From NCBI GenBank assembly GCA_965197675.1, contig OZ240221.1:280095-344094 (forward strand): 64,000 bases of DNA, in the 5' to 3' direction. Numbering within the stretch: the first letter of the stretch is position 1; each line of letters begins with the position of its first letter. A program made the position numbers and the translations under genes. The notes under the pieces are model-generated. The model was not told the origin of the DNA. It was given only the letters and a program-made list of their open reading frames with translations, and made no database searches. This document shows, piece after piece, positions 1 through 64,000 of the stretch. This DNA comes from Dehalococcoidia bacterium (GTDB taxonomy: Bacteria > Chloroflexota > Dehalococcoidia > Plut-88900).

Positions 1-2
1 TC

Positions 3-1169
3 TCCACGGTCAAAAACGATCTGGAACAACAAAAGGGCATACCTTCCTCTGCGGTGGAAACTTACAAGGCGTTGCTGAACAGACTGAAGTCTCATGCCGA
101 GGCCATTGACGCTCTAGGCTGTGAAGTAGAACTCATACCTCCAATCACCTTGGGACAGCTAGTCTCTCACCCTAAAATGCGCGCCATATTGGATGGTGAG
201 ATAGACGAGGATTTCACAAAGAAGATAATCGGAGAGAATGATCAAGCTTCCCAGGACGTAGGAAACATCCTCGTATTGATGTCTATAGACGCGAGGTTGC
301 TACCCATCGAATTACTGGAAATTTTGGGGTACGACCTCCCTTTGTCCGAACTTGGCGAGATCCTCAACGATCCCCTCATAGCGGAGTTGCTGTATCGTTG
401 TGGAGACCGCTTTAAGGCTGACCTGGAAACCATCGAACGCGAAGGGGTGAGGTCACAGAGACATCTGACCGAAGCCAACCTCCGCTTGGTAGTCAGTGTA
501 GCCAAGAAATACATTGGCAGAGGTATGTCCTTACTGGACCTGATCCAGGAGGGAAACATAGGGCTCATACGAGCCGTTGAAAAATTCGACTATCGTAAAG
601 GATACAAGTTCAGCACTTATGCAACGTGGTGGATTCGTCAAGCCATCACTAGGGCAATCGCTGACCAGGCCCGCACTATCAGGATACCCGTACACATGGT
701 GGAGACCATCAATAAATTGCTGAGGATGAGCCGAAAGCTGGTCCAGGAGTACGGTCGAGAGCCCACAAGCGAAGAGATTAGCAAGGGAATGGAGATCCCC
801 CCCGAAAAAGTGAGGGACATAATCAAGATATCTCAGGAACCCGTATCGCTGGAGACGCCGGTGGGCGAGGAAGACGACAGTCATCTGGGCGACTTCATCG
901 AAGACCGCAGCACTCTGGCGCCGGCCGATGCTGCATCCCATCAGCTTCTCAAGGAACAGGTGAGCGAGGTCTTGGATACTCTGAACGGCAGGGAGCGTCG
1001 AGTGCTTCAGCTCAGGTTTGGCTTGGAAGATGGCAGAAGCCGTACCTTAGAAGAGGTGGGGAGAGAGTTCGGCGTCACCAGAGAGCGCATACGCCAGATC
1101 GAGTCTAAGGCTCTTCGCAAGCTGCGTCACCCCACGCGCAGCAAGAAGCTGAGAGATTTCTTAGAGTAG
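3..1169 (+). CDS. rpoD: Primary RNA polymerase sigma-70 factor (5' end outside window)
   Basis: Region 2 ([38 protein letters not shown]) and region 4 HTH ([20 protein letters not shown]); frame is open back to the window edge. Confidence 0.95.
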
Positions 1170-1171
1170 GG

Positions 1172-2512
1172 CTACCTGAAGAACTGGGCAAACTCTTTGC
1201 GAGGCAGTCGCCCCTTCCCACTGGCCATCATCTTCATTAGCTTCTGCATCTGTCTAAATTGATTCAGCAGGTGATTCACGTCTTGAGGCAGCGTACCGCT
1301 TCCTCGGCAGATGCGCTTTTTCCGACCTCCTCCGATGATGTTGGGATTCTGCCTCTCCTCACTAGTCATCGACAAGATTATCGCCTCGGTCTTTTTTAAC
1401 TGTGCTTCATCTACGTCGTCGGCAGAGATCTTCCCCTTCAATACACCGGAGCCGGGTATCATGTCCAGGATCTGATCTATCGGCCCCATCTCTTTGATTT
1501 GATAGAGCTGATCGAGAAAGTCCTCCAGGGTAAATGTGGCCGTGAGTATCTTCTTTTCCATCTCACGGGCTTTGGCCTCGTCCACCGTCATCCTGGCCTT
1601 CTCCACCAGGGTCTTGACGTCCCCCATGCCCAGGATCCTAGAGGCCAGCCGGTCGGGATGAAAGGTCTCCAGCCCATCGGCCTTCTCTCCGGTGCCGATG
1701 TACTTTATGGGTATGCCGGTTACCGAGGTTATGGAGAGGGCAGCCCCACCGCGAGCGTCACCATCCATCTTAGTGAGTACCAGGCCCGTCAGGCCTATCC
1801 TGTCTTGAAACTCCTCGGCTACATTCACCGCATCCTGGCCCGTCATTGCGTCGACCACCAGGAGAGATTCGGTGGGACGGATGGCTCGGCTGATGGAGGA
1901 AAGCTCCTTCATGAGATGATCATCCACCTCTAAACGGCCAGCCGTATCAACTATGACCCAGTCTACTCCAGACTCTCTCCCCTGCTTTAGGCCTCGAGAA
2001 CAGACGTCTACGGGATTGGAGGAGACATCCTGCTTATACACTGGTATGCTCAGCTGATTACCAAGAGCCACCAGCTGATCCACCGCGGCTGGTCTCTGTA
2101 AGTCCGCTGCTACCATGAGAGAAGACTGCTCTGCACGTCTCAGATGGAGGGAGAGTTTGGCCGCAGTTGTAGTCTTACCCGATCCCTGAATTCCCGCAAG
2201 CATGATGACTCCTGGCTTCTGTTCAGGGGAAGCCAGTTCTTGCTCGCCACCTCCTAAGATGGAGGTGATCTCGTCGTGAACTACTTTGATCACTTGCTGT
2301 ACCGGCGTGAGGGTCTCGAGGACTTCGGAGGTGAGACAGCGCTCTCGAACATTGGAAACGAACTGCTTGACGACTTTAAAGTTGACGTCGGCCTCTAACA
2401 GGGCGAGGCGCACCTCTCTCAAGGCGGCATCAACGTCTTCTCCGGTTAGCCTGCCCTTACCTTCTAGTTTCTTCAGGACCCCGATAAGTTTCTCAGATAA
2501 TGCTTCTAGCAA
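1172..2512 (-). CDS. ffh: Signal recognition particle protein Ffh
   Basis: ALLEADV, GIQGSGKTTT, DTAGR, TKMDGDARGG, RILGMGD, Met-rich M domain with GSG. Confidence 0.97.
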   Translation of the reverse strand: MLEALSEKLIGVLKKLEGKGRLTGEDVDAALREVRLALLEADVNFKVVKQFVSNVRERCLTSEVLETLTPVQQVIKVVHDEITSILGGGEQELASPEQKPGVIMLAGIQGSGKTTTAAKLSLHLRRAEQSSLMVAADLQRPAAVDQLVALGNQLSIPVYKQDVSSNPVDVCSRGLKQGRESGVDWVIVDTAGRLEVDDHLMKELSSISRAIRPTESLLVVDAMTGQDAVNVAEEFQDRIGLTGLVLTKMDGDARGGAALSITSVTGIPIKYIGTGEKADGLETFHPDRLASRILGMGDVKTLVEKARMTVDEAKAREMEKKILTATFTLEDFLDQLYQIKEMGPIDQILDMIPGSGVLKGKISADDVDEAQLKKTEAIILSMTSEERQNPNIIGGGRKKRICRGSGTLPQDVNHLLNQFRQMQKLMKMMASGKGRLPRKEFAQFFR

Positions 2513-2571
2513 GATGTTCTCCTTCTCTCAATTGTAGAAGAGGGTCTATAGAGGGTCAAGAACACGTGTGG

Positions 2572-2973
2572 GACTAGATTTCCCAGAAAGGCACCCGTCT
2601 TGTTCCCCAATCGACCGCCCAGGTAGGTTTTGTGTGTGGGGGCACATCCCTTCGAGGGACTCAGGACAGGCCCCCAAACTCCCTGCCAGAGGGTGGTTCC
2701 CTCCGGCAGGCTCAGGATAAACTCTTGGCTCACCATGAGCGGCGGGCACCCTTGGGGGATTCTGGGACAGGCCTCCCTTGGATTCCCGTGTCAAGCACGA
2801 GAATGACGGTATAGGGGGTGGCAGGGGAATGACGGAAAAGAGGGCGGCACGGGAATGACGGCATAGAGAATGAGGGCACCCTTCCCTTCGACTACGCTCA
2901 GGGTAAACTTTAAGCTCATGGTGAGCGGAGATACTTCATCCCCCGACTCCTTCTTCCTCGGGGGATTTTGGTC
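2572..2973. repeat. Modular palindromic intergenic repeat, copy 1
   Basis: Modules GGGGGCACATCCC..CCCTGCCAGAGGG, CTTCGnnnGCTCAGG, GATTCCCGTGTCAAGCACGAGAATGAC and GAGCGGAGATAC, shared with copies near 15.9, 23.6, 24.9, 25.7, 28.7 and 42.1 kb. Confidence 0.85.
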
Positions 2974-3408
2974 GGGCCTTGGTAGGGGCATTTAGAATAC
3001 AATTCGTCGAGCTGTAGGTACGAGTGTAGAATAATTATCTATCTAACATCACGATCTCAGTGGATTTTAGATAACCCAGAATACGTTTGATGGTCTGTAG
3101 TTTACGAGGACTCTACCTGATCTGTCTGTCCAGCGAGGACAGAGCGAGTTTGTTCCTTCCCTCACCGGTAATCATCTCTCTGGTACTCTGGCTGTTGGCC
3201 TATCAGTTCGAGCGTTTCCCTGGAGATTTGTCCTCGGCTCGCCAGATAGTCCACTCGCCCGGGCGATGGCTGGCTGAGCCAGTTGGCTTTACGCTGACCA
3301 GGCAACATATAGGGTGGAGATCCGCTTCTCACTTACTGCGCCTTTGTGATAGAATGCACCCAAGATTCAACAAATCAATAAATCAATCCAGGTTTTGGCA
3401 CGTCTGAG

Positions 3409-3936
3409 ATGAGAGGTAACGTTAGCTCAAGCCAAGCGGTCTTGGTTCTGAACCAGAACTACGAGCCACTGAATGTTTGTAGCTCTCGTCGAGCTGTAGT
3501 TCTGATCCTGAAAGGAAAGGCCGAAACTTTGGAAAACGGCCTAGGTGAGATCCACACCTCCTCGGCCCTGTTTCCACTACCATCGGTGGTGAGATTGGGC
3601 TACATGATCAAACGACCACTCCTTGCCCGTAAGATGTCCCGTCGAGAAGTCTTCATCCGAGACAGCTATTCCTGCCAATATTGTGGGAAAGAGACTCGCG
3701 AACTGACGTTGGACCACGTAGTTCCCAGAAGGTTGGGCGGCGAACACACCTGGGAGAATGTAGCCAGTGCGTGTGTTTCCTGTAACCTCAAGAAGGCGGG
3801 CAGGACTCCGGTACAAGCAGGGATGAAGTTGCGTCAAAGACCTGAGACACCTCCGCAAAGGCGCTACGGAGATTTACAGCCCTATTTGGAAAATCGGGAG
3901 GAGTGGCGCAAGTTCGTTCCAGCCTGGGGGAACTAG
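3409..3936 (+). CDS. HNH endonuclease (McrA-like, CxxC zinc-binding)
   Basis: VLVLNQNYEPL N-terminus, RDSYSCQYCG, LTLDHVVP, WENVASACVSCNLKK. Confidence 0.9.
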   Translation: MRGNVSSSQAVLVLNQNYEPLNVCSSRRAVVLILKGKAETLENGLGEIHTSSALFPLPSVVRLGYMIKRPLLARKMSRREVFIRDSYSCQYCGKETRELTLDHVVPRRLGGEHTWENVASACVSCNLKKAGRTPVQAGMKLRQRPETPPQRRYGDLQPYLENREEWRKFVPAWGN

Positions 3937-4181
3937 GGCTTTACCTGTTCCCTGTCGAACTGCTTCATGTCCTCTAACGTCGCTAATCTTGAGATGCTAG
4001 GCAGAGTCTCTCTTAACTGATTGACTACTATCTGGTTGGGGGCGATGATCACTCTGCCAACCTTTTCCTTACCATCCGACTTAGCTATCACGTAGTCGTT
4101 AACCTTAACGGCCAGGCCGCCGGAGTCGAAGTAGTGCACTCGGCCAGCCCTCTCAAATCGTACTCCCAGTGTTGCACTCAT
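3933..4181 (-). CDS. Short YaaT/RicT (PSP1) N-terminal-domain protein
   Basis: GVRFERAGRVHYFD...V..RLAT.ED resembles the YaaT N-terminus; lies directly after holB, the usual synteny. Confidence 0.7.
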   Translation of the reverse strand: MSATLGVRFERAGRVHYFDSGGLAVKVNDYVIAKSDGKEKVGRVIIAPNQIVVNQLRETLPSISRLATLEDMKQFDREQVKP

Positions 4182-4191
4182 ATTGTTCGAT

Positions 4192-5247
4192 TTATACTGT
4201 AGACCCTGTCACGGCGACTTGAGGCATCCTAAGCATTAGCAACTCCACTACCATCCTTGCATTTACATTACGCTCTAAATCGGCTTGAGTATTGATCAAT
4301 CTATGGATGAACCTTTGTATATCATCCAGTGAGTACCTTCGGGACTGCTCTTGAAGATGCCGAATCATGTGTGTGTTGGTAACCGATCTCATCGCACTAC
4401 CCTTGACCAAGAGCAAGTCCCTCCACCATGATAGCCACTGCCCCAAGATAAGTCTGCCCCTCTGTCGATCCTGACTATGGATAGCTGCCAACTCGACAGC
4501 GTAGCGAAATCTTCCCTCCAAGCCAAGTTCAGACAGCTCTGCGAGACGATTCAGAGTGTTTATACGAGTCTCCAAAATGTTTTCGTCTTGGATGGCGGTG
4601 ACGGCCCAGCCTGGACAGCCCTCAGACAGTCGCGCTAGAAGTTCGGCCTTCTCCTTATCCACTGAAAATTTAGCCGCTAGGATTTCAGACAACCTGACAA
4701 CAGACATGGGACGCAGTTCGATCTTGCTACACCGAGACCGAATGGTGGGTAGGACTGCGTCTTCATTCGTGGTGAGGAGGACCAGAAGCACCTGTGGAGG
4801 TGGCTCTTCAAGGGTCTTGAGCAGACTGTTGGCAGCCTCATTGCTGAGGAGCTCAGCCTCATTGATAATGAAAACCCTGTACGGGCCCTCATAGGGATGA
4901 AGACTGGCGGCCTTTTGAAGCTCCCTCACCTTACCGATGCCGATTCTGGTAGAGCCCTGGACTAGCTCTCCGTCATCCGAGGTGCTGATCACCTGCACGT
5001 CCACGTGCTGGCCTGAATCTACGCGGAGACACTGGGAACAGGATTGACAGGGTTTCTCATCTTCATTTTGGCAGCTGACAGCCTTTGCCAGATGGATAGC
5101 TGCAGCCATCTTCCCCACGTGTCTCGGCCCGATAAATAGATAAGCATGGGACATTCGCCCAGACTTTAGACTGTGAGTCAAGAAGGCCAGAACACCCTCG
5201 TGACCGATTATAGGCATTGAGCGCTGGCCTTCTGCTGTAGTCGTCAC
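4192..5247 (-). CDS. holB: DNA polymerase III delta' subunit
   Basis: HAYLFIGPRHVGK, zinc Cys cluster, AANSLLKTLEEPP, LPTIRSRC. Confidence 0.93.
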   Translation of the reverse strand: MTTTAEGQRSMPIIGHEGVLAFLTHSLKSGRMSHAYLFIGPRHVGKMAAAIHLAKAVSCQNEDEKPCQSCSQCLRVDSGQHVDVQVISTSDDGELVQGSTRIGIGKVRELQKAASLHPYEGPYRVFIINEAELLSNEAANSLLKTLEEPPPQVLLVLLTTNEDAVLPTIRSRCSKIELRPMSVVRLSEILAAKFSVDKEKAELLARLSEGCPGWAVTAIQDENILETRINTLNRLAELSELGLEGRFRYAVELAAIHSQDRQRGRLILGQWLSWWRDLLLVKGSAMRSVTNTHMIRHLQEQSRRYSLDDIQRFIHRLINTQADLERNVNARMVVELLMLRMPQVAVTGSTV

Positions 5248-6557
5248 AGGTCGTGCCCCATGAGGTCTTGGTAGGTCTCTCTGCGACGTATGAGTCTTGC
5301 TTCACCGTCCTTGACCAGAACGATGGGGGGGCGTGGAGCCGCATTGTAATTACTGGCCATCGAAAGGCAGTAGGCACCGGATGCTGGGATGGCTATAAGA
5401 TCCCCAGCGACCACCTCAGGCAGATCTATGTCCTTGATAAGGATGTCTCCGGACTCACAGAACTTGCCGGCAATGGTAACTTGAGTGTCGGCTTTGTCTG
5501 TTGCCTTGTTGGCGACCACAGCTTCGTATCGGGAGCCGTATATAGCCGGACGGATGTTATCCCCCATGCCTCCGTCTACCGATATGTACCTTCTAACGCC
5601 CGGCACGTCCTTTGTGGAGCCTACCTTGTATACTGCAACCCCCGCCTGGCCAACTATGGCTCGGCCCGGCTCAATCACCAGTTTGGGGGGTGGCATATCG
5701 GGCTCTTCGCAGTTCTCTAAAATCGCCGAGGTTATTGTCTCGGCGTACCTAGAGACGGAGGGGGCTGGCTCTTTTTCGGTGTACTGAATGGCGAAGCCTC
5801 CTCCCGGGCTTAGCTCTCCGAGTACGAAATCATATCGCTCCTGCATTTTGGCGGCGAAGGCAGCAGTTATTTCGATGGCCGTCTGATAGGGTTCCAACTC
5901 GTAGATAGGGGAACCCAGGTGGAAATGCAGCCCTAAGAGGTTCAGATTGGGAGCTTCCTTTGCCTCTTTTACCGCTTTCTCAGCCATCCCCCCTTCAATA
6001 GAGATTCCGAACTTGCTGTCCAGAATGCCTGTGGTGGTGTGGGTATGCGTGTGAGGGTCTACCCCAGGAGAAACTCGCAGAAGGATGTCTTGAGCCCTCC
6101 CCCTCCGGCCTGCCAGGTCATCGAGAAGGTGGAGCTCGTAGAAGTTGTCCACCACCACCCTTCCCAACCCCCAGTCCAAGGCGGCCTCCAACTCTTCCGG
6201 GCCCTTGTTGTTGCCGTGAAAATAGACCTTCTCCGGGGGAAAGTTTACAGCCTGCGCCACCGCCATCTCTCCGCCTGAGACCACGTCCAGCCCCAGTCCC
6301 TCCTCCTGGAGAATCCGGGCCAAGTCGAGGTTGACGTAGGCCTTGCAGGCGTATAGGACTAGGACATCCGGGTAGCGTTGGGCGAACTCGCTCTGAAACT
6401 CCCGACACTTATGTCGGAGGGTATCTTCATCAAAGACGTATAGAGGAGTGCCATACTTGTCGGCCAGGTCTGACAGGTCGCACCCACCGATGGAGATGTG
6501 GTTGCTGTCGTTTATCTCAGTAGTTGTGGGGAATATAGCTAGTCGGCCCTGCGGCAA
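5244..6557 (-). CDS. lysA: Diaminopimelate decarboxylase
   Basis: YGTPLYV, YACKA (PLP Lys), DVVSGGE, HFHLGS, EPGR, CESGD, SNYN. Confidence 0.95.
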   Translation of the reverse strand: MPQGRLAIFPTTTEINDSNHISIGGCDLSDLADKYGTPLYVFDEDTLRHKCREFQSEFAQRYPDVLVLYACKAYVNLDLARILQEEGLGLDVVSGGEMAVAQAVNFPPEKVYFHGNNKGPEELEAALDWGLGRVVVDNFYELHLLDDLAGRRGRAQDILLRVSPGVDPHTHTHTTTGILDSKFGISIEGGMAEKAVKEAKEAPNLNLLGLHFHLGSPIYELEPYQTAIEITAAFAAKMQERYDFVLGELSPGGGFAIQYTEKEPAPSVSRYAETITSAILENCEEPDMPPPKLVIEPGRAIVGQAGVAVYKVGSTKDVPGVRRYISVDGGMGDNIRPAIYGSRYEAVVANKATDKADTQVTIAGKFCESGDILIKDIDLPEVVAGDLIAIPASGAYCLSMASNYNAAPRPPIVLVKDGEARLIRRRETYQDLMGHDL

Positions 6558-6636
6558 GGTGAATCACCTAATTTGGAGTGGACTAGGGCATTATACAGAT
6601 ATTGCCAGCGAGCCAGCAAGGTGAGGGTGGCGGTTT

Positions 6637-7320
6637 TCAGGATAACAGTATCTGTAGCGCCCTTTCGAAAATGCCGTCCAGCATAGCCTGGGTGAGTTTA
6701 CCCGTCTGGGTGTTCTGGCGGCTGGGATGATAAGAGGTGACTAGAGTTATGTTCGAAGATAGTTTGTATTCGAGCCCGTGACCGAATTTAGGCTTCGGAG
6801 AGGGAAGCGGGCATTTAAGCACCTTCCAGGCATTGAGAAAGCTATCGAAGGCGATTTTGCCCAACGCAATGACCACTTCGACGTTCCTCAGAACCTCTAA
6901 CTCGGCCAAAAGGTAAGGCTGACATCGCCCCAACTCCTCCGGTAGAGGTTTATTGGCTGGCGGAGCGCATCTCAAAGCCGCGGTGATGTATATGTTCTTC
7001 AGCACCAAGCCATCGCCTCTGTGGGTCGATAATGGCTGGTTGGAGAAATCACATTTATACAGGGAGCGTAACAGCCATTCGCTGCTACCATCTCCTGTGA
7101 ACATACGTCCCGTCCGATTGGCGCCATGGGCAGCAGGGGCCAGACCAAGAATCAATATCTTAGCTGATTCATCACCGAAGCCCGGCACAGGTCGCCCCCA
7201 GTAATCCCAGTCGCTGTACATACGACGCTTTTCCCTGGCTACCGCCTGTCGATACTCCACCAATCTGGGACATTGAGTACATGAGATTATTCGTTGGTTC
7301 AGTTGTTGAAGGATGAGCAT
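6637..7320 (-). CDS. Uracil-DNA glycosylase, family 5 (Fe-S)
   Basis: CTQCPRL, GLAPAAHGANRTGRMFTGD, RCAPPANKP, YHPSRQNT. Confidence 0.9.
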   Translation of the reverse strand: MLILQQLNQRIISCTQCPRLVEYRQAVAREKRRMYSDWDYWGRPVPGFGDESAKILILGLAPAAHGANRTGRMFTGDGSSEWLLRSLYKCDFSNQPLSTHRGDGLVLKNIYITAALRCAPPANKPLPEELGRCQPYLLAELEVLRNVEVVIALGKIAFDSFLNAWKVLKCPLPSPKPKFGHGLEYKLSSNITLVTSYHPSRQNTQTGKLTQAMLDGIFERALQILLS

Positions 7321-7396
7321 TACAGAGAGTATAGCACCGAGGTTGCATGACTCGTAGAATAGACTAAAGCTGAATACTCCAAGGCACGTTCAGGGC

Positions 7397-8125
7397 ATGC
7401 AGAAAAGGGCCCGGTATACTGGTTCACGATTAAGGGGATCATCACTTTATGTAACGTCCCTGGTTGCCTTCCTCGCCCTGTACAACAACCTGATAAACCT
7501 TCTACCAGAGGACCTCCACGATCAAGTCTACGTTCCCTTGAACCTATCCGTAGCACTGCTTTTGCTGCTCTCTGCTAGAGTTTATGGGCTCTCGTGGAGC
7601 GACCTGGGACTATCACCCACTCAATGGCCGCAAGGCGTCGCCTGGGGAATGTCTTTGGGATTGCTACTGACGGCTCCCTTGTTTCTGGCCTTGATCTTGC
7701 CTGGCCCCTTCACCTCGTGGATAGATGATCCCCGAATAGAAGGGATGAGTCTTGCGGGACTGGCTTACTTCGTGTTAGTTCGCATTCCCCTGGGTACTGC
7801 CCTATTCGAGGAAGTGGCGTTCAGGGGAGTCTTGTACGGCACTTTAGAAACGACATTCAATCTACGAACTGCTGTGCTAGTCTCAAGCATCCTGTTCGGT
7901 ATTTGGCATGTCACTCCCACGTTCAACGCACTGGTGGAAGGGGACCGATTTGACGACGCGGCATCTTTGGCGTTGGCAACTCTGGGAATGGTGGTACTCA
8001 CCGGTGTCGGAGGCCTCTTCTTCGCCTGGCTCAGGTGGCGAACTAAAGGTGTATACGGGCCTTTTCTCACTCACTGGTTGATAAATGGGCTGGCGGCCAT
8101 CGCCGCATATATGGCCACGCAATAG
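7397..8125 (+). CDS. CPBP (CAAX/Abi) intramembrane metalloprotease
   Basis: EEVAFRG, FGIWH, HWLIN motifs; multiple hydrophobic segments. Confidence 0.88.
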   Translation: MQKRARYTGSRLRGSSLYVTSLVAFLALYNNLINLLPEDLHDQVYVPLNLSVALLLLLSARVYGLSWSDLGLSPTQWPQGVAWGMSLGLLLTAPLFLALILPGPFTSWIDDPRIEGMSLAGLAYFVLVRIPLGTALFEEVAFRGVLYGTLETTFNLRTAVLVSSILFGIWHVTPTFNALVEGDRFDDAASLALATLGMVVLTGVGGLFFAWLRWRTKGVYGPFLTHWLINGLAAIAAYMATQ

Positions 8126-8151
8126 TTCCAGGTTATCTTGCGAGCATAAGA

Positions 8152-8181
8152 CTTGACATGACTCATATCAGGTAGCATAAT
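8152..8181 (+). promoter_or_regulatory. Sigma-70 promoter with overlapping HAIR-like operator upstream of hspR-grpE-dnaK
   Basis: TTGACA(8153-8158)-17 nt-CATAAT(8176-8181); CTTGACA-N7-TATCAGG (8152-8172) vs HAIR consensus CTTGAGT-N7-ACTCAAG. Confidence 0.6.
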
Positions 8182-8250
8182 ACGTCTTGTATATATCTCA
8201 CGCAATGATTTTCGGTGTCGATAACATCGCATTGAACGAGGTTAACTTCT

Positions 8251-8610
8251 ATGCAAGGTAGAGGCGTATACGTAATGAGGGTGGCCTCCATGCTCTCGGG
8301 GATGCATCCGCAGACCCTGAGAAAATACGAAAGGGTAGGTCTGCTGGCCCCGGCCCGCCGAGGGACCTTACGCATGTACTCTGACGAAGATATCGCTCTT
8401 CTCCGAACGATAAAATACCTGGTCGATGAGGTGGGGCTAAATATAGCCGGCGTAGACTTAGCTCTTAATCTACGTTCGAAACTCCTTCAAATGCAACGAG
8501 AACTGCCCCTTCTCACTGATGATTCCCTGCTAAAGAAACGGCTGGGCAAGTATATATCCAACATGGTTAACACACTGGAGCCTTCCAGGAGTCTTGTAGT
8601 AAGCGGATAG
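8251..8610 (+). CDS. hspR: MerR-family heat-shock repressor HspR
   Basis: GVYVMRVAS.LSGMHPQTLRKYER.GL, RMYS, GLNIAGV; first gene before grpE-dnaK. Confidence 0.85.
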   Translation: MQGRGVYVMRVASMLSGMHPQTLRKYERVGLLAPARRGTLRMYSDEDIALLRTIKYLVDEVGLNIAGVDLALNLRSKLLQMQRELPLLTDDSLLKKRLGKYISNMVNTLEPSRSLVVSG

Positions 8611-8622
8611 GCTCGTCATCTA

Positions 8623-9189
8623 GTGGTAGATAGCATGGAAGGAGAATGGTCAGGAGCAAAAGAGGGGCAGATGGGATATCCAGATGACCTTATGGAACGC
8701 CTACGGCGGTCGGAAGACCATCTGGAGGAGTACAAAAGACTAGCACAGTGGGTACAAGCAGAGCTCAGCAACTACAAACGAAGAGTCGAAGAAGAGCGGG
8801 AAGAGCAGGCAAAGCTCGCTACGGCCGGACTGATAGAAATGCTGCTCCCTGTCGTAGATAGCCTCGACAGGGCCTTGAGCAACTTTCGAGGAGAGTCCGA
8901 CAACCCAGAGTGGAGGAAAGGTATCGAGTTAATTCGAACCAATCTTTTGTCGGTCTTAGAACAAGAAGGCCTCAGCCGGGTGGAGGCCCAAGGCATGTAT
9001 TTCGATCCCAATCAACACGAAGCTATAATGACGGAAGAGACCACAAATATCGAAGACGGAAAGATAATCTCAGTCCATCAAGAAGGCTACATGCTTCATG
9101 GGAGGTTGTTGAGACCGGCGCGTGTCTCGGTGGCGAGAAACAACAATCGCGGCCACGCGGACCATGAAAGCGATAACAGCTATGAATAA
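8623..9189 (+). CDS. grpE: Nucleotide exchange factor GrpE
   Basis: AELSNYKRR, LLPVVDSLDRAL, FDPNQHEA, GY.LHGRLLRPARVSV. Confidence 0.93.
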   Translation: MVDSMEGEWSGAKEGQMGYPDDLMERLRRSEDHLEEYKRLAQWVQAELSNYKRRVEEEREEQAKLATAGLIEMLLPVVDSLDRALSNFRGESDNPEWRKGIELIRTNLLSVLEQEGLSRVEAQGMYFDPNQHEAIMTEETTNIEDGKIISVHQEGYMLHGRLLRPARVSVARNNNRGHADHESDNSYE

Positions 9190-9240
9190 GGCTTACGGTT
9201 ACGGAATCACGATAAGGGGAAGAAAGAGAGGTTGGAAAGA

Positions 9241-11181
9241 ATGGCAGGTGTACTAGGAATAGACCTGGGAACCACAAACTCTTGTACGGCAGTAATGGAT
9301 GCGGGGGACCCGACTGTCCTAGAGAACAGTGAGGGCACTAGAACTACGCCATCTGTGTTTGGAGTCAACCCTAAGACAAATGAGCGCTACGTAGGTCAGG
9401 TGGCGAAGCGTCAAGCGGTAACCAATCCTGATAACACCGTCTTTTCAGTCAAGCGACTCATGGGGCGCAAATTCGAAGATCCAGAGGTTCAGAAAGACCT
9501 TAAACTCCTTCCCTACAAGATTATCAAAGCGTCCAATGGAGATGCTCACATTCAGATACTGGACAAGAGTTACTCTCCTCCGGAGCTATCTGCCATGATC
9601 CTACGAAAGTTGAAGGAGGATGCGGAAGCCAAGCTTGGCCAAAATATAACCGAGGCGGTAATCACAGTTCCAGCCTACTTCAACGACAGCCAACGCCAGG
9701 CTACCAAAGACGCCGGCAAAATAGCGGGCCTGGAGGTGCTTCGAATTATCAATGAGCCTACAGCCGCATCTCTTGCCTACGGCCTAGATAAGAAGGGCGA
9801 TACCACTATTGCTGTCTACGATCTGGGTGGCGGTACCTTCGATGTCTCCATCTTGCAGATCGGAGAAGGTGTTTTCGAGGTGAAGTCCACCAACGGAGAT
9901 ACTCACCTAGGAGGAGATGATTTCGATCAGAGGATCATCGACTGGCTAGTGGCCGAGTTTAGGAAGGACCAGGGCATAGACCTGAAACAGGACAAAATGG
10001 CCTTACAGCGATTGAAAGAGGCTGCCGAGAAGGCCAAGATAGAGTTGTCCAACGTAGTACAGACGGAGATCAATCTCCCTTTCATCACCGCGGACGCCAG
10101 CGGCCCCAAACATATGAACATCGCCCTCAGCCGTTCCAAGCTTGAGCAACTGGTGGGAGATCTGGTCGCGAAAACCGAGGGCCCATGCCGTCAGGCATTG
10201 AAAGACGCTGGGCTCACCTCCTCCGACGTAAGTGAGGTGGTGTTGGTGGGTGGTCAGACTCGCATGCCGACGGTAATAGAAAAGGTGAAAGAGATTTTCG
10301 GGAAGGAGCCTCACAAGGGTGTAAATCCAGACGAGGTTGTCGGCGTGGGCGCGGCCATACAGGCTGGCGTTCTCAAGGGTGAGGTACATGATGTACTGCT
10401 CCTAGACGTCACTCCACTGACCCTGGGCATCGAGACTCTTGGTGGAGTTATGACCGCCCTTATACCCAGGAACACAACTATACCCACATCTAAGTCTCAG
10501 GTGTTTTCTACGGCCTCAGACAACCAGCCCAGCGTGGACGTTCACGTGCTCCAAGGCGAGCGGCCTATGGCTCCAGAGAACAAGACTATCGGTCGTTTCT
10601 TATTGGATGGCATCCTGCCTGCTCCCAGGGGCATGCCGCAAATAGAGGTAACTTTCGACATTGACGCCAACGGGATACTTAACGTCTCAGCCAAAGATAA
10701 CGGCACGGGTAAGGAGCAGAAGATCACCATCACTGCCAGCTCCGGCCTCTCGCAAGAGGAAGTGGAAAAGATGGTGAGGGAGGCCGAGACTCACGCCGAG
10801 GAGGACAGGGGCAAGCGGGAAGAGATAGAGGCTCATAACAATGCCGACGCCCTGGTCTACAACGCAGAGAAGATGATGAGGGAGCATGCCGACAAGGTCC
10901 CCGAAGACCTGAAGTCTGAGATAGAGGGGAAGATAGCGCAGGTTCGCTCGGCTCTTCAGGGTTCGGATACGCAACAGGTGAAGAGATCAACTGAGGAGCT
11001 CCAAGAGTCCCTCCAGAAAGTGGGGTCTGCGGTCTACGGTCAAACCGGTGGAGGACAACCGGGTAGCCCAACTGATGGCCAGGACCCCAGTGAGCCTGGT
11101 CAGGACGTAACGCCTGAAGGAGAAGAGACCGTAGAGGGTGAGTTCAAGGAGGTTCAAGACAACGGAGGCCCGACCCGATAG
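9241..11181 (+). CDS. dnaK: Chaperone DnaK (Hsp70)
   Basis: [31 protein letters not shown]; ATG at 9241 preferred over TTG at 9232. Confidence 0.98.
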
Positions 11182-11714
11182 CCTGTCTAAATCCTCAATG
11201 GTCTAGCTACACAGCCGCCTCGAGAAAAACTTATCGCTCACTGATAGTCTCCGTCGAGTCCGGCAGCCCCACCAATAAGAACGGGATTATGTCGGAGATT
11301 CGATAGTGGCCTTAGATAGTCGGTGGAGGATTGGATGAGTTGCCATCTTACTCAGTGGAGACCTGATAGGTAAGGAAACACCAGTCGAGGTGATGCGCTG
11401 GAAAAACCCAGGACGTAAATGTGTCGGTAGCTCTGCGCGCCGCAGTAACGCACGGGCCGGGATAACCACCATCTAGCGCCTCGAGGGTCGGTTATCACCA
11501 ATGCACGCGTAGTGGGGCTAAGTCTACGGTAGGCAGTACTACCTTCGAGTTGTGGCTGGGCCTGTGAGTCTAGCATGCCTCACTCCTCAGATTATTAAGG
11601 TGCGTGATAGGTGGATGTAGCATCCACTCGCAGGTAACAGAGGCTAGGCTTGTATCGTTTTTCTGGTTCTCGGGCGGCCGTCCGGGAAAACTTCCGCTAC
11701 TGGAGAGCCAGCTT

Positions 11715-11845
11715 GCTCAGGGGGCGCGGCCCAGGTTGGTGTGCAGGACGACTCCGGTGGCGTTGATGGCTCGCCGGGGCCGGGATGTCCATTGCTGGGA
11801 TGCTTTTGCACACACACTTTCTACGATCTGGGAGAGGTTTAGAAC
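11715..11845 (-). pseudogene. selA: Selenocysteine synthase (SelA) relic fragment
   Basis: Minus strand reads NLSQIVESVCAKASQQWTSRPRRAINATGVVLHTNLGRAP then stop; INATGVVLHTNLGRAP is the SelA signature; not in the ORF track. Confidence 0.8.
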
Positions 11846-12149
11846 GAGGTCACCGCTTGCCTAGGAATTGCGAACCCCGTCCAGATGACGCCGGATATGG
11901 GAGTAGATTGCAACCAGTTGCTGCACCGCTTCTTGCTGCAAGACGGCGCCAATACTGGGGAGGCTACGGAATCCACTGGTCAAATAAGCCTTTCAAGGAG
12001 AGAATACAGAAATTGTAGCACAGCAGTTGCTTGCCGCTACTGGTCCAGGACGGTGGCCTCGTGCATGAGGAAGGGCACTGGCAGACGGCAGCGCGGAAGG
12101 GGGAGGGAGCCGTAGGGTATAGCAAGAACCCGCCTGATCGGCGATAAAG

Positions 12150-14588
12150 TCATGTCCCGACTGCTGAATGATTCCTTGCCACCCATGCGCTTACTCGTGA
12201 GACACAATTGTCGAGATCGTCTCGTATCTCGTAGACCCAAAACCGCATGATGTCCCAACCCAACTCCATTAGACGTTGGTTACGTATCTGGTCCCTGCGA
12301 CAAAGCTCGCCATTCCAATCGCGGTGGTAGAGCTCGCCATCGACTTCTATATCCAGGCGGACCGACCCGCAGAATAATGCAAAATCCAGATCGTATTGAT
12401 CGACGGAGTATTGGGGAATCGGTCTGTGCCCGGCTGAGAACAGAGCTTTGTAGAATATTCTTTCCCAATCTGAAACGCGTTCCGGCCGCGACACAGTTGG
12501 GTACTCCACCCCTAACTCTTTATCCTCCGCGCTTGAGGTTTCTCGACCTACCGTGGCAATATCATCAATGTACCGAGCGAATCCTTCAAGGTAATCTACT
12601 TCAGAGGAGGCTGTGGCGGACTTGTCTCCAATCACAACTAGCATCGAACGGGCGCGAGTAATCGCAACATTGAATAAGTTTCCGTTACGCCTTAGGAAAT
12701 TCAATGCGTTCTCTGAAATGCCATCTGATACAACCGGCGAAAAAATGATCAGGTCTCGTTCATCTCCTTGGAACCTATGGACCGTATCAACCAGGAAATC
12801 AGCAGATGTTAGCCTTTGCGTAAGTACTCCGTCCTGAAAGACGATGTCCCTAATGCGATTGGCCTGTGCACGGAACGGACTGACGACGCCAATCGTACCT
12901 TTATAGCTACGCTCCGATACAAGTCTACGCAATTCGAGGACCACGGCTTGGGCCTCATCCTCATTCAGGGCTCCCCCTGCAGGGGAGCGCGATACGTGTC
13001 CACGCAAGTCTATCCAGCGAATAGCGGGGCCGTCTCTCGAAGCCATCTTCAAGCTATCGTAGTCAGTTGCTACCCGAAGTCGACCTTCATAGAACTGGTC
13101 ATTTGAGAACGTGATGATGTCGGCGTGAGAACGATGATGGTCTCGCAGCGCCACGATGTCTTCACTCCGACAGAGACTGCTCGCTAAATCGAACAAGCTA
13201 TGAGCCGAATACGCCCATGAAGCATAATCCATTGTAGGATCGTGGGCAGCTAGAAGCTGCTGGTCTCTAGCTGGGCTAATCGAACTGATATGACGGAGTT
13301 GCTGAGGGTCACCGATGATCACCGCGTGTTTCGCCCGGTAAAGTAGGGGTAAAGCGGAGGCGATGTCGCACTGGCTGGCCTCGTCGATAACCACCAAATC
13401 GAAGATGCCGGGTTCGAGGGGTAGACGATTACGCGCCGACAACGAAGTCACGGCCCAACAGGGAAGTAGGTCAGCCACACTTCGGGAGAGTTGATAGTAG
13501 CGGCGGTAGAGGCGAGATACATCCTTACTGGCCTGGCGGTCTTCTTCGTTAGCTTTGACAATCAATTGTAAGAGTGCGGAGTAATCGCCCAGCAATTTTC
13601 TCTCTTCTTGCGACAGTCTGTTAGGCTGGATATGTAGCCAGTAATGCCAGAGTTGCATTGAATTGTCCGCGATTGCGTCGTTCAATTCGAGTACAACCTT
13701 CGCGACTACCTCTGCCGGTTCACATTCTTGTAACATGGCGAGAGATTTGAAGTATTCATCTATCCTGTGCACCGAATTGCAACGTTCTATAGCGCTGTTT
13801 CTGAATTCGATCCATTGAAGGATTGTGTCATCGTTCGGCGGCTGGATGGGGCTGCCAATTCCCAGAATATTTTTCACATTCTGAAATTTCTGGACTGCCT
13901 CCGCAAGTCGTGCGTATCTGGCATTTTTTCTAAAGCGCCAGGATAGCTTCTGGAGAATTGATTGGCGGCGCCGATTAGCTCCATCCACCGCTTTAGAAAA
14001 CGCAAAAAGGGCCTCGTCAATCTTCTCAATTGGCAGATTGCGGATCCGCTGGAAATTTTCCTCGCCGAAGAGGCCTCGCAAATCTTCTATCTGCTGCTCG
14101 ATATGGTCGACCCGGTTTCGAGCAGCTACCAGCTGGTCAAGCAGCAATTGATGTGATTTCATCTTCTCTAGCAGCTGGCCATGAATATCTAAATGGTGCT
14201 GGTAATTCGCCTCGTCATCAGGAGTGGCTTTTGCTCCCAGCAACGACGATAGGTACTCAACGAGCTCTCCCCGATGTTCGTTGGTGCCAAGTCGAAGCAA
14301 TATCGGACGCGAGCCGAAAGCGTTGACACGTTCCTCAACGACATCCACAGCTTTGTTATTCTTGCTCGCGAATAAGACTTTCTTTCCTCGCCAAGCGGCG
14401 TTCATCAGCAACGCTGTCACCACCTGTGATTTGCCGGTGCCAGGTGGACCGGTAATGACCGTGAGAGGATTTGAAAACGATCTCTCGATTGCGGTGCGCT
14501 GCTCCAAATTCAAGGGAACAACCTGAAGCAACGGCGGTTGTTCACTCTCATTCACATGTTCTTCCTTGCTACGCGTCCTAATAACCAA
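12150..14588 (-). CDS. UPF1/Dna2-like SF1 helicase with C-terminal DUF559/Vsr-like nuclease (C-terminal part of a split gene)
   Basis: GPPGTGKS, DEASQ, GDPQQL, TVHRFQGDE, NVAITRAR; C-terminal DFAL..IEVDG..YH..D..R..L..GW..RFW. Confidence 0.88.
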   Translation of the reverse strand: MVIRTRSKEEHVNESEQPPLLQVVPLNLEQRTAIERSFSNPLTVITGPPGTGKSQVVTALLMNAAWRGKKVLFASKNNKAVDVVEERVNAFGSRPILLRLGTNEHRGELVEYLSSLLGAKATPDDEANYQHHLDIHGQLLEKMKSHQLLLDQLVAARNRVDHIEQQIEDLRGLFGEENFQRIRNLPIEKIDEALFAFSKAVDGANRRRQSILQKLSWRFRKNARYARLAEAVQKFQNVKNILGIGSPIQPPNDDTILQWIEFRNSAIERCNSVHRIDEYFKSLAMLQECEPAEVVAKVVLELNDAIADNSMQLWHYWLHIQPNRLSQEERKLLGDYSALLQLIVKANEEDRQASKDVSRLYRRYYQLSRSVADLLPCWAVTSLSARNRLPLEPGIFDLVVIDEASQCDIASALPLLYRAKHAVIIGDPQQLRHISSISPARDQQLLAAHDPTMDYASWAYSAHSLFDLASSLCRSEDIVALRDHHRSHADIITFSNDQFYEGRLRVATDYDSLKMASRDGPAIRWIDLRGHVSRSPAGGALNEDEAQAVVLELRRLVSERSYKGTIGVVSPFRAQANRIRDIVFQDGVLTQRLTSADFLVDTVHRFQGDERDLIIFSPVVSDGISENALNFLRRNGNLFNVAITRARSMLVVIGDKSATASSEVDYLEGFARYIDDIATVGRETSSAEDKELGVEYPTVSRPERVSDWERIFYKALFSAGHRPIPQYSVDQYDLDFALFCGSVRLDIEVDGELYHRDWNGELCRRDQIRNQRLMELGWDIMRFWVYEIRDDLDNCVSRVSAWVARNHSAVGT

Positions 14589-15529
14589 GCGCCAAGGGCT
14601 GTGTCCGAATATGCGTCCTCTGCCAGTTCCCCAAGTCTTCCAAGTTCCGTCTCAAGGCCATGGGTATACGGTGAACGTTCCGCCAAACAGAGGATTGCTC
14701 GGTTATAAATGCCTGCTTCTGTGATCTCTGAGACCTTGGGGCCAGAGGACAGTTCATAAACTTCTGGGTCCTCCCGCCAATCCCAATCGACACGAATTGC
14801 ACGCAACCGGAGGAAAAGCTCGTCTAGATCGGGCAGTTGGCCCGGCGCATTGGAAAGGCCAAGTTCGTCCGCCAACTGGATAGCTTCGTGCATCATACTC
14901 CCACTATCCACGTTGGGGAAATTTCGCAAGTGGGCAAAATTAAAGACGGGCATTTCCTCAAAGCCTGATTCCAAAGGACCACGAAGGGGGTTCCTGCAGC
15001 TTGGGAAAAGCATCACCGGATCCACCTTGTAGTCTTCACAACCGTTGCGCGAGCGTAGCAAGTGAATGCGGATCGGGTAACCGAGAAAAATGGTCAGACG
15101 GCTTCTATCTCGACCAATCTTTCCACGTAAAGTTTGCATTCCATCCACCTGCAACAAATCTGCATCAGAGTCCTCCCAAAAGGGCAACTGGTCGAGTTCG
15201 ACATAATTCAGATCCCCGTATTTGCTGGTGGCGAAAACACTAACGCCTGTATCGGCATCGTGAGTTAGACAATCCAGGTAGTAGCGTGACAGACGCGCCA
15301 AAGGGCCGTCGGACTCTCGTTGCTGTTTAGGTTGCGGCCGAGCGGTTTGATTCGGCAGAGATGTCAAGCGCCAACGATAGGATTCGTCTTGGATAGCTTT
15401 ACGCCGCAAGGGACCGTATAAAATGGCATTCACAGCCTTGCGGTCAATGCCGAGTTCGTCGGCAATCTGCTTAGCTCTGAGACCAGGCTTTTTACCCAGT
15501 AAGTCGATTACTTTCTCAGTGTCGCTCAC
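14552..15529 (-). CDS. N-terminal part of the helicase-nuclease, with a Z-alpha-like winged helix
   Basis: wHTH (AKQIADELGIDRKAVNAILY...W), then a RYYLDCL domain; overlaps the helicase ORF in the -1 frame. Confidence 0.7.
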   Translation of the reverse strand: MSDTEKVIDLLGKKPGLRAKQIADELGIDRKAVNAILYGPLRRKAIQDESYRWRLTSLPNQTARPQPKQQRESDGPLARLSRYYLDCLTHDADTGVSVFATSKYGDLNYVELDQLPFWEDSDADLLQVDGMQTLRGKIGRDRSRLTIFLGYPIRIHLLRSRNGCEDYKVDPVMLFPSCRNPLRGPLESGFEEMPVFNFAHLRNFPNVDSGSMMHEAIQLADELGLSNAPGQLPDLDELFLRLRAIRVDWDWREDPEVYELSSGPKVSEITEAGIYNRAILCLAERSPYTHGLETELGRLGELAEDAYSDTALGAWLLGRVARKNM

Positions 15530-15936
15530 TAATATACTACCGTATGATTTGACCGCTACGGGCGCATTTTCTCTGAAGTGGATTTAAGTATAGGCAGCCG
15601 CTTCTTAACCGGTCAAGGAATAATCGTCCGTTCTGATCTCGTTCGGATAGAAACCGTACTCCTGGGAAGACAGTGCAGGGACGGATACTGTCGGATATTT
15701 ACGTATAATAATGCGGGCTGTCGATAAAAGCCGTGATCGCTCGTAAGATCAAGGTGAGGGTAGGGTGTAAATGAGCCTGTTTCATAAATCCCCCAAGCGT
15801 TGGTTTTCGTCCTTTGACAGTAACTGTCTCAAAAATCAAGGGGGCTGGAGTGATGGTGAAGGCCTCCCTCCGTCGTTCCCGTGAAAACTGGACCTATCCC
15901 ACGATGATGGGATATATAATACACCTCTCGCTCATC

Positions 15937-16160
15937 TGGTTCCCTTCGGTAAACTCAGGATAAACTCTAAGCTCACCATGAGCGGCGGGCACCCTTGCGG
16001 GCTTCTGGGATAGGGTCACCTGGATTCCCGTGTCAAGCACGGGAATGACGGCATAGGCAGTGAGGGCGCCCTTCGGCTGGCTCAGGATGACGCTTCGACA
16101 AGCTCAGGGTGAGCGGAGACGCCTCAAGCCCCGAGGGAGAAGGAGCCGGGGAATTTTGGC
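15937..16160. repeat. Modular palindromic intergenic repeat, copy 2
   Basis: TGGTTCCC..CTCAGGATAAACTCT..GCTCACCATGAGCGGCGGGCACCCTTG..GATTCCCGTGTCAAGCACGGGAATGAC nearly identical to 2694-2807; tail GAGGGAGAAGGAGCCGGGG matches 42426-42453. Confidence 0.88.
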
Positions 16161-16180
16161 CTCTCACTTCTTTTTTCAGC

Positions 16181-17512
16181 CTAAAGCAGCCCGCTTTTCC
16201 TGACCTCACGGAGGGATCTCTTCATGGCATCTATGATCTGGTCGATGTCCTCTGGGGTGTGCGCGTAAGAGATCATGGCCAGGTGGATGCCGGGCACAAC
16301 TACTCCGTTGTTGAGAAGGTGTAGATAGAAGGTCTCCTCGGCTTCTCTTAACGAATCGTCGACGTCACGGATGCTGTTGATGGGAGTCCTCTGGAAACGG
16401 AGATAGAACACCGACAGGGCATTCATCATCTGAACGGGGAACTCCTCAGTCATACAAAACTGGTTAATTTCGTCGGCAAGCCTGGTCCCCTGTTCCGCTA
16501 GGTAGGAGTATACCTCGGGGTGGTCTTTTAGATAGCTAACCATTGTGTGACCGGTCGTCATGGTCATTGGGTTACCACTAAAGGTTCCGCCACCGAAGAT
16601 CCTGGGCTTTTCAGAGCTTCCCATCCCTTCTCCAAACACATCCATTACATCCGAAGGCCCCGCAATGGCACCGAGAGGCAGTCCTCCACCTGGTATCTTT
16701 CCATAGGTAGCGATATCGGGGACTACGTCAAAGTAATCCTGGGCTCCACCGTAGGCTAGCCTGAAGCCTGTGATTACCTCATCCATGAGGAAGAGTACGC
16801 CGCACTCGCGGCACACCTCTCGCAAATGCCTGAGAAAGTCTCCACAGTCCAGGCGGGGGTTGGAGCTCTGTACTGGCTCTAATAGCACCACCGCCAGGTC
16901 ATCCTTCTGCCCGCGGATGAGATCAAAGGCTGCCTCGTTTCTGTACGGAAGAATGACGATCTGATCCAGGGTCTCTTTGGGAAGGCCGGAGCCCCGAGCG
17001 AGGGGAGTTGGATGGTTTACCGGGCTATCGGGATCGAACTCAACGAGGACATAGTCTTGATCACCATGGAAAGACCCTTCGAACACGGCCACCTTCGTCT
17101 TACCCGTATACGCTCTGGCAGCACGAATAGCAGTCATTGTTGCCTCTGTTCCCGTATTGCAGAACACCACCTTGTCCGCACAGGGGATGGCGTCCACCAT
17201 CAGGCGCCCCAAGCGCTCTTGGTAGGGGTTGAAAAGGCCGTACTGGAGACCTCGTTCAGCAGTCTTTTTGACTGCGTTAACTATGATATCAGGCGCGTGT
17301 CCCAATATGTTAGGGCCGTAGCCCATAGTAAGATCGATGTATTCATTGCCGTCCACGTCTATCACCCGCGAGCCCTTGGCCTCACGAATATACAGGGGAT
17401 AGGGCATCTCGACGGTGTTGACCACCTCTTGAGCGACTACCTCGTGACTGCTTTTGAACGCGGCCAAGGATTTGGGATGACTTCGGTCTAGGATCGAGCG
17501 GATATCCTCCAT
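16181..17512 (-). CDS. Class-III PLP aminotransferase (GSA-aminomutase/HemL-like)
   Basis: DVDGNEYID, GPNILGH, TGTEA, DEVITGFR, GKIPGGGLP, GTFSGNP. Confidence 0.85.
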   Translation of the reverse strand: MEDIRSILDRSHPKSLAAFKSSHEVVAQEVVNTVEMPYPLYIREAKGSRVIDVDGNEYIDLTMGYGPNILGHAPDIIVNAVKKTAERGLQYGLFNPYQERLGRLMVDAIPCADKVVFCNTGTEATMTAIRAARAYTGKTKVAVFEGSFHGDQDYVLVEFDPDSPVNHPTPLARGSGLPKETLDQIVILPYRNEAAFDLIRGQKDDLAVVLLEPVQSSNPRLDCGDFLRHLREVCRECGVLFLMDEVITGFRLAYGGAQDYFDVVPDIATYGKIPGGGLPLGAIAGPSDVMDVFGEGMGSSEKPRIFGGGTFSGNPMTMTTGHTMVSYLKDHPEVYSYLAEQGTRLADEINQFCMTEEFPVQMMNALSVFYLRFQRTPINSIRDVDDSLREAEETFYLHLLNNGVVVPGIHLAMISYAHTPEDIDQIIDAMKRSLREVRKSGLL

Positions 17513-17515
17513 ACT

Positions 17516-18199
17516 TTACCTCCTCCTGTGAGACTCTCTAGATGAGTTCTGTCCGCGCTGAGGTCTGATGCTGACTTTTCTTCCTTCTCCTTCTCCGATG
17601 CTTTCAGTAAACACGCGCTGATCCCTGGATAGGACCAGGTGAATTATGCGCCGTTCGCTGGCTGGCATCGGTTCCAGGGTAAAAGGGCGTCCCGATCTCT
17701 TTACCCTTTCAGCTAGCCGTTGCGCAAGGTTTTTGAGGGATTGATGACGGCGACGCCTGTAGCCCTCTACGTCCACGTTGACAGGCTCCCATCTCTCCAG
17801 CCGCCGACTAACCAGATAGTTCAGTAGAAACTGAAGAGAGGAGAGAGCAGATCCCCCTCTTCCTATGAGAAGACCGGAGTCCTCGCCTGTGATGTCCAAT
17901 ACGTATGAGGGTTCGACTCCTGCTTCCTCGATTTCGGGGTGCCTCAACTGGACAGCGGCATCAACGTTCACGTGGGTGAACAGCTCCTGAAGGATATCTC
18001 TAGCTACACCAGCAGCTTCAGGGATGGCTTCTAGAGGAGTTACTCTTACTCTTGCTGGTTCGCTACCAATTCCCAGGATGCCCGATCTACCTTCGGTGAC
18101 GACGACGACGGCGACTTCGTCTCGCTCTGCGCCTAGCTGTTTCAGCCCCAGCTCTATCGCCTCCTCCACTGTCTTGCCCGTCACTTCCAGGCTCTCCAT
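17516..18199 (-). CDS. jag: RNA-binding protein Jag/EloR (Jag_N-KH-R3H)
   Basis: GKTVEEAI, GLLIGRGG, ERRIIH, ESIGEG. Confidence 0.93.
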   Translation of the reverse strand: MESLEVTGKTVEEAIELGLKQLGAERDEVAVVVVTEGRSGILGIGSEPARVRVTPLEAIPEAAGVARDILQELFTHVNVDAAVQLRHPEIEEAGVEPSYVLDITGEDSGLLIGRGGSALSSLQFLLNYLVSRRLERWEPVNVDVEGYRRRRHQSLKNLAQRLAERVKRSGRPFTLEPMPASERRIIHLVLSRDQRVFTESIGEGEGRKVSIRPQRGQNSSRESHRRR

Positions 18200-19007
18200 G
18201 GACTACCATCTCCTTTGACGTTTCGGTTTTCGTTTCTTGTGCTGATGGGGTTTCAACGGCGGGGGCGGAGGCGGAAACGAGCGCGCCCCATCCGGTGGCC
18301 CTGTACTGTAGTGCTATACCTATGCCATTGGACACAACCCAGTAAAGGGCAAGCCCACTGGGGAATCCCAATGTAAACATCCCAAACATGACAGGCATCA
18401 TCCACAGCATCATTCGGTTCATCGAGGCCTGTCTGGGGTCGGCGGCGGCTGTTGAGGTGGTCGACATCTTCTGTAATACCCACATAGAGGCTCCCACCAA
18501 AACGGGAAGAACAAATCTGGTGGGGTCCGGCTCGGAAAGATCCAACCAAAGGAACCCACTATTAAGGGGAAACGTCTCGTGGACATTGGGCATCCAGGGG
18601 TAGAGCTTCTGAGATAGATCAACCAGCCTCTCAGGATTTTTGGGTAGGGCCTGCAAAATCGATTGATACAGACCAATCCATATCGGAAGCTGAATCAACA
18701 TGGGACCCAGGCAGCCTATAGGGTTTATACCCTCTTCTCTGTATAAGCTCATCATCTCCTGGGATATTTTCTCTCGGTCTTTCCCGTGCTTTCTCTGGAT
18801 CTCTTTAATCTGGGGCTGCAAGCGAGACATGGCCCGGGTCGCGTTGATCTGCTTTCGTGTCAAGGGGTACATGAGCAGCCTTATGACTATCGTGAAGGCG
18901 ATGATACTAAGCCCGAAGTTGCTGCCCAGTATAACGTAAAGGAAGATCAGGGAGTTGAGCATGGGCCTGAGCAGGACCTGTACCCATATAGCACCGATTA
19001 TTTCCAA
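18087..19007 (-). CDS. yidC: Membrane protein insertase YidC (short type, no large P1 domain)
   Basis: TIVIRLLMYPL, QPQIKEIQ, GCLGPMLIQLPI, PSGLALYW; 3' end overlaps jag. Confidence 0.93.
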   Translation of the reverse strand: MEIIGAIWVQVLLRPMLNSLIFLYVILGSNFGLSIIAFTIVIRLLMYPLTRKQINATRAMSRLQPQIKEIQRKHGKDREKISQEMMSLYREEGINPIGCLGPMLIQLPIWIGLYQSILQALPKNPERLVDLSQKLYPWMPNVHETFPLNSGFLWLDLSEPDPTRFVLPVLVGASMWVLQKMSTTSTAAADPRQASMNRMMLWMMPVMFGMFTLGFPSGLALYWVVSNGIGIALQYRATGWGALVSASAPAVETPSAQETKTETSKEMVVHGEPGSDGQDSGGGDRAGAETARRRARRSRRRRRHRR

Positions 19008-19026
19008 CCGTATCCCCTTTGCTTAC

Positions 19027-20268
19027 CTACTGCTCGAACATCCAGTCTACATTGCCGATTTCGGCATTGACGGCGAACAAGCTGTGGTCCTCGTTTGCGA
19101 AATAGACGATGGATCCATTAGACGTCAAGGGCGATAGGACTCTAGCCCCGACCTTGATGGGGTCCCACACTTGGTCTCCTGTTATGGGATCCAAACCATA
19201 CACCTTTTCATCTCTAGACCCAACCACCAGGAGTTGGTCCTCAAGACTAGAGAAAGCCCCAGAAAAGCCTGATAAATCGACCAGCACCGGCCTCGCCCTT
19301 ATTCCCTGCCCGGCTTTAAATGACCAACGAAGGTTACCCGAATCCATGTCCAGGGCGTATAGATTACCATCTAAAGACCCAACGAAGATTATGTCGCTGC
19401 CCCTGGGGTCTTCACCTATAACGGCCTCACCCCAAAACCAGTTGTTGGCTGAAAAGCTCCAGATCGCTCGGTTGGCACTTACGGCATAGAACTTCTTATC
19501 GAAAGACCCCACGTAAACAACCCCATCTCTCACTACGGGAGTGGCTGCTATGGCTCCGCCCGCCTTGAACTCGAGGACTTTACCGCCGTCCTCATTCATA
19601 CCGAAAAGTGTGCCATCCATGGTGCCGAAGTAGACCACTCCGTTGTCCACGGCTGGCGTGGACCATATGGGACTCTCTACATTGAAGACCCTTTTAAGTG
19701 AGCCGTCGTTTGCATCCAGGGCATACAGCTTCCCATCATCGGAACCTGCGTAGACGGTGTTGGTCCGGCTGGAGAAGGCCACTCCTCCGAATATGGGCCC
19801 AACTTGGTCCTGACCCGGGGCTGGAAATATCCAATTGCCTATGCTTAGGGTGTCCGCATCCACCGAATAGACTACTCCCCGCTCATCCCCTCCGATTTCA
19901 ACCAAGGCAGTACCGAAGAGAACTCTCCCCGTTTCCGGTATGTTTGCCACCACCGGGGAGCCATAGCTGGCGACAGCTACACCTTCAGAAGGGAAGAAAC
20001 TTCCTTGCTCTGCTCCCGTGGCGGCATCGAAGGAGCGCACTATGCCCTGGTCGGTTCCCACATAGACGAAGCCATTGGACACCACCGGCCCGGACCATCC
20101 AATGAAGCTCACTCCTAACCCGGTCCTGGTACAAGCCGAGACGACTATTGGGATTAGCAGTAGCGAGAGCAGCAGTAACTTGGGGAGTATAGTTTTGAGC
20201 GGGCCCAGATTGTACCTGAGCAGCCCCCCATGTGAGAGCGTGTGTTTTGATATGCTATTAGACGACAT
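19027..20268 (-). CDS. PQQ-type beta-propeller (BamB-like) lipoprotein
   Basis: Repeats VYAGSDDGKLYALD, VYFGTMDG, VYVGSFD, FVGSLDGNLYALD; hydrophobic signal ending IVVSAC; true start may be downstream. Confidence 0.85.
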   Translation of the reverse strand: MSSNSISKHTLSHGGLLRYNLGPLKTILPKLLLLSLLLIPIVVSACTRTGLGVSFIGWSGPVVSNGFVYVGTDQGIVRSFDAATGAEQGSFFPSEGVAVASYGSPVVANIPETGRVLFGTALVEIGGDERGVVYSVDADTLSIGNWIFPAPGQDQVGPIFGGVAFSSRTNTVYAGSDDGKLYALDANDGSLKRVFNVESPIWSTPAVDNGVVYFGTMDGTLFGMNEDGGKVLEFKAGGAIAATPVVRDGVVYVGSFDKKFYAVSANRAIWSFSANNWFWGEAVIGEDPRGSDIIFVGSLDGNLYALDMDSGNLRWSFKAGQGIRARPVLVDLSGFSGAFSSLEDQLLVVGSRDEKVYGLDPITGDQVWDPIKVGARVLSPLTSNGSIVYFANEDHSLFAVNAEIGNVDWMFEQ

Positions 20269-20329
20269 ATTGCTGTGGAAGCCACAGCTTCGGTGAAATG
20301 TAGAGTCTATTTAAGATCTATGGAAGCGG

Positions 20330-20554
20330 TCAAAGTACTGGGTCGAAACCACCTTGCCTGAAGGGATTACAGCGAGAGATGCGCTTCATTGTCAGCCAAC
20401 CGCCTTTCATAGCTCCATACTTTTCTATGGCCTCACGTCCGTAGGACGAGCACGACGGATGAAAACGGCAGGTTGAACCTGGCCCGGAGAGGCCATAGAA
20501 AGGCGACAAAGCCACTTGATACAGACTAATCGCTCCGAGTGCAATCTTCTTCAA
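20330..20554 (-). CDS. yidD: Membrane protein insertion efficiency factor YidD
   Basis: [24 protein letters not shown]. Confidence 0.93.
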
Positions 20555-20563
20555 ATCAATCCC

Positions 20564-20914
20564 TCAAACATTGTTGCCCACCAGAAACCGGGTCAAGGAG
20601 GCATTCTCAACCAGCCTCTCCAACGCTTCTCTTAGCTCACTGTAAGCAACTGAAGAGGCACTTCGTCTAGCTATCACGACTACATCCCAACCTTTCTCCA
20701 TGGGTAGCTCACGAATTGCCTCTCGCAATCTTCGCTTGATTTTGTTCCTGGTCACGGCGTTTCCGAGATGCTTTCCGACAGAAAACCCATACCTGTTAAT
20801 CTGCAGTCCATTGGGATGTACTCCCAACACCAGTAGATTACTGGACTGTCGTTTCCCTTTCTTGAGAACTGTGGCAAACTCCTCCTTCTTCCTTAACCTC
20901 TGATCCTTGACCAT
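20564..20914 (-). CDS. rnpA: Ribonuclease P protein component
   Basis: RLRKKEEF, GNAVTRNKIKRRLRE. Confidence 0.95.
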   Translation of the reverse strand: MVKDQRLRKKEEFATVLKKGKRQSSNLLVLGVHPNGLQINRYGFSVGKHLGNAVTRNKIKRRLREAIRELPMEKGWDVVVIARRSASSVAYSELREALERLVENASLTRFLVGNNV

Positions 20915-20949
20915 TCCACCACCGGGCTTCCTCTTCCTTACTTCTAACG

Positions 20950-21087
20950 TTAAACGGCAAGCTTTCGCCTGCCTTTGAGTCGACGTCTGTGAAGGACGGC
21001 GCGGCCGCCTCGGGTACTCATTCTGGCTCGAAAACCGTGGTCTCTCTTACGAGGCAGCTTTTTGGGCTGATAGGTGCGCTTGGGCAA
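20950..21087 (-). CDS. rpmH: 50S ribosomal protein L34 (45 aa; below ORF-track cutoff)
   Basis: TTG start; [45 protein letters not shown]. Confidence 0.96.
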
Positions 21088-21112
21088 CTAGATTCCTTCT
21101 CCTAGAAAGGCG

Positions 21113-21142
21113 ATTATATGTTATCCCCGAACGGAGTGTCAA
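21113..21142 (-). promoter_or_regulatory. Consensus sigma-70 promoter of the rpmH operon
   Basis: Minus strand TTGACA-18 nt-TATAAT, about 25 nt upstream of the rpmH start. Confidence 0.75.
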
Positions 21143-21315
21143 TTTATTGTACTCGTGCCCAGTAGATTAGTGATACTTTGCCACTTTCTCTGAGCTGTGA
21201 TGCTGCTGGAGGAACTGAAGTGGAGCAAGGTAGCTGAGAGCAAGGCGCAGCGCCAACCATCTTCTATAGATTATCCCTTGCTCTGATCACGTCCTCAATT
21301 TATCCTGTCCGCAGA

Positions 21316-22041
21316 ATGAGTAGAGTCCGATTGGATACCTTGATGGTGCAAAGGGGTCTCGTCTCTACCTGTGAGGAAGCTCGTGGGCTGATAATGACTG
21401 CCAAAGTCAAGGTCTCAAACAAAATCGTGGATAAACCGGGTACTCAACTCAAGGGAGATGAATCTATTAGCGTGGCAGATACTCGTACCTACGTGAGCCG
21501 AGGCGGTTTGAAGCTAGACCACGCTCTATCTTACTTCGATATTTCTATCAAAGGCAGTGTTGCACTGGACATCGGGGCATCCACCGGAGGATTCACCCAG
21601 TGCCTTCTCCAAAGAGGCGCCGTTCGAGTCTATGCCCTGGACGTGGGCCGTGGACAGCTGGATACCAAGCTAAGGTCGGACCCCAGGGTGGTTGTCATGG
21701 AAAAGGTCAACGCACATCACCCATTCCGGGTGCCCGAGAAAGTGGACATCTTAACTGTAGATGTATCTTTCATATCATTGGAAAAAGTGATCCCCAACGG
21801 GTTGGAGCACCTGAAGGAGAAGGGCCGGATCATAGCCCTGATTAAACCCCAGTTCGAGGCTGTGAAAGCGCAAGTGTCTCGAGGCGGGGTGATAAAGGAT
21901 CCCTCAGTGCATGGGCAGGTGTTGGGGAAGTTCATTCTTTGGGCAATAGGTCAGGGTTTGAGGTTTAGAGACCTTGCTCGCTCGCCTATTCTCGGCGCCA
22001 AAGGCAACAGGGAGTTTTTCGTGCTCCTTCAGCGCAACTAG
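21316..22041 (+). CDS. tlyA: TlyA-family rRNA 2'-O-methyltransferase
   Basis: S4 domain, YVSRGGLKL, DIGASTGGFT, DVSFISL, LIKPQFE, GAKGNREF. Confidence 0.93.
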   Translation: MSRVRLDTLMVQRGLVSTCEEARGLIMTAKVKVSNKIVDKPGTQLKGDESISVADTRTYVSRGGLKLDHALSYFDISIKGSVALDIGASTGGFTQCLLQRGAVRVYALDVGRGQLDTKLRSDPRVVVMEKVNAHHPFRVPEKVDILTVDVSFISLEKVIPNGLEHLKEKGRIIALIKPQFEAVKAQVSRGGVIKDPSVHGQVLGKFILWAIGQGLRFRDLARSPILGAKGNREFFVLLQRN

Positions 22042-22055
22042 ATCGGTCCAAGTGG

Positions 22056-23510
22056 TTACTGAAACTTCCGTATGTTCTCCTCGAACATTCCAAGCAGCTT
22101 GGCTGCCTGATCATCATAAGCTCGAGGGTCAGTCCAGGTGCTCCTCGGCTTTAGCACTTCGGGAGGGACGTCAGGACAGGAAATAGGAACTTGCAACCCG
22201 AACACCGGATCTTCTTCGGTGGGCACCTTATCCAGAGAGCCGTTCAAATCGGCGCGGACCATAGCTCGGGTATAGGCTATCTTGATACGACGCCCTACAC
22301 CATAAGGCCCACCTGTCCACCCTGTGTTGACCAACCACGTCTGCGCTTTCTGAGTTTCAAGCTTCTCGGAAAGCATCTCGGCGTACACAGTTGGGTTCAT
22401 AGGCATGAAGGGCGCACCAAAACAGGGACTGAAGGTGGCCTGAGGCTCGATAATACCTCGTTCAGTCCCCGCCACCTTGGCGGTGTAACCCGACAGGAAG
22501 AAGAATTTGGATTGTTCAGAGTTGAGCTTGGCGATAGGCGGCATCACACCGTAGGCATCCGCGGTGAGCATGAAGATATTTTTAGGAAGTCCTCCCATTC
22601 CAGTGGCCGATGCATTAGGTATGCTGGTCAAGGGATAGGACCCCCTGGTGTTTTCTGTGACAGAGTCGTCATCCAGATCGAGAATGCGGGTCTTCTCGTC
22701 CAACGTAACGTTTTCGAGGATGGTGCCGAACTTGCCCGTAGTTGCATATATCTCGGGTTCGGCTTCTTTTGAGAGTCTGATCACCTTGGCGTAGCAACCG
22801 CCCTCGAAATTGAATACACCACTGTCGCTCCAGCCATGCTCATCATCGCCGATAAGGGTATGGTCGGAAGTTACAGATAGAGTGGTCTTACCCGTGCCCG
22901 ATAGGCCGAAGAACAAGGCGACATCATCATCGGGGCCTATGTTAGCTGAGCAGTGCATGGGGAAGACATCAGAGAAGGGAAGCAAGTAGTTCATGATGGT
23001 GAAAACCGATTTCTTGATCTCGCCTGCGTAGCTGGTTCCACCTATCAGGACTATCTTATTACCGAAGTCTATGATGACAAATGCTTCAGAGTTGGTACCG
23101 TCCCTTTCAGGAACAGCCTCGAAGCCAGGGGCATGAGTACGGTGAACTCCGGTTCGATCTCATCCAGCTTGTCAGCCGGAGCCACAAGGAACATGTTGGC
23201 GGCGAACAGATTATGCCACGCTGTCTCTGTGACGACTATAACGGGCACCCGATAATGTGGGTCCGCGCCAACAAAGCACTCTTGAACGAAAAGCTCTCTT
23301 TCCTCCAGGTGGGACGTGACCCTTGCGAGAAGGGAATCAAACTTCTCTTGCTCTATTGATCGGTTTACTGGTCCCCACCATATCTTGTCCTGTGAGGAGG
23401 GCTCGGTAACGATGAACTTGTCGTTAGGAGAGCGTCCGGTGTATTTACCGGTGCTGACTACCAGAACTCCGCCCTTGGCAACCACGCCTTCTCTTCTTTT
23501 TACGGCCTCT
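22056..23510 (-). pseudogene. pckA: ATP-dependent PEP carboxykinase, frameshifted and 5'-truncated
   Basis: TGRSPNDKF in one frame; [30 protein letters not shown] and NTGWTGG in the next; one base missing near 23134; N-terminus replaced by repeat DNA. Confidence 0.88.
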
Positions 23511-23559
23511 GGGAACCCCCTTCCGGGCGGGATTCTCGCACAGGGTTGGGCGAAGAAGG

Positions 23560-23660
23560 GTGGATTCCCGTATCAAGCACGAGAATGACGGTATAGGGGG
23601 TGAGGGCGCCCTTCGACTAGCTCAGGATGACGCTTCGGCAGGCTCAGGGTGAGTGGATAG
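23560..23660. repeat. Modular palindromic intergenic repeat, copy 3
   Basis: GATTCCCGTATCAAGCACGAGAATGAC..GAGGGCGCCCTTCG..GCTCAGGATGACGCTTCG..GCTCAGGGTGAG, matches 16023-16118. Confidence 0.88.
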
Positions 23661-23746
23661 GCGCCACCAAGACGGGCGGAGTGGGAGTTCCGTCAAAGCT
23701 GGTTATGGCCAAAATGCGATTACCCTGTGAATCTCTCCAGCACCCC

Positions 23747-23775
23747 TTGACTAAATCGACCAACAAATATAAGAT
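23747..23775 (+). promoter_or_regulatory. Putative sigma-70 promoter
   Basis: TTGACT-17 nt-TAAGAT upstream of the DUF11 gene. Confidence 0.45.
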
Positions 23776-23905
23776 TCGTTTTTGATTAGTCTAAGAATCA
23801 TAGTTCACTAGCAATCAATAGCTAGATGGTAGAAGGAGGTGGCACTTCTCGCTGTCTATACCCGATCCGCTCTAGTTATTAGAGCAACGCCCGTACCTCT
23901 TCTTA

Positions 23906-24832
23906 TTGGTGAATAGAGGCTGGTTCTACGTTCATGAAGGTTCGAGAGGTGGAGTCATGTCCGTAACGTTAAACCTGAAGCGACTTTTCATTACGGCACT
24001 CATCATTGCGGTAGCCGTTTTGTCCCTCATATTAACTTTAGGAAGCGAAAGCCCCGCGCCCATAGCGTCCGCTTCTCTGCTCCACGTAGTGGAGTTGGAG
24101 ACAGACGTGGAGGTATCCCCCAGTATCGGTTCGCCAGGAAGCATCGTAGATGTCACTCTCACCGTCTACGGCGATTCCTCATATTCGGTCCAGGACACTG
24201 AGCTAAATGCCCGAGTCACAGGGTCGCTGGAGCTCCTTCCAGGCACATTCAGTCCTACCCCGTCTTTGTCGGGCCTGACGGATTTGACGTGGATAATAGA
24301 CTCTATCGACAAAGACTCTGTTCATTACTTCCGTGGGAAGGCCCAGATCACAGGTGCCGGCACCTTCGCTATAGAGATGACAGGGGCTGGAAGGGTGCTG
24401 CGATCGGTTAACATAGACTCAGCTGATATCCAGGGAGCAGGCGAAGGCGCAGGCGCAACCTCCTCCATTCAAGACAGCCAGGACCCAGTCATGGTTGACG
24501 ATACCTATGAGTACATAATAAGAGTAAATGGACAAGGCACATATCAGCAAAACCCCTTGATTTACCTCTGGTTGCCTGAGCAGGTGGATTACCTGGACTC
24601 CACAGGAAGTACTTGTGACCTGGATGGTCCCAAGCTGCGCTGTCAAGGAGATACTTTAGGCTCAGGTGATGAGACCACCATAAAGGTGACCGTCCAAGCG
24701 ACCGACCCGGGTGCCAATCCTCATTATGTTGTCAAGGCCAGACTGGTGGTCAGCTATCCTGAGATGGAAGGCGTCGAGACCGTCAGCGAGGAGCTAACCT
24801 GGATATACCCAAAACAAGAGTCGGCAAACTGA
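23906..24832 (+). CDS. Exported protein with DUF11 (Ig-like) domains
   Basis: N-terminal signal/TM helix; DSQDPV...Y.I.V.G.G...LP..V...C...LGSG...I.VTV pattern; likely start ATG 23957. Confidence 0.65.
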   Translation: MVNRGWFYVHEGSRGGVMSVTLNLKRLFITALIIAVAVLSLILTLGSESPAPIASASLLHVVELETDVEVSPSIGSPGSIVDVTLTVYGDSSYSVQDTELNARVTGSLELLPGTFSPTPSLSGLTDLTWIIDSIDKDSVHYFRGKAQITGAGTFAIEMTGAGRVLRSVNIDSADIQGAGEGAGATSSIQDSQDPVMVDDTYEYIIRVNGQGTYQQNPLIYLWLPEQVDYLDSTGSTCDLDGPKLRCQGDTLGSGDETTIKVTVQATDPGANPHYVVKARLVVSYPEMEGVETVSEELTWIYPKQESAN

Positions 24833-24859
24833 GGTCGGAATCCTTACTCTACTTTAATA

Positions 24860-25165
24860 GTTCCCACCCACCCGCCCAGTAGGTTATTGAAATCGGGGGC
24901 ACATCCTCCTTCGGCAAGCTCAGGACAGGCCCAGGCCCCCCGCCAGAGGGTGGTTCCCTCTTGTATATTAAGTATGGAGGCGGGGCTGGCCGACTCCCTC
25001 TCATTCTGGTTGGAAGAGAGCCTGGAGGGTCTGGACCAAGAAGAGCGGGAAGATCTAGGTGTAGCTGCCTTCGCTCATCCTGAGCATGTCGAAGGAAATG
25101 AGCGGGGAACATCCCGACGAGCACCCCTCGGATGGATTCCTGTGCTTGACGCGGCAATCCAGAGT
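24860..25165. repeat. Modular palindromic intergenic repeat, copy 4
   Basis: GGGGGCACATCC[insert]..CCAGAGGG..CCCTCTTGTATATTAAGTATGGAGGCGGGG; inverted ATCCTGAGC..CGAAGG and GATTCCTGTGCTTGAC modules. Confidence 0.82.
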
Positions 25166-25714
25166 TGACTGCTAGCTCGTTGTGACACAGGGCCATATAT
25201 AAAATAAGAACCTACGTGCTATAATTCAAATACACATCCCGCTTACAAGGAAGTATCACCCCTATTTCTCACGGAGGTCGCCGCCCAGGTGCAGGCGCTC
25301 CCAAGGGTAACCTGAATAGACCGAAGCACGGCCGGCACTCTCGCCGGTTCCAAGAGCCCGTCATTCTTCGCTTCGCTCAGAATCCAAAGCGGTTCATTTT
25401 GGGACAATGCTGGGGTTATTCAAAGGTCTCTGTCAAGCACGGGAATCCAGGGGCGAGGTGCTGCTCAAGGTGAATGTACTCCCAGACTCCAACCACAAGC
25501 TCATAAAAACTCAATCAAAAATAACGACATCTTCGTGCCTGGAAAACCCCGAAAATAAAACTTTTTTTATAACTCAATCAAGTTTGAACGTGAATCAGAA
25601 AATTCAATCAAGTTTCAAAGCTAAACGGAAAAGACAATCAAGTTCCACGCACAAACCAAGTCGGATAGATAATAGTGCAAAAACATCGCATTTTGGCCGA
25701 ATCCGGATTTGGCG

Positions 25715-25840
25715 ACTTCCACCCACCCAGGTAGGTTTTTGTATATGGGAGGCACATCCCCCAGGCCCCCTACCAGAGGGATGTGTCCCTCTTGTATATT
25801 AAGTATGGAGGCGGGGCAGGCCGACTCCCTGTTGGAAGAA
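25715..25840. repeat. Modular palindromic intergenic repeat, copy 5 (direct repeat of 24860-25017)
   Basis: Shares CCCTCTTGTATATTAAGTATGGAGGCGGGGC.GGCCGACTCCCT with copy 4. Confidence 0.85.
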
Positions 25841-25857
25841 AAGGAGCGAAGCGTTGG

Positions 25858-26073
25858 CTAGTCTTTAACGGGAATCGAGCCCCAGGCTATCTGCTCGGGC
25901 GATTTGACCAGTTTCTTTTCCTTGGAAAGCTCCCGAATCTTCAGCAGGGTCATGTTCACTTCCGGAGTCAGGTACACCCAGTCCTCGCCGGAGGGTATCC
26001 AGTAGGGAGAGTTGATACGCACCGCTTTGTTTTCCTTCACGTTGAGGTATATGCCGAACTTGGAGCTGTCCAT
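25858..26073 (-). CDS. Small hypothetical protein (71 aa) downstream of glmS
   Basis: ATG with GAGG RBS 13 nt after the glmS stop; globular composition. Confidence 0.7.
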   Translation of the reverse strand: MDSSKFGIYLNVKENKAVRINSPYWIPSGEDWVYLTPEVNMTLLKIRELSKEKKLVKSPEQIAWGSIPVKD

Positions 26074-26086
26074 CTGTTGCCTCTTC

Positions 26087-27931
26087 CTACTCCACCGTCA
26101 CCGACTTGGCCAGGTTTCTCGGTCGGTCTACGTCGCATCCCCTTCTCATGGCGACGTGGTATGCGAAAAACTGTAACGGCACAACCGAGGTAACGGGAGA
26201 TAGTAAGTATGGGACTTCGGGTAAGTATATGACATGGTCAGCAATCGAGGCGACGTGCTGGTCCCCCTCGGTGGCGAGGACTATGACTGTGCCATCCCGA
26301 GCCTTCACCTCCTGGATGTTACTCAGCATCTTTTCATACATCCTGTCTTTAAGGGCTATGGCCACCACAGGCATGCTCTCGTCGATTAGGGCTATGGGCC
26401 CATGTTTCATCTCGCCCGCCTGGTAACCCTCGGCATGAACGTAACTGATCTCTTTCAGCTTTAGAGCTCCCTCCATGGCCACTGGATAGTTTACTCCGCG
26501 CCCTAAGTAAAGGACGTTGTTGGCTCGAAAGAACTTCATAGCCAGTTGGTGAATTCGGTCTTGCAAGTCTATCACCCTTCCCATGATGGAAGGTAGTCTC
26601 GCCAGATCATCCACGATGGCGCCCAATTGCTGACTAGTCAGAGTCCCCCGAGCACTACCTACGTGGGCCGCCAACAAATAGAGAGCCACCATAGAACTGG
26701 TCAAACACTTGGTGCTGGCCACTCCTATCTCCGTGCCTGCACGAATCAGGAGAGGGTAGTCGGCCAGACGGGTGGCCTGGCTGTTCGCCACATTGCAGAT
26801 GGCTACCTGCGGCGCCCCCTTGAGTCGTGCTTCTTCCATAGCGGCCAGCGTGTCTACCGTCTCCCCCGACTGGCTTATGGATACAATTAAAGTGGATGAG
26901 TCTATAACGGGGTCTCGGTAGCGGAACTCGGAGGCGTTGTCCACCTCCGAGGGTATACGGGCCAACTCCTCCATCATCGCTCTGCCAACCATGGCGGCAT
27001 GAAGGCTCGTACCCATTCCTATCAACACCACTCGCTTGACGTTTTGTAAATCTTTACTTGAAAAGGGAATCTGCTCTAGCAAGACCTGGGGTGGATCAAA
27101 GGCTACTCGGCCTCGCAAGGAGTTGGTGATAGTCTCGGGCTGCTCCATGATCTCCTTGAGCATGAAGTGTCTGTACTTGCCCTTGCCTACCGTCACCTCT
27201 CCCAGATGGATGCGCTTAGGCTGCCTGGTCAGCTCTTCTCCATCCCTGCTGAAGTAACGCACACCTGTCTCATTCGCCGAGGCCAGGTCGCCGTTTTCTA
27301 AAAACACGGCGTTTTGGGTGTAGGGAGCTATCGCTGGAAGATCGCTGGCGAAAAACATCTCGTTTTCCCCATATCCCACTACCATGCCACCTGCGTTTCC
27401 GACTCGAGCAGCCACTATTCTATCTGGCTCTCTGGTGCTTATAACCAGGATGGAGTAGGCGCCCTGGACATCTCTTAGCGCCTTCCTAACTGCCTCTTCC
27501 AGGCTCGTTCCGTTGGTAGAGTACTCTTCGACCAAGTGGACTATAACTTCGGTATCAGTTTCCGAGTCAAGGACGTGTCCATTGCTCACGAGCCGCTGCT
27601 TCAAGTCCCGGTAATTCTCAAAGATGCCGTTATGCACTACCACTATTTGACCCTTGCAGTCGGAGTGGGGATGGGCGTTGGCATCCGTTGGTCTACCGTG
27701 AGTGGCCCATCTGGTATGGGCTATGCCGACGTGACCATCGGGGAGGTTACCCTGGATGGCCGCCTTAAGAGCGCTGAGCTTGCCCGCTGCTTTCTCCATC
27801 ACCACTTGCTCTCCACCGTCGAGCACGGCTATGCCAGCGCTATCGTATCCTCGATACTCCAGTCGCTCCAGCCCACTGAAGAGAATAGGTGAGGCAGGTC
27901 CGTTGCCTACGTATCCGACGATTCCACACAT
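26087..27931 (-). CDS. glmS: Glutamine-fructose-6-phosphate aminotransferase
   Basis: MCGIVG, LEYRGYDSAG, HTRWATHG, SQSGET, MKHGP, PRNLAKSVTVE. Confidence 0.98.
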   Translation of the reverse strand: MCGIVGYVGNGPASPILFSGLERLEYRGYDSAGIAVLDGGEQVVMEKAAGKLSALKAAIQGNLPDGHVGIAHTRWATHGRPTDANAHPHSDCKGQIVVVHNGIFENYRDLKQRLVSNGHVLDSETDTEVIVHLVEEYSTNGTSLEEAVRKALRDVQGAYSILVISTREPDRIVAARVGNAGGMVVGYGENEMFFASDLPAIAPYTQNAVFLENGDLASANETGVRYFSRDGEELTRQPKRIHLGEVTVGKGKYRHFMLKEIMEQPETITNSLRGRVAFDPPQVLLEQIPFSSKDLQNVKRVVLIGMGTSLHAAMVGRAMMEELARIPSEVDNASEFRYRDPVIDSSTLIVSISQSGETVDTLAAMEEARLKGAPQVAICNVANSQATRLADYPLLIRAGTEIGVASTKCLTSSMVALYLLAAHVGSARGTLTSQQLGAIVDDLARLPSIMGRVIDLQDRIHQLAMKFFRANNVLYLGRGVNYPVAMEGALKLKEISYVHAEGYQAGEMKHGPIALIDESMPVVAIALKDRMYEKMLSNIQEVKARDGTVIVLATEGDQHVASIADHVIYLPEVPYLLSPVTSVVPLQFFAYHVAMRRGCDVDRPRNLAKSVTVE

Positions 27932-27967
27932 TTATGTTCTATTCAACCACCGAATTGATAATTAAAA

Positions 27968-28651
27968 CTATGAGGACTCCCAAGCCTCCAGTATACGGTC
28001 CACCACCTGCTGAGGGGTGATGCTATCGGTATCAATTAGCTTGGCATCCTCAGCTGGACGCAGCGGCGATACGTCTCGTTCACTGTCTATTCGGTCTCTA
28101 TCTTCGAGGCTCTTTAAAATCGCAGCGTAGTCCTCGCTGTAGCCTCGCTCGCTGAGCTCCAAGTAACGGCGCCGAGCTCGTTCCTCTACGGAAGCGGTTA
28201 GAAACACCTTTAGCTTTGCATCGGGGATTACGACGGTTCCTATATCTCTACCCACCATGATAATCTCACCTTCTGAAGCCAACCGCCTCTGCTGGGCCAC
28301 CATCGCCTTTCTCACACCAGGGTGCTTCGCTACCGAGGATACATTCAGGTCTACCTCGGGACGCTTGACATTCTCTGTCAAATCACGTCCGCCTACTATC
28401 ACTTTTTCTCTGCTCTTGCTTCCACTTTTTCCACTGGTAAATCGGATGTCGGTTTCCTGGGCCAACTGCTCCAACGCCTCTTCGTCATCTGCAGAGATAC
28501 CCTTTCCCAGAGCCATTGCCGTAAGTGCGCGGTACATATTGCCCGTATCAACGAGTAGGAATCCCAGCCGTTGCGCAAGCAGTCTGCCAATAGTGGTCTT
28601 GCCCACTGCGCCCGGCCCATCTATTGCGATAGTGGAATCGGTAGCTACCAT
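27968..28651 (-). CDS. cmk: Cytidylate kinase
   Basis: IAIDGPGAVGKTT, DTGNMYR, GRDIGTVV, RDRIDSER..SPL. Confidence 0.95.
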   Translation of the reverse strand: MVATDSTIAIDGPGAVGKTTIGRLLAQRLGFLLVDTGNMYRALTAMALGKGISADDEEALEQLAQETDIRFTSGKSGSKSREKVIVGGRDLTENVKRPEVDLNVSSVAKHPGVRKAMVAQQRRLASEGEIIMVGRDIGTVVIPDAKLKVFLTASVEERARRRYLELSERGYSEDYAAILKSLEDRDRIDSERDVSPLRPAEDAKLIDTDSITPQQVVDRILEAWESS

Positions 28652-28681
28652 TCCTACCTTGCCTCACACTTGCGGAAGAGA

Positions 28682-28887
28682 TGGATCCCCGTGTCCAGCA
28701 CGGCTGTGACGGCGGGAGAGAAGGGGGCCCGTTTCAGAGAGGCAAACATCTTGTTCCCCAACCGCTCGCCCATATAGGTTTTTATATCTGGGGGCACATC
28801 CCCCAAACCTCCTGCCAGAGGGAAGCATCCCTCTGGACTCCCTCCGCGCATGATTCCTGATTCCCGCATCAAGCACTGGAATGACTG
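28682..28887. repeat. Modular palindromic intergenic repeat, copy 6 (empty allele)
   Basis: TCTTGTTCCCCAACCG..GGGGCACATCCCCCAAACCTCCTGCCAGAGGGAAGCATCCCTCTGGACTCCC flanked by two GAT(C/T)CCCG..CA(A/G)CAC hairpins. Confidence 0.85.
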
Positions 28888-28940
28888 ATCGGTTGATGCA
28901 ACTCTCCGTAGTAAAAGGCTCGTGGACATCGAAAATGGCA

Positions 28941-30035
28941 CTATTCATCACCATGATGCGGACTGGATTGATTGACTGGGAAAACCGCCATGGGAGCGGT
29001 TGTAGTGGGGATTAGCTCCACTTTAGTTCCCACAGGATAGACTGCACCGGAGGGTTGAGTGCTCCGAACAGTAGCACCCGAGGCAACTCTAATGGTGTAG
29101 AGGTTTTGAGATCCCTTGAACTCCCTCTCGATGATCCTACCCACTCCTGCTTCACTGGGCTGAATGTGGATGTCGTCGGGGTTCACCATGGCGAGAACCT
29201 CCGAGGGTAACTGATGATTACCGAGGTATGGGAATCTTCCCGCTTCAGTGATAACCTCCTCGCCCTCCAATCGAGCCGGAATCACGCTGGCGTGGCAGAC
29301 AAAGGTGGCCACGAAGGGTGTTGCCGGTCGATGATACAGCTCTTCTGAGCTTCCTATCTGCTCTAATCTCCCTCGATTTAAGATGGCCACGTTATCGGCG
29401 AAGGAGAGGGCGTCCTCATGGTCGTGGGTGACGAGAATACTGGTGGCCTCCTGCTGACGGAGGATGTTGTGGACTTCTCGCCTCATTTGGTCTCGCATGT
29501 CAGTGTCCAAATTACTGAAAGGTTCATCCAGCATTATCACCACAGGATCAGGGGCCAAGGCTCGACCCAATGCCACGCGCTGTTGTTGACCTCCGGATAG
29601 CTGATGAGGATAGCGGTGGGCGAACTCCTGCATATCTATCAGCCTCAAGGTCTCTTCAAGGAGAAGCTTTCGCGTATCCGGATCTCTGTCCTTCAGCCCG
29701 AAGGTTAAATTCTTAGCTACCGTGAGATGAGGAAACAGGGCGTAGTCCTGGAACACCATGGTGACGCCTCTCTTCTCTGGAGGCACCATTCTCTTCTTGG
29801 ACGATACACTCTGTCCTCTAAGCAAGACTTCACCATCATCCGGGCTTTCGAATCCTGCAATGAGTCTAAGGGTAGTGGTCTTGCCACAGCCACTGGGGCC
29901 CAGTATGGCCAGTATCTCTCCTTCAGACAGGCTGAAGCTCAGCTGGTCCACCGCCGGAACCGTATCGCCGGGATAGGTCTTAGTGACGTTCTTGAGCTCC
30001 AAGACTGAGGTGGAGTTCTCGGATTGAGGCGTCAT
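28941..30035 (-). CDS. fbpC: Fe3+ ABC transporter ATP-binding subunit
   Basis: GPSGCGKTT, LSGGQQQRV, DEPFSNLD, TOBE tail. Confidence 0.88.
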   Translation of the reverse strand: MTPQSENSTSVLELKNVTKTYPGDTVPAVDQLSFSLSEGEILAILGPSGCGKTTTLRLIAGFESPDDGEVLLRGQSVSSKKRMVPPEKRGVTMVFQDYALFPHLTVAKNLTFGLKDRDPDTRKLLLEETLRLIDMQEFAHRYPHQLSGGQQQRVALGRALAPDPVVIMLDEPFSNLDTDMRDQMRREVHNILRQQEATSILVTHDHEDALSFADNVAILNRGRLEQIGSSEELYHRPATPFVATFVCHASVIPARLEGEEVITEAGRFPYLGNHQLPSEVLAMVNPDDIHIQPSEAGVGRIIEREFKGSQNLYTIRVASGATVRSTQPSGAVYPVGTKVELIPTTTAPMAVFPVNQSSPHHGDE

Positions 30036-30128
30036 GACACCTTCGATTTTCCTCGCTGCTACAGGTCAGGATAGCACTGTAGTGGGCAACAGTTCAACAA
30101 GGAATGTATTGACAAGGGGATGTATGCT

Positions 30129-31769
30129 CTACTGCCTGGTTTCTCGAAGTGTTAGAATCCCCATAGGCACCGAGGAGAGGATTATGAGAAGTAGGGCGGG
30201 AAATGCCGCCTCGGCGAAAAACGCCGCTTCAGCGGACCCCCATATAGACGTGGCCAGCGTCTTGAAACCGATGGGACCGAGAATCAACGTGGCGGGCAGC
30301 TCCTTCATCGTTATCAGAAAGACCAGCGCTGCACCCGCCAATAGACCTGGCTGGACCAGTGGTAGGGTTACGTGCCGCAAAGTTCGCAACGGAGAGAGGC
30401 CTAACCCTCGTGAAGCCTCCTCCACTCTGGGGTTTACTTGAAGCAGAGAAGCACGAACTGCACCCACCGCAGGAGGGAGGAACAGCACTACGTAAGCAAA
30501 GAGCAGCAGTACCACAGTCTGGTAAAAAGCCGGGGCATAGTTAGCCCCGAAGAACACCAGAGCCAGGGCAACCACCACTCCTGGCAAGGCGAAGCCCATG
30601 TAGCTGATCCGCTCGATTAACACAGCAAATCGCCCAGGATACCTGACGCTAAGTATGGCGATGGGAAGCCCCAACAACACGCAAGCTACAGCGGCCAAGG
30701 AGGACACGTACAGGGAGTTGGCGGCGGCACCCCATACGGGGCTTAAACTCTCGCCGGCCTGTACACCTCTTACGACCCAATAGAGCAGAGTGCCGAGGGG
30801 TGCTGCAAGACTAAGCAACACAATGGAAGAACAGAAGCCCAAAGCAGGCCACTTCCATCTCCCCAGAGCGATAGCCCCGGCCGGTTTGGGTCCACCAGTC
30901 CCACTGAGGAAGTATTGAGAGGAGCTTCGAGTTCGCCCCTCTCCTATAAGGAAAAACAGCGCTATCGCCACCAGGACCAGGGACAGGCCGGCGGACACAT
31001 CTCGGTCAAAGGCCGATTCGAACTGGATGTATATTGCCCAAGTGAAAGTCTCGTACTGGAGCAGTGACACCGCCCCGAAATCGCTTAGGGTGTACAATGC
31101 CACCAGCAATGACCCCACCGCGACCGCAGGACGAAGAAGAGGCCACGTAACATGCCTAAAGGTCTCCCACCCGTTGTATCCAAGACCCCTTGCCGTCTCT
31201 TCTGCTCTCGGATCCAGTCCTTTTATGGCGCCTCGTACAGGCAGCAACACGTAAGGGTAGCTGAGTAGCGTTAGAGTGAAAGCAGCTCCCCAGAAGCCGT
31301 GGATGTCCGGAATCCGCTGAACCCCGAACAGCGTCTCCAGCAATCCCTGCAACATCCCCTTAGGTGATAGGGCAGCAACTACGACGAACCCCCCTATGAA
31401 GCTGGGGATAACCAGAGGAAGGGCCGTCAGGACAGACCAAACCCTACGAAGGGGCAGGTCCGTCCTGACAGTTAGCCACGCCGTAGGTACTGCTATGGCG
31501 ATGCAGCCGAGAGTAACAGCTGCAACCAGTAAGGCAGAGCGGCTTAGAATAGCTGCAGTCTGTTCCCGCCAAAGAATGTCCCATATGTTCGCGTCGGCAC
31601 CTAAGGACCTCAGTACTAGATATACTAAAGGCAGGGCCATCGCCCCGGACACAAGCACAGCCGGCACCCATACTGTCGAGGGTGGTCGGGGATAAAAGCC
31701 GGACCACCAGTGGCTTATCGCTGCAAGGGTCATGCCTCTGCCTTGCCCCTCAAGGCCAGTCAAGCTCAT
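30129..31769 (-). CDS. fbpB: Fe3+ ABC transporter permease (duplicated)
   Basis: Two EAA loops (EETARGLG, EEASRGLG), SDFGA, MKELPATL. Confidence 0.88.
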   Translation of the reverse strand: MSLTGLEGQGRGMTLAAISHWWSGFYPRPPSTVWVPAVLVSGAMALPLVYLVLRSLGADANIWDILWREQTAAILSRSALLVAAVTLGCIAIAVPTAWLTVRTDLPLRRVWSVLTALPLVIPSFIGGFVVVAALSPKGMLQGLLETLFGVQRIPDIHGFWGAAFTLTLLSYPYVLLPVRGAIKGLDPRAEETARGLGYNGWETFRHVTWPLLRPAVAVGSLLVALYTLSDFGAVSLLQYETFTWAIYIQFESAFDRDVSAGLSLVLVAIALFFLIGEGRTRSSSQYFLSGTGGPKPAGAIALGRWKWPALGFCSSIVLLSLAAPLGTLLYWVVRGVQAGESLSPVWGAAANSLYVSSLAAVACVLLGLPIAILSVRYPGRFAVLIERISYMGFALPGVVVALALVFFGANYAPAFYQTVVLLLFAYVVLFLPPAVGAVRASLLQVNPRVEEASRGLGLSPLRTLRHVTLPLVQPGLLAGAALVFLITMKELPATLILGPIGFKTLATSIWGSAEAAFFAEAAFPALLLIILSSVPMGILTLRETRQ

Positions 31770-31775
31770 GTAGTT

Positions 31776-32843
31776 CTAGGGCAATACTCCAGTTTCCCTG
31801 AGCAGTTCCAGGGTACCTTCAAGATCCGACAGTTGAGAAAGGTCCACGTCTGGGACTTGGAGCTCTGAAAGGGGTGTTAGGAGGGGGTGAACATTCACTC
31901 CTTCCACCATTGGATACTCAAAGGTGCGGCTGACAAAGTACTGCTGCGCCACAGTCGATAACATGAACTCCAGAAATCTCTCAGCCGCAGGCTTGTTTCC
32001 CGACGTATCAAGAATGCCGGCGCCAGCCGCCAGTATGGTGGCGCCTACATCCCCACCTTTGGGATAGTAGTTTCGTGCTGAAAAGTCCTCACCCTCTTCA
32101 GCAATGAATCGGAAGAGGTAGTAGTGGTTCACAAAACCCAGGTCAATTTCGCCCCGCCCCACCGCGTCCACGATGGGGGTGTTCTTGGGGTAATCTTTGA
32201 CATCGTTGGCCTTGATGCCTTCCAGCCACTGTCTAGCCGCTTCCTCGCCCTCAATCTTTCTCAAGGCGGTTACGAAGGCCTGGAAGGAGCCGTTAAGAGG
32301 AGCCCAACCTATACGGCCCTTCCACTTGGGATCAGTAAAATCCAGGATGGAGTCGGGTAGATCTTCTTCGCTCAGTACATCAGTATTGTAAACCACTACT
32401 CTTGAGCGTCCGGATATGCCAACCCACCTCCCCTCTCGAGAGCGAAGCTGCGATGGGACCTTGTCCAGTATGTCATTGGGCAGAACTACCAATCTGTCCT
32501 GTAATGCCCCCAAAGCACCGGGGTCCGACCCGAAAAAGATGTCAGCAGGGCTGTTGTTGCCCTCTTCTTGGATGGTAGCCACCAACTCCGCGTTCTTGCC
32601 ATATTTGACTCCAACATCGATACCCGCGGCTTGCTTGAACTGTTCTATTATCGGCCCGATAAGATTTTCTTCCCTTCCCGAATATATGGTCAGACTCCCC
32701 CCAACTTGCGGCGTAGGTGTCGCTAAAGCTGACGTAGGCGTGGAGGGCACAGGTGTGGGAGTATCATCATCACCACATGCACTGGCCACCATCATGGCAA
32801 TGAAAAGTAACGAAATCCCCGCTAGTAACAATTTCCTGTTCAA
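31776..32843 (-). CDS. fbpA: Fe3+ ABC transporter substrate-binding lipoprotein (FbpA/FutA type)
   Basis: Lipobox VASAC, YSGREE, SPAD, NHYY tyrosine iron ligands, FEYP. Confidence 0.9.
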   Translation of the reverse strand: MNRKLLLAGISLLFIAMMVASACGDDDTPTPVPSTPTSALATPTPQVGGSLTIYSGREENLIGPIIEQFKQAAGIDVGVKYGKNAELVATIQEEGNNSPADIFFGSDPGALGALQDRLVVLPNDILDKVPSQLRSREGRWVGISGRSRVVVYNTDVLSEEDLPDSILDFTDPKWKGRIGWAPLNGSFQAFVTALRKIEGEEAARQWLEGIKANDVKDYPKNTPIVDAVGRGEIDLGFVNHYYLFRFIAEEGEDFSARNYYPKGGDVGATILAAGAGILDTSGNKPAAERFLEFMLSTVAQQYFVSRTFEYPMVEGVNVHPLLTPLSELQVPDVDLSQLSDLEGTLELLRETGVLP

Positions 32844-32881
32844 TTCTGCCTTTCCTCCTTTACTGTCCTATCTGTTTCTCC

Positions 32882-33373
32882 TTAACAGGTCTTGTCCAGT
32901 CGCTCGAATGCATCACGGAATGCCTTGGGTATCGTCGATGGGCTAGTCGCACCCGACGTATCCTGCTTCTGTTCCTCGTATGATGAAGCCATTGATTCTT
33001 AATCATAGAAATTGATGGGGAGTGCACAATGAAGAGCAAACGCTAACAGCTCCCCGCAATTGCCAGATACGCAATAGATATCCCCACTTTTGTCCAGGAC
33101 CATATAGGACGTTTGCTTCACATCTTTATTACACACGATGTCGATGGACGAGATGGTAGCCCCCAAGGCCCGAACGGTATTAGCGTAAGCCCTGTATAAA
33201 CCGCAGCGCCCACTACGCCCCGCGACCTGTTGTACCAGTGCTACGGCTTCTCTAGAGTGGAGTTGAAGGTAAAAGTGGTCGGAACCCTTCTTTGATTTGA
33301 ATACGACGGTGACCTTGCTGGGGAAACGCCACTCGAGAACCTTTTCTATTTTGACCTCCTGCACGTCAACCAT
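32882..33373 (-). pseudogene. Divergent DUF151/bifunctional-nuclease-like gene with an in-frame TAA
   Basis: EA.AL..., LGATISSI.I, LLAFAL...LPI pattern; after TAA (32999-33001) the frame continues ESMASS...PKAFRDAFERLDKTC to 32882. Confidence 0.55.
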
Positions 33374-33390
33374 TCCTTTCTATCCGCCTT

Positions 33391-33861
33391 TTACTCGGGA
33401 ATCTGCTGGGCAAGGTAGTTTGCCTCACCCACCTGGTTGATCAGGCTGAGTTGGGATTCGTGCCAATTGATAGACTGTTCTACACCTTCAAGAAGCTCTT
33501 TTAACAACTCACGACTACCGTTGTCGCTGAGACTAGCGCACAACTCAATTCCCTGGTTAAGGGCCTGGGCAGCTGATAGTTCCAAATCCAGGTTAAGTCG
33601 AATCTGTTCAGGAACCGTCTCTCCAACGGCCACCTTGCCGATTCTCTGTATATTAGGTAATCCCTCTAAATAGAGAATCCTCTCTATCAGTTTCTCCGCG
33701 TGGTTCATCTCGTCGAGCGACTCGGCCCGCAACTTTTTCCACAACCGCATATAGCCCCAGTTCTCGCACATCTTGGCATGGATGAAGTATTGGTTTATCG
33801 CTGTAAGCTCGGTGGTAAGAATCTTGTTCAGAAACTCGACGATCTGGTCTCTCTCCTTCAA
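33391..33861 (-). CDS. bfr: Bacterioferritin (atypical ferroxidase centre)
   Basis: ELTAINQYFIH, DEMNHA, ERILYLEGLPN, NYLAQQI. Confidence 0.93.
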   Translation of the reverse strand: MKERDQIVEFLNKILTTELTAINQYFIHAKMCENWGYMRLWKKLRAESLDEMNHAEKLIERILYLEGLPNIQRIGKVAVGETVPEQIRLNLDLELSAAQALNQGIELCASLSDNGSRELLKELLEGVEQSINWHESQLSLINQVGEANYLAQQIPE

Positions 33862-34073
33862 CGGCTGACCTCCAATACTTGCTGATGAACTTCCTGACTT
33901 TGGTACGTCACCCTCTCGTTGTCATGAATCATTTGATGAATGGTGGAGTGACAACTGCCACAGCATTGCCCTGCACCGCAAAGATCCGCTACCTTCTTTA
34001 CCGAAGAAGCTCCTTGAGCAATGACTGCGAGAATCTCCTTTTCTGATACTCGACAGCAGACACACACGATCAA
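33858..34073 (-). CDS. bfd: Bacterioferritin-associated ferredoxin
   Basis: MIVCVC...GAGQCCGSC [2Fe-2S] motif; overlaps the bfr start. Confidence 0.9.
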   Translation of the reverse strand: MIVCVCCRVSEKEILAVIAQGASSVKKVADLCGAGQCCGSCHSTIHQMIHDNERVTYQSQEVHQQVLEVSR

Positions 34074-34242
34074 GGCTTGTATACCTCCCTTGGCTCTATC
34101 AACGATCTAAGCTTCACAACCAGGACCTCCTCCCTACCTATCAGCCTCTGCATTCAATGTTTTTCTACTTTACCTTTCGTTTAACTATCGATGAGGGTGT
34201 TTAATTTACGTCGTATCAAATGTCACTGCTGTGCTATAATAA

Positions 34243-34377
34243 TTCGGTCGAACGAAACAACCAATAATCATTGTTTAGCTGAGATGAAATTAGAAACTTA
34301 GTATAGGGTAATAATTTAGTTTGTCAATACTTTTTTGAGCTATTTTGAACCATTGGCTTCGAATTCGTATTGACTAA
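34243..34377. promoter_or_regulatory. AT-rich divergent control region: bfd promoter and DtxR-like boxes
   Basis: Minus TTGACA(34322-34327)-16 nt-TATACT(34300-34305); TT(A/C)G-N6-..AA 14-mers at 34243, 34275, 34298, 34364. Confidence 0.55.
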
Positions 34378-34421
34378 TTTTATGATATATCGGATACGAA
34401 TAATTCAATCGGGGTAGACAA

Positions 34422-35105
34422 ATGCGAAAGCCGGCCAAACCGAGATCAGTGGCGTCGGATGATTTCCTGACCACCATATTTAGATTCGTGGAGCAGGACA
34501 GGCCAGCCATTTCGGCTAGATTAGCCGAGGCGTTGGGGATATCTGCTGCTACTGCTTTCGGTACAGTGAAACGGATGGCTCGAGACGGGCTAGTGAAACT
34601 CTCGCCCAACAAGGAGATAACTCTTACCCCCGCTGGGAACGAGATCGCCGAAAACGTAATCAGACGGCACCGATTGGCCGAAAGGTTTCTCACCGATATT
34701 CTGAAGTTCAAATGGCACGTGGCATACTCTGAAGCTCATCGGCTAGAGCATGGGATGTCGTCAGAGGTTGCTGATAAGTTGGCCGAAACTCTAGGTAATC
34801 CGAGCAACTGTCCTCACGGGTACCCGATCCCTGGGAGTGAAGGCTACGCACAGGAGCAAGGTCTCCGACGGAGCCTCAAGCCCCTGGACAAGATCCCTGA
34901 AGGAGACATCGTTGAGGTGGAACGTGTACCGGAGGATAACGGAGAGCTGCTTCAGTACCTGGACGAGCACAACGTTTCTCCAACCTGGACTGTAAAGGTA
35001 ACCGAGGTGGCAGATTTCAAGGGCACGAGGACCCTGGAGCTAGATGGTCACCAGATAGTTATCAGCGCGGACACCGCTGCTCAGATCCTCGTCAAACCTT
35101 CCTGA
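34422..35105 (+). CDS. DtxR/IdeR/MntR-family metal-dependent repressor with FeoA domain
   Basis: RRHRLAERFL, EAHRLEH, CPHGYPIP, C-terminal SH3/FeoA. Confidence 0.93.
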   Translation: MRKPAKPRSVASDDFLTTIFRFVEQDRPAISARLAEALGISAATAFGTVKRMARDGLVKLSPNKEITLTPAGNEIAENVIRRHRLAERFLTDILKFKWHVAYSEAHRLEHGMSSEVADKLAETLGNPSNCPHGYPIPGSEGYAQEQGLRRSLKPLDKIPEGDIVEVERVPEDNGELLQYLDEHNVSPTWTVKVTEVADFKGTRTLELDGHQIVISADTAAQILVKPS

Positions 35106-35193
35106 TTATCTGCATCTCCTGAACTGTGTTGAATAGTATGCAAGCGAGTGATAGAGGGAACTTTCTCAGAGGCTCGATAGCTGTTAAGCGTTC

Positions 35194-36798
35194 ATGCCCA
35201 GATTAACGTTCTATGGCGGGGTTCTCCAGATAGGGGGAAACAAAATCCTTCTTGAGGATGGAGACACTCGCCTCTTTCTCGACTTTGGTACGTCCTTTGC
35301 CGATAAGGCCCTGTTCTACGAGGAGTACCTCAACCCTCGACCTGGTTTCGGACTGCTCGATCCCATCACTATGGGCCTGCTACCACTGCTCAGAGGGTTA
35401 TATAGAGAAGATATGGAACAGGCTTCACCTAATCTCTGGGACGAGTTGAAAGGGGCCCAGGGTTACCGAGACATGAGAGATGTCGAGATTCAAGGCGTCC
35501 TCCTCTCCCATGCCCACCTCGACCACACCGGCCACCTCTCCTTTTTGCGATGCGATATACCTATATTTGGACTGGCCACCACCGCCTTCATATCCAAGTC
35601 CATTCAGGACAGCGGGCAGTCGAACTTCGAGACCGAGGTGGTGTACGCTGTTCCCAGGGAGCTGACCGATGCAGGATTGTTGAGATCGGCCAACTGGAAA
35701 CAGGCTCCTGCATTGCAAAGACCGTTTAACCTTTTCGACCTCTCTCAAATAACTTCAAAGGGGCATTCCTTCTGGCAGAGCACCCCCAGCGCCCGTGATC
35801 TGGATCCAGTGTCCCTGGGTCCAGGTGATTCCTTGGGGAATCTGGAGATCAGGTGCTATCCGGTAGATCACTCCATACCTGGCGCTGCCGCCTATGCCAT
35901 CAAGACATCGGCGGGTTGGGTAGGTTACACAGGTGACCTCAGGCTTCACGGAGGCCAGCGAGAGCTAACACAAAGGTTCATCCAAGAGCTGGCAAACCTC
36001 AAGCCCATCGCTCTTATCTGCGAGGGGACTCGAGCAGTCGATGAAGACATCAACTCCGACAACTATACGGAAGCCGACGTGGAGGATAGGGCTCTTCAGG
36101 AGATTCGGCAGAGCAGAGGTCTAGTGATAGCCGACTTTGGGCCAAGGAATGTGGAGCGGCTCCAGACCTTTGCCAGAATTGCGCGGGAAACAGGCCGAGG
36201 ACTGGTGATAATGCCAAGAGATGCCTATCTGCTGAAGGCGGCCCATTTTGCCGACTCTGAGATTCCCTCTGTGGCAGACCTTCCGGACACGTCGGTCTAT
36301 GAAGACCCAAAGTCCCAGCTAAACAATTGGGAGAAGGGAATAAGGGAAGGGTATAGTGAGAGGCTCGTCTCACCCAGCCAAATTCGCGAGCGTCAGAACG
36401 AGTACATTTTGTGCTTCAGCTTCTATGACCTGAACGATCTCCCCAGCATTCGCCCTCAAAAGGGAAGTCTGTATCTCTACTCGTCACACGAAGCTTTCAA
36501 CGAGGAGCTGGAACTGGACTTCCATAGACTCCGCAACTGGATAGAGCACTTCGACATGAGGAGGGTGGGCCTTCCGCTGAAGGAGCTGGATTGGGAAGTT
36601 CCACCGGGTGAACAAGGGCTGCATGCCTCGGGTCATGCCAGCCCACACGACCTTCTCGACGTGGTCAATAACATCTCTCCTGAGAAGCTGATTCCCGTCC
36701 ATACCCAGAATCCACAGTTCTTTGAGAGGGGCCTGGCCGAAACAGGCATTAGCATCGACACCCCCACCAACAAGGGCTCATATATAGAGCTGGGTTAA
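35194..36798 (+). CDS. Metallo-beta-lactamase/beta-CASP nuclease, RNase J-like
   Basis: IGGNKILL..DFG, SHAHLDH, VDHSIPG, YTGDLR.HG, CEGT, HASGH, IPVHT. Confidence 0.88.
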   Translation: MPRLTFYGGVLQIGGNKILLEDGDTRLFLDFGTSFADKALFYEEYLNPRPGFGLLDPITMGLLPLLRGLYREDMEQASPNLWDELKGAQGYRDMRDVEIQGVLLSHAHLDHTGHLSFLRCDIPIFGLATTAFISKSIQDSGQSNFETEVVYAVPRELTDAGLLRSANWKQAPALQRPFNLFDLSQITSKGHSFWQSTPSARDLDPVSLGPGDSLGNLEIRCYPVDHSIPGAAAYAIKTSAGWVGYTGDLRLHGGQRELTQRFIQELANLKPIALICEGTRAVDEDINSDNYTEADVEDRALQEIRQSRGLVIADFGPRNVERLQTFARIARETGRGLVIMPRDAYLLKAAHFADSEIPSVADLPDTSVYEDPKSQLNNWEKGIREGYSERLVSPSQIRERQNEYILCFSFYDLNDLPSIRPQKGSLYLYSSHEAFNEELELDFHRLRNWIEHFDMRRVGLPLKELDWEVPPGEQGLHASGHASPHDLLDVVNNISPEKLIPVHTQNPQFFERGLAETGISIDTPTNKGSYIELG

Positions 36799-36808
36799 CG
36801 GGTACCCC

Positions 36809-39382
36809 ATGATACCGTACAAGCTATCCCTGAAAAACTTCATGTGCTACAAGGATAGGGCGCCTTCGCTAATACTCGATGGTATACACGTGGCGTGTAT
36901 CTGTGGAGACAATGGCCATGGAAAATCGGCACTGCTGGATGCTATCACCTGGGCGCTATGGGGAGAAGCCAGGGCCAAGAGCACCGATGAGTTGGTGTCC
37001 CTCGGACAAACCGACATGGAAGTGGAGTTGGAGTTCCTGTCTGGAGATGAGCATTTCCGGGTCCTGCGTAAGCACTCCAAGGGCAAATCTGGGCGCTCAG
37101 GCAAGACGCTGCTAGAGCTTCACGTCGGCAATAGGTCCAACGGTGCAGAGTTCAAAGCTATAACCGCCAACACTGTGCGAGAGAGCCAGGGGCGAATAAT
37201 CGATCTGCTGCGCATGGACTACAAAACATTTGTCAACAGCGCCTTTCTCAGGCAGGGCAGAGCCGATGAGTTCACACTGAGTTCACCGGCCGAACGAAAG
37301 CAGATACTATCCAATATTCTCGGCCTCTCTCTCTACGATGATCTCGAGTCGGAAGCACGATCCAAAGCCAAGGTCTTGGATAGTGATATTCGTGTGCTGG
37401 AGATTGCAATTTCAGACATGGACAAGGAGTTGCAGCAGAGGGCATTGCATGAGGCTGATATGGCTCAGGTTATCGCTACCCTCTTCCAGGTGGACAAGGA
37501 TGAGGCACAGGAAAGGTTCCAGGTACAGGAGCTAGGTCGTCAAACCGATCTCCTTCAAGTCAAACGAGAAGAGCAGAAGCGACTCCAGAAACGAATCAAG
37601 GAGACACACCGGGATATAGAGGAGTCGGAGCAAGAGGTCCAGCAATATCAACGAAGGAGCCAGGAGTATCAGCAGGCATTAGACCAACGCCAGGCTGTGG
37701 AGGAAGGGTACAACCAGTTTCAGCGAATCCTCAAACTGAAGGAAGACCTAGATCGCAAACTCGCCTATTCCAACGAGCTAGTCCAGAGGCGAGGACGATT
37801 GGAGCGAGATATAGAGATCGAGAAGGGAGAATTAAACGTTCGCAGAGAGAGGCTGGTTAGTCAGGTTGAGCATCTTCAAAGTAAAGTCAATGGGGTACAG
37901 AGGTGGCAAGAGGAGCTGTCGGGAAAGAGTATACAGCTAGCCAACTTAGATGATCGTGAGGGGGAGCTAAAGCAGCAGCAGGAGAAATGCAACGAGGCTT
38001 TTGCCGAAGCCCGTCATTTAACGGAAGCCAATGATCAGCTAATGCGTGAGATGAAGGACCTAAGGAAAAAAGTAGACATGCTCTCGGAGGGTCAGGTCAA
38101 ATGTCCTCTATGCAATGGCCCTCTGGAAGAGGATGGACTGGAACATATACGCGGCGCCTATGAGAAAGATGGGCATCAGAAGAGTGAGACCTACAGGGAG
38201 AATCAAAAGCAGATAGATCGGTTAAACGCAGAACACCTGAATGGTCAGAAGAGGCTTCAGTCCGAGGGGGCTAAGCTGGAGCGGGAAAAATCGACGCTCA
38301 GCGGGCGAAGTTCTGTACTGAAGAGGGACTTGAGCGAGGCAGAGCAAGCCCAGGGAGAGCTGGAGACAATGCAGCAACACTTATGCAGCCTGGACAACCA
38401 GCTTTCACTGGGCAACTTTGCTTCCAAGCTGCAAGAGGACCTGACTCAGGTTGCGTCACAATTAAAGGTGTTGGACTATCAGCCGGAGGCGCATCGTGAG
38501 ACTCGAGAGCGACTCGATACTCTCAAGGGTTATGAGAAGCTGTACGGAAAGATACAAGAAGCTCAAGAACGCATCCCAGAAGTTCAGCAGGCCATCGAAC
38601 GAACAGAAGCACGTCTGAACAGGCTTCGAGCAGACTCTGAAGAGGACTCCAAAAGACTTGATGCCATTTCTGCTGAACTGCAGGAGCTTCCAGAGTTGGA
38701 GGACAAGCTAAGGCTGGCCGAACATTCTCACAAGCGACTACAAGAAGAGCAACGCAAGTGTAGAGATCGAAAGGCTATGCTTCAAGAGAGCCTGAGAAGG
38801 ATGGATGAGCTTCAAAAATCCAGGGACAGCAAGCAGTCTAACCTCAGGGGTTTGGCCAGGCGCAAGGGCATTTACGAAGAGCTAAGTCGGGCCTTTGGCA
38901 AGGGGGGAGTTCAAGCTCTCATCATCGAGACTGCCCTGCCCGAGATAGAGGAAGAGGCCAATAATTTGCTGGGTCGCATGACCGACAATCGTATGCACGT
39001 GAAAATGGAGACTCAGAGAGAGAAGAAAACAGGTGGGGCCCGAGAGACCCTGGACATCAATATAGCCGATGAGCTGGGTACTCGGCCATATGAACTTTTC
39101 AGTGGTGGAGAAGCGTTTCGCATCAACTTCGCCTTGCGGATTGCCCTGTCAAAACTTCTCGCCCGTAGAGCGGGAGCGCCACTGCCTATACTCTTCATCG
39201 ATGAGGGATTTGGCACCCAGGATGGGACTGGAAGAGAGAAGCTGTTGGAAGCTATCAACTCCATCCAGGAGGACTTCGAGAGGATTATCGTCATCACCCA
39301 CATAGAAGAGCTGAAAGAGGCCTTCCCCGTCAGGATTCAAGTCAGCAAGTCAGAAGAAGGCTCTACCTTCTCCATCAACTGA
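36809..39382 (+). CDS. sbcC: SbcC/Rad50-like SMC ATPase
   Basis: GDNGHGKS, Q-loop FLRQG, coiled coil with CPLC zinc hook, FSGGE, FIDEGFGTQD, VITH. Confidence 0.92.
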   Translation: MIPYKLSLKNFMCYKDRAPSLILDGIHVACICGDNGHGKSALLDAITWALWGEARAKSTDELVSLGQTDMEVELEFLSGDEHFRVLRKHSKGKSGRSGKTLLELHVGNRSNGAEFKAITANTVRESQGRIIDLLRMDYKTFVNSAFLRQGRADEFTLSSPAERKQILSNILGLSLYDDLESEARSKAKVLDSDIRVLEIAISDMDKELQQRALHEADMAQVIATLFQVDKDEAQERFQVQELGRQTDLLQVKREEQKRLQKRIKETHRDIEESEQEVQQYQRRSQEYQQALDQRQAVEEGYNQFQRILKLKEDLDRKLAYSNELVQRRGRLERDIEIEKGELNVRRERLVSQVEHLQSKVNGVQRWQEELSGKSIQLANLDDREGELKQQQEKCNEAFAEARHLTEANDQLMREMKDLRKKVDMLSEGQVKCPLCNGPLEEDGLEHIRGAYEKDGHQKSETYRENQKQIDRLNAEHLNGQKRLQSEGAKLEREKSTLSGRSSVLKRDLSEAEQAQGELETMQQHLCSLDNQLSLGNFASKLQEDLTQVASQLKVLDYQPEAHRETRERLDTLKGYEKLYGKIQEAQERIPEVQQAIERTEARLNRLRADSEEDSKRLDAISAELQELPELEDKLRLAEHSHKRLQEEQRKCRDRKAMLQESLRRMDELQKSRDSKQSNLRGLARRKGIYEELSRAFGKGGVQALIIETALPEIEEEANNLLGRMTDNRMHVKMETQREKKTGGARETLDINIADELGTRPYELFSGGEAFRINFALRIALSKLLARRAGAPLPILFIDEGFGTQDGTGREKLLEAINSIQEDFERIIVITHIEELKEAFPVRIQVSKSEEGSTFSIN

Positions 39383-39482
39383 TTCGCTCCTCGCTAAGTT
39401 TAAAAAGCCCTCAACGCTTCTATTCTCACTACCCTTCAGCGGTCGGGTCTACCTCATTAAAATAGAAGCTAGCCAGAAAAAC

Positions 39483-40409
39483 GTGATATGCTTATTAGGG
39501 ATTATGAGGCGCGATGAAGCCATTCGAACGTGGGACCTTACTAAATATTACGGTAAGGTCGTTGGCATCGAGTCTATGTACGCCGACGTGCTGGAGGGTG
39601 AGACCTTCGGTCTTCTAGGGCTGAGCGGTTCAGGCAAAAGCACCATCATTCAGCTTCTGGTGGGGCTAAAGAAGCTTAGTCGAGGAAATGCCGATATCCT
39701 TGATCTAAATGTCCGAACCCAGTCACATGAGATTCGAAAGTCGGTGGGCTGTGCACTGGGTGACTTTTCATTCTATGACGACTTCACCGGCGACCAGTTT
39801 TTGAATCTGTGCTCTCGGCTCAAGGGAAAACAAGGCAGCAGGAGACATGAGTTGGTTCAACGCCTGGAGGTTGACCCCGAACGAAAGTTTAGGAACTACT
39901 CACTGGATGACAGGCAAAAGCTGGCATTGATCCAGGCGCTAATGCACGACCCCCCTCTTCTGCTGCTCGATGATCCGACCACCGGCCTCGATCCCCTCTC
40001 CAAAGATATCTTCTACCACATACTTGCCGAGGAAAAGGCTAAGGGAAAGACCATACTCCTGTCGACTAACTCTCCGACCGAGGTAACTCGATTCTGTGAA
40101 CGGGTTGGGATAGTGAAGGACGGCCATCTCCGCGATACGCAGAACATGGATGACCTAAAAAACGAGGTGGGACGTAGGCTTCGGGTCATCTTCCGCGAGG
40201 ATGTGGACTTGGAGGACATAATTACGGAGGATCTCTCTGTAGTTAGTCACCATGGCCGAGAATGGGTGCTGGCAGTGCGAGGGCATATGGGCAGCTTTGT
40301 GAAGAGGATAAGCGCCTTTAATATAGGGGACGTATTCTTTCTGGAAGGTAGTGTTGAAGAAGCACTTACAGAACTGTTCCAAGACCAGTCGGAACCGGAG
40401 CAAAAGTGA
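39483..40409 (+). CDS. ABC-2 exporter ATP-binding subunit (degenerate motifs)
   Basis: Walker A GLSGSGKST; signature YSLDDRQK, Walker B LLLLDDPT, H-loop LSTN. Confidence 0.85.
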   Translation: MICLLGIMRRDEAIRTWDLTKYYGKVVGIESMYADVLEGETFGLLGLSGSGKSTIIQLLVGLKKLSRGNADILDLNVRTQSHEIRKSVGCALGDFSFYDDFTGDQFLNLCSRLKGKQGSRRHELVQRLEVDPERKFRNYSLDDRQKLALIQALMHDPPLLLLDDPTTGLDPLSKDIFYHILAEEKAKGKTILLSTNSPTEVTRFCERVGIVKDGHLRDTQNMDDLKNEVGRRLRVIFREDVDLEDIITEDLSVVSHHGREWVLAVRGHMGSFVKRISAFNIGDVFFLEGSVEEALTELFQDQSEPEQK

Positions 40410-41248
40410 GCATCCGCCTCTACCTGGTTAATCTTCAATTGAGCCGACTTGCGCTATTGGCTTGGCCCGTTTTTCTCGGTTCATACGCTGTATTGGTAGT
40501 CTATATCTATCCATCTATAAACGATGCCACCGACTTTTTAGACCAACTGCGCCAGCTACCCGTGCAAGTCCGGGCAGCCATGGGACTGCCTGACGAATCG
40601 CTAGAAAGGCTATTCCCTGACGGCGAGTTCTCCTTCAACGGTGTATTGACTACTCACTACCTCATCTGGTGGCCGGTCTTTGTGGGGGCCTATGCCATCA
40701 TCTACGGAAGCGGAGTTATTGCTAAAGATATAGAGCAGGGTAGCCTTAGGACTCTCTTGAGTCAGCCGTTGCGTCGCTACAAATACCTGTTATCTAAGTC
40801 GGCAGCCTTTGTAAGCATCACAGTAGTGTTTTGGATGGTATCTTGGGGATTCGTCACAGCGGCAGCGGTCATCAGCGACATAGACGTCAATGTGCAAAAC
40901 GTCGCCATAGCGCATACTGTCGGATGGCTGCTTATCCTGACCATATTCAGCTATTCAGTACTTATCTCCTCGGTTTTCCTGCGGTTCTCCAGTGCGCTCG
41001 TCATGGCCTATCTCGTGACCTTCGTCTTCTACATGCTGAACTTCATCACCCCTGCCTACGATTCCACAGATTGGTTGAAGAACCTTTCCATCTTCCATTT
41101 TTACCAACCCCTGACTCTACTGGAGGAGGCGGATGTAAAATGGACCGGACTTGGAGTTTACGGAGGGATAATCGTAGGGTCTCACCTACTATCGATCATC
41201 ATTTTCCAGCGCAGGGATATACAGAGGCAGCATTTCTACGGGGTATGA
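40406..41248 (+). CDS. ABC-2 type permease
   Basis: IAKDIEQGSL..LLSQPLRR...LSK, LSIFHFY, FQRRDI; six TM segments. Confidence 0.85.
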   Translation: MSIRLYLVNLQLSRLALLAWPVFLGSYAVLVVYIYPSINDATDFLDQLRQLPVQVRAAMGLPDESLERLFPDGEFSFNGVLTTHYLIWWPVFVGAYAIIYGSGVIAKDIEQGSLRTLLSQPLRRYKYLLSKSAAFVSITVVFWMVSWGFVTAAAVISDIDVNVQNVAIAHTVGWLLILTIFSYSVLISSVFLRFSSALVMAYLVTFVFYMLNFITPAYDSTDWLKNLSIFHFYQPLTLLEEADVKWTGLGVYGGIIVGSHLLSIIIFQRRDIQRQHFYGV

Positions 41249-41385
41249 TCCCAGCACGACCGGCGGTCGGAACGCCCTGACTGTGGTGTCCACCGGTGGC
41301 GTCGGATCTCTTAATTGAATGAGTGAAACCAGAGATGGGTAGAACTAGTACTATGTATCTGGCCTGTCTTTAGCGATTCAGATAC

Positions 41386-41490
41386 TTATGCTTCTTTTTC
41401 ACCACTTCGACGGACTTTCCAGAATAAGCTGGCCGAGGAGATGAGGGCTAAGAACCCTCCAAGAAGAGCCATCCTCTTTTTTTTGCTCAT
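41386..41490 (-). CDS. Small single-TM peptide (34 aa; not in ORF track)
   Basis: AGGAGAG RBS then MSKKKRMALLGGFLALISSASLFWKVRRSGEKEA. Confidence 0.6.
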   Translation of the reverse strand: MSKKKRMALLGGFLALISSASLFWKVRRSGEKEA

Positions 41491-41515
41491 GCTACTCTCC
41501 TATACCCAGACGAGT

Positions 41516-41833
41516 CTATTGTGCCAACCCTCGTGTTGCCAATCGATCTTTAACAACACGGCGAACACCCAATGCTTTTCCCGACGCCTTTGACGCCAAT
41601 TCTTGCCCGCGCACCCTAGTTCTGGCGGCCCACTCTTGACCTTGAGTCTTTGTCTTCTCTTTGAGTATCCCGATAACGCGCTCTCGGAGGACGGGGTCTT
41701 CTCGGAATTGCTTCGCAAACTGGGGCACCAACTGAATTATCAACTCTCTTCTATCCCCATCGGGCAACTGATAAATCGCATCTTCGATCTCTTCTATACT
41801 CACTTCACTCACTCTTTCTAAACTAAAACACAC
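41516..41833 (-). CDS. Hypothetical helical protein
   Basis: ORF downstream of a minus-strand TTGACA-18-TAAAAT promoter (41981-42010). Confidence 0.6.
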   Translation of the reverse strand: MCFSLERVSEVSIEEIEDAIYQLPDGDRRELIIQLVPQFAKQFREDPVLRERVIGILKEKTKTQGQEWAARTRVRGQELASKASGKALGVRRVVKDRLATRGLAQ

Positions 41834-42086
41834 CTAACTTCCACCGGATTGCGCATTGCGTTCCTACTTTAGCTAACTTTCATTGACTGTTAGGAAGACT
41901 TTGTACTGCTCTGGCGTAGAACGCTACCACTCGAATAGGGCTAGCCCAGGGAGGCTGGTAATTTAAAGAAGTCTAAAACCATTTTAACATTGTACCTACA
42001 TATATGTCAACATATAGTGCATAACGAATTGCCATAGATTCCCCACCTCTGAACGACTGGGGAGATGGGACTGCTCCCTCTCCCTC

Positions 42087-42453
42087 GAGAGTCTGTCTCA
42101 GAAAGGCAAACGCCTTGAGCCCCAACCGCCCAACCAGATAGATTTTTGTATCGGGCGCACATCCCCCATCCCTCTTGTCAGAGGGATGCTTCCCTGCCTA
42201 CTGCAGGCAGGCCTCTGGGCTCCCTCCGTGCGAGCTTCTAGGACAGGGCTGGGGTGAGGGGGACATCCACCCCGTAAACACCCCCCGGATTCCCGTGTCA
42301 AGCACGAGAATGACGGTATAGAGGGTGGCAAGGGAATGGCGGCATAGGGGGTGAGAGCACTCTTCCCTTCGACTACGCTCAGGATAAACTCTAGGCTCAG
42401 GCTGAGCGGAGATACCTCATCCCCTGAGGGAGAAGGAGCCGGGGGATTTTGGC
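42087..42453. repeat. Modular palindromic intergenic repeat, copy 7
   Basis: GATTCCCGTGTCAAGCACGAGAATGACGGTATAG..TTCCCTTCGACTACGCTCAGG..GAGCGGAGATAC matches 2781-2945. Confidence 0.88.
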
Positions 42454-42536
42454 ATTCTATAAACCTCGTGAGAAATCAACGCCTCTATGTTTATCAACCT
42501 TGACCATTGGATTAGATGCGGATATGCTTTGAGAAA

Positions 42537-42613
42537 CGGGGCGTAGCGCAGTCCGGAAGCGCGCCACGTTTGGGACGTGGAGGTCCCGGGTTCGAATCCC
42601 GGCGCCCCGACCA
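42537..42613 (+). tRNA. tRNA-Pro (TGG)
   Basis: CGGGGCG acceptor stem, anticodon arm CCACG-TTTGGGA-CGTGG, GTTCGAATCC, encoded CCA. Confidence 0.97.
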
Positions 42614-42711
42614 AGCAGACAGGCATGCATCAGTCACAGATTACAGTTGTTCGACCATAGCTATTATAGAATCCATATCCGGAGAGCTAACAGGCCAGGA
42701 GGTGTAGAGGA

Positions 42712-42855
42712 ATGCTCAGGTTAATTGGCCGTTTGTTCACTCTGATAGGAATACTTGCAGTACTTATCGTGACCACGGTAGCGGTGGCCGTAGCCTTGCT
42801 ATGGTGGCAGGATAAGCAGTGGCAGGCTAAGGCCACTCAAAATGGTAACGGCTGA
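42712..42855 (+). CDS. Small single-TM peptide (47 aa; not in ORF track)
   Basis: GGAGG/GAGG RBS; MLRLIGRLFTLIGILAVLIVTTVAVAVALLWWQDKQWQAKATQNGNG. Confidence 0.6.
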   Translation: MLRLIGRLFTLIGILAVLIVTTVAVAVALLWWQDKQWQAKATQNGNG

Positions 42856-42919
42856 GGAGCAACTTCCCTCAAAGAAGATGCCAGCTTAGAACGTGAGAGA
42901 GCAGACAGCTAACACAGGC

Positions 42920-44083
42920 CTAGGGCTTGAGAGTTTGCAAGGTTTCTGTGACCGTATTTATTTCTTGATCTGTATTGAAGAAGTCCGTCGCAAGTCGAAT
43001 GCAGGACGGCTTGCGAACTGTCCTCGCAACGATCTTTCGTTCCTGCCATAGGTGGTCTACTACCTGTGCAGCCTCAAATCCTTCAACCTGGAAGGACGTA
43101 AGCCCTGTAACTCCCGGCCCATCGTAGGGTGAGAGTATCTTCACTCCAGGTACTTCGCCTATAGAGGCCTTGAGAGACGTGGCTAACTCTCGATTGCGAG
43201 ACTCTATCTTCTCAGGTCCTAACGCCTCAATGAAATCAAGAGCTGCCGAGAAGCCTGCTGCCAGTGGCGCACTTGATGTGGTTAACCTGAACTTATCGGT
43301 AAAGGACGAGCTGGTCTGAAAATCGATGGGCTCTTCAAGAGAGTCCAAAGAATCATAAGCGACGTAGGATGGCTGAATGCTGGAAATCATCTCCTCTCGG
43401 ATGTAGAGCGCCCCCACCCCATCGGGTCCCAGCATCCACTTATGGGCTGGAATGGAATAGAAGTCCACTCCCAGTCGAGGTATATCAAGGGCGATGTGGC
43501 CTGGAGTTTGGGCTCCATCCACTAGCATGTAGACGTCTCTAGAGCCGACAAGTTTCCGGATACTTTCCACAGGCATCCGAAGCCCGCAGGAATACTGGAC
43601 GTGGCTAAAAACTATCATCCTGGTACTGTCGGTCAGGGCGTCTGCCACCTTAGTAAGGATATCTGCCCAATCATCGTCGGTAGCCAAAGGCACAACCCTC
43701 ACCGATACACCGCGGCGAAGCCGATTATAAAAACATGGCGTAAGCACCGATGAGTGCTCGATGTCAAAGGTGATTATCTCGTCTCCGTCACGCCAGGGAA
43801 AACCGTTGAGTATTATGTTGAGTCCCTCGGTTGTGTTCTGGGTCAAAGCAATCTCGGATGCCTTCACATTTAGGAGACCTGCCACCTTCTCTTTGGTGTT
43901 GAAGAAAAGCTCCTCGGCACTATCTAACACCTCTCGACAGGTTGGCCCCTGGTAGCTCTCGTACTCCAACCTCTCTTTCACCGCCTCCACAACTGGTGTA
44001 GGAGATGGCCCGGACCAACCGGTATTCATATATATGGTGCGCCGGCAGGCAGGAATCTTCTCTCTGAGGGAGGCAACGTCCAC
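42920..44083 (-). CDS. Class-V PLP aminotransferase (cysteine desulfurase/lyase-like)
   Basis: YMNTG, NTTEG, EH, VDGAQ, HKWMLGP. Confidence 0.87.
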   Translation of the reverse strand: MDVASLREKIPACRRTIYMNTGWSGPSPTPVVEAVKERLEYESYQGPTCREVLDSAEELFFNTKEKVAGLLNVKASEIALTQNTTEGLNIILNGFPWRDGDEIITFDIEHSSVLTPCFYNRLRRGVSVRVVPLATDDDWADILTKVADALTDSTRMIVFSHVQYSCGLRMPVESIRKLVGSRDVYMLVDGAQTPGHIALDIPRLGVDFYSIPAHKWMLGPDGVGALYIREEMISSIQPSYVAYDSLDSLEEPIDFQTSSSFTDKFRLTTSSAPLAAGFSAALDFIEALGPEKIESRNRELATSLKASIGEVPGVKILSPYDGPGVTGLTSFQVEGFEAAQVVDHLWQERKIVARTVRKPSCIRLATDFFNTDQEINTVTETLQTLKP

Positions 44084-44202
44084 GTCAGTCCTCTATTCCG
44101 GGGAAATCTGGGCTATTATAGCACACGTGGTGAGTTTGCCATCGAGTGGGATCACAAGTACAATTATGCTTGTATTCGCTTAAGGTCTCGGGGGGTAATA
44201 TC

Positions 44203-45876
44203 ATGGGAGAGCACGATCTGGTAATTCGAGGAGGCACAATCGTTGATGGTACGGGTGTCCCTCGCTATAAGGGTGATCTGGCGGTGAAAGATGGTCGTGT
44301 GGCCATGATCAGCGGAGTTATCAAGTCAAGTGGAGCGAAAGAGATCGATGCCTCCGGCTGTATCGTGGCACCAGGCGCTATTGACCTCCATACCCACTAC
44401 GATGCCCAGCTAAATTGGGACCCTTACGCATCCCTCTCGGGATGGTTCGGGGTTACCTCCCTCACCATAGGCCAGTGTGGGTTCGGCTTCGCTCCGACCA
44501 AACCCGAAGACAGGGATCTGAACATGCGGATGATGAACCGCATCGAGGCTATTCCTCTAGAATCCATGCGGCTGGGAATACGTTGGGACTGGGAGACTTT
44601 TCCCGAGTTCCTAGACAGCCTGGAGCAACAGGGACTGGGTCTGAACGTAGGAGCACTGTTCCCCTTCTCGCCTCTACGCGGTTATGTTTTAGGGATGATG
44701 GATGCCCGAGAGAGAACGTCGGTGACAGATCAAGAGATGAATCAAATGAAGCAGCTCTTCTACGAGGGTATGAAGGCCGGAGCATTCGGGTTCTCTGCTG
44801 ACAAGAACATAGAGGATCGTCCTGAGGATGGGAGATTCCTGCCCAGTCATGTGGCTTCAGAAGAAGAGTTTCTTGGGTTGGCGGAGGTTCTGGGCGAGTT
44901 TGGCGTCGGACATGTAGGATGGACCACATTCAATGCGGAAAACCCTCAACGAGAACATGATTTGGCAGAAAGAATGATGAGAATTAGTGGACGTCCCCTA
45001 CATCTGGCCATTGGGATTGGGAGCGATGCAACAGGCCGCGACTGGGTAGGATCCGTCCGCGCTGACGGATTACCTCTGCTTACTCAGGAAGGCGTGATGG
45101 ATCTGATGGCAGAGTTCACTTTGGCCGAATACAACATGTTCGACTATATGCCTAATTGGATACAGCCCCTTGTGGGAACTCCAGAAGAGCGCTCTGCCAA
45201 GCTTAGGAAGCCTGGGATCAGAGAGGCCATGAAACGAGATGTGGAGGAGAAACCCTTCCTGAGGACCGATTGGCCAAGGGTTAGGGTGCTACAGGTGGCA
45301 CATGAGCGAAACTACGAATACGAAGGCAGATCGATAGCAGATATAGCCGAAACTGAAAATAAACATCCGGTGGATGTTTTCCTAGACTTAGCATTGGATG
45401 AGGACTTGCAGACGCTATTCAGCAATCAGGAAGATGAAGTTAGGGTAGACCGCATCACACTCCCTTACGGGCACATATCTGTGTCTGATGGAGGCGCCCA
45501 TACTAGATTTCTCACAGCTAGCTTGTGGCCTATGGAGTTCCTGAGGCGTTGGGTTCGCGACGAAGAGATCATGACCTTAGAACAGGCCCACTACAAGATA
45601 AGCTCATTGCCTGCCTGGTTCGCAGGCTTTAAGGATCGGGGGATGCTCCGGGTTGGTAATTGGGCCGATATCATGGTGTATAACCAAGAAGAGTTAGGTT
45701 ATCTGTATGATAAACCCATCTTCGCCAATGACTTCCCCGGAGGAGAACGACGTCTCATCCAGAAGCCGAAGGGATTAAGGTATACCCTCATCAACGGCGT
45801 CGTCACCTTCGAAGATAACGATTGCACGGGCGCTTTGCCCGGCAGGCTTCTACGCAGCTACGATATGATCAGCTAG
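44203..45876 (+). CDS. N-acyl-D-amino-acid deacylase family amidohydrolase
   Basis: GGTIVDGTG, PGAIDLHTHYD, SDGGAH, DRG.L.VG..AD. Confidence 0.88.
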   Translation: MGEHDLVIRGGTIVDGTGVPRYKGDLAVKDGRVAMISGVIKSSGAKEIDASGCIVAPGAIDLHTHYDAQLNWDPYASLSGWFGVTSLTIGQCGFGFAPTKPEDRDLNMRMMNRIEAIPLESMRLGIRWDWETFPEFLDSLEQQGLGLNVGALFPFSPLRGYVLGMMDARERTSVTDQEMNQMKQLFYEGMKAGAFGFSADKNIEDRPEDGRFLPSHVASEEEFLGLAEVLGEFGVGHVGWTTFNAENPQREHDLAERMMRISGRPLHLAIGIGSDATGRDWVGSVRADGLPLLTQEGVMDLMAEFTLAEYNMFDYMPNWIQPLVGTPEERSAKLRKPGIREAMKRDVEEKPFLRTDWPRVRVLQVAHERNYEYEGRSIADIAETENKHPVDVFLDLALDEDLQTLFSNQEDEVRVDRITLPYGHISVSDGGAHTRFLTASLWPMEFLRRWVRDEEIMTLEQAHYKISSLPAWFAGFKDRGMLRVGNWADIMVYNQEELGYLYDKPIFANDFPGGERRLIQKPKGLRYTLINGVVTFEDNDCTGALPGRLLRSYDMIS

Positions 45877-46330
45877 CCTGCATAAGCTCTATGCCCAGCC
45901 CGTTCGGGTCCTTGAAATAGAGAGCACCACCTATCTCTTGAAACTGGATGCCTCGCTCGCCGAAGCTAGTCTTCACCTCCTTTAATCGGGGTGATGGTAC
46001 GGGTATGGCCAAGTGCATGATTCCGCCGACTCCTTCTGGCGCGCGACGCCGCAACCTTGGCACATGGGGGAAGTCAAAGAAGGAGATTAAAGTCCCCCTT
46101 CCGATGTCCACGTTCACGTGGGTGGACTCGGGAACGTCTCGATTGGATGTAACGCTTACCACCGGCATCGATAAGACGTTTGTGTAGAATTCGGCGGTTA
46201 TCTCCAAATCTTTTGCAAACACCGCAACATGGTTGACTCCCTGAGCGGGAGATTCGATCTTACCATTCGATATCCACTCTCGGAGCCTTTCCCGTTTCTC
46301 TTCCAGCTCGTCTCTTGGTGCAGTAGCCAC
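45869..46330 (-). CDS. VOC (glyoxalase-like) protein
   Basis: NHVAV, FYTNVL, HLAI, YFKDPNGLGIEL. Confidence 0.85.
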   Translation of the reverse strand: MATAPRDELEEKRERLREWISNGKIESPAQGVNHVAVFAKDLEITAEFYTNVLSMPVVSVTSNRDVPESTHVNVDIGRGTLISFFDFPHVPRLRRRAPEGVGGIMHLAIPVPSPRLKEVKTSFGERGIQFQEIGGALYFKDPNGLGIELMQAS

Positions 46331-46792
46331 AAATTACCTCCCCGTGCTTCTTTTCAAATCTACTATAACTTATCCTTCGCTCCTCACTGGTGTTCAGGCA
46401 CAGTTATGGGAAACCGGTATCCGCTTCCGACTCGCAGTCAAAAGCGACGGATCGCACGTCTCTCGATAGGACATGGACTGTAGGAGAAGCTTCAGATGTT
46501 TAATGCGAGGGGATAGGACGGTCCGAGCAACCGACATCTGCCTCCGACATCTCATCTGGGTCGCGACTGGGAGCAGGTATACGACACGATGCGTCCACAC
46601 CAAGCTCTCAGCTACCTTACTACTCTCAGTTCCTCTGGCAACATCACAGTCCGCTTCGCAGCAGGCGCCAATGAGGTCTTGTTACGTATTTAGGTGGGGA
46701 ATCCGGGGCGAGTACGTCATCTTTACACAGATACCCCTAAGAAGTAATATTAGCCTACCGTGCGAGTAGATTGACTAAGGAGGTGGCGTGTC

Positions 46793-47776
46793 ATGTCCAC
46801 GTCTGAACTAACCGCCGATAAGGAACAGATGCTAGGTCTTTACCAAGGCATGATGACCATTCGACAGTTCGAGGAGCGGGCTAAACGGGAGGCAGACTCA
46901 GGAAAGGCCATAGGAGGAATACATTCCTCGGTGGGACAGGAGGCGGTAGCTGTGGGGATCTGTCATCATCTGCGTCCCGATGATTACCTGTTGGGCAATC
47001 ATAGAAGTCATCACCACAGCCTAGCCAAGGGCATAGAGATGAAAAAGATGATGGCTGAGCTGATGGGGAAGGTGACGGGCACCAATAAGGGCAAAGGCGG
47101 AACCATGCACATAGCCGATATGGACGTGGGAATGCTGGGTGCTAACGGTGTGGTCGGCTCCAACATACCCGTTGCAGCAGGAGCCGCCTTGAGTGCCAAG
47201 ACTAGAGGCACTGACCAAGTAGCGGTAGTGTTCTTTGGTGACGGAGGCGCAAACCAGGGCTCACTCCACGAGTCTCTGAATTTGGCTTCCATATGGAAGC
47301 TTCCGGTTATATTCGTATGCGAGAACAATCGATACGCTCAATCTACACCCGTGGAGTATTCTTTGGCGGGAGGTTCAGTCGCCAAGAGAGGTGAAGGGTA
47401 TGGAATCCCAGGCATTCAGGTTGATGGGCAGGACATAATGGCCGTTTCCGAAGTGGCAGAAGAGGCAATAGGTCGAGCAAGAGCAGGAGAAGGCCCCACC
47501 CTTATCGAGGCTCTCACCTACCGCTACTATGGCCACTTTGGGGCTGATGATCCCTCTGGATACAGGCTCAAGGACGAGGAGGAGTACTATCGAGGCAAAG
47601 ATTGCATAGAGAGCTTCAAAGTGAAACTGCTGGAAGATGAGACGGCGACCAAGGAGGAGCTAGCAGCCATAAACCAGCAGATCCTAGACAAGCTGGATGA
47701 AGCAGTGAAGTTCGCCGACGAGAGTCCATGGCCACCTCCAGAAGAAGTCACCACAGACGTTTATGTCAATTACTAG
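46793..47776 (+). CDS. acoA: TPP-dependent dehydrogenase E1 alpha (acetoin/pyruvate type)
   Basis: GQEA, HRSH, GDGG...NN TPP motif, TYRYYGH. Confidence 0.82.
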   Translation: MSTSELTADKEQMLGLYQGMMTIRQFEERAKREADSGKAIGGIHSSVGQEAVAVGICHHLRPDDYLLGNHRSHHHSLAKGIEMKKMMAELMGKVTGTNKGKGGTMHIADMDVGMLGANGVVGSNIPVAAGAALSAKTRGTDQVAVVFFGDGGANQGSLHESLNLASIWKLPVIFVCENNRYAQSTPVEYSLAGGSVAKRGEGYGIPGIQVDGQDIMAVSEVAEEAIGRARAGEGPTLIEALTYRYYGHFGADDPSGYRLKDEEEYYRGKDCIESFKVKLLEDETATKEELAAINQQILDKLDEAVKFADESPWPPPEEVTTDVYVNY

Positions 47777-47799
47777 AGGACAAAGTCTAAGGAGGCATC

Positions 47800-48867
47800 A
47801 TGGCAACGACGACTTCGCAAGAAATAGGTGGAAGACGCCTCAGTTACCTGCGAGCTCTCAACGAGGCGATAATGCAGGAGATGGAACGCGACTCCTCGGT
47901 AATCGTGATGGGCGAAGACATGGCGGGGGGAGCTGGCCGAGAAGACCAGGGAATAGTTGATGCATGGGGAGGCTCCTTCGGCTTTACCAAGGATCTTCTA
48001 CCCAAGTTCGGTGCTCACCGGGTCTTGGACACTCCCATCTCTGAGGCTGGATTCATCGGAGCGGCGGTGGGAGCGGCCGCTACGGGGCTGAGGCCCGTAG
48101 TAGAGCTGATGTTCGTCGGTTTCTACGGCGTCTGCGCAGATCAGATAACTAACAACGCCTCCAAGATGCACTATATGTTCGGCGGCAAGGTGAAGCTACC
48201 GCTGACGATATTTACCAACATAGGCGCCGGTGTAGGGGAAGCAGCTCAACATTCAGAAACTCTGTACTCTACTTTTACTCACTTTCCAGGGCTTAAATGT
48301 GTCGTCCCCTCTGATTCTTACACGGCCAAAGGATTAATGGCCGCGGCCATCCGCGATGACGATCCAGTGATACTGTTCTATCATAAGCTGCTGCTAGGCA
48401 GCTCTGGGTTTGGTCCTGAACCCACTCCAGGTTGGTACGTACCGGAGGAGGCCTATACCTTTCCTATCGGCAAAGCCAACATCGCCAGAGAAGGCACTGA
48501 CGTGACATTGATTGGGATAGGCTATACCACGGCTCTGTCCCTTCAAGCAGCCCAAGACTTGCAGTCTGAAGGAATCAATGCCGAGGTAGTAGACCTCCTT
48601 TCCCTCTCACCCATGGATGAAGAGACCATCCTCTCTTCTGTAAAGAAGACCAGAAGAGTGGTAATAACCGATGAAGACTACCCTAGATGTAGTGTAGCCA
48701 GCGATCTCTCGGCACTGGTGGCAGAGCAGGCTTTCGATTACTTGGATGCACCACCCCGCAGGGTCGCTCCTCCCCATGCTCCCATCCCCTATAGTCAGGC
48801 CCTAGAGCGCCTTTGGATACCTACTAAAGAAAAAGTCATCGACGCAGCCAAGGCCGTACTGGAATAG
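47800..48867 (+). CDS. acoB: TPP-dependent dehydrogenase E1 beta (acetoin type)
   Basis: GED.AGG...DAWGG insert typical of AcoB, DTPISE, AAQHS, FDYLDAP. Confidence 0.82.
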   Translation: MATTTSQEIGGRRLSYLRALNEAIMQEMERDSSVIVMGEDMAGGAGREDQGIVDAWGGSFGFTKDLLPKFGAHRVLDTPISEAGFIGAAVGAAATGLRPVVELMFVGFYGVCADQITNNASKMHYMFGGKVKLPLTIFTNIGAGVGEAAQHSETLYSTFTHFPGLKCVVPSDSYTAKGLMAAAIRDDDPVILFYHKLLLGSSGFGPEPTPGWYVPEEAYTFPIGKANIAREGTDVTLIGIGYTTALSLQAAQDLQSEGINAEVVDLLSLSPMDEETILSSVKKTRRVVITDEDYPRCSVASDLSALVAEQAFDYLDAPPRRVAPPHAPIPYSQALERLWIPTKEKVIDAAKAVLE

Positions 48868-48874
48868 GGTTGAG

Positions 48875-50044
48875 ATGGCTACCGATATCCGCATGCCCCA
48901 CCTCGGTATGATCATGACGGAGGGCACTCTGGCTAAGTGGTACAAGAGCGCTGGCGAGACGGTCGCTCAGGGAGAGCCGCTAGCGGAGATAACCACCGAG
49001 AAGATAACCTATGAGTTGGAAGCCCCTGCGACTGGGGTTTTCCACCCCGTAGTAACTGAAGGCGATGTAGTCCCGGTGGAAGGGCTAATCGCTCACCTGT
49101 TGGCGGAGGGTGAATCTCTGCCCAAACCCCAAAAGGTTGAAGCGGCAACCCCTCAGTCTTCCTCGGCTTCAGTTCAGCAGAGGGCAACTATCGCTCCTCC
49201 TCCAGAGGGAATTAGAGCTGCGCCGGCGGCCCGGCGCCTCGCCTCGGAGTTGGGAATAGATATCTCTCAGGTTCCACCTAGCCGTCCTGGGGGGCGCATC
49301 GTAGAGGCCGACGTCCGAGCGTATGTCGAAACATCCAAATCATCTACTCCGGCTCCTGGCATTCCCACCGCTTCTCGCGTAGAACCGATGAAGGGAATTC
49401 GTCGGACTATTGCCAATAACATGCGACGCAGCCTGGCAGACAGTGCTCAGCTTTCCTTCCATTTGGACATTGACATGACGGAGGCCATGGCCCTCCGACG
49501 ACAACATTCCCAGAGGGTTGACGTCTCCATCTCTACGGTGGACATATTCATCAAGGCTTGTGCAGAGGCTTTAGTCAAACACCCACAACTGAACACAGTG
49601 CTTCAAGATGGGCAGATACACTATTTCGATGAAGTCAACATGGGAGTGGCGGTGGCATTGGATGAGGGGCTAATGGTGCCAGTGGTCCATAGGGTTCACG
49701 ATATGAACATCTCTGCCATCGCCAAAGAGCGGGCATCTATAGTCGCCAAGACACGGGAGGGAAAACTTCATCCGGATGATGTTGGAGGCGGGACATTCAC
49801 CTTGACCGTTCTGGGCACAGTCGACGGGTTTACACCTATTCTCAATCCTGGTCAGAGTGCCATTTTGGGAGTAGGTAGGGTAGATAAGCGGCCTGTGGTT
49901 TCGGGAGACGAGATCGTCATCAGGGAGATGGCAACCCTCAGCCTAACGGTTGACCATCAGGTGGTAGATGGGGCACAGTCGGCTAGCTTCCTGCGGAGAT
50001 TGAAGCAAATCCTGGAACATCCCGAACCCTTGTTTAAGACCTAA
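48875..50044 (+). CDS. acoC: Dihydrolipoamide acyltransferase E2
   Basis: Lipoyl ITTEKIT, E3-binding PAARRLA, catalytic DHQVVDG. Confidence 0.82.
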   Translation: MATDIRMPHLGMIMTEGTLAKWYKSAGETVAQGEPLAEITTEKITYELEAPATGVFHPVVTEGDVVPVEGLIAHLLAEGESLPKPQKVEAATPQSSSASVQQRATIAPPPEGIRAAPAARRLASELGIDISQVPPSRPGGRIVEADVRAYVETSKSSTPAPGIPTASRVEPMKGIRRTIANNMRRSLADSAQLSFHLDIDMTEAMALRRQHSQRVDVSISTVDIFIKACAEALVKHPQLNTVLQDGQIHYFDEVNMGVAVALDEGLMVPVVHRVHDMNISAIAKERASIVAKTREGKLHPDDVGGGTFTLTVLGTVDGFTPILNPGQSAILGVGRVDKRPVVSGDEIVIREMATLSLTVDHQVVDGAQSASFLRRLKQILEHPEPLFKT

Positions 50045-50840
50045 GTTAATGCATCGTGCTGACGATCTATTTTCTATCAGTGCTTACGACTGACCGAGTC
50101 TGAATATACTACCCCGGAGAAAACCAAGACCCTCATTGTTTTGCATATAGCTGCCTGCAGCATTTCAAAGGAGGGCGCATGATGATCAACGCCTATCTAT
50201 AAGACGGGACTACAGTAGGCCAGAGACACGAAAGCCTCGACACGATCTTTATGTCTTGATGAGTACTTGGCTAAAAGCGAGAAGTTTTTGGGATTCCCCA
50301 AGCTGAACTACTGGTCAAAGGGGCTTGAAAAAGAGAGCGACTGCTTATGATTCGAGGTGTGACACGTCTTTATGTTGAGTCGCTGTAGGGCCAACTATAG
50401 GGGATGGATGGAGGTGTATGGGTTCAATGCTGGAGCCGCGGAGTATCCACTCGGCTTGGCCGTGTATGCAGAAACAGTCGCCAGTGAACAGCGCCACGAC
50501 TTGTTGACAAGAGGGCAGACAGTCTGGGGAGAAGGCAGCCGAATTCGGCGCTCACCTTACTGCCTCAGAGTCTGAATCAATGGCACTATTGAATAGTTTA
50601 TTTCTAAGTTTGCAGATATAGATTTCCAGGGTTATCGGACTCGGTTTTTCAAGACTCAGATGGGATAAAGCCACAATATCAACATATTACCTTCTATGTC
50701 GGTGACTGCTGTAATAATAACGATGAGGAAAACAAGGCATTTCTCATACCCAAACCCCGAGGGGAACTCGTAGACTATATGCTTTCATCGTAATTTGCAT
50801 CGACGTAGAGTAACGATAGAATATCCTCATGGTAATGCAT

Positions 50841-50916
<76 letters not shown>

Positions 50917-51103
50917 CCGTGCACTGAAACAAGTACCATCTTCGAGCTTTGGCTGGGAGGCCTAGGACGGCCCAAATGATAGGTTCGAGCCCTTTCAATT
51001 GGGCGTACCTGAATGCCTAAGACATGCGAGACATGACGGCGGGGCGGGAGAACGCTCATATGGGCGGGAAAGCCCGTCGGCAGAAGGTGAAAGCGAGGAC
51101 GTA

Positions 51104-51373
51104 ATGGACAACGACAGACTAAGGAACTTACTCAGTCAGGTTAAGAGCCATGATATAGCCGCGGGAGACTTCACCGACGACGAATTGCGATACTGTACAG
51201 ATCAAGGGTTGACTATGGGGGGGATTGGCGTTGTGACTCGGTCCATCGAGGTCACTCCCGGTAGCCTGGACCCGCTACCTGATCCAATGAACGGGCAACG
51301 TCCTCCAGTGGGACTGACAGCGAAGGGCGAACGAATCCTCGCGGCCCTTGAACCGGAGAAGGCGTCAGAGTAG
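51104..51373 (+). CDS. Hypothetical protein
   Basis: GAGGA RBS; ends GLTAKGERIL (wHTH-like wing); followed by a hairpin. Confidence 0.5.
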   Translation: MDNDRLRNLLSQVKSHDIAAGDFTDDELRYCTDQGLTMGGIGVVTRSIEVTPGSLDPLPDPMNGQRPPVGLTAKGERILAALEPEKASE

Positions 51374-51374
51374 G

Positions 51375-51410
51375 AACGGCCCGCTGATGGTCAATCCCCA
51401 GCGGGCCGTT
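51375..51410. terminator. Hairpin, probable terminator
   Basis: AACGGCCCGCTG/CAGCGGGCCGTT 12-bp stem just after the stop codon. Confidence 0.55.
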
Positions 51411-51635
51411 GGGGGACGAGGCACTAAACCTCTTTCTCGAAGTCGTCGCTCTATCCCTTAAGGATCCCCCTTACACGCCTCTGCGACTCCTAGGTCTCGC
51501 CCAAGCACGTATTCTCGCACACACTCAGCGACTTCCGAACACCTCCCGCGGAGAGAGACGCCTTACTGGTGAACCAACTTGCTCTCCTTGCGATCCTGAA
51601 GTCCTTTGTGGAGTATCCTGAGTCGCCATAGCCTC

Positions 51636-51824
51636 TTACCCCCTGCTTGAAACGTAAGGCCCAGCAGGACCAGCGGTGCGGATGCCGCCCGTGTTCAGCG
51701 CGGCGACGATGCGATGGGTACAATATTCGATACACTGCACCTTGCCGTTGAGGCGCATGGAGACCTGATTCGCGTAGGTTTTGATACCGCCGGGCTCGTC
51801 GCAGTGCTGACAGTCGTGATCCAT
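51636..51824 (-). CDS. Cys-containing hypothetical, probably truncated
   Basis: CQHC..CIEYC..IVAALN.GGIRT. Confidence 0.4.
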   Translation of the reverse strand: MDHDCQHCDEPGGIKTYANQVSMRLNGKVQCIEYCTHRIVAALNTGGIRTAGPAGPYVSSRG

Positions 51825-51878
51825 ACATTCATTCTTTCAGACCGACAGCACCGGTTTCAGCCATAGGAGGGATGTCCG

Positions 51879-52061
51879 ATGAATCAAAGGGACCAGCGAG
51901 TCTTCGTCACCATACTTGCCGGATTGATCGCCGCCGCCGCCGTCCTCAGTTTCGTTGATTGGCTACTAGAGCAGTGGTGGTTCCCGCTGGTTGTGGTCAT
52001 ACTCCTAGTGGGTGCGCTCGTTATTCTTTGGGCCTATCTCAAAAAGCAGGGCGTCATCTAG
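51879..52061 (+). CDS. Small two-TM membrane protein
   Basis: AGGAGG RBS; two hydrophobic helices. Confidence 0.65.
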   Translation: MNQRDQRVFVTILAGLIAAAAVLSFVDWLLEQWWFPLVVVILLVGALVILWAYLKKQGVI

Positions 52062-52064
52062 CCT

Positions 52065-52364
52065 TTACACCGGCGTCCTTACTTGCCCTCGAGTCTGGAT
52101 GAACACGGCCCTATGTGCTAGTTCCTGCTTCCCCTCGATAGTGTGGACGGCGTAGCCGTCCCTGTTCAGTCCGAATCTCCACACCAAGCAGTACCCGAAG
52201 GGGCTGAAGGGAGAGTTCACCTGCATGGGCACGCCGAAGCAGTCGGCAGGGGCGATGGGCCCTTCGTTCCAGTTCCTCCCAGGTCTTGGGTTCCGGGTCT
52301 GGGGGTTGCCGCCATACCACCGTTCGATGATGGCATCTCGCTCTGTTTGGTAGTCTCTCGGCAT
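52065..52364 (-). pseudogene. Truncated phage-type HNH endonuclease
   Basis: CLVW..GLNRDGY....G...LAHR motif; stops before the H-N-H core. Confidence 0.65.
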
Positions 52365-52495
52365 TCTTCCGCTCTAACCTCCGTCCTAGAGTCATCGTCC
52401 CGCTCGACTAGGCGGTCATGTCGGCCGCCGACCGGTGACAACGACCAGACTAGGATGTGGTACCGTTTCGACCTGTCTAGTACACGTTCACGACT

Positions 52496-52780
52496 TCAGC
52501 CCTCCCGCTCTTTCACGTAATCGACCATATCCTGGTAAGCCTGGTCTCCGGTCAATTGATCCCTCGACTCAAAGCAGAGCTTTACCGCGAGCTCTACGGC
52601 GCTTTCCATAGAGGCCACCCAGTTCCCCCAACCGTTCGGCAATCTGACGTTGAGGTGGCCTGAGTTGTATGTAATCGTTACCCTGGTTCCCCGCTCGTCG
52701 GTTACGGTGGCATTCTTGTCGTCCACTGAGACCTCGACAATGAATTCTTCCCCGCTTTGCTTGATCCTACGACTCAACAT
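52496..52780 (-). CDS. Hypothetical protein
   Basis: AAGGAGAGG RBS then ATG at 52780. Confidence 0.55.
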   Translation of the reverse strand: MLSRRIKQSGEEFIVEVSVDDKNATVTDERGTRVTITYNSGHLNVRLPNGWGNWVASMESAVELAVKLCFESRDQLTGDQAYQDMVDYVKEREG

Positions 52781-52907
52781 TTTGGCGATCCTCTCCTTCC
52801 AGGAACCGTGTGTTGTTGCCAGTCCTGAGTGCAATTCGTCCCACTAAGAGGTACGGTACCCCTTTCCGTCTCACCCACCACCAACTCACCCCCGGTGGCA
52901 GGTCTCC

Positions 52908-53490
52908 CTACAACCAATTGCGCGTCAGCTCGGACACGTACCGTCTACCCAATCCGTCGGCGCCATCTTTGAGCCAGTCGGAAAGCCTTGTCGTGCCGGT
53001 GGGCTGCTCTTCCGATGTCAGCAGCCCAGCCATCAGGCCGTCAACCTCGTCGCGCGTGAGCGCCACGTCCCGCATCATCAGGCCGACCAGTCCGGTCAGA
53101 GCGAGACCCACCAACGGAGGCGTGTGCAGGAACCTCCTTCGCACGCCCATCGAGGAGGCCAGCAGCCGAAGCAGTTCCTCGAATGAGAACGTGTCAGGCC
53201 CGGCTGCGTCGGCGATGGAGCTCTCGCTCCGGGAACCGGCCTCCACCGCCTGGGCCGCAAGGTCTTCGACATAGACGGGTTGGTCCGGGTAGTCACCGCT
53301 CCCGTAGACGGGGAAGACGGGAAAGCGCCTCAGCGCCCAGGCCATGTTGTTGAGCAGCAGGTCACCGACCCCGAAGACCAGGGTAGGTCTGATGATGGCG
53401 TAGGGGACTCCGAGGCTCACCAGCATATCCTCTACCTGAGCCTTGCCTCTGAAATATGGCAGGTCTAACTCGGTAGATGGGTTCGTCACC
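52908..53490 (-). pseudogene. NAD-dependent epimerase/SDR (NDUFA9-like), 5'-truncated
   Basis: TNPS..LPYFRGKA (YxxxK), IIRPTLVFG, QPVYVEDLA, AGPDTFSF; Rossmann N-terminus absent. Confidence 0.8.
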
Positions 53491-56400
53491 TTCGGACACC
53501 TGGACCACAACGCGCTCTCTCCCCTCAGCGGCCTCAGCACCGCGTCACCCGTCAACTTCGATTTCCGCTACTACGCCCTGTCCGGGGTCTTCCGGGTGGG
53601 GGAGCCGGTGAGTCCCCACCGCCGCTGGGTGGACAACCGCCAGGGCAGCGCCAGCGCCGAGTACGCCAACACCGGCGGCTACGCCGTCGCCCAGGGCTTC
53701 CGCACCGGCGACACCGCCGGCATCTTCGAGGTCCACGAGATCTCCGTCGACTTCGAGCGGGGCCAGCCCGCCGGCAACATCCAGGTAAGGATCGTCGAGT
53801 CCACCGCGCCCGGCGACTCCTGGGAGTACGCCGCGCCTTCCGGCTTTTGGAAGGGGGGCAACTACCGGCCCCAGGCCGTAACCAACGGCGGCGTCCACAC
53901 CTTCCGCCGGGTCTCCGGCAACGGCGCCCTCCGGGCCAACACCAACTACTTCCTGGTCATCGAGTCCACCAGCAACGACCCGGACGCCGCCGCCGTCGTC
54001 CGCATGACCGGGTACGAGGGCGAATTCTCGGAGGACGGCTGGACCGTGGACGACTACTCCCACTCCAAGAGCAAGCAGCCCAACGCGACCTGGACCAAAC
54101 AGGACCACCAGGTGCGCTTCCGCATCGCCGGCAGCTACTGGGAGGGCCTCGGCATGGCCGGCGACTCCTACGCCTACGAGAGCTGCGTTGAGCTGAGGCG
54201 GGGCGAACGAACAAATTGCATCGCAGCGGTCGCCGTACCGGAACCCGCCGATCCGGCGAATCCGCCGGAAAACGTGCGCCGGTCCAGCCTGGCGCTGGAC
54301 TCCGACGACTTCCCCGGATTCACCGGCTGGTGGCAATGGATGCACGAATACATCGCCTTCCCGGTCACCATGAACCCGCTGCCCACCGGCAGCGACTACG
54401 TGACCATGTTGGTCGGCGCCCGTGATTACACCGCCAAGAGCGGCCAGGACTACTGGGGCAGCAGCGAAAGCGTCCGCTTTGACGCCAACAGCAACCATAC
54501 GCAGATCGTGAAACTGAGGATCATCGACGACCGGGTGGAGGACAGCGGCGAGTACTTCTATTTCTACCTGTTCCAGTGCCGGGACCAGAACGGCGACAAC
54601 TGCGACCACCTGTTCTCCGTCGACAGCTCGGTCAAGGGCATCATCTACAACACGGAGGAGTCGAAGGAGATCTCCTACCTCGCGGTCTCCGACGTGACAG
54701 TCACCGAGGGGGAGGGCGCCACCGCCGAGTTCACGGTCTCGCTGACCGCGCCGACGACCGCAGCCGTTCACTTCGACTACGCCACCGAGGACGGGACCGC
54801 CAGGGACGGCGCCGACTACACCGGCGGCAGCGGCAGCGCCTTCCTCGCCAACGGGGACACCAGCGTCACCATCTCGGTGCCAATCGCCAACGACGACGTC
54901 TGGACCGGAGAGCGCAGCTTCACCCTGAAGATCAGCGAGGCGGTATACGCCGCCATCTCCGACGACACCGGCGTCGCCACCATCAAAGACGACGAGCCCC
55001 AGCCGCTCATCGCCCGGTTCGCCAACCTGCCCGAAGGCAACCACGGCGAGAGCGGCTTCAAGTTCAACATCGCCTTCAATCAGGACGTCGCCACCCGGTA
55101 CCTGGTCATGCAGGAAGACGTCCTGACCGTGACGGGCGGGGAGATCACCGGCGCCCAGCGCATCGAAAAACGCCGCGACTTCTGGCGCATCACGGTCCAG
55201 CCCGACAGCGGCGAGGACGTGACGGTCCACCTGCCGGCCACCGCGGACTGCGCCGCCGCCGGCGCGGTCTGCACCGGGGGGACAGCCCGCAGCCGCTCTC
55301 CAACAGCGTCAGCCACACCTTCGCCGGGACCGAGCTGAACGCCCGGTTCGAGAGATTCGAGTACTACCACGACGGCGCGGGGCTGCTGCGGATCCACCTG
55401 GCGTTCAGCGAGGAGGTCGACACGGACGCGGCGGAGATCCGGGACCACGCCCTGGCGGTGACCGGCGGGGCGGTCACCGCCGTGGCCCGGAGGGAGGAGG
55501 ACAGCGCCCGGAGATGGACCGTGATGGTCAGGCCCGCCGGGACGGCCGACATCGAGGTGAGAATATCCCCGGCCACGGACTGCGCCCTGGACGGCCACAT
55601 CTGCACCCCGGACGGGGAGCTGCTGGCCCGGGGGGACCGGAAGACCAGCGCCGGCCCGCCGGTCATCTCGGTGGCCGACGCGGCCGCAACCGAAGGAGAG
55701 GGGGCGCAGCTGGTCTTCAACGTAACCCTGGACCGGAACTGGTCCGGCCCGGCGGTGACGGTCAGCTACGCCACGTCGGACGGGACGGCGTCCGCCGGCT
55801 CGGACTACACCGCCGGCAGCGGCAGCCTCACCCTGGAGTGGACCCACACGGGCAGCCTCATCCGGCCGTGGACCCTGGCGGGAACCATCACGGTGCCCGT
55901 AACCGACGACACCCTGGCCGAGGGCCCGGAGACCCTGACCCTCACCCTGTCGGGACCGGGGTGGGCGACGCTGGGCGCCGCCGCCACCGGCACCATCGAG
56001 GACGGCGACGAGGCCCCCACCCCGGAGGACCCGCCGGCCGAAGCCCCAACCGACGACTCCCCGCCAACGGGCCTGCCCGTGGTCACCGGCGCCTTCCAGG
56101 CCGACGACGCGCTCACGGCGGACACCTCGGCCATCGCCGACGCCAACGGCCTGACCGGAGTCGCCTACAGCTACCAGTGGACAGAAAGCAGCGCCGGCAC
56201 GGACACCGGCATCGACGGCGCGACCGGCGCCACCCACACGCCGCGCCACGCCGACGTGGGCCGGACCTTCAGGGTAAAGGTGACCTTCACCGACGACGAC
56301 GGCTACGAGCACACCCTGACCAGTGAGCCGACGGCTCCCATCACGAAGCGCGCCGACGCCGCCGTGTGGTCCGCCGACATGCTGGTCGTCGAGTACACCG

Positions 56401-57953
56401 AGATTTCCATCGGCGCCGCCAGCGCCGACCTGTTCTCCAACATCGGCGGCGCCGGAAGCCTCCGGATCAAGTCCCTCTGGTCCTACAGACCGGACGACGA
56501 CCTGCGGCTGGCGTTCCAGGACGCCTTCGACGATGCCGGCGACCACACCCTCATCGTCGGCGACCTCACGCTGGAGTTTCCCGAAGGGAGCTCAGGCGAG
56601 CAGAGCTTCAAGTGGACCGACGTCGACCTCGACTGGGAAGACGGTGAGACGATTGCTGTCCGCATCGTCCCGACGACGCCGGTGGAACCCACACCCAACA
56701 CGCCGGCAACGGGCCTGCCCACCATCAATGGAACTCCGCAGGTTGGCGTGACGCTCACTGCGGACGTTTCAGGTATCACTGACGCCAACGGCCTGACCGG
56801 TGTCTCGTACAGCTACCAGTGGATTGCCAACAACGGAACGGCTGACACGGACCTTCAGGACGCCACCGCCTCGGCCTACACACCGTCGGTCAGCGACGTG
56901 GGCAAGACCATCAAAGTCAAGGTCTCATTCACCGATGACGCGAACACCGACGAGTCCCTGACCAGCGTTGCCACGACTGCGGTCGCCGCCACCGTACCCA
57001 CGGCGCCTCTGAGCTTGACCGTGGCAACAGGAGACCAGATCCAGGAGCTCGACGCGTCCTGGCAGGCCCCCGCATCCAACGGCGGTTCCGCCGTCACCGG
57101 CTACCGGGTGCAGTGGAAGGAGGCCGCGGACAGCTGGGACACCGCAAGCGACGTTTCCCAGGCCGCGGCGACCGGGACCGCCTACACCGTCACCGACCTG
57201 ACCGGCGGGGTGGAATACGCCGTAAGGGTCATCGCCACCAACGACGCGGGCGACGGCCCAGCTTCCACCGAGGCGAAGGGCACTCCCGCCGGAGGCGTCT
57301 CGGAACAGAACGTTGAGCCTGAGAACAATGCGCCCACCGGCCTGCCCGCCGTCGGCGGCACGCCCCAGGTGGGCGAGACGCTGACGGCGGACACCTCGGC
57401 GATTGCCGACGAGGACGGGCTGGACGGCGTTTCCTACAGCTACCAGTGGATCGCGGGAGGATCGGACATTGACGGGGCCACCGGCTCCAGCTACACCCTG
57501 ACTGCCAGCGAGCAGGGACAGACCATACAGGTGCGGGTGACATTCACCGACGACGCCGATAACGAGGAGACCCTGACCAGCGCGGCTACTGTGGCCGTGG
57601 CGGCGGCGGCGGTTCCCCTCACCGTCAGCGTGACGGTTTCTGCGCCGGCTTCCCACGACGGCTCATCCGAGTTCACCTTCGAAATAGAGTTCAGCGAGGA
57701 GTTCGGCCTGAGCTACAGGACCCTGAAGTTCGACGCCTTCAATGTAACGGGCGGGTCCGTGGAGAGGGCGCAGAGAACGGACAAGCCCAGCAACGTCCGA
57801 TGGCTGATCACGGTGAAGCCGCAAGGCAACGGGGACGTGACCATCGAGCTCCCAGCAACCACGGACTGCAACGCCGACGGCGCCATCTGCACCGGGGACG
57901 GCAGGATGCTGTCCAACTCGCTGAGCTTCACCGTATCAGGGCCGGGCCAGTAG
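53485..57953 (+). pseudogene. Large surface protein (Calx-beta, Ig-like, FN3), 5'-truncated and frameshifted at a G6 run
   Basis: Calx-beta (DYATEDGTA..GADY, YATSDGTA.AGSDY), repeated TGLP.I.G..QVG.TLTAD.S.I.D.NGL..YSYQW, FN3 SWQAP..GG..VTGY.VQW; frame change near 55280. Confidence 0.82.
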
Positions 57954-58108
57954 AGGGCAACAAGAAAAGCAGGATACATGGATCAATCGGTGAGGCAGGC
58001 GTCCCCACCGGCAACCGGATCGCCCAGGGTCTGGGACGGACGGGAAAGGGGACGCTTGCACCCGGATTGGAGAGAGTCACCGGCTGTGCTCCGAGAGGGC
58101 TTTGTGCG

Positions 58109-58423
58109 ATGCCTCGACAGCGCGTACCCCACCAAAGAGAAACCCACGACATCCCCTCCCACTTCCCGCAGCGGTTGAAGCGGTTCCAGGAGGAGTCCGA
58201 GCTGCCGTGGGCGGAGATTGCGCGCCGCCTCGGAACCTATCCTCACACGGTGTGGCTCTGGAAAGAAGGCAAGTCTCGGCCCAACCAGCATCACATGAAG
58301 GCGTTGCTCGACCTGGCGGACGACCTGGACCTCGGTCACCTGTTCACCGACTGGAGCATCCGGCGCGAAACGGGGAATGGGACGCCCGGCTCCGCCGGGG
58401 GCGGCCGCGACCGCAGGGGCTGA
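58109..58423 (+). CDS. XRE-family HTH protein
   Basis: LPWAEIARRLGTYPHTVWLWKEGKSRPN. Confidence 0.75.
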   Translation: MPRQRVPHQRETHDIPSHFPQRLKRFQEESELPWAEIARRLGTYPHTVWLWKEGKSRPNQHHMKALLDLADDLDLGHLFTDWSIRRETGNGTPGSAGGGRDRRG

Positions 58424-58457
58424 AAGGCAAAAAAGGCGGCATACATTGGCGTGCCGA

Positions 58458-58488
58458 GGGAAGGACACCGCGATTCGGTGTCCTTCCC
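58458..58488. terminator. Hairpin between convergent ORFs
   Basis: GGGAAGGACACCG-CGATT-CGGTGTCCTTCCC 13-bp stem. Confidence 0.6.
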
Positions 58489-58496
58489 CCACGTCT

Positions 58497-58800
58497 CTAG
58501 GCGGCGGCCATCTCCGGCTGCCTGAGCATGGCGGAGTAGCCGGGCATCAGGACGGGCGTCATCGACAACCGGCCCGCGCCGTCGTACCCGGCACGGTAGG
58601 CGTACTCCGCCTTCGCGCCCCAGGGCACCCGGCCACCGACGCGCACGACGGGGCCTCCGGACCTGCCGCTCCGGCCAACCCGCAGGCCGGTACGCCAGCT
58701 GCACAAAACTGAAGGCGACCACGAACCAGTGTGCCCAGACCAGTATGGTCGCGACGAATCTCAGCCCGTCCGGGTCTTTGGCATGAGCGGGTCGACGCTC
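58497..58800 (-). pseudogene. Fused gene fragments (membrane-protein N-terminus joined to an unrelated C-terminus)
   Basis: DPDGLRFVATILVWAHWFVV..YRP then out-of-frame ..GYDGAGRLSMTPVLMPGYSAML..AA-stop. Confidence 0.4.
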
Positions 58801-59302
58801 ATGCCAAAGACCCTGGCGGCTGCCCTGATTGGACGAAGGCCCCGGCTTCGGCGAGGCACCTGAGACATCTCCTCTCCGGTATGCGCGTGAGACCGTGGAG
58901 CGTGTCGTGGTCACGGCGGTGTGGTTATGACTACCAATCTAGCCACTTTCGTTTGTGCCGGCAAGAGCGCAAAGTTGGAGAAACACTCTCTCTAAAAGCT
59001 AACAAAATGCCGTCCAAATTACCTCACCAAGAAGTGTGATTAGGCACTTACCAAACCGATAGAGAGCCGCTACCGTTTTCATGGGAATGTGCGTAAGAAG
59101 AATGACAAGGTAAGCGGAATCACAGGCTGCAACTCTACCTGCGGACAGCGGAGGAGGTCGTAGGCTCCGCTCATCCCGCCTGTGCGAGGGAGGCGTTCAC
59201 ATGGTTCTCGACAGACCGGTCCATGCAGCTGATGCGGCGAACGGCCCGGCGGCCCCTGCCGTCGCTTTACACGTTGCGCAAGGGTCCGCCGTCCACGGCA
59301 AC

Positions 59303-60418
59303 CTAGCACAGACGTCCCCCCCCCGATTTTGCCTGGGCTAGCCGGAGGTAAGTCATGACCACCTCCACGTCAGTCACCTCGTGAGATTGGACAGACGGGC
59401 AATTTCCGTCAATCCTGACAATGGAGCTCAGTTTGAACTCTAGCGCAATACGCAGATTGTCGCCAAAGTGAGGGTTGTCGTATCCCTCCGCCGCAACATC
59501 GCATGTCCAATTGGACTCAACAAGGGCCTCGCCGCCGCCTATGTCAATAGCTTGCTCAATGCTGTGAAGGACCACTTCTTCGACAATATCAAACTCTACG
59601 AAGAGGTAGGTACCGCCAACTTCAAGAATCTCGGGATTCTCATGGATCCAATCGGTCGCTTTCAGTAAGACTGAATCACTGGAAGTAGTGAAGTCGTCTA
59701 TTTGACCACCCTGAATAGCAACACTGAGCCATTCGATAGGTGGTAGCTTTCCGGAGACGAATGTGTCAACTACGTCTTGGAGAGCAGGCCGAACAACAAT
59801 TGAATCAGGAGGGAGGCCAGCATCCACAAGCTCAGCCATCAAGCCTTCCTGCATCTTCTTCTTCTCTTTGTCCCAGAATGCTCCATCATTCGACACCAAG
59901 GTGACCCTCGCGCCGGAACCGACATCCTTGATTGCACACTCCTTTGCCGTTAACCATATGAGTGTATCCCGTACCCCGCGGTCATTATCTCGAAAAGGCA
60001 ATTGAACTCTTATGGGCCGCTGGGCGAGTTCTTTAGGGGACGTTGACGGATACTTGAGAATGCGTCCCTCATTGTCTAGTTGCTGTATTCTCTGTTCAAA
60101 TCGATCCAAGACACCTTGCCTCTGGTCTGCATCTATCATGAAATCGACTGAGTACGGTTCCACCCCTCTGAGTCCAGCATATTTGCGACGCACTCCATCT
60201 GCAGCTTTGACTGTTGCATCTAATCGTTCTTCGACATGGTTCCGCAGCTCGTCCACAACGACCTCCGGAACCACCAGCCGTATATCAGTCTGGCTCTCAG
60301 CAGCGAGTATAGTCTTTATCAGCGGTTTCTCAAGAAATGGATCTGAGAACAAGACGTTTGTGTCCGGTATAACCAACAAGGTGGTCGACCTCCGCAGCCG
60401 TCTTCGGCTGTTATTCAC
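59303..60418 (-). CDS. PIN-domain protein (DUF4935/PIN_12-like)
   Basis: VIPDTNVL, VPEVVVDEL, RDTLIWLT, LVSND acidic quartet. Confidence 0.85.
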   Translation of the reverse strand: MNNSRRRLRRSTTLLVIPDTNVLFSDPFLEKPLIKTILAAESQTDIRLVVPEVVVDELRNHVEERLDATVKAADGVRRKYAGLRGVEPYSVDFMIDADQRQGVLDRFEQRIQQLDNEGRILKYPSTSPKELAQRPIRVQLPFRDNDRGVRDTLIWLTAKECAIKDVGSGARVTLVSNDGAFWDKEKKKMQEGLMAELVDAGLPPDSIVVRPALQDVVDTFVSGKLPPIEWLSVAIQGGQIDDFTTSSDSVLLKATDWIHENPEILEVGGTYLFVEFDIVEEVVLHSIEQAIDIGGGEALVESNWTCDVAAEGYDNPHFGDNLRIALEFKLSSIVRIDGNCPSVQSHEVTDVEVVMTYLRLAQAKSGGGRLC

Positions 60419-60448
60419 CTAGCTGAAAGTTGGAGAGTCTGGCTGAAC

Positions 60449-63400
60449 CTACACTTCCCGATGTTCAGGTGATGTATCGACGAAGGACCCACCCAGATTG
60501 TCCATCGGGGCATTTCGGACCTCAGGAAATGGGTCTGCTGATGCGATTTGCAACCAATGCGTGACAGCAGGACTGCAACCAAAGCCAGCTTGTGACATTG
60601 ATGATGCCAGCTGTGCGCATCGCCAGCGCAAGTTTGGGACATCATTGTCACCATGCTCCCCGTCATATCGGAGTTCTTCCGCCAGGTAGTCGAGGCCCTC
60701 CAGAATGAAATTAAGGATGATGTCCTGCATTTCGCCGCTTCCTTCATCGAACACTTGCTTTGCGACCAGCAGGGCCTCCGAGAGCGACTCTTTTCTTCGT
60801 GCGGCAATGATCAGTCCTAGTTCGCGGAGTATGTCCTCGGGTGGACTTTGTACCAACGAATCTGAGTTGATTGACAGATGCATCCAAGCAGCCAAGCCTG
60901 ATAGCGCTCCGGAAGCCATGTCATGACTGCCTGACGCCAGCCCCGTTCTTAACCAGGAAGCCATTTCACTTGCGCGATGAGGTATGACTCGAACCAGACT
61001 GCCAATAGGCCCGAAAGCTGGAGTGCCGGATTCGGTGAGCGTCTTGAGCTTTCGGAATAGTGTTTCGCCGACAGGTGCTGGAATCTCGATCCGAGATAGA
61101 ATCGGCCCTAGCGCCTCAAGCGCCCAGAGTGAATATCTTCGCAGTTCGAACTGCATTGCAATATCGGTGTGAGTATTGACACTGGCCTTCGCCCACTGCG
61201 AAACCAAGTCGATAACATGCTCGCGTTCTGCGTCGGTAAGATCGAACGAACTTCCGCGGGCTCGCAATTCAGCGATGGCACCTCCCAAATGCCAGAGTGC
61301 GTCCTCTAGGTGAGTCGGGTTGTTTGGAGAAGAGCCAAGACTCACACTGACGGTCCCACCAGAATCAGATACATCATGCCTAGACTTGACTGCATCACAG
61401 GTAAGCCACCTGCCACGGAATCGCCGGTCTGCAAGTCGAGGTTCAGGTTCGGGTAATACTAGAAACGCCCAATCATAGAGGGACGTGGCCGTGGGTAGAC
61501 CGTCGGCAGGAACGTACTCAGCTGCCCAGAGTGCGTCGGACACTTCGGACACTTCAGCCACGGTCAGAAGTCCCTCGATCGCCATGGGAGCAAGCCTGTT
61601 AGCCGCTCGTTTGCGGGCTTCTCCACCGGCACGTAGGGCGCGTATCAATAAATCGACGACATCCTGCCACTGCGCCTCGTTGTCATCACTACGGTCTGGA
61701 AGCCGTATTCCAGAGTCTCCGCTCACAATTTCACCAGGATCTGGATAGTGTTCCGCGACCTGCACTGTGAAGCCGTCCAAGCCGACGATCGGCGCTCCCA
61801 ATAGATCGAGCGCTCTATTCGTTCGTTGGTTCTGGGGGAGACATTTCCAAGTCCTCTTGAGTAGGTCGTGTAGTGGAGGGCCGATCCATGCATGAGACAT
61901 AACCCGATGCTGTCCATTGCGATATGCCTCTAATGCGTAGTCGAACTTTTCAAGTGCGGAGTCAGACTCTAGCCTTGAGACGAGACGGGACATTACCTCC
62001 ATTGCAACCCGAATACGCTCTACCCATCCTCTGGGTAGACTGTAGTCGATCACTCTTATGCAGTCCTTCACCAGCCTTTGAACGGCATCGTCCGGCAATA
62101 GAGCTAGGTGGTTACGGGACAGGACTCGCATGAGTAATTTGTCTTTGTCATATGTACAGGACCTCAGAACAAGACGTATTGCGAGTTCCGCGTTGGAGTT
62201 CACAAGGTGTTCTGCGGCCAGTTGCAGGATGTCAGCGCCGGTGGCACGAGGCGGGAACGCCTGGGGAGTAGCGGCTGGGAGGCCGGCGACTTCGGAAAGC
62301 CGGATTGCTCTGAAGGCGGGTGCAAGTCTATCGCCGGTTTCGAAGCGCATGCTCCACCCACCCCGAACAGTGCCAAGGTCGAAAGGTGGTGGAGTACTCG
62401 AATCGCCTTTGCTTGCCAGTGCTCTGGAAATCCCAGCCATCTCAGCAGAAGCATCACATTTGCGTGACGCCAGTTCGTTCCATCTCTTGGATACTTCCGA
62501 TTGGCTCTCAAAGTCAATAGTGGACCACAACGCCCACCCCTCTCGTGACGGTCCTGCGACACTGCGGTCATCAACTGGGAACCGGCGGATGTGTGCAATC
62601 GCCTGCTCGGTCAACATTACGGCCTCTTCATCACGACCGGCTTCGCTGAGCAAAGCCCCCTTTCGGAGCATCCAGATAGGATCGCAGTTCTCTGTACTCC
62701 AGTTTGAGAGCAGGCCATCTAGTGCCTCGAAATCCAAGTACCATGCTGCCCACAAACAACGCTCATGCTGAACGCGGTGGCCCACATCAGGGTTGTCATC
62801 GCGAAACTGCTCCACATCCTCGATCCGCTGAATGAACATGCTTTCGTCAAACCGGTGTCGGGCGACTGTTACAAGCGTCAGCGCGATTTCCCGCCAAGCC
62901 TCTCTGATCTGCGACGACACCTTATGCGATTCAGCTGTGCCATTGTCCAGCTGAGTATTGCCAATCGCAGACACAGCATCCTGCGCGGCCGATTCTAGCT
63001 CGGAGGATATTGGCTCTACGGTGATCTCATGGCGCCATACTAATTCGCGGATAGCGCCAAGTCGCTCGACCATTGACAGACTGTTCAGGACTTGGAGAAT
63101 TCGGGGCTGCCATGCGCGAGTCCTACTAATCAGTGGACCTCTCGCTTCGAGCGGTGCTACTAGCCAACCCGGATAGAGGTTTCGGTTCTTTGTCCAGATA
63201 GTCAATAGCTCTCGAGTAGAGTCCTCGACGCTCCGTGAGTCACCAGAAGTGGGCGGAGACCATGGTTCTGCAATTGGGTTGTCCCAGGTGACCACTTCTA
63301 CCGGTTTGAAATGAACCGGGAGTTCGGGGAGGCTCTGGTCAGCTGGAGTTGGCCAATACGCGACGTCATAAGGACGGCCGCCCTCCAAGGAGCGTAGAAT

Positions 63401-64000
63401 CCAGTCCGTCGCATACCTATGATGCAGAAGCTCGGGCCAGTGAGCGGCCTTCGGATGCCGTGCAAGGTCAATGGCAAACACATTACGAGCCTCGAGGCAG
63501 GCTCGTTGATCGTCAGAGAGTTCCAGCCATCCAGCTAGGTATATTCTCGGAGCTGACTCACCAAGATTGTCGTGCACCCATGTGGACCACTTCACGAAGT
63601 TCGGGTCACTCCCAGAGAATCCGATCAAACAGAAGACGGTTTCCATCATCGCCTGCTGTACCGTGTTGACGAAGGGGGCATGATGATCCCGGTACGCGCG
63701 ATAGTCTTCTTCGGCAACCACCAGGGGATAGTGGCCGTCGAGAGAACCGTGCAGCTTGACAATTCTAGGCTGGGGCGAGAGGGGGATCTCATCCTTATTG
63801 TGCACAACACTGTAGGGACGCTCAGGTACAGATTGGCGGGTGCGCTCCATCAGAGTGTCCCAGTTCGTTGTGAATACGTCCCGCCATGGAAGCTTAAGCA
63901 ATCGCCTATGGAACCCTCCAGGATTGGAGTCTTCATGTCGCACCTGTTGCTGCAAGAACAGATGCAAGCTGCTCCGCCCAAAGGTGTCCTTGCACTCTTG
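60449..64000 (-). CDS. SIR2-domain defence-associated sirtuin, Dsr1-like (5' end outside window)
   Basis: LPWRDVFTTNWDTL, IVKLHGS, APFVNTVQQAMMETVFCLIGFSG.DPNF..W, then a long helical region; frame open to the window edge. Confidence 0.85.
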   Translation of the reverse strand, partial: QECKDTFGRSSLHLFLQQQVRHEDSNPGGFHRRLLKLPWRDVFTTNWDTLMERTRQSVPERPYSVVHNKDEIPLSPQPRIVKLHGSLDGHYPLVVAEEDYRAYRDHHAPFVNTVQQAMMETVFCLIGFSGSDPNFVKWSTWVHDNLGESAPRIYLAGWLELSDDQRACLEARNVFAIDLARHPKAAHWPELLHHRYATDWILRSLEGGRPYDVAYWPTPADQSLPELPVHFKPVEVVTWDNPIAEPWSPPTSGDSRSVEDSTRELLTIWTKNRNLYPGWLVAPLEARGPLISRTRAWQPRILQVLNSLSMVERLGAIRELVWRHEITVEPISSELESAAQDAVSAIGNTQLDNGTAESHKVSSQIREAWREIALTLVTVARHRFDESMFIQRIEDVEQFRDDNPDVGHRVQHERCLWAAWYLDFEALDGLLSNWSTENCDPIWMLRKGALLSEAGRDEEAVMLTEQAIAHIRRFPVDDRSVAGPSREGWALWSTIDFESQSEVSKRWNELASRKCDASAEMAGISRALASKGDSSTPPPFDLGTVRGGWSMRFETGDRLAPAFRAIRLSEVAGLPAATPQAFPPRATGADILQLAAEHLVNSNAELAIRLVLRSCTYDKDKLLMRVLSRNHLALLPDDAVQRLVKDCIRVIDYSLPRGWVERIRVAMEVMSRLVSRLESDSALEKFDYALEAYRNGQHRVMSHAWIGPPLHDLLKRTWKCLPQNQRTNRALDLLGAPIVGLDGFTVQVAEHYPDPGEIVSGDSGIRLPDRSDDNEAQWQDVVDLLIRALRAGGEARKRAANRLAPMAIEGLLTVAEVSEVSDALWAAEYVPADGLPTATSLYDWAFLVLPEPEPRLADRRFRGRWLTCDAVKSRHDVSDSGGTVSVSLGSSPNNPTHLEDALWHLGGAIAELRARGSSFDLTDAEREHVIDLVSQWAKASVNTHTDIAMQFELRRYSLWALEALGPILSRIEIPAPVGETLFRKLKTLTESGTPAFGPIGSLVRVIPHRASEMASWLRTGLASGSHDMASGALSGLAAWMHLSINSDSLVQSPPEDILRELGLIIAARRKESLSEALLVAKQVFDEGSGEMQDIILNFILEGLDYLAEELRYDGEHGDNDVPNLRWRCAQLASSMSQAGFGCSPAVTHWLQIASADPFPEVRNAPMDNLGGSFVDTSPEHREV

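Follow-up and report, generated by a model that had tools for sequence, protein, structure and literature searches.

A widespread, unnamed family of proteins, each a single chain of about 1100–1130 aa, combines in one order a Z-alpha-like winged helix, a linker, a 250-aa domain, a UPF1-like SF1B helicase that contains a helical insertion, and a Vsr-like endonuclease. One member is encoded in the window, the 64,000-nucleotide stretch of Dehalococcoidia contig OZ240221.1 analyzed here, where the loss of one base, fixed in related strains, has split the gene into two parts. The family offers a credible candidate for a Z-alpha-like sensor carried on a defence-type helicase-nuclease. The features are located in Table 1.

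Table 1. Positions of the family gene and its parts in the window
Feature	Positions	Strand	Remarks
ORF1 (P0001), 325 aa	14552..15529	minus	N-terminal third of family protein; premature TGA end
Z-alpha-like winged helix	15362..15529	minus	ORF1 residues 1–56; translation, AlphaFold2, PDB profile matches, superpositions
N34 codon	15428–15430	minus	
Y38 codon	15416–15418	minus	
Y51 codon	15377–15379	minus	
W53 codon	15371–15373	minus	
Flexible linker	15308..15361	minus	residues 57–74; sequence variable among homologues
Conserved domain, about 250 aa	14570..15307	minus	residues 75–320; invariant columns of alignment A3, n=60
-1 frameshift site	14555..14566	minus	three-frame translation vs P0047–P0054; raw sequence
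ORF2 (P0002), 812 aa	12150..14588	minus	helicase and nuclease; longest possible start (TTG), putative
UPF1-like SF1B helicase core	12621..14513	minus	AAA_11 at ORF2 residues 26–432, AAA_12 at 463–656
Vsr-like PD-(D/E)xK nuclease (MTES_1575/DUF559)	12189..12461	minus	ORF2 residues 710–800

A preliminary description of this DNA had reported a Z-alpha-like domain at 15365–15529. Translation of the minus strand confirmed the peptide that it quoted, which corresponds to residues 1–55 of the 325-aa ORF; the plus-strand reading of the same interval was ruled out by stops throughout. The motif was present as claimed (R30-K31-A-V-N34-A-I-L-Y38, with W53 15 residues past Y38), and S50-Y51-R52-W53 was found where Pro-Pro had been noted as missing ahead of the Trp. 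In agreement with the proposed fold, AlphaFold2 modeled a 60-aa construct (mean pLDDT, 89.5) as a compact alpha1-beta1-alpha2-alpha3-beta2-beta3 winged helix without dimerisation helices. The helices cover residues 2–10, 16–23 and 27–35 and the strands 42–44 and 50–52 in construct numbering; in ORF1 numbering, the helices are given as 3–13, 19–26 and 30–38 and the strands as 45–47 and 53–55.

Poor conservation of the Asn, Tyr and Trp among homologues, which the preliminary description had named as telling against its reading, was borne out only in part, as the three were unequally conserved. Among 68 species-level homologues, the Trp was invariant (W53, 68/68; in a further count, 121/121) and the Asn was frequent (N34, 55/68), whereas the Tyr was kept in only 28/68 (Y38). 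Asn and Tyr occurred together in 26/68, the full Asn, Tyr and Trp triad likewise in 26/68, and 10/68 had a Tyr one position later. A second residue of the wing, Y51, was also invariant (68/68), and the family consensus Ala/Ser-Tyr aligned to the Pro-Pro of the Z-alpha chain 7c0i. Invariant surface residues in the wing, such as Y51 and W53, form a pattern typical of nucleic-acid contact. The helix-3 Tyr of ADAR1 Z-alpha defines Z-specific recognition; in ADAR1 the wing prolines are P192 and P193 and the wing Trp is W195. The Asn and Tyr of that domain are named N173 and Y177 in the available part of PMC11298590.

Profile A2, built from 68 homologues of the 60-aa domain (one per species), was searched against 177,635 PDB sequences. 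The best 15 matches were all Z-alpha domains, with E-values from 8.5e-9 to 2.9e-3 (ORF112, 8.5e-9; PKZ, 4e-6; E3L, 1.3e-5 to 6.7e-5; ADAR1, about 1e-3), and the first match of any other kind was CENP-B (E 0.006). The best Z-alpha reached 38 bits on A2 and solved MarR proteins at most 18; solved winged helices of the ordinary kind, which number in the thousands, lay at least 19 bits under Z-alpha. Z-alpha also occupied the top 9 PDB places for sub-profile A4 (n=42, members without the Asn and Tyr pair), the top 19 for sub-profile A5 (n=26, members with the pair) and the top 15 for A1, the profile of the 325-aa protein. In the HMMER alignment with 7c0i, N34, Y38 and W53 fell on the Asn, Tyr and Trp of the Z-alpha motif, and R30, K31, N34, Y38 and W53 of the window copy all aligned with Z-alpha contact positions. 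By these comparisons, the resemblance to Z-alpha exceeds chance.

The Pfam scan proposed in the preliminary description did not support the assignment, because PF02295 scored 14.4 bits for the 325-aa protein, 17.2 for the domain and 18 in the six-frame genome, against a cut-off of 21. The best Pfam score of the winged helix was that of HTH_24 (21.6 bits), which was also under its cut-off of 21.9, and MarR_2 scored 13.9 bits against a cut-off of 27. HTH_24 matched 50/68 members, compared with 31/68 for z-alpha at E <= 1 (best E, 3.8e-5), and a sub-threshold z-alpha signal was likewise present in 9 of 14 control genomes. MarR-type regulators of related genomes scored up to 34 bits on A2 over helices 1–3, not far below the best Z-alpha (38 bits), and these matches carry Ser and His where Z-alpha has Asn and Tyr. 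In a language-model atlas, residues 1–62 were nearest to small MarR/IclR-type clusters, all at values below 0.9. The Z-alpha likeness was therefore upheld in that the nearest solved sequence relatives are Z-alpha, but not in its Pfam score, which stayed under the cut-off, or in its structural scores, which were tied.

Superposition of the AlphaFold model gave a similarly divided answer. The model fitted Z-DNA-bound Z-alpha at an rmsd of 1.1–1.4 A over 52–54 residues (Foldseek, VIA), although the scores tied with those of MarR, ArsR and IclR. The top two Foldseek matches in the PDB were Z-DNA-bound Z-alpha (TM 0.75, rmsd 1.4 A), and both the lowest rmsd and the highest identity (23–35%) went to Z-DNA-bound Z-alpha structures. 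With the 325-aa model, Foldseek and VIA gave winged-helix matches only, all to residues 1–66. Weak Foldseek matches of this longer model to the regulators CapW, BrxR and DriD (TM about 0.15, rmsd around 20 A) go back to the winged helix alone. Among the structures of a viral library, the best match was a 72-aa fragment from a phage contig (E 4.2e-5, rmsd 0.5 A, 33% identity). The depositor's name for this fragment is 'Z DNA-binding protein'.

Behind the winged helix, the linker had pLDDT below 50 at residues 59–72 of the 325-aa model and contained no conserved columns in alignments A1 and A3. The middle domain was modeled mostly confidently, with a long beta-hairpin at 145–177, and in A3 (60 sequences) its invariant positions were R82-Y83-Y84-L85-x-C87, a G150-Y151-P152 hairpin and W249/W251. 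No match to this domain was found in Pfam, the whole N-terminal 325 aa gave none in NCBIfam, and no significant PDB sequence match extended beyond residues 1–61; weak leads in the language-model atlas (0.90–0.91) pointed to plasmid Rep-type winged-helix proteins. The SF1 helicase and Vsr-like nuclease that had been described behind the winged helix were both recovered above Pfam cut-offs. AAA_11 scored 89.3 bits and AAA_12 111.7 bits (cut-off, 27 each), the motifs GPPGTGKS, DEASQ and GDPQQL were present in the translation, and an insertion of about 150 aa follows Walker A within AAA_11. The helicase also matched PADLOC MkoC (2.1e-59) and the NCBIfam IGHMBP2-family helicase (2.2e-36). The nuclease domain is predicted from PF18741 (49.2 bits; cut-off, 38.2) and PF04480 (32.1 bits; cut-off, 20.6).

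In related genomes, the two parts are joined in one protein of about 1100 aa at 49 of 63 loci, where the frame stays open for 1072 aa or more from the start of the match, and the family gene was disrupted in 10 of the 63. A search for longer homologues gave 253 at E <= 0.001; among the 120 listed, most were 1105–1130 aa long with AAA_11, AAA_12 and MTES_1575. At least seven homologues among the matches listed add an N-terminal WYL domain (PF13280).

Where ORF1 stops in the window, the homologues read through to the helicase without a change of frame. In P0047, the closest intact homologue (76% identical), ...GRVARK-EHVEESE... lies in a single frame, whereas the window has GRVARK in the ORF1 frame and EEHVNESE in the ORF2 frame. 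A further sequence, P0003, is 99% identical. Four runs, each from a different study, gave contigs that span the frameshift site with 0 gaps, and assembly error was ruled out as the cause of the split because the same frameshift was present in all four studies. Two of the four carry 17 and 20 substitutions relative to the window and thus represent other strains. X1 is identical to the window and could itself be the source sample. A GTG in the ORF2 frame overlaps the TGA of ORF1, so that a working two-gene split is possible; it is disfavoured by the 17 non-synonymous versus 13 synonymous differences, which are small numbers. Among these differences are changes at the family-invariant Y84 and the nearly invariant P194. 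The window copy is most likely an inactive, decaying pseudogene. Because it is broken, it serves as a pointer to the family and not as a working example.

The window copy lies among housekeeping genes (DnaK and GrpE on one side; an aminotransferase, YidC and RnpA on the other), with no defence neighbour in the window. The repeats near the gene were unremarkable, its GC content (0.48–0.54) was near that of its flanks, and Rfam found only two tRNAs over the whole window. Elsewhere, the family proved to be sporadic across phyla and often placed among defence genes. Members were scattered over Dehalococcoidia, Planctomycetota, Acidobacteriota, Verrucomicrobiota, Pseudomonadota and archaeal MAGs, and no family-level match was found among 400 other genomes of the same phylum (best, 34 bits versus 82.7 for the window's own gene). 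A PADLOC match at E <= 1e-8 lay within 5 kb at 19 of 25 loci, a raw count; the other 6 scanned loci had no PADLOC match. At 12 of the 25, a match other than the generic mad3 ATPase reached E <= 1e-30. The strong neighbours were ZorA/ZorD, a short pAgo with its partner, BrxL with DRT1a, type IIG restriction-modification, AbiE and PDC-S01/S24/S39/S41, and at locus L018 zorA and zorD stand immediately ahead of the family gene. No tblastn match to the winged-helix domain was found in 50,697 phage records, and 72,556 plasmid records likewise gave none to the 325-aa protein. The earlier proposal of an anti-phage module is thus in keeping with the frequent defence neighbours of the family, but not with the state of the window copy, which is frameshifted and apparently decaying.

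We hold with moderate confidence an account that joins the architecture, a shape-reading winged helix, a one-protein defence role and the decay of the window copy. The tethered winged helix would read the shape or backbone of a nucleic acid, not its base sequence, and would recruit or license the helicase. The helicase would then translocate along the nucleic acid that is bound, which the nuclease would cut, so that the family protein may act as a one-protein system against phages or other mobile elements. The shape that is read is probably not the left-handed Z form.

Several other explanations were weighed against this account. Vsr-type nucleases and UPF1/IGHMBP2-type helicases have roles in repair and surveillance, and the family protein could be a housekeeping helicase-nuclease for DNA repair or RNA surveillance instead of a defence gene. 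The IGHMBP2-family match and the position of the window gene, which has no defence neighbour and lies between dnaK-grpE and the aminotransferase, yidC and rnpA, are in line with such a role, but we consider it very unlikely given the lack of a family-level match among the 400 other same-phylum genomes, the scatter over bacterial phyla and archaeal MAGs, the frequent disruption (10/63 loci), the defence neighbours at 19/25 loci and the fixed frameshift that the window copy tolerates. N-terminal winged helices commonly act as repressors, and the domain could have an autoregulatory or protein-docking role instead of sensing a target; it might, for instance, repress its own gene or cover the helicase as an autoinhibitory lid. 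The WYL domain added in at least seven of the listed homologues, as in WYL-type defence regulators, and the appearance of CapW, BrxR and DriD among the weak Foldseek matches fit this idea; we find it improbable, however, because dimerisation helices are absent, the winged helix is tied to an enzyme by a flexible linker and does not stand alone as a regulator, Y51 and W53 are invariant in the wing as is typical of nucleic-acid contact, and the regulator matches (rmsd around 20 A) involve the winged helix alone.

Two further explanations accept nucleic-acid binding and differ in what is bound. The domain may be a generic winged helix that binds duplexes or single strands independently of sequence and anchors the helicase-nuclease, its likeness to Z-alpha being of superfamily level; we regard this as a tentative possibility of some weight. 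Parallels exist in the C-terminal globular domain of ZorC and in the Sul7s-like winged helix of CnuH. The ZorC model PDLC00623 matches as strongly as the best Z-alpha, although that model may not represent the tested E. coli ZorC, whose C-terminal domain is needed for sequence-independent dsDNA binding according to the available part of PMC11946911, and CnuH joins a winged helix to a UPF1-like helicase and a Vsr nuclease in the available part of PMC11090510. The structural ties with MarR, ArsR and IclR and the MarR-type sequences of up to 34 bits point the same way, whereas the gap of at least 19 bits to ordinary solved winged helices and the persistence of the Z-alpha similarity in both sub-profiles argue against a merely generic domain. 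A true Z-alpha would bind Z-DNA/Z-RNA or drive the B-to-Z transition through N34, Y38 and W53 and thereby direct the helicase-nuclease against phage, like ZBP1/ADAR1. Four independent profiles rank Z-alpha first among solved relatives, the basic pair, Asn, Tyr and Trp are kept at aligned positions in the window copy, Z-DNA-bound structures give the lowest rmsd (1.1–1.4 A) and highest identity (23–35%), and the family has a defence-island setting. We nevertheless judge this reading unlikely, since the Tyr is found in just 28/68 species-level homologues, both wing prolines are replaced by Ser-Tyr, the Pfam z-alpha score is under its cut-off, and the bacterial Z-alpha-like domains tested, which lack the Asn and Tyr, did not bind the Z form in the available part of PMC11298590. 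Its fullest form, in which a prokaryotic true Z-alpha senses phage DNA or RNA that is left-handed, or Z-prone and torsionally stressed, and licenses the helicase-nuclease, as some ZorC C-termini may likewise do, is doubtful to a similar degree.

As a bacterial Z-alpha candidate, the family is better matched than the look-alikes of sigma-54-interacting regulators; part of it, the window copy included, keeps the Asn/Tyr/Trp signature and has an effector helicase and nuclease attached. No paper linking Z-alpha with an anti-phage helicase-nuclease was found in the searched literature outside subscription journals. If the Z form is bound, the family would add one more immune module common to bacteria and animals and would provide a simple system in which to ask what Z-DNA/Z-RNA marks in infection. 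If it is not, the family would still be a single-gene defence candidate without a name, carrying a 250-aa domain that has no fold match.

Compared with known Z-alpha domains (PF02295: ADAR1, ZBP1, PKZ, poxvirus E3 and cyprinid herpesvirus ORF112), the family domain has the same winged-helix fold of about 60 aa, and the window copy likewise carries a basic pair and, one turn apart on helix 3, Asn and Tyr, with a Trp starting strand 3. Unlike Z-alpha, the family has a wing three residues shorter in which Ser/Ala-Tyr, with the Tyr invariant, replaces Pro-Pro, and the helix-3 Tyr is a minority feature (28 of 68 members). The partners also differ, being a deaminase, kinase, RHIM or dsRBD for Z-alpha and a helicase-nuclease for the family. 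With MarR, HTH_24 and IclR winged helices the domain shares the superfamily fold; unlike MarR/HTH_24, it has no dimerisation helices and a shorter wing and is a 56-aa module on an 1100-aa enzyme. To our knowledge, the 'Z-alpha-like' domains of sigma-54-interacting regulators, winged helices selected for their likeness to Z-alpha, are the only bacterial ones tested so far. In the available part of the report (J Biol Chem 2024, PMC11298590), they showed neither Z-binding nor B-to-Z conversion and have Ser in place of N173 and Asn in place of Y177. The window copy, unlike these domains, keeps both Asn and Tyr and is joined to a nuclease-helicase.

Among defence proteins, Hhe (PADLOC PDLC02194; NF042953) aligns with the family over the C-terminal half of the helicase and the Vsr-like nuclease (5.5e-29 in PADLOC, 8.3e-38 in NCBIfam), as does ProA (NF058533; 2.6e-55). 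The family is neither of the two by score (129.5 vs 2000 for Hhe and 187.6 vs 1500 for ProA, NCBIfam equivalog cut-offs), and Hhe and ProA are 1800–1900 aa long and differ in their N-terminal parts (DUF4011 in Hhe). The ZorC model PDLC00623 matched the winged helix in the window at model positions 620–685 of 687 (E 6.1e-7). In the L018 genome it scored 38.5 bits, its sole match being the family's own winged helix; in 5 family-locus genomes the model matched nothing but the family gene, and another 201 genomes yielded no ZorC. The family protein lacks the EH-signature core of ZorC. According to the available part of PMC11946911, the C-terminal globular domain of EcZorC is required for sequence-independent dsDNA binding and defence and is unresolved in the cryo-EM map.

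The remaining comparison is with CnuH of type III-B CoCoNuT, made by its published description in the available part of Bell et al. (eLife 2024, PMC11090510). The partners given there for CnuH are the McrB/McrC-like CnuB/CnuC, CnuA and CnuD, and the type III-B system is reported mainly from Alphaproteobacteria. No CnuA/B/C/D-like partners were noticed in the window or among the PADLOC matches of the 25 loci, although PADLOC may not model them. The same source describes CnuH as beginning with a winged helix, continuing with a UPF1-like SF1 helicase in which Walker A is followed by a large helical insertion, and ending in a directly fused Vsr-like nuclease. On that description the family shares the part order of CnuH, and the two differ at the N-terminus, where the winged helix of CnuH is said to resemble Sul7s and that of the family resembles Z-alpha.

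The peptide that the preliminary description had reported as a Z-alpha-like winged helix is indeed encoded; it lies on the minus strand as residues 1-55 of P0001 (ORF1); the plus strand at the peptide's coordinates translates to stops only. P0002 (ORF2), which follows it, matched the Pfam models AAA_11 (89.3 bits), AAA_12 (111.7 bits), MTES_1575 (49.2 bits, cut-off 38.2) and DUF559 (32.1 bits, cut-off 20.6). These matches identify it as a UPF1-like SF1B helicase joined to a Vsr-like nuclease, in agreement with the SF1 helicase and Vsr-like nuclease proposed downstream of the peptide. The neighbours of the gene in the window were housekeeping genes, and the GC content was unremarkable. In the stretches on either side of the gene, ORFs did not exceed about 77 aa, Rfam found nothing and repeats were unremarkable. 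A second gene in the window, for a core metabolic enzyme, was also broken: on the PEPCK_ATP model, one ORF covered positions 24-139 and another 187-464, with the middle absent from both frames.

Features of the window (window positions) and of loci in other genomes (L-numbers; defence-gene matches from PADLOC)
Feature	Coordinates	Strand	Remarks
ORF1 (P0001), 325 aa	14552-15529	-	begins with the described peptide
ORF2 (P0002), 812 aa	12150-14588	-	overlaps ORF1 by 37 nt, different frame
Flanking stretch, ~970 nt	11182-12149		
Flanking stretch, ~650 nt	15530-16180		
HNH endonuclease ORF, 175 aa	3409-3936	+	PF01844, E 6e-14; between holB-like (DNA polymerase III delta') and ffh; sole other nuclease-type gene near the winged-helix/helicase-nuclease gene
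ATP-dependent PEP carboxykinase, piece	22056-22994	-	
ATP-dependent PEP carboxykinase, piece	23069-23485	-	
L018 (Desulfobacterales MAG)	812-11400		ZorA/ZorD; ZorA upstream, family gene starts ~150 nt past zorD
L025			PDC-S01
L030			AbiE, PDC-S24, PDC-S09
L033			DRT-like RT
L034, L036			type IIG restriction-modification, Snf2/HKD helicases
L041			short pAgo + partner
L044			BrxL + DRT1a
L046			PDC-S41
L073, 211-aa ORF	1204-1839	-	Asn, His, Pro-Arg-Trp wing
L073, adjoining ORF	1967-2764	+	cytosine-5 methyltransferase-like FPCQDYS motif

P0047, the closest intact relative (76% identical), reads GRVARKEHVEESE in a single frame at the break, where the window reads GRVARK in the frame of ORF1 and EEHVNESE in that of ORF2, going out of frame over a handful of codons; by this comparison, one base has been deleted near 14558-14563. 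The deletion site was spanned, with zero insertions or deletions, by contigs from four public runs belonging to four studies. Two of them carried 17 and 20 substitutions relative to the window and therefore represent other strains, and one was identical to the window and may be the source sample. Because gap-free contigs were obtained from four studies, other strains among them, the frameshift is real and shared. The 30 substitutions within the two ORFs, a small number, comprised 13 synonymous and 17 non-synonymous changes, the latter including Y84H, at a residue invariant in the family, and P194L, at one that is almost so, which suggests that the window copy is under relaxed constraint and decaying. 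The two ORFs may instead form a translationally coupled two-piece gene, since a GTG codon overlaps the TGA of ORF1; however, the substitution pattern, small as the numbers are, points to decay.

With 68 homologues, AlphaFold2 modelled a 60-aa construct confidently (mean pLDDT 89.5): helices span 2-10, 16-23 and 27-35, and 42-44 and 50-52 form a beta-hairpin. When the 325 aa were modelled, a low-confidence linker (59-72) lay between the winged helix and a 250-aa domain predicted for the most part with confidence. A domain profile built from one genome per species (68 genomes) was run against the 177,635 distinct sequences of the PDB, and the top 15 matches were all Z-alpha: cyprinid herpesvirus ORF112 (8.5e-9, 38 bits), PKZ of fish (4e-6), E3 of poxvirus together with an E3/ADAR1 chimera (1.3e-5 to 6.7e-5), zebrafish PKZ (2e-4) and, at about 1e-3, human ADAR1. 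The first non-Z-alpha match was CENP-B (0.006) and the first MarR protein scored 0.015; a 325-aa profile gave the same Z-alpha-first ranking. The signal was independent of the motif residues: for a sub-profile of the 42 members without the Asn+Tyr pair, the top 9 PDB matches were still all Z-alpha (from 4.5e-8); with the 26 members that have the pair, Z-alpha filled the top 19. The alignment to chain 7c0i extended through the wing, where R30 and K31 fall on the two lysines and N34, Y38 and W53 on the Asn, Tyr and Trp; S50-Y51 stands in place of Pro-Pro, which is missing here, as had been noted. The two best Foldseek matches in the PDB were Z-alpha domains solved with Z-DNA (TM 0.75, rmsd 1.4 A, 31-34% identity). 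In a viral structure library, the best match was a 72-aa phage-contig fragment named 'Z DNA-binding protein' by its depositor (E 4.2e-5, rmsd 0.5 A, 33% identity).

In the proposed PF02295 scan, Pfam z-alpha scored 14.4-18 bits, under its cut-off of 21. HTH_24 scored slightly higher, yet just under its own cut-off, and sub-threshold z-alpha signal likewise appeared in 9 of 14 control genomes. Matched member by member (n=68), the family hit HTH_24 in 50, MarR in 43-44 and z-alpha in 31 cases, and PF02295 was among the precomputed Pfam domains of none of the homologues listed by word-indexed search. In 400 other genomes of the phylum, MarR-/IclR-type regulators matched helices 1-3 of the family profile with up to 34 bits, near the 38 bits of the best Z-alpha; in a language-model atlas, the nearest neighbours of the domain were small clusters of MarR/IclR type, none of which reached 0.9. 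A family of small proteins of 77-131 aa at five loci in the phylum (L075, L076, L078, L079, L081) showed the helix pattern ...PGKKAGFIARLLGL.RSEVTRSLP... and a GGLWPF/GGLYPL wing, with 26-27 bits on the domain profile. The 211-aa ORF of L073, in another genome of the phylum, matched the full length of the profile (E 3e-7); gene calls there are uncertain, the region being GC-rich with overlapping ORFs.

The expected N/Y/W conservation held only in part. Among 121 database homologues, N34 was present in 118, Y38 in 86 and W53 in all 121. In the less redundant one-per-species set, W53 and Y51 were invariant (68/68 each), R/K30 was found in 67/68 and N34 in 55/68, whereas Y38 was retained in 28/68 and the Asn+Tyr+Trp triad in 26/68. 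The invariant wing Y51 and W53, not the helix-3 Tyr, look like the family's constant contact surface. The sole bacterial 'Z-alpha-like' domains with a published binding test showed no binding to Z-form nucleic acid; those domains carry Ser and Asn at the two key positions, unlike the window copy (PMC11298590). Herbert (PMC11293857) suggests folds related to Z-alpha for some bacterial ArsR proteins, but not for this family.

The winged helix could also be a general DNA anchor. PADLOC PDLC00623 (ZorC) matches it through the last ~65 model positions (E 6.1e-7), and the C-terminal globular domain of E. coli ZorC, unresolved in the map, is described in PMC11946911 as required for sequence-independent dsDNA binding and defence. 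This likeness supports a nucleic-acid-binding role in defence and lends weight to the anchor reading as well. In the L018 genome, PDLC00623 matched nothing but the winged helix of the family gene itself (38.5 bits) and detected no separate ZorC; the locus may be a Zorya variant with the family protein in ZorC's place, or a plain defence island. We consider a specific kinship with Z-alpha likely and true Z-form binding unlikely.

Word-indexed search gave 44 relatives of similar length, many ending at contig edges, and 253 longer ones; the 120 listed of these were mostly 1105-1130 aa, with helicase and nuclease domains on one chain. With an exhaustive HMMER search, 553 cluster representatives were recovered at E <= 0.001. 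The family occurred sporadically in Dehalococcoidia, Planctomycetota, Acidobacteriota, Verrucomicrobiota, Gemmatimonadota, Nitrospirota, Pseudomonadota and Bacteroidota, and also in a few archaeal MAGs. A search of 400 other genomes from the phylum of the window gave no family-level match. Across 63 loci, the frame stayed open for 1072 aa or more, counted from the start of the match, in 49; 4 ran off the contig end, and 10 were interrupted away from contig ends (L001, L022, L039, L040, L050, L053, L056, L057, L065, L066), which may reflect a high disruption rate or MAG assembly errors. Seven of the homologues listed (P0069, P0076, P0096, P0118, P0134, P0138, P0140; 1049-1359 aa) carried an extra WYL domain (PF13280) before the winged helix, which suggests ligand-controlled versions of the enzyme.

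Thirty-three loci with long flanks held 239 ORFs of 130 aa or more in the surrounding 5 kb, and 25 of these loci (188 ORFs) were scanned against PADLOC. In raw counts, 19/25 had at least one match at E <= 1e-8 and 6/25 had none; 12/25 had a match at E <= 1e-30 besides the generic mad3 ATPase, among them the loci tabulated above with their PADLOC matches. The family is quite probably a defence or anti-mobile-element helicase-nuclease. The domain order, first-domain fold, nearest relatives and neighbourhood are documented; in the proposed mechanism, the winged helix on its flexible tether would read nucleic-acid backbone or shape, after which the helicase would translocate and the nuclease cut. 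We class the family as single-chain helicase-nuclease defence candidates with a predicted N-terminal sensor domain. Its interest would be far greater if Z-form binding were true; the window copy itself is broken. Among the openly accessible papers searched, we found none linking Z-alpha to a bacterial anti-phage helicase-nuclease.

On the enzyme part, PADLOC matched MkoC (2.1e-59), MkoA (4e-51), PDC-S37 (4.8e-49) and Hhe (5.5e-29), and NCBIfam gave ProA, PLuB helicase-like, Hhe and IGHMBP2-family helicase, all far under their cut-offs; no NCBIfam model matched the N-terminal 325 aa. CnuH of type III-B CoCoNuT (PMC11090510) acts with McrBC-like partners, and none of that kind was seen in the window or among the PADLOC matches of the 25 loci. 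The closest architecture in print to this family is that of CnuH, described as a winged helix that resembles Sul7s, a UPF1-like helicase interrupted past Walker A by a helical insertion, and a fused Vsr-like nuclease.
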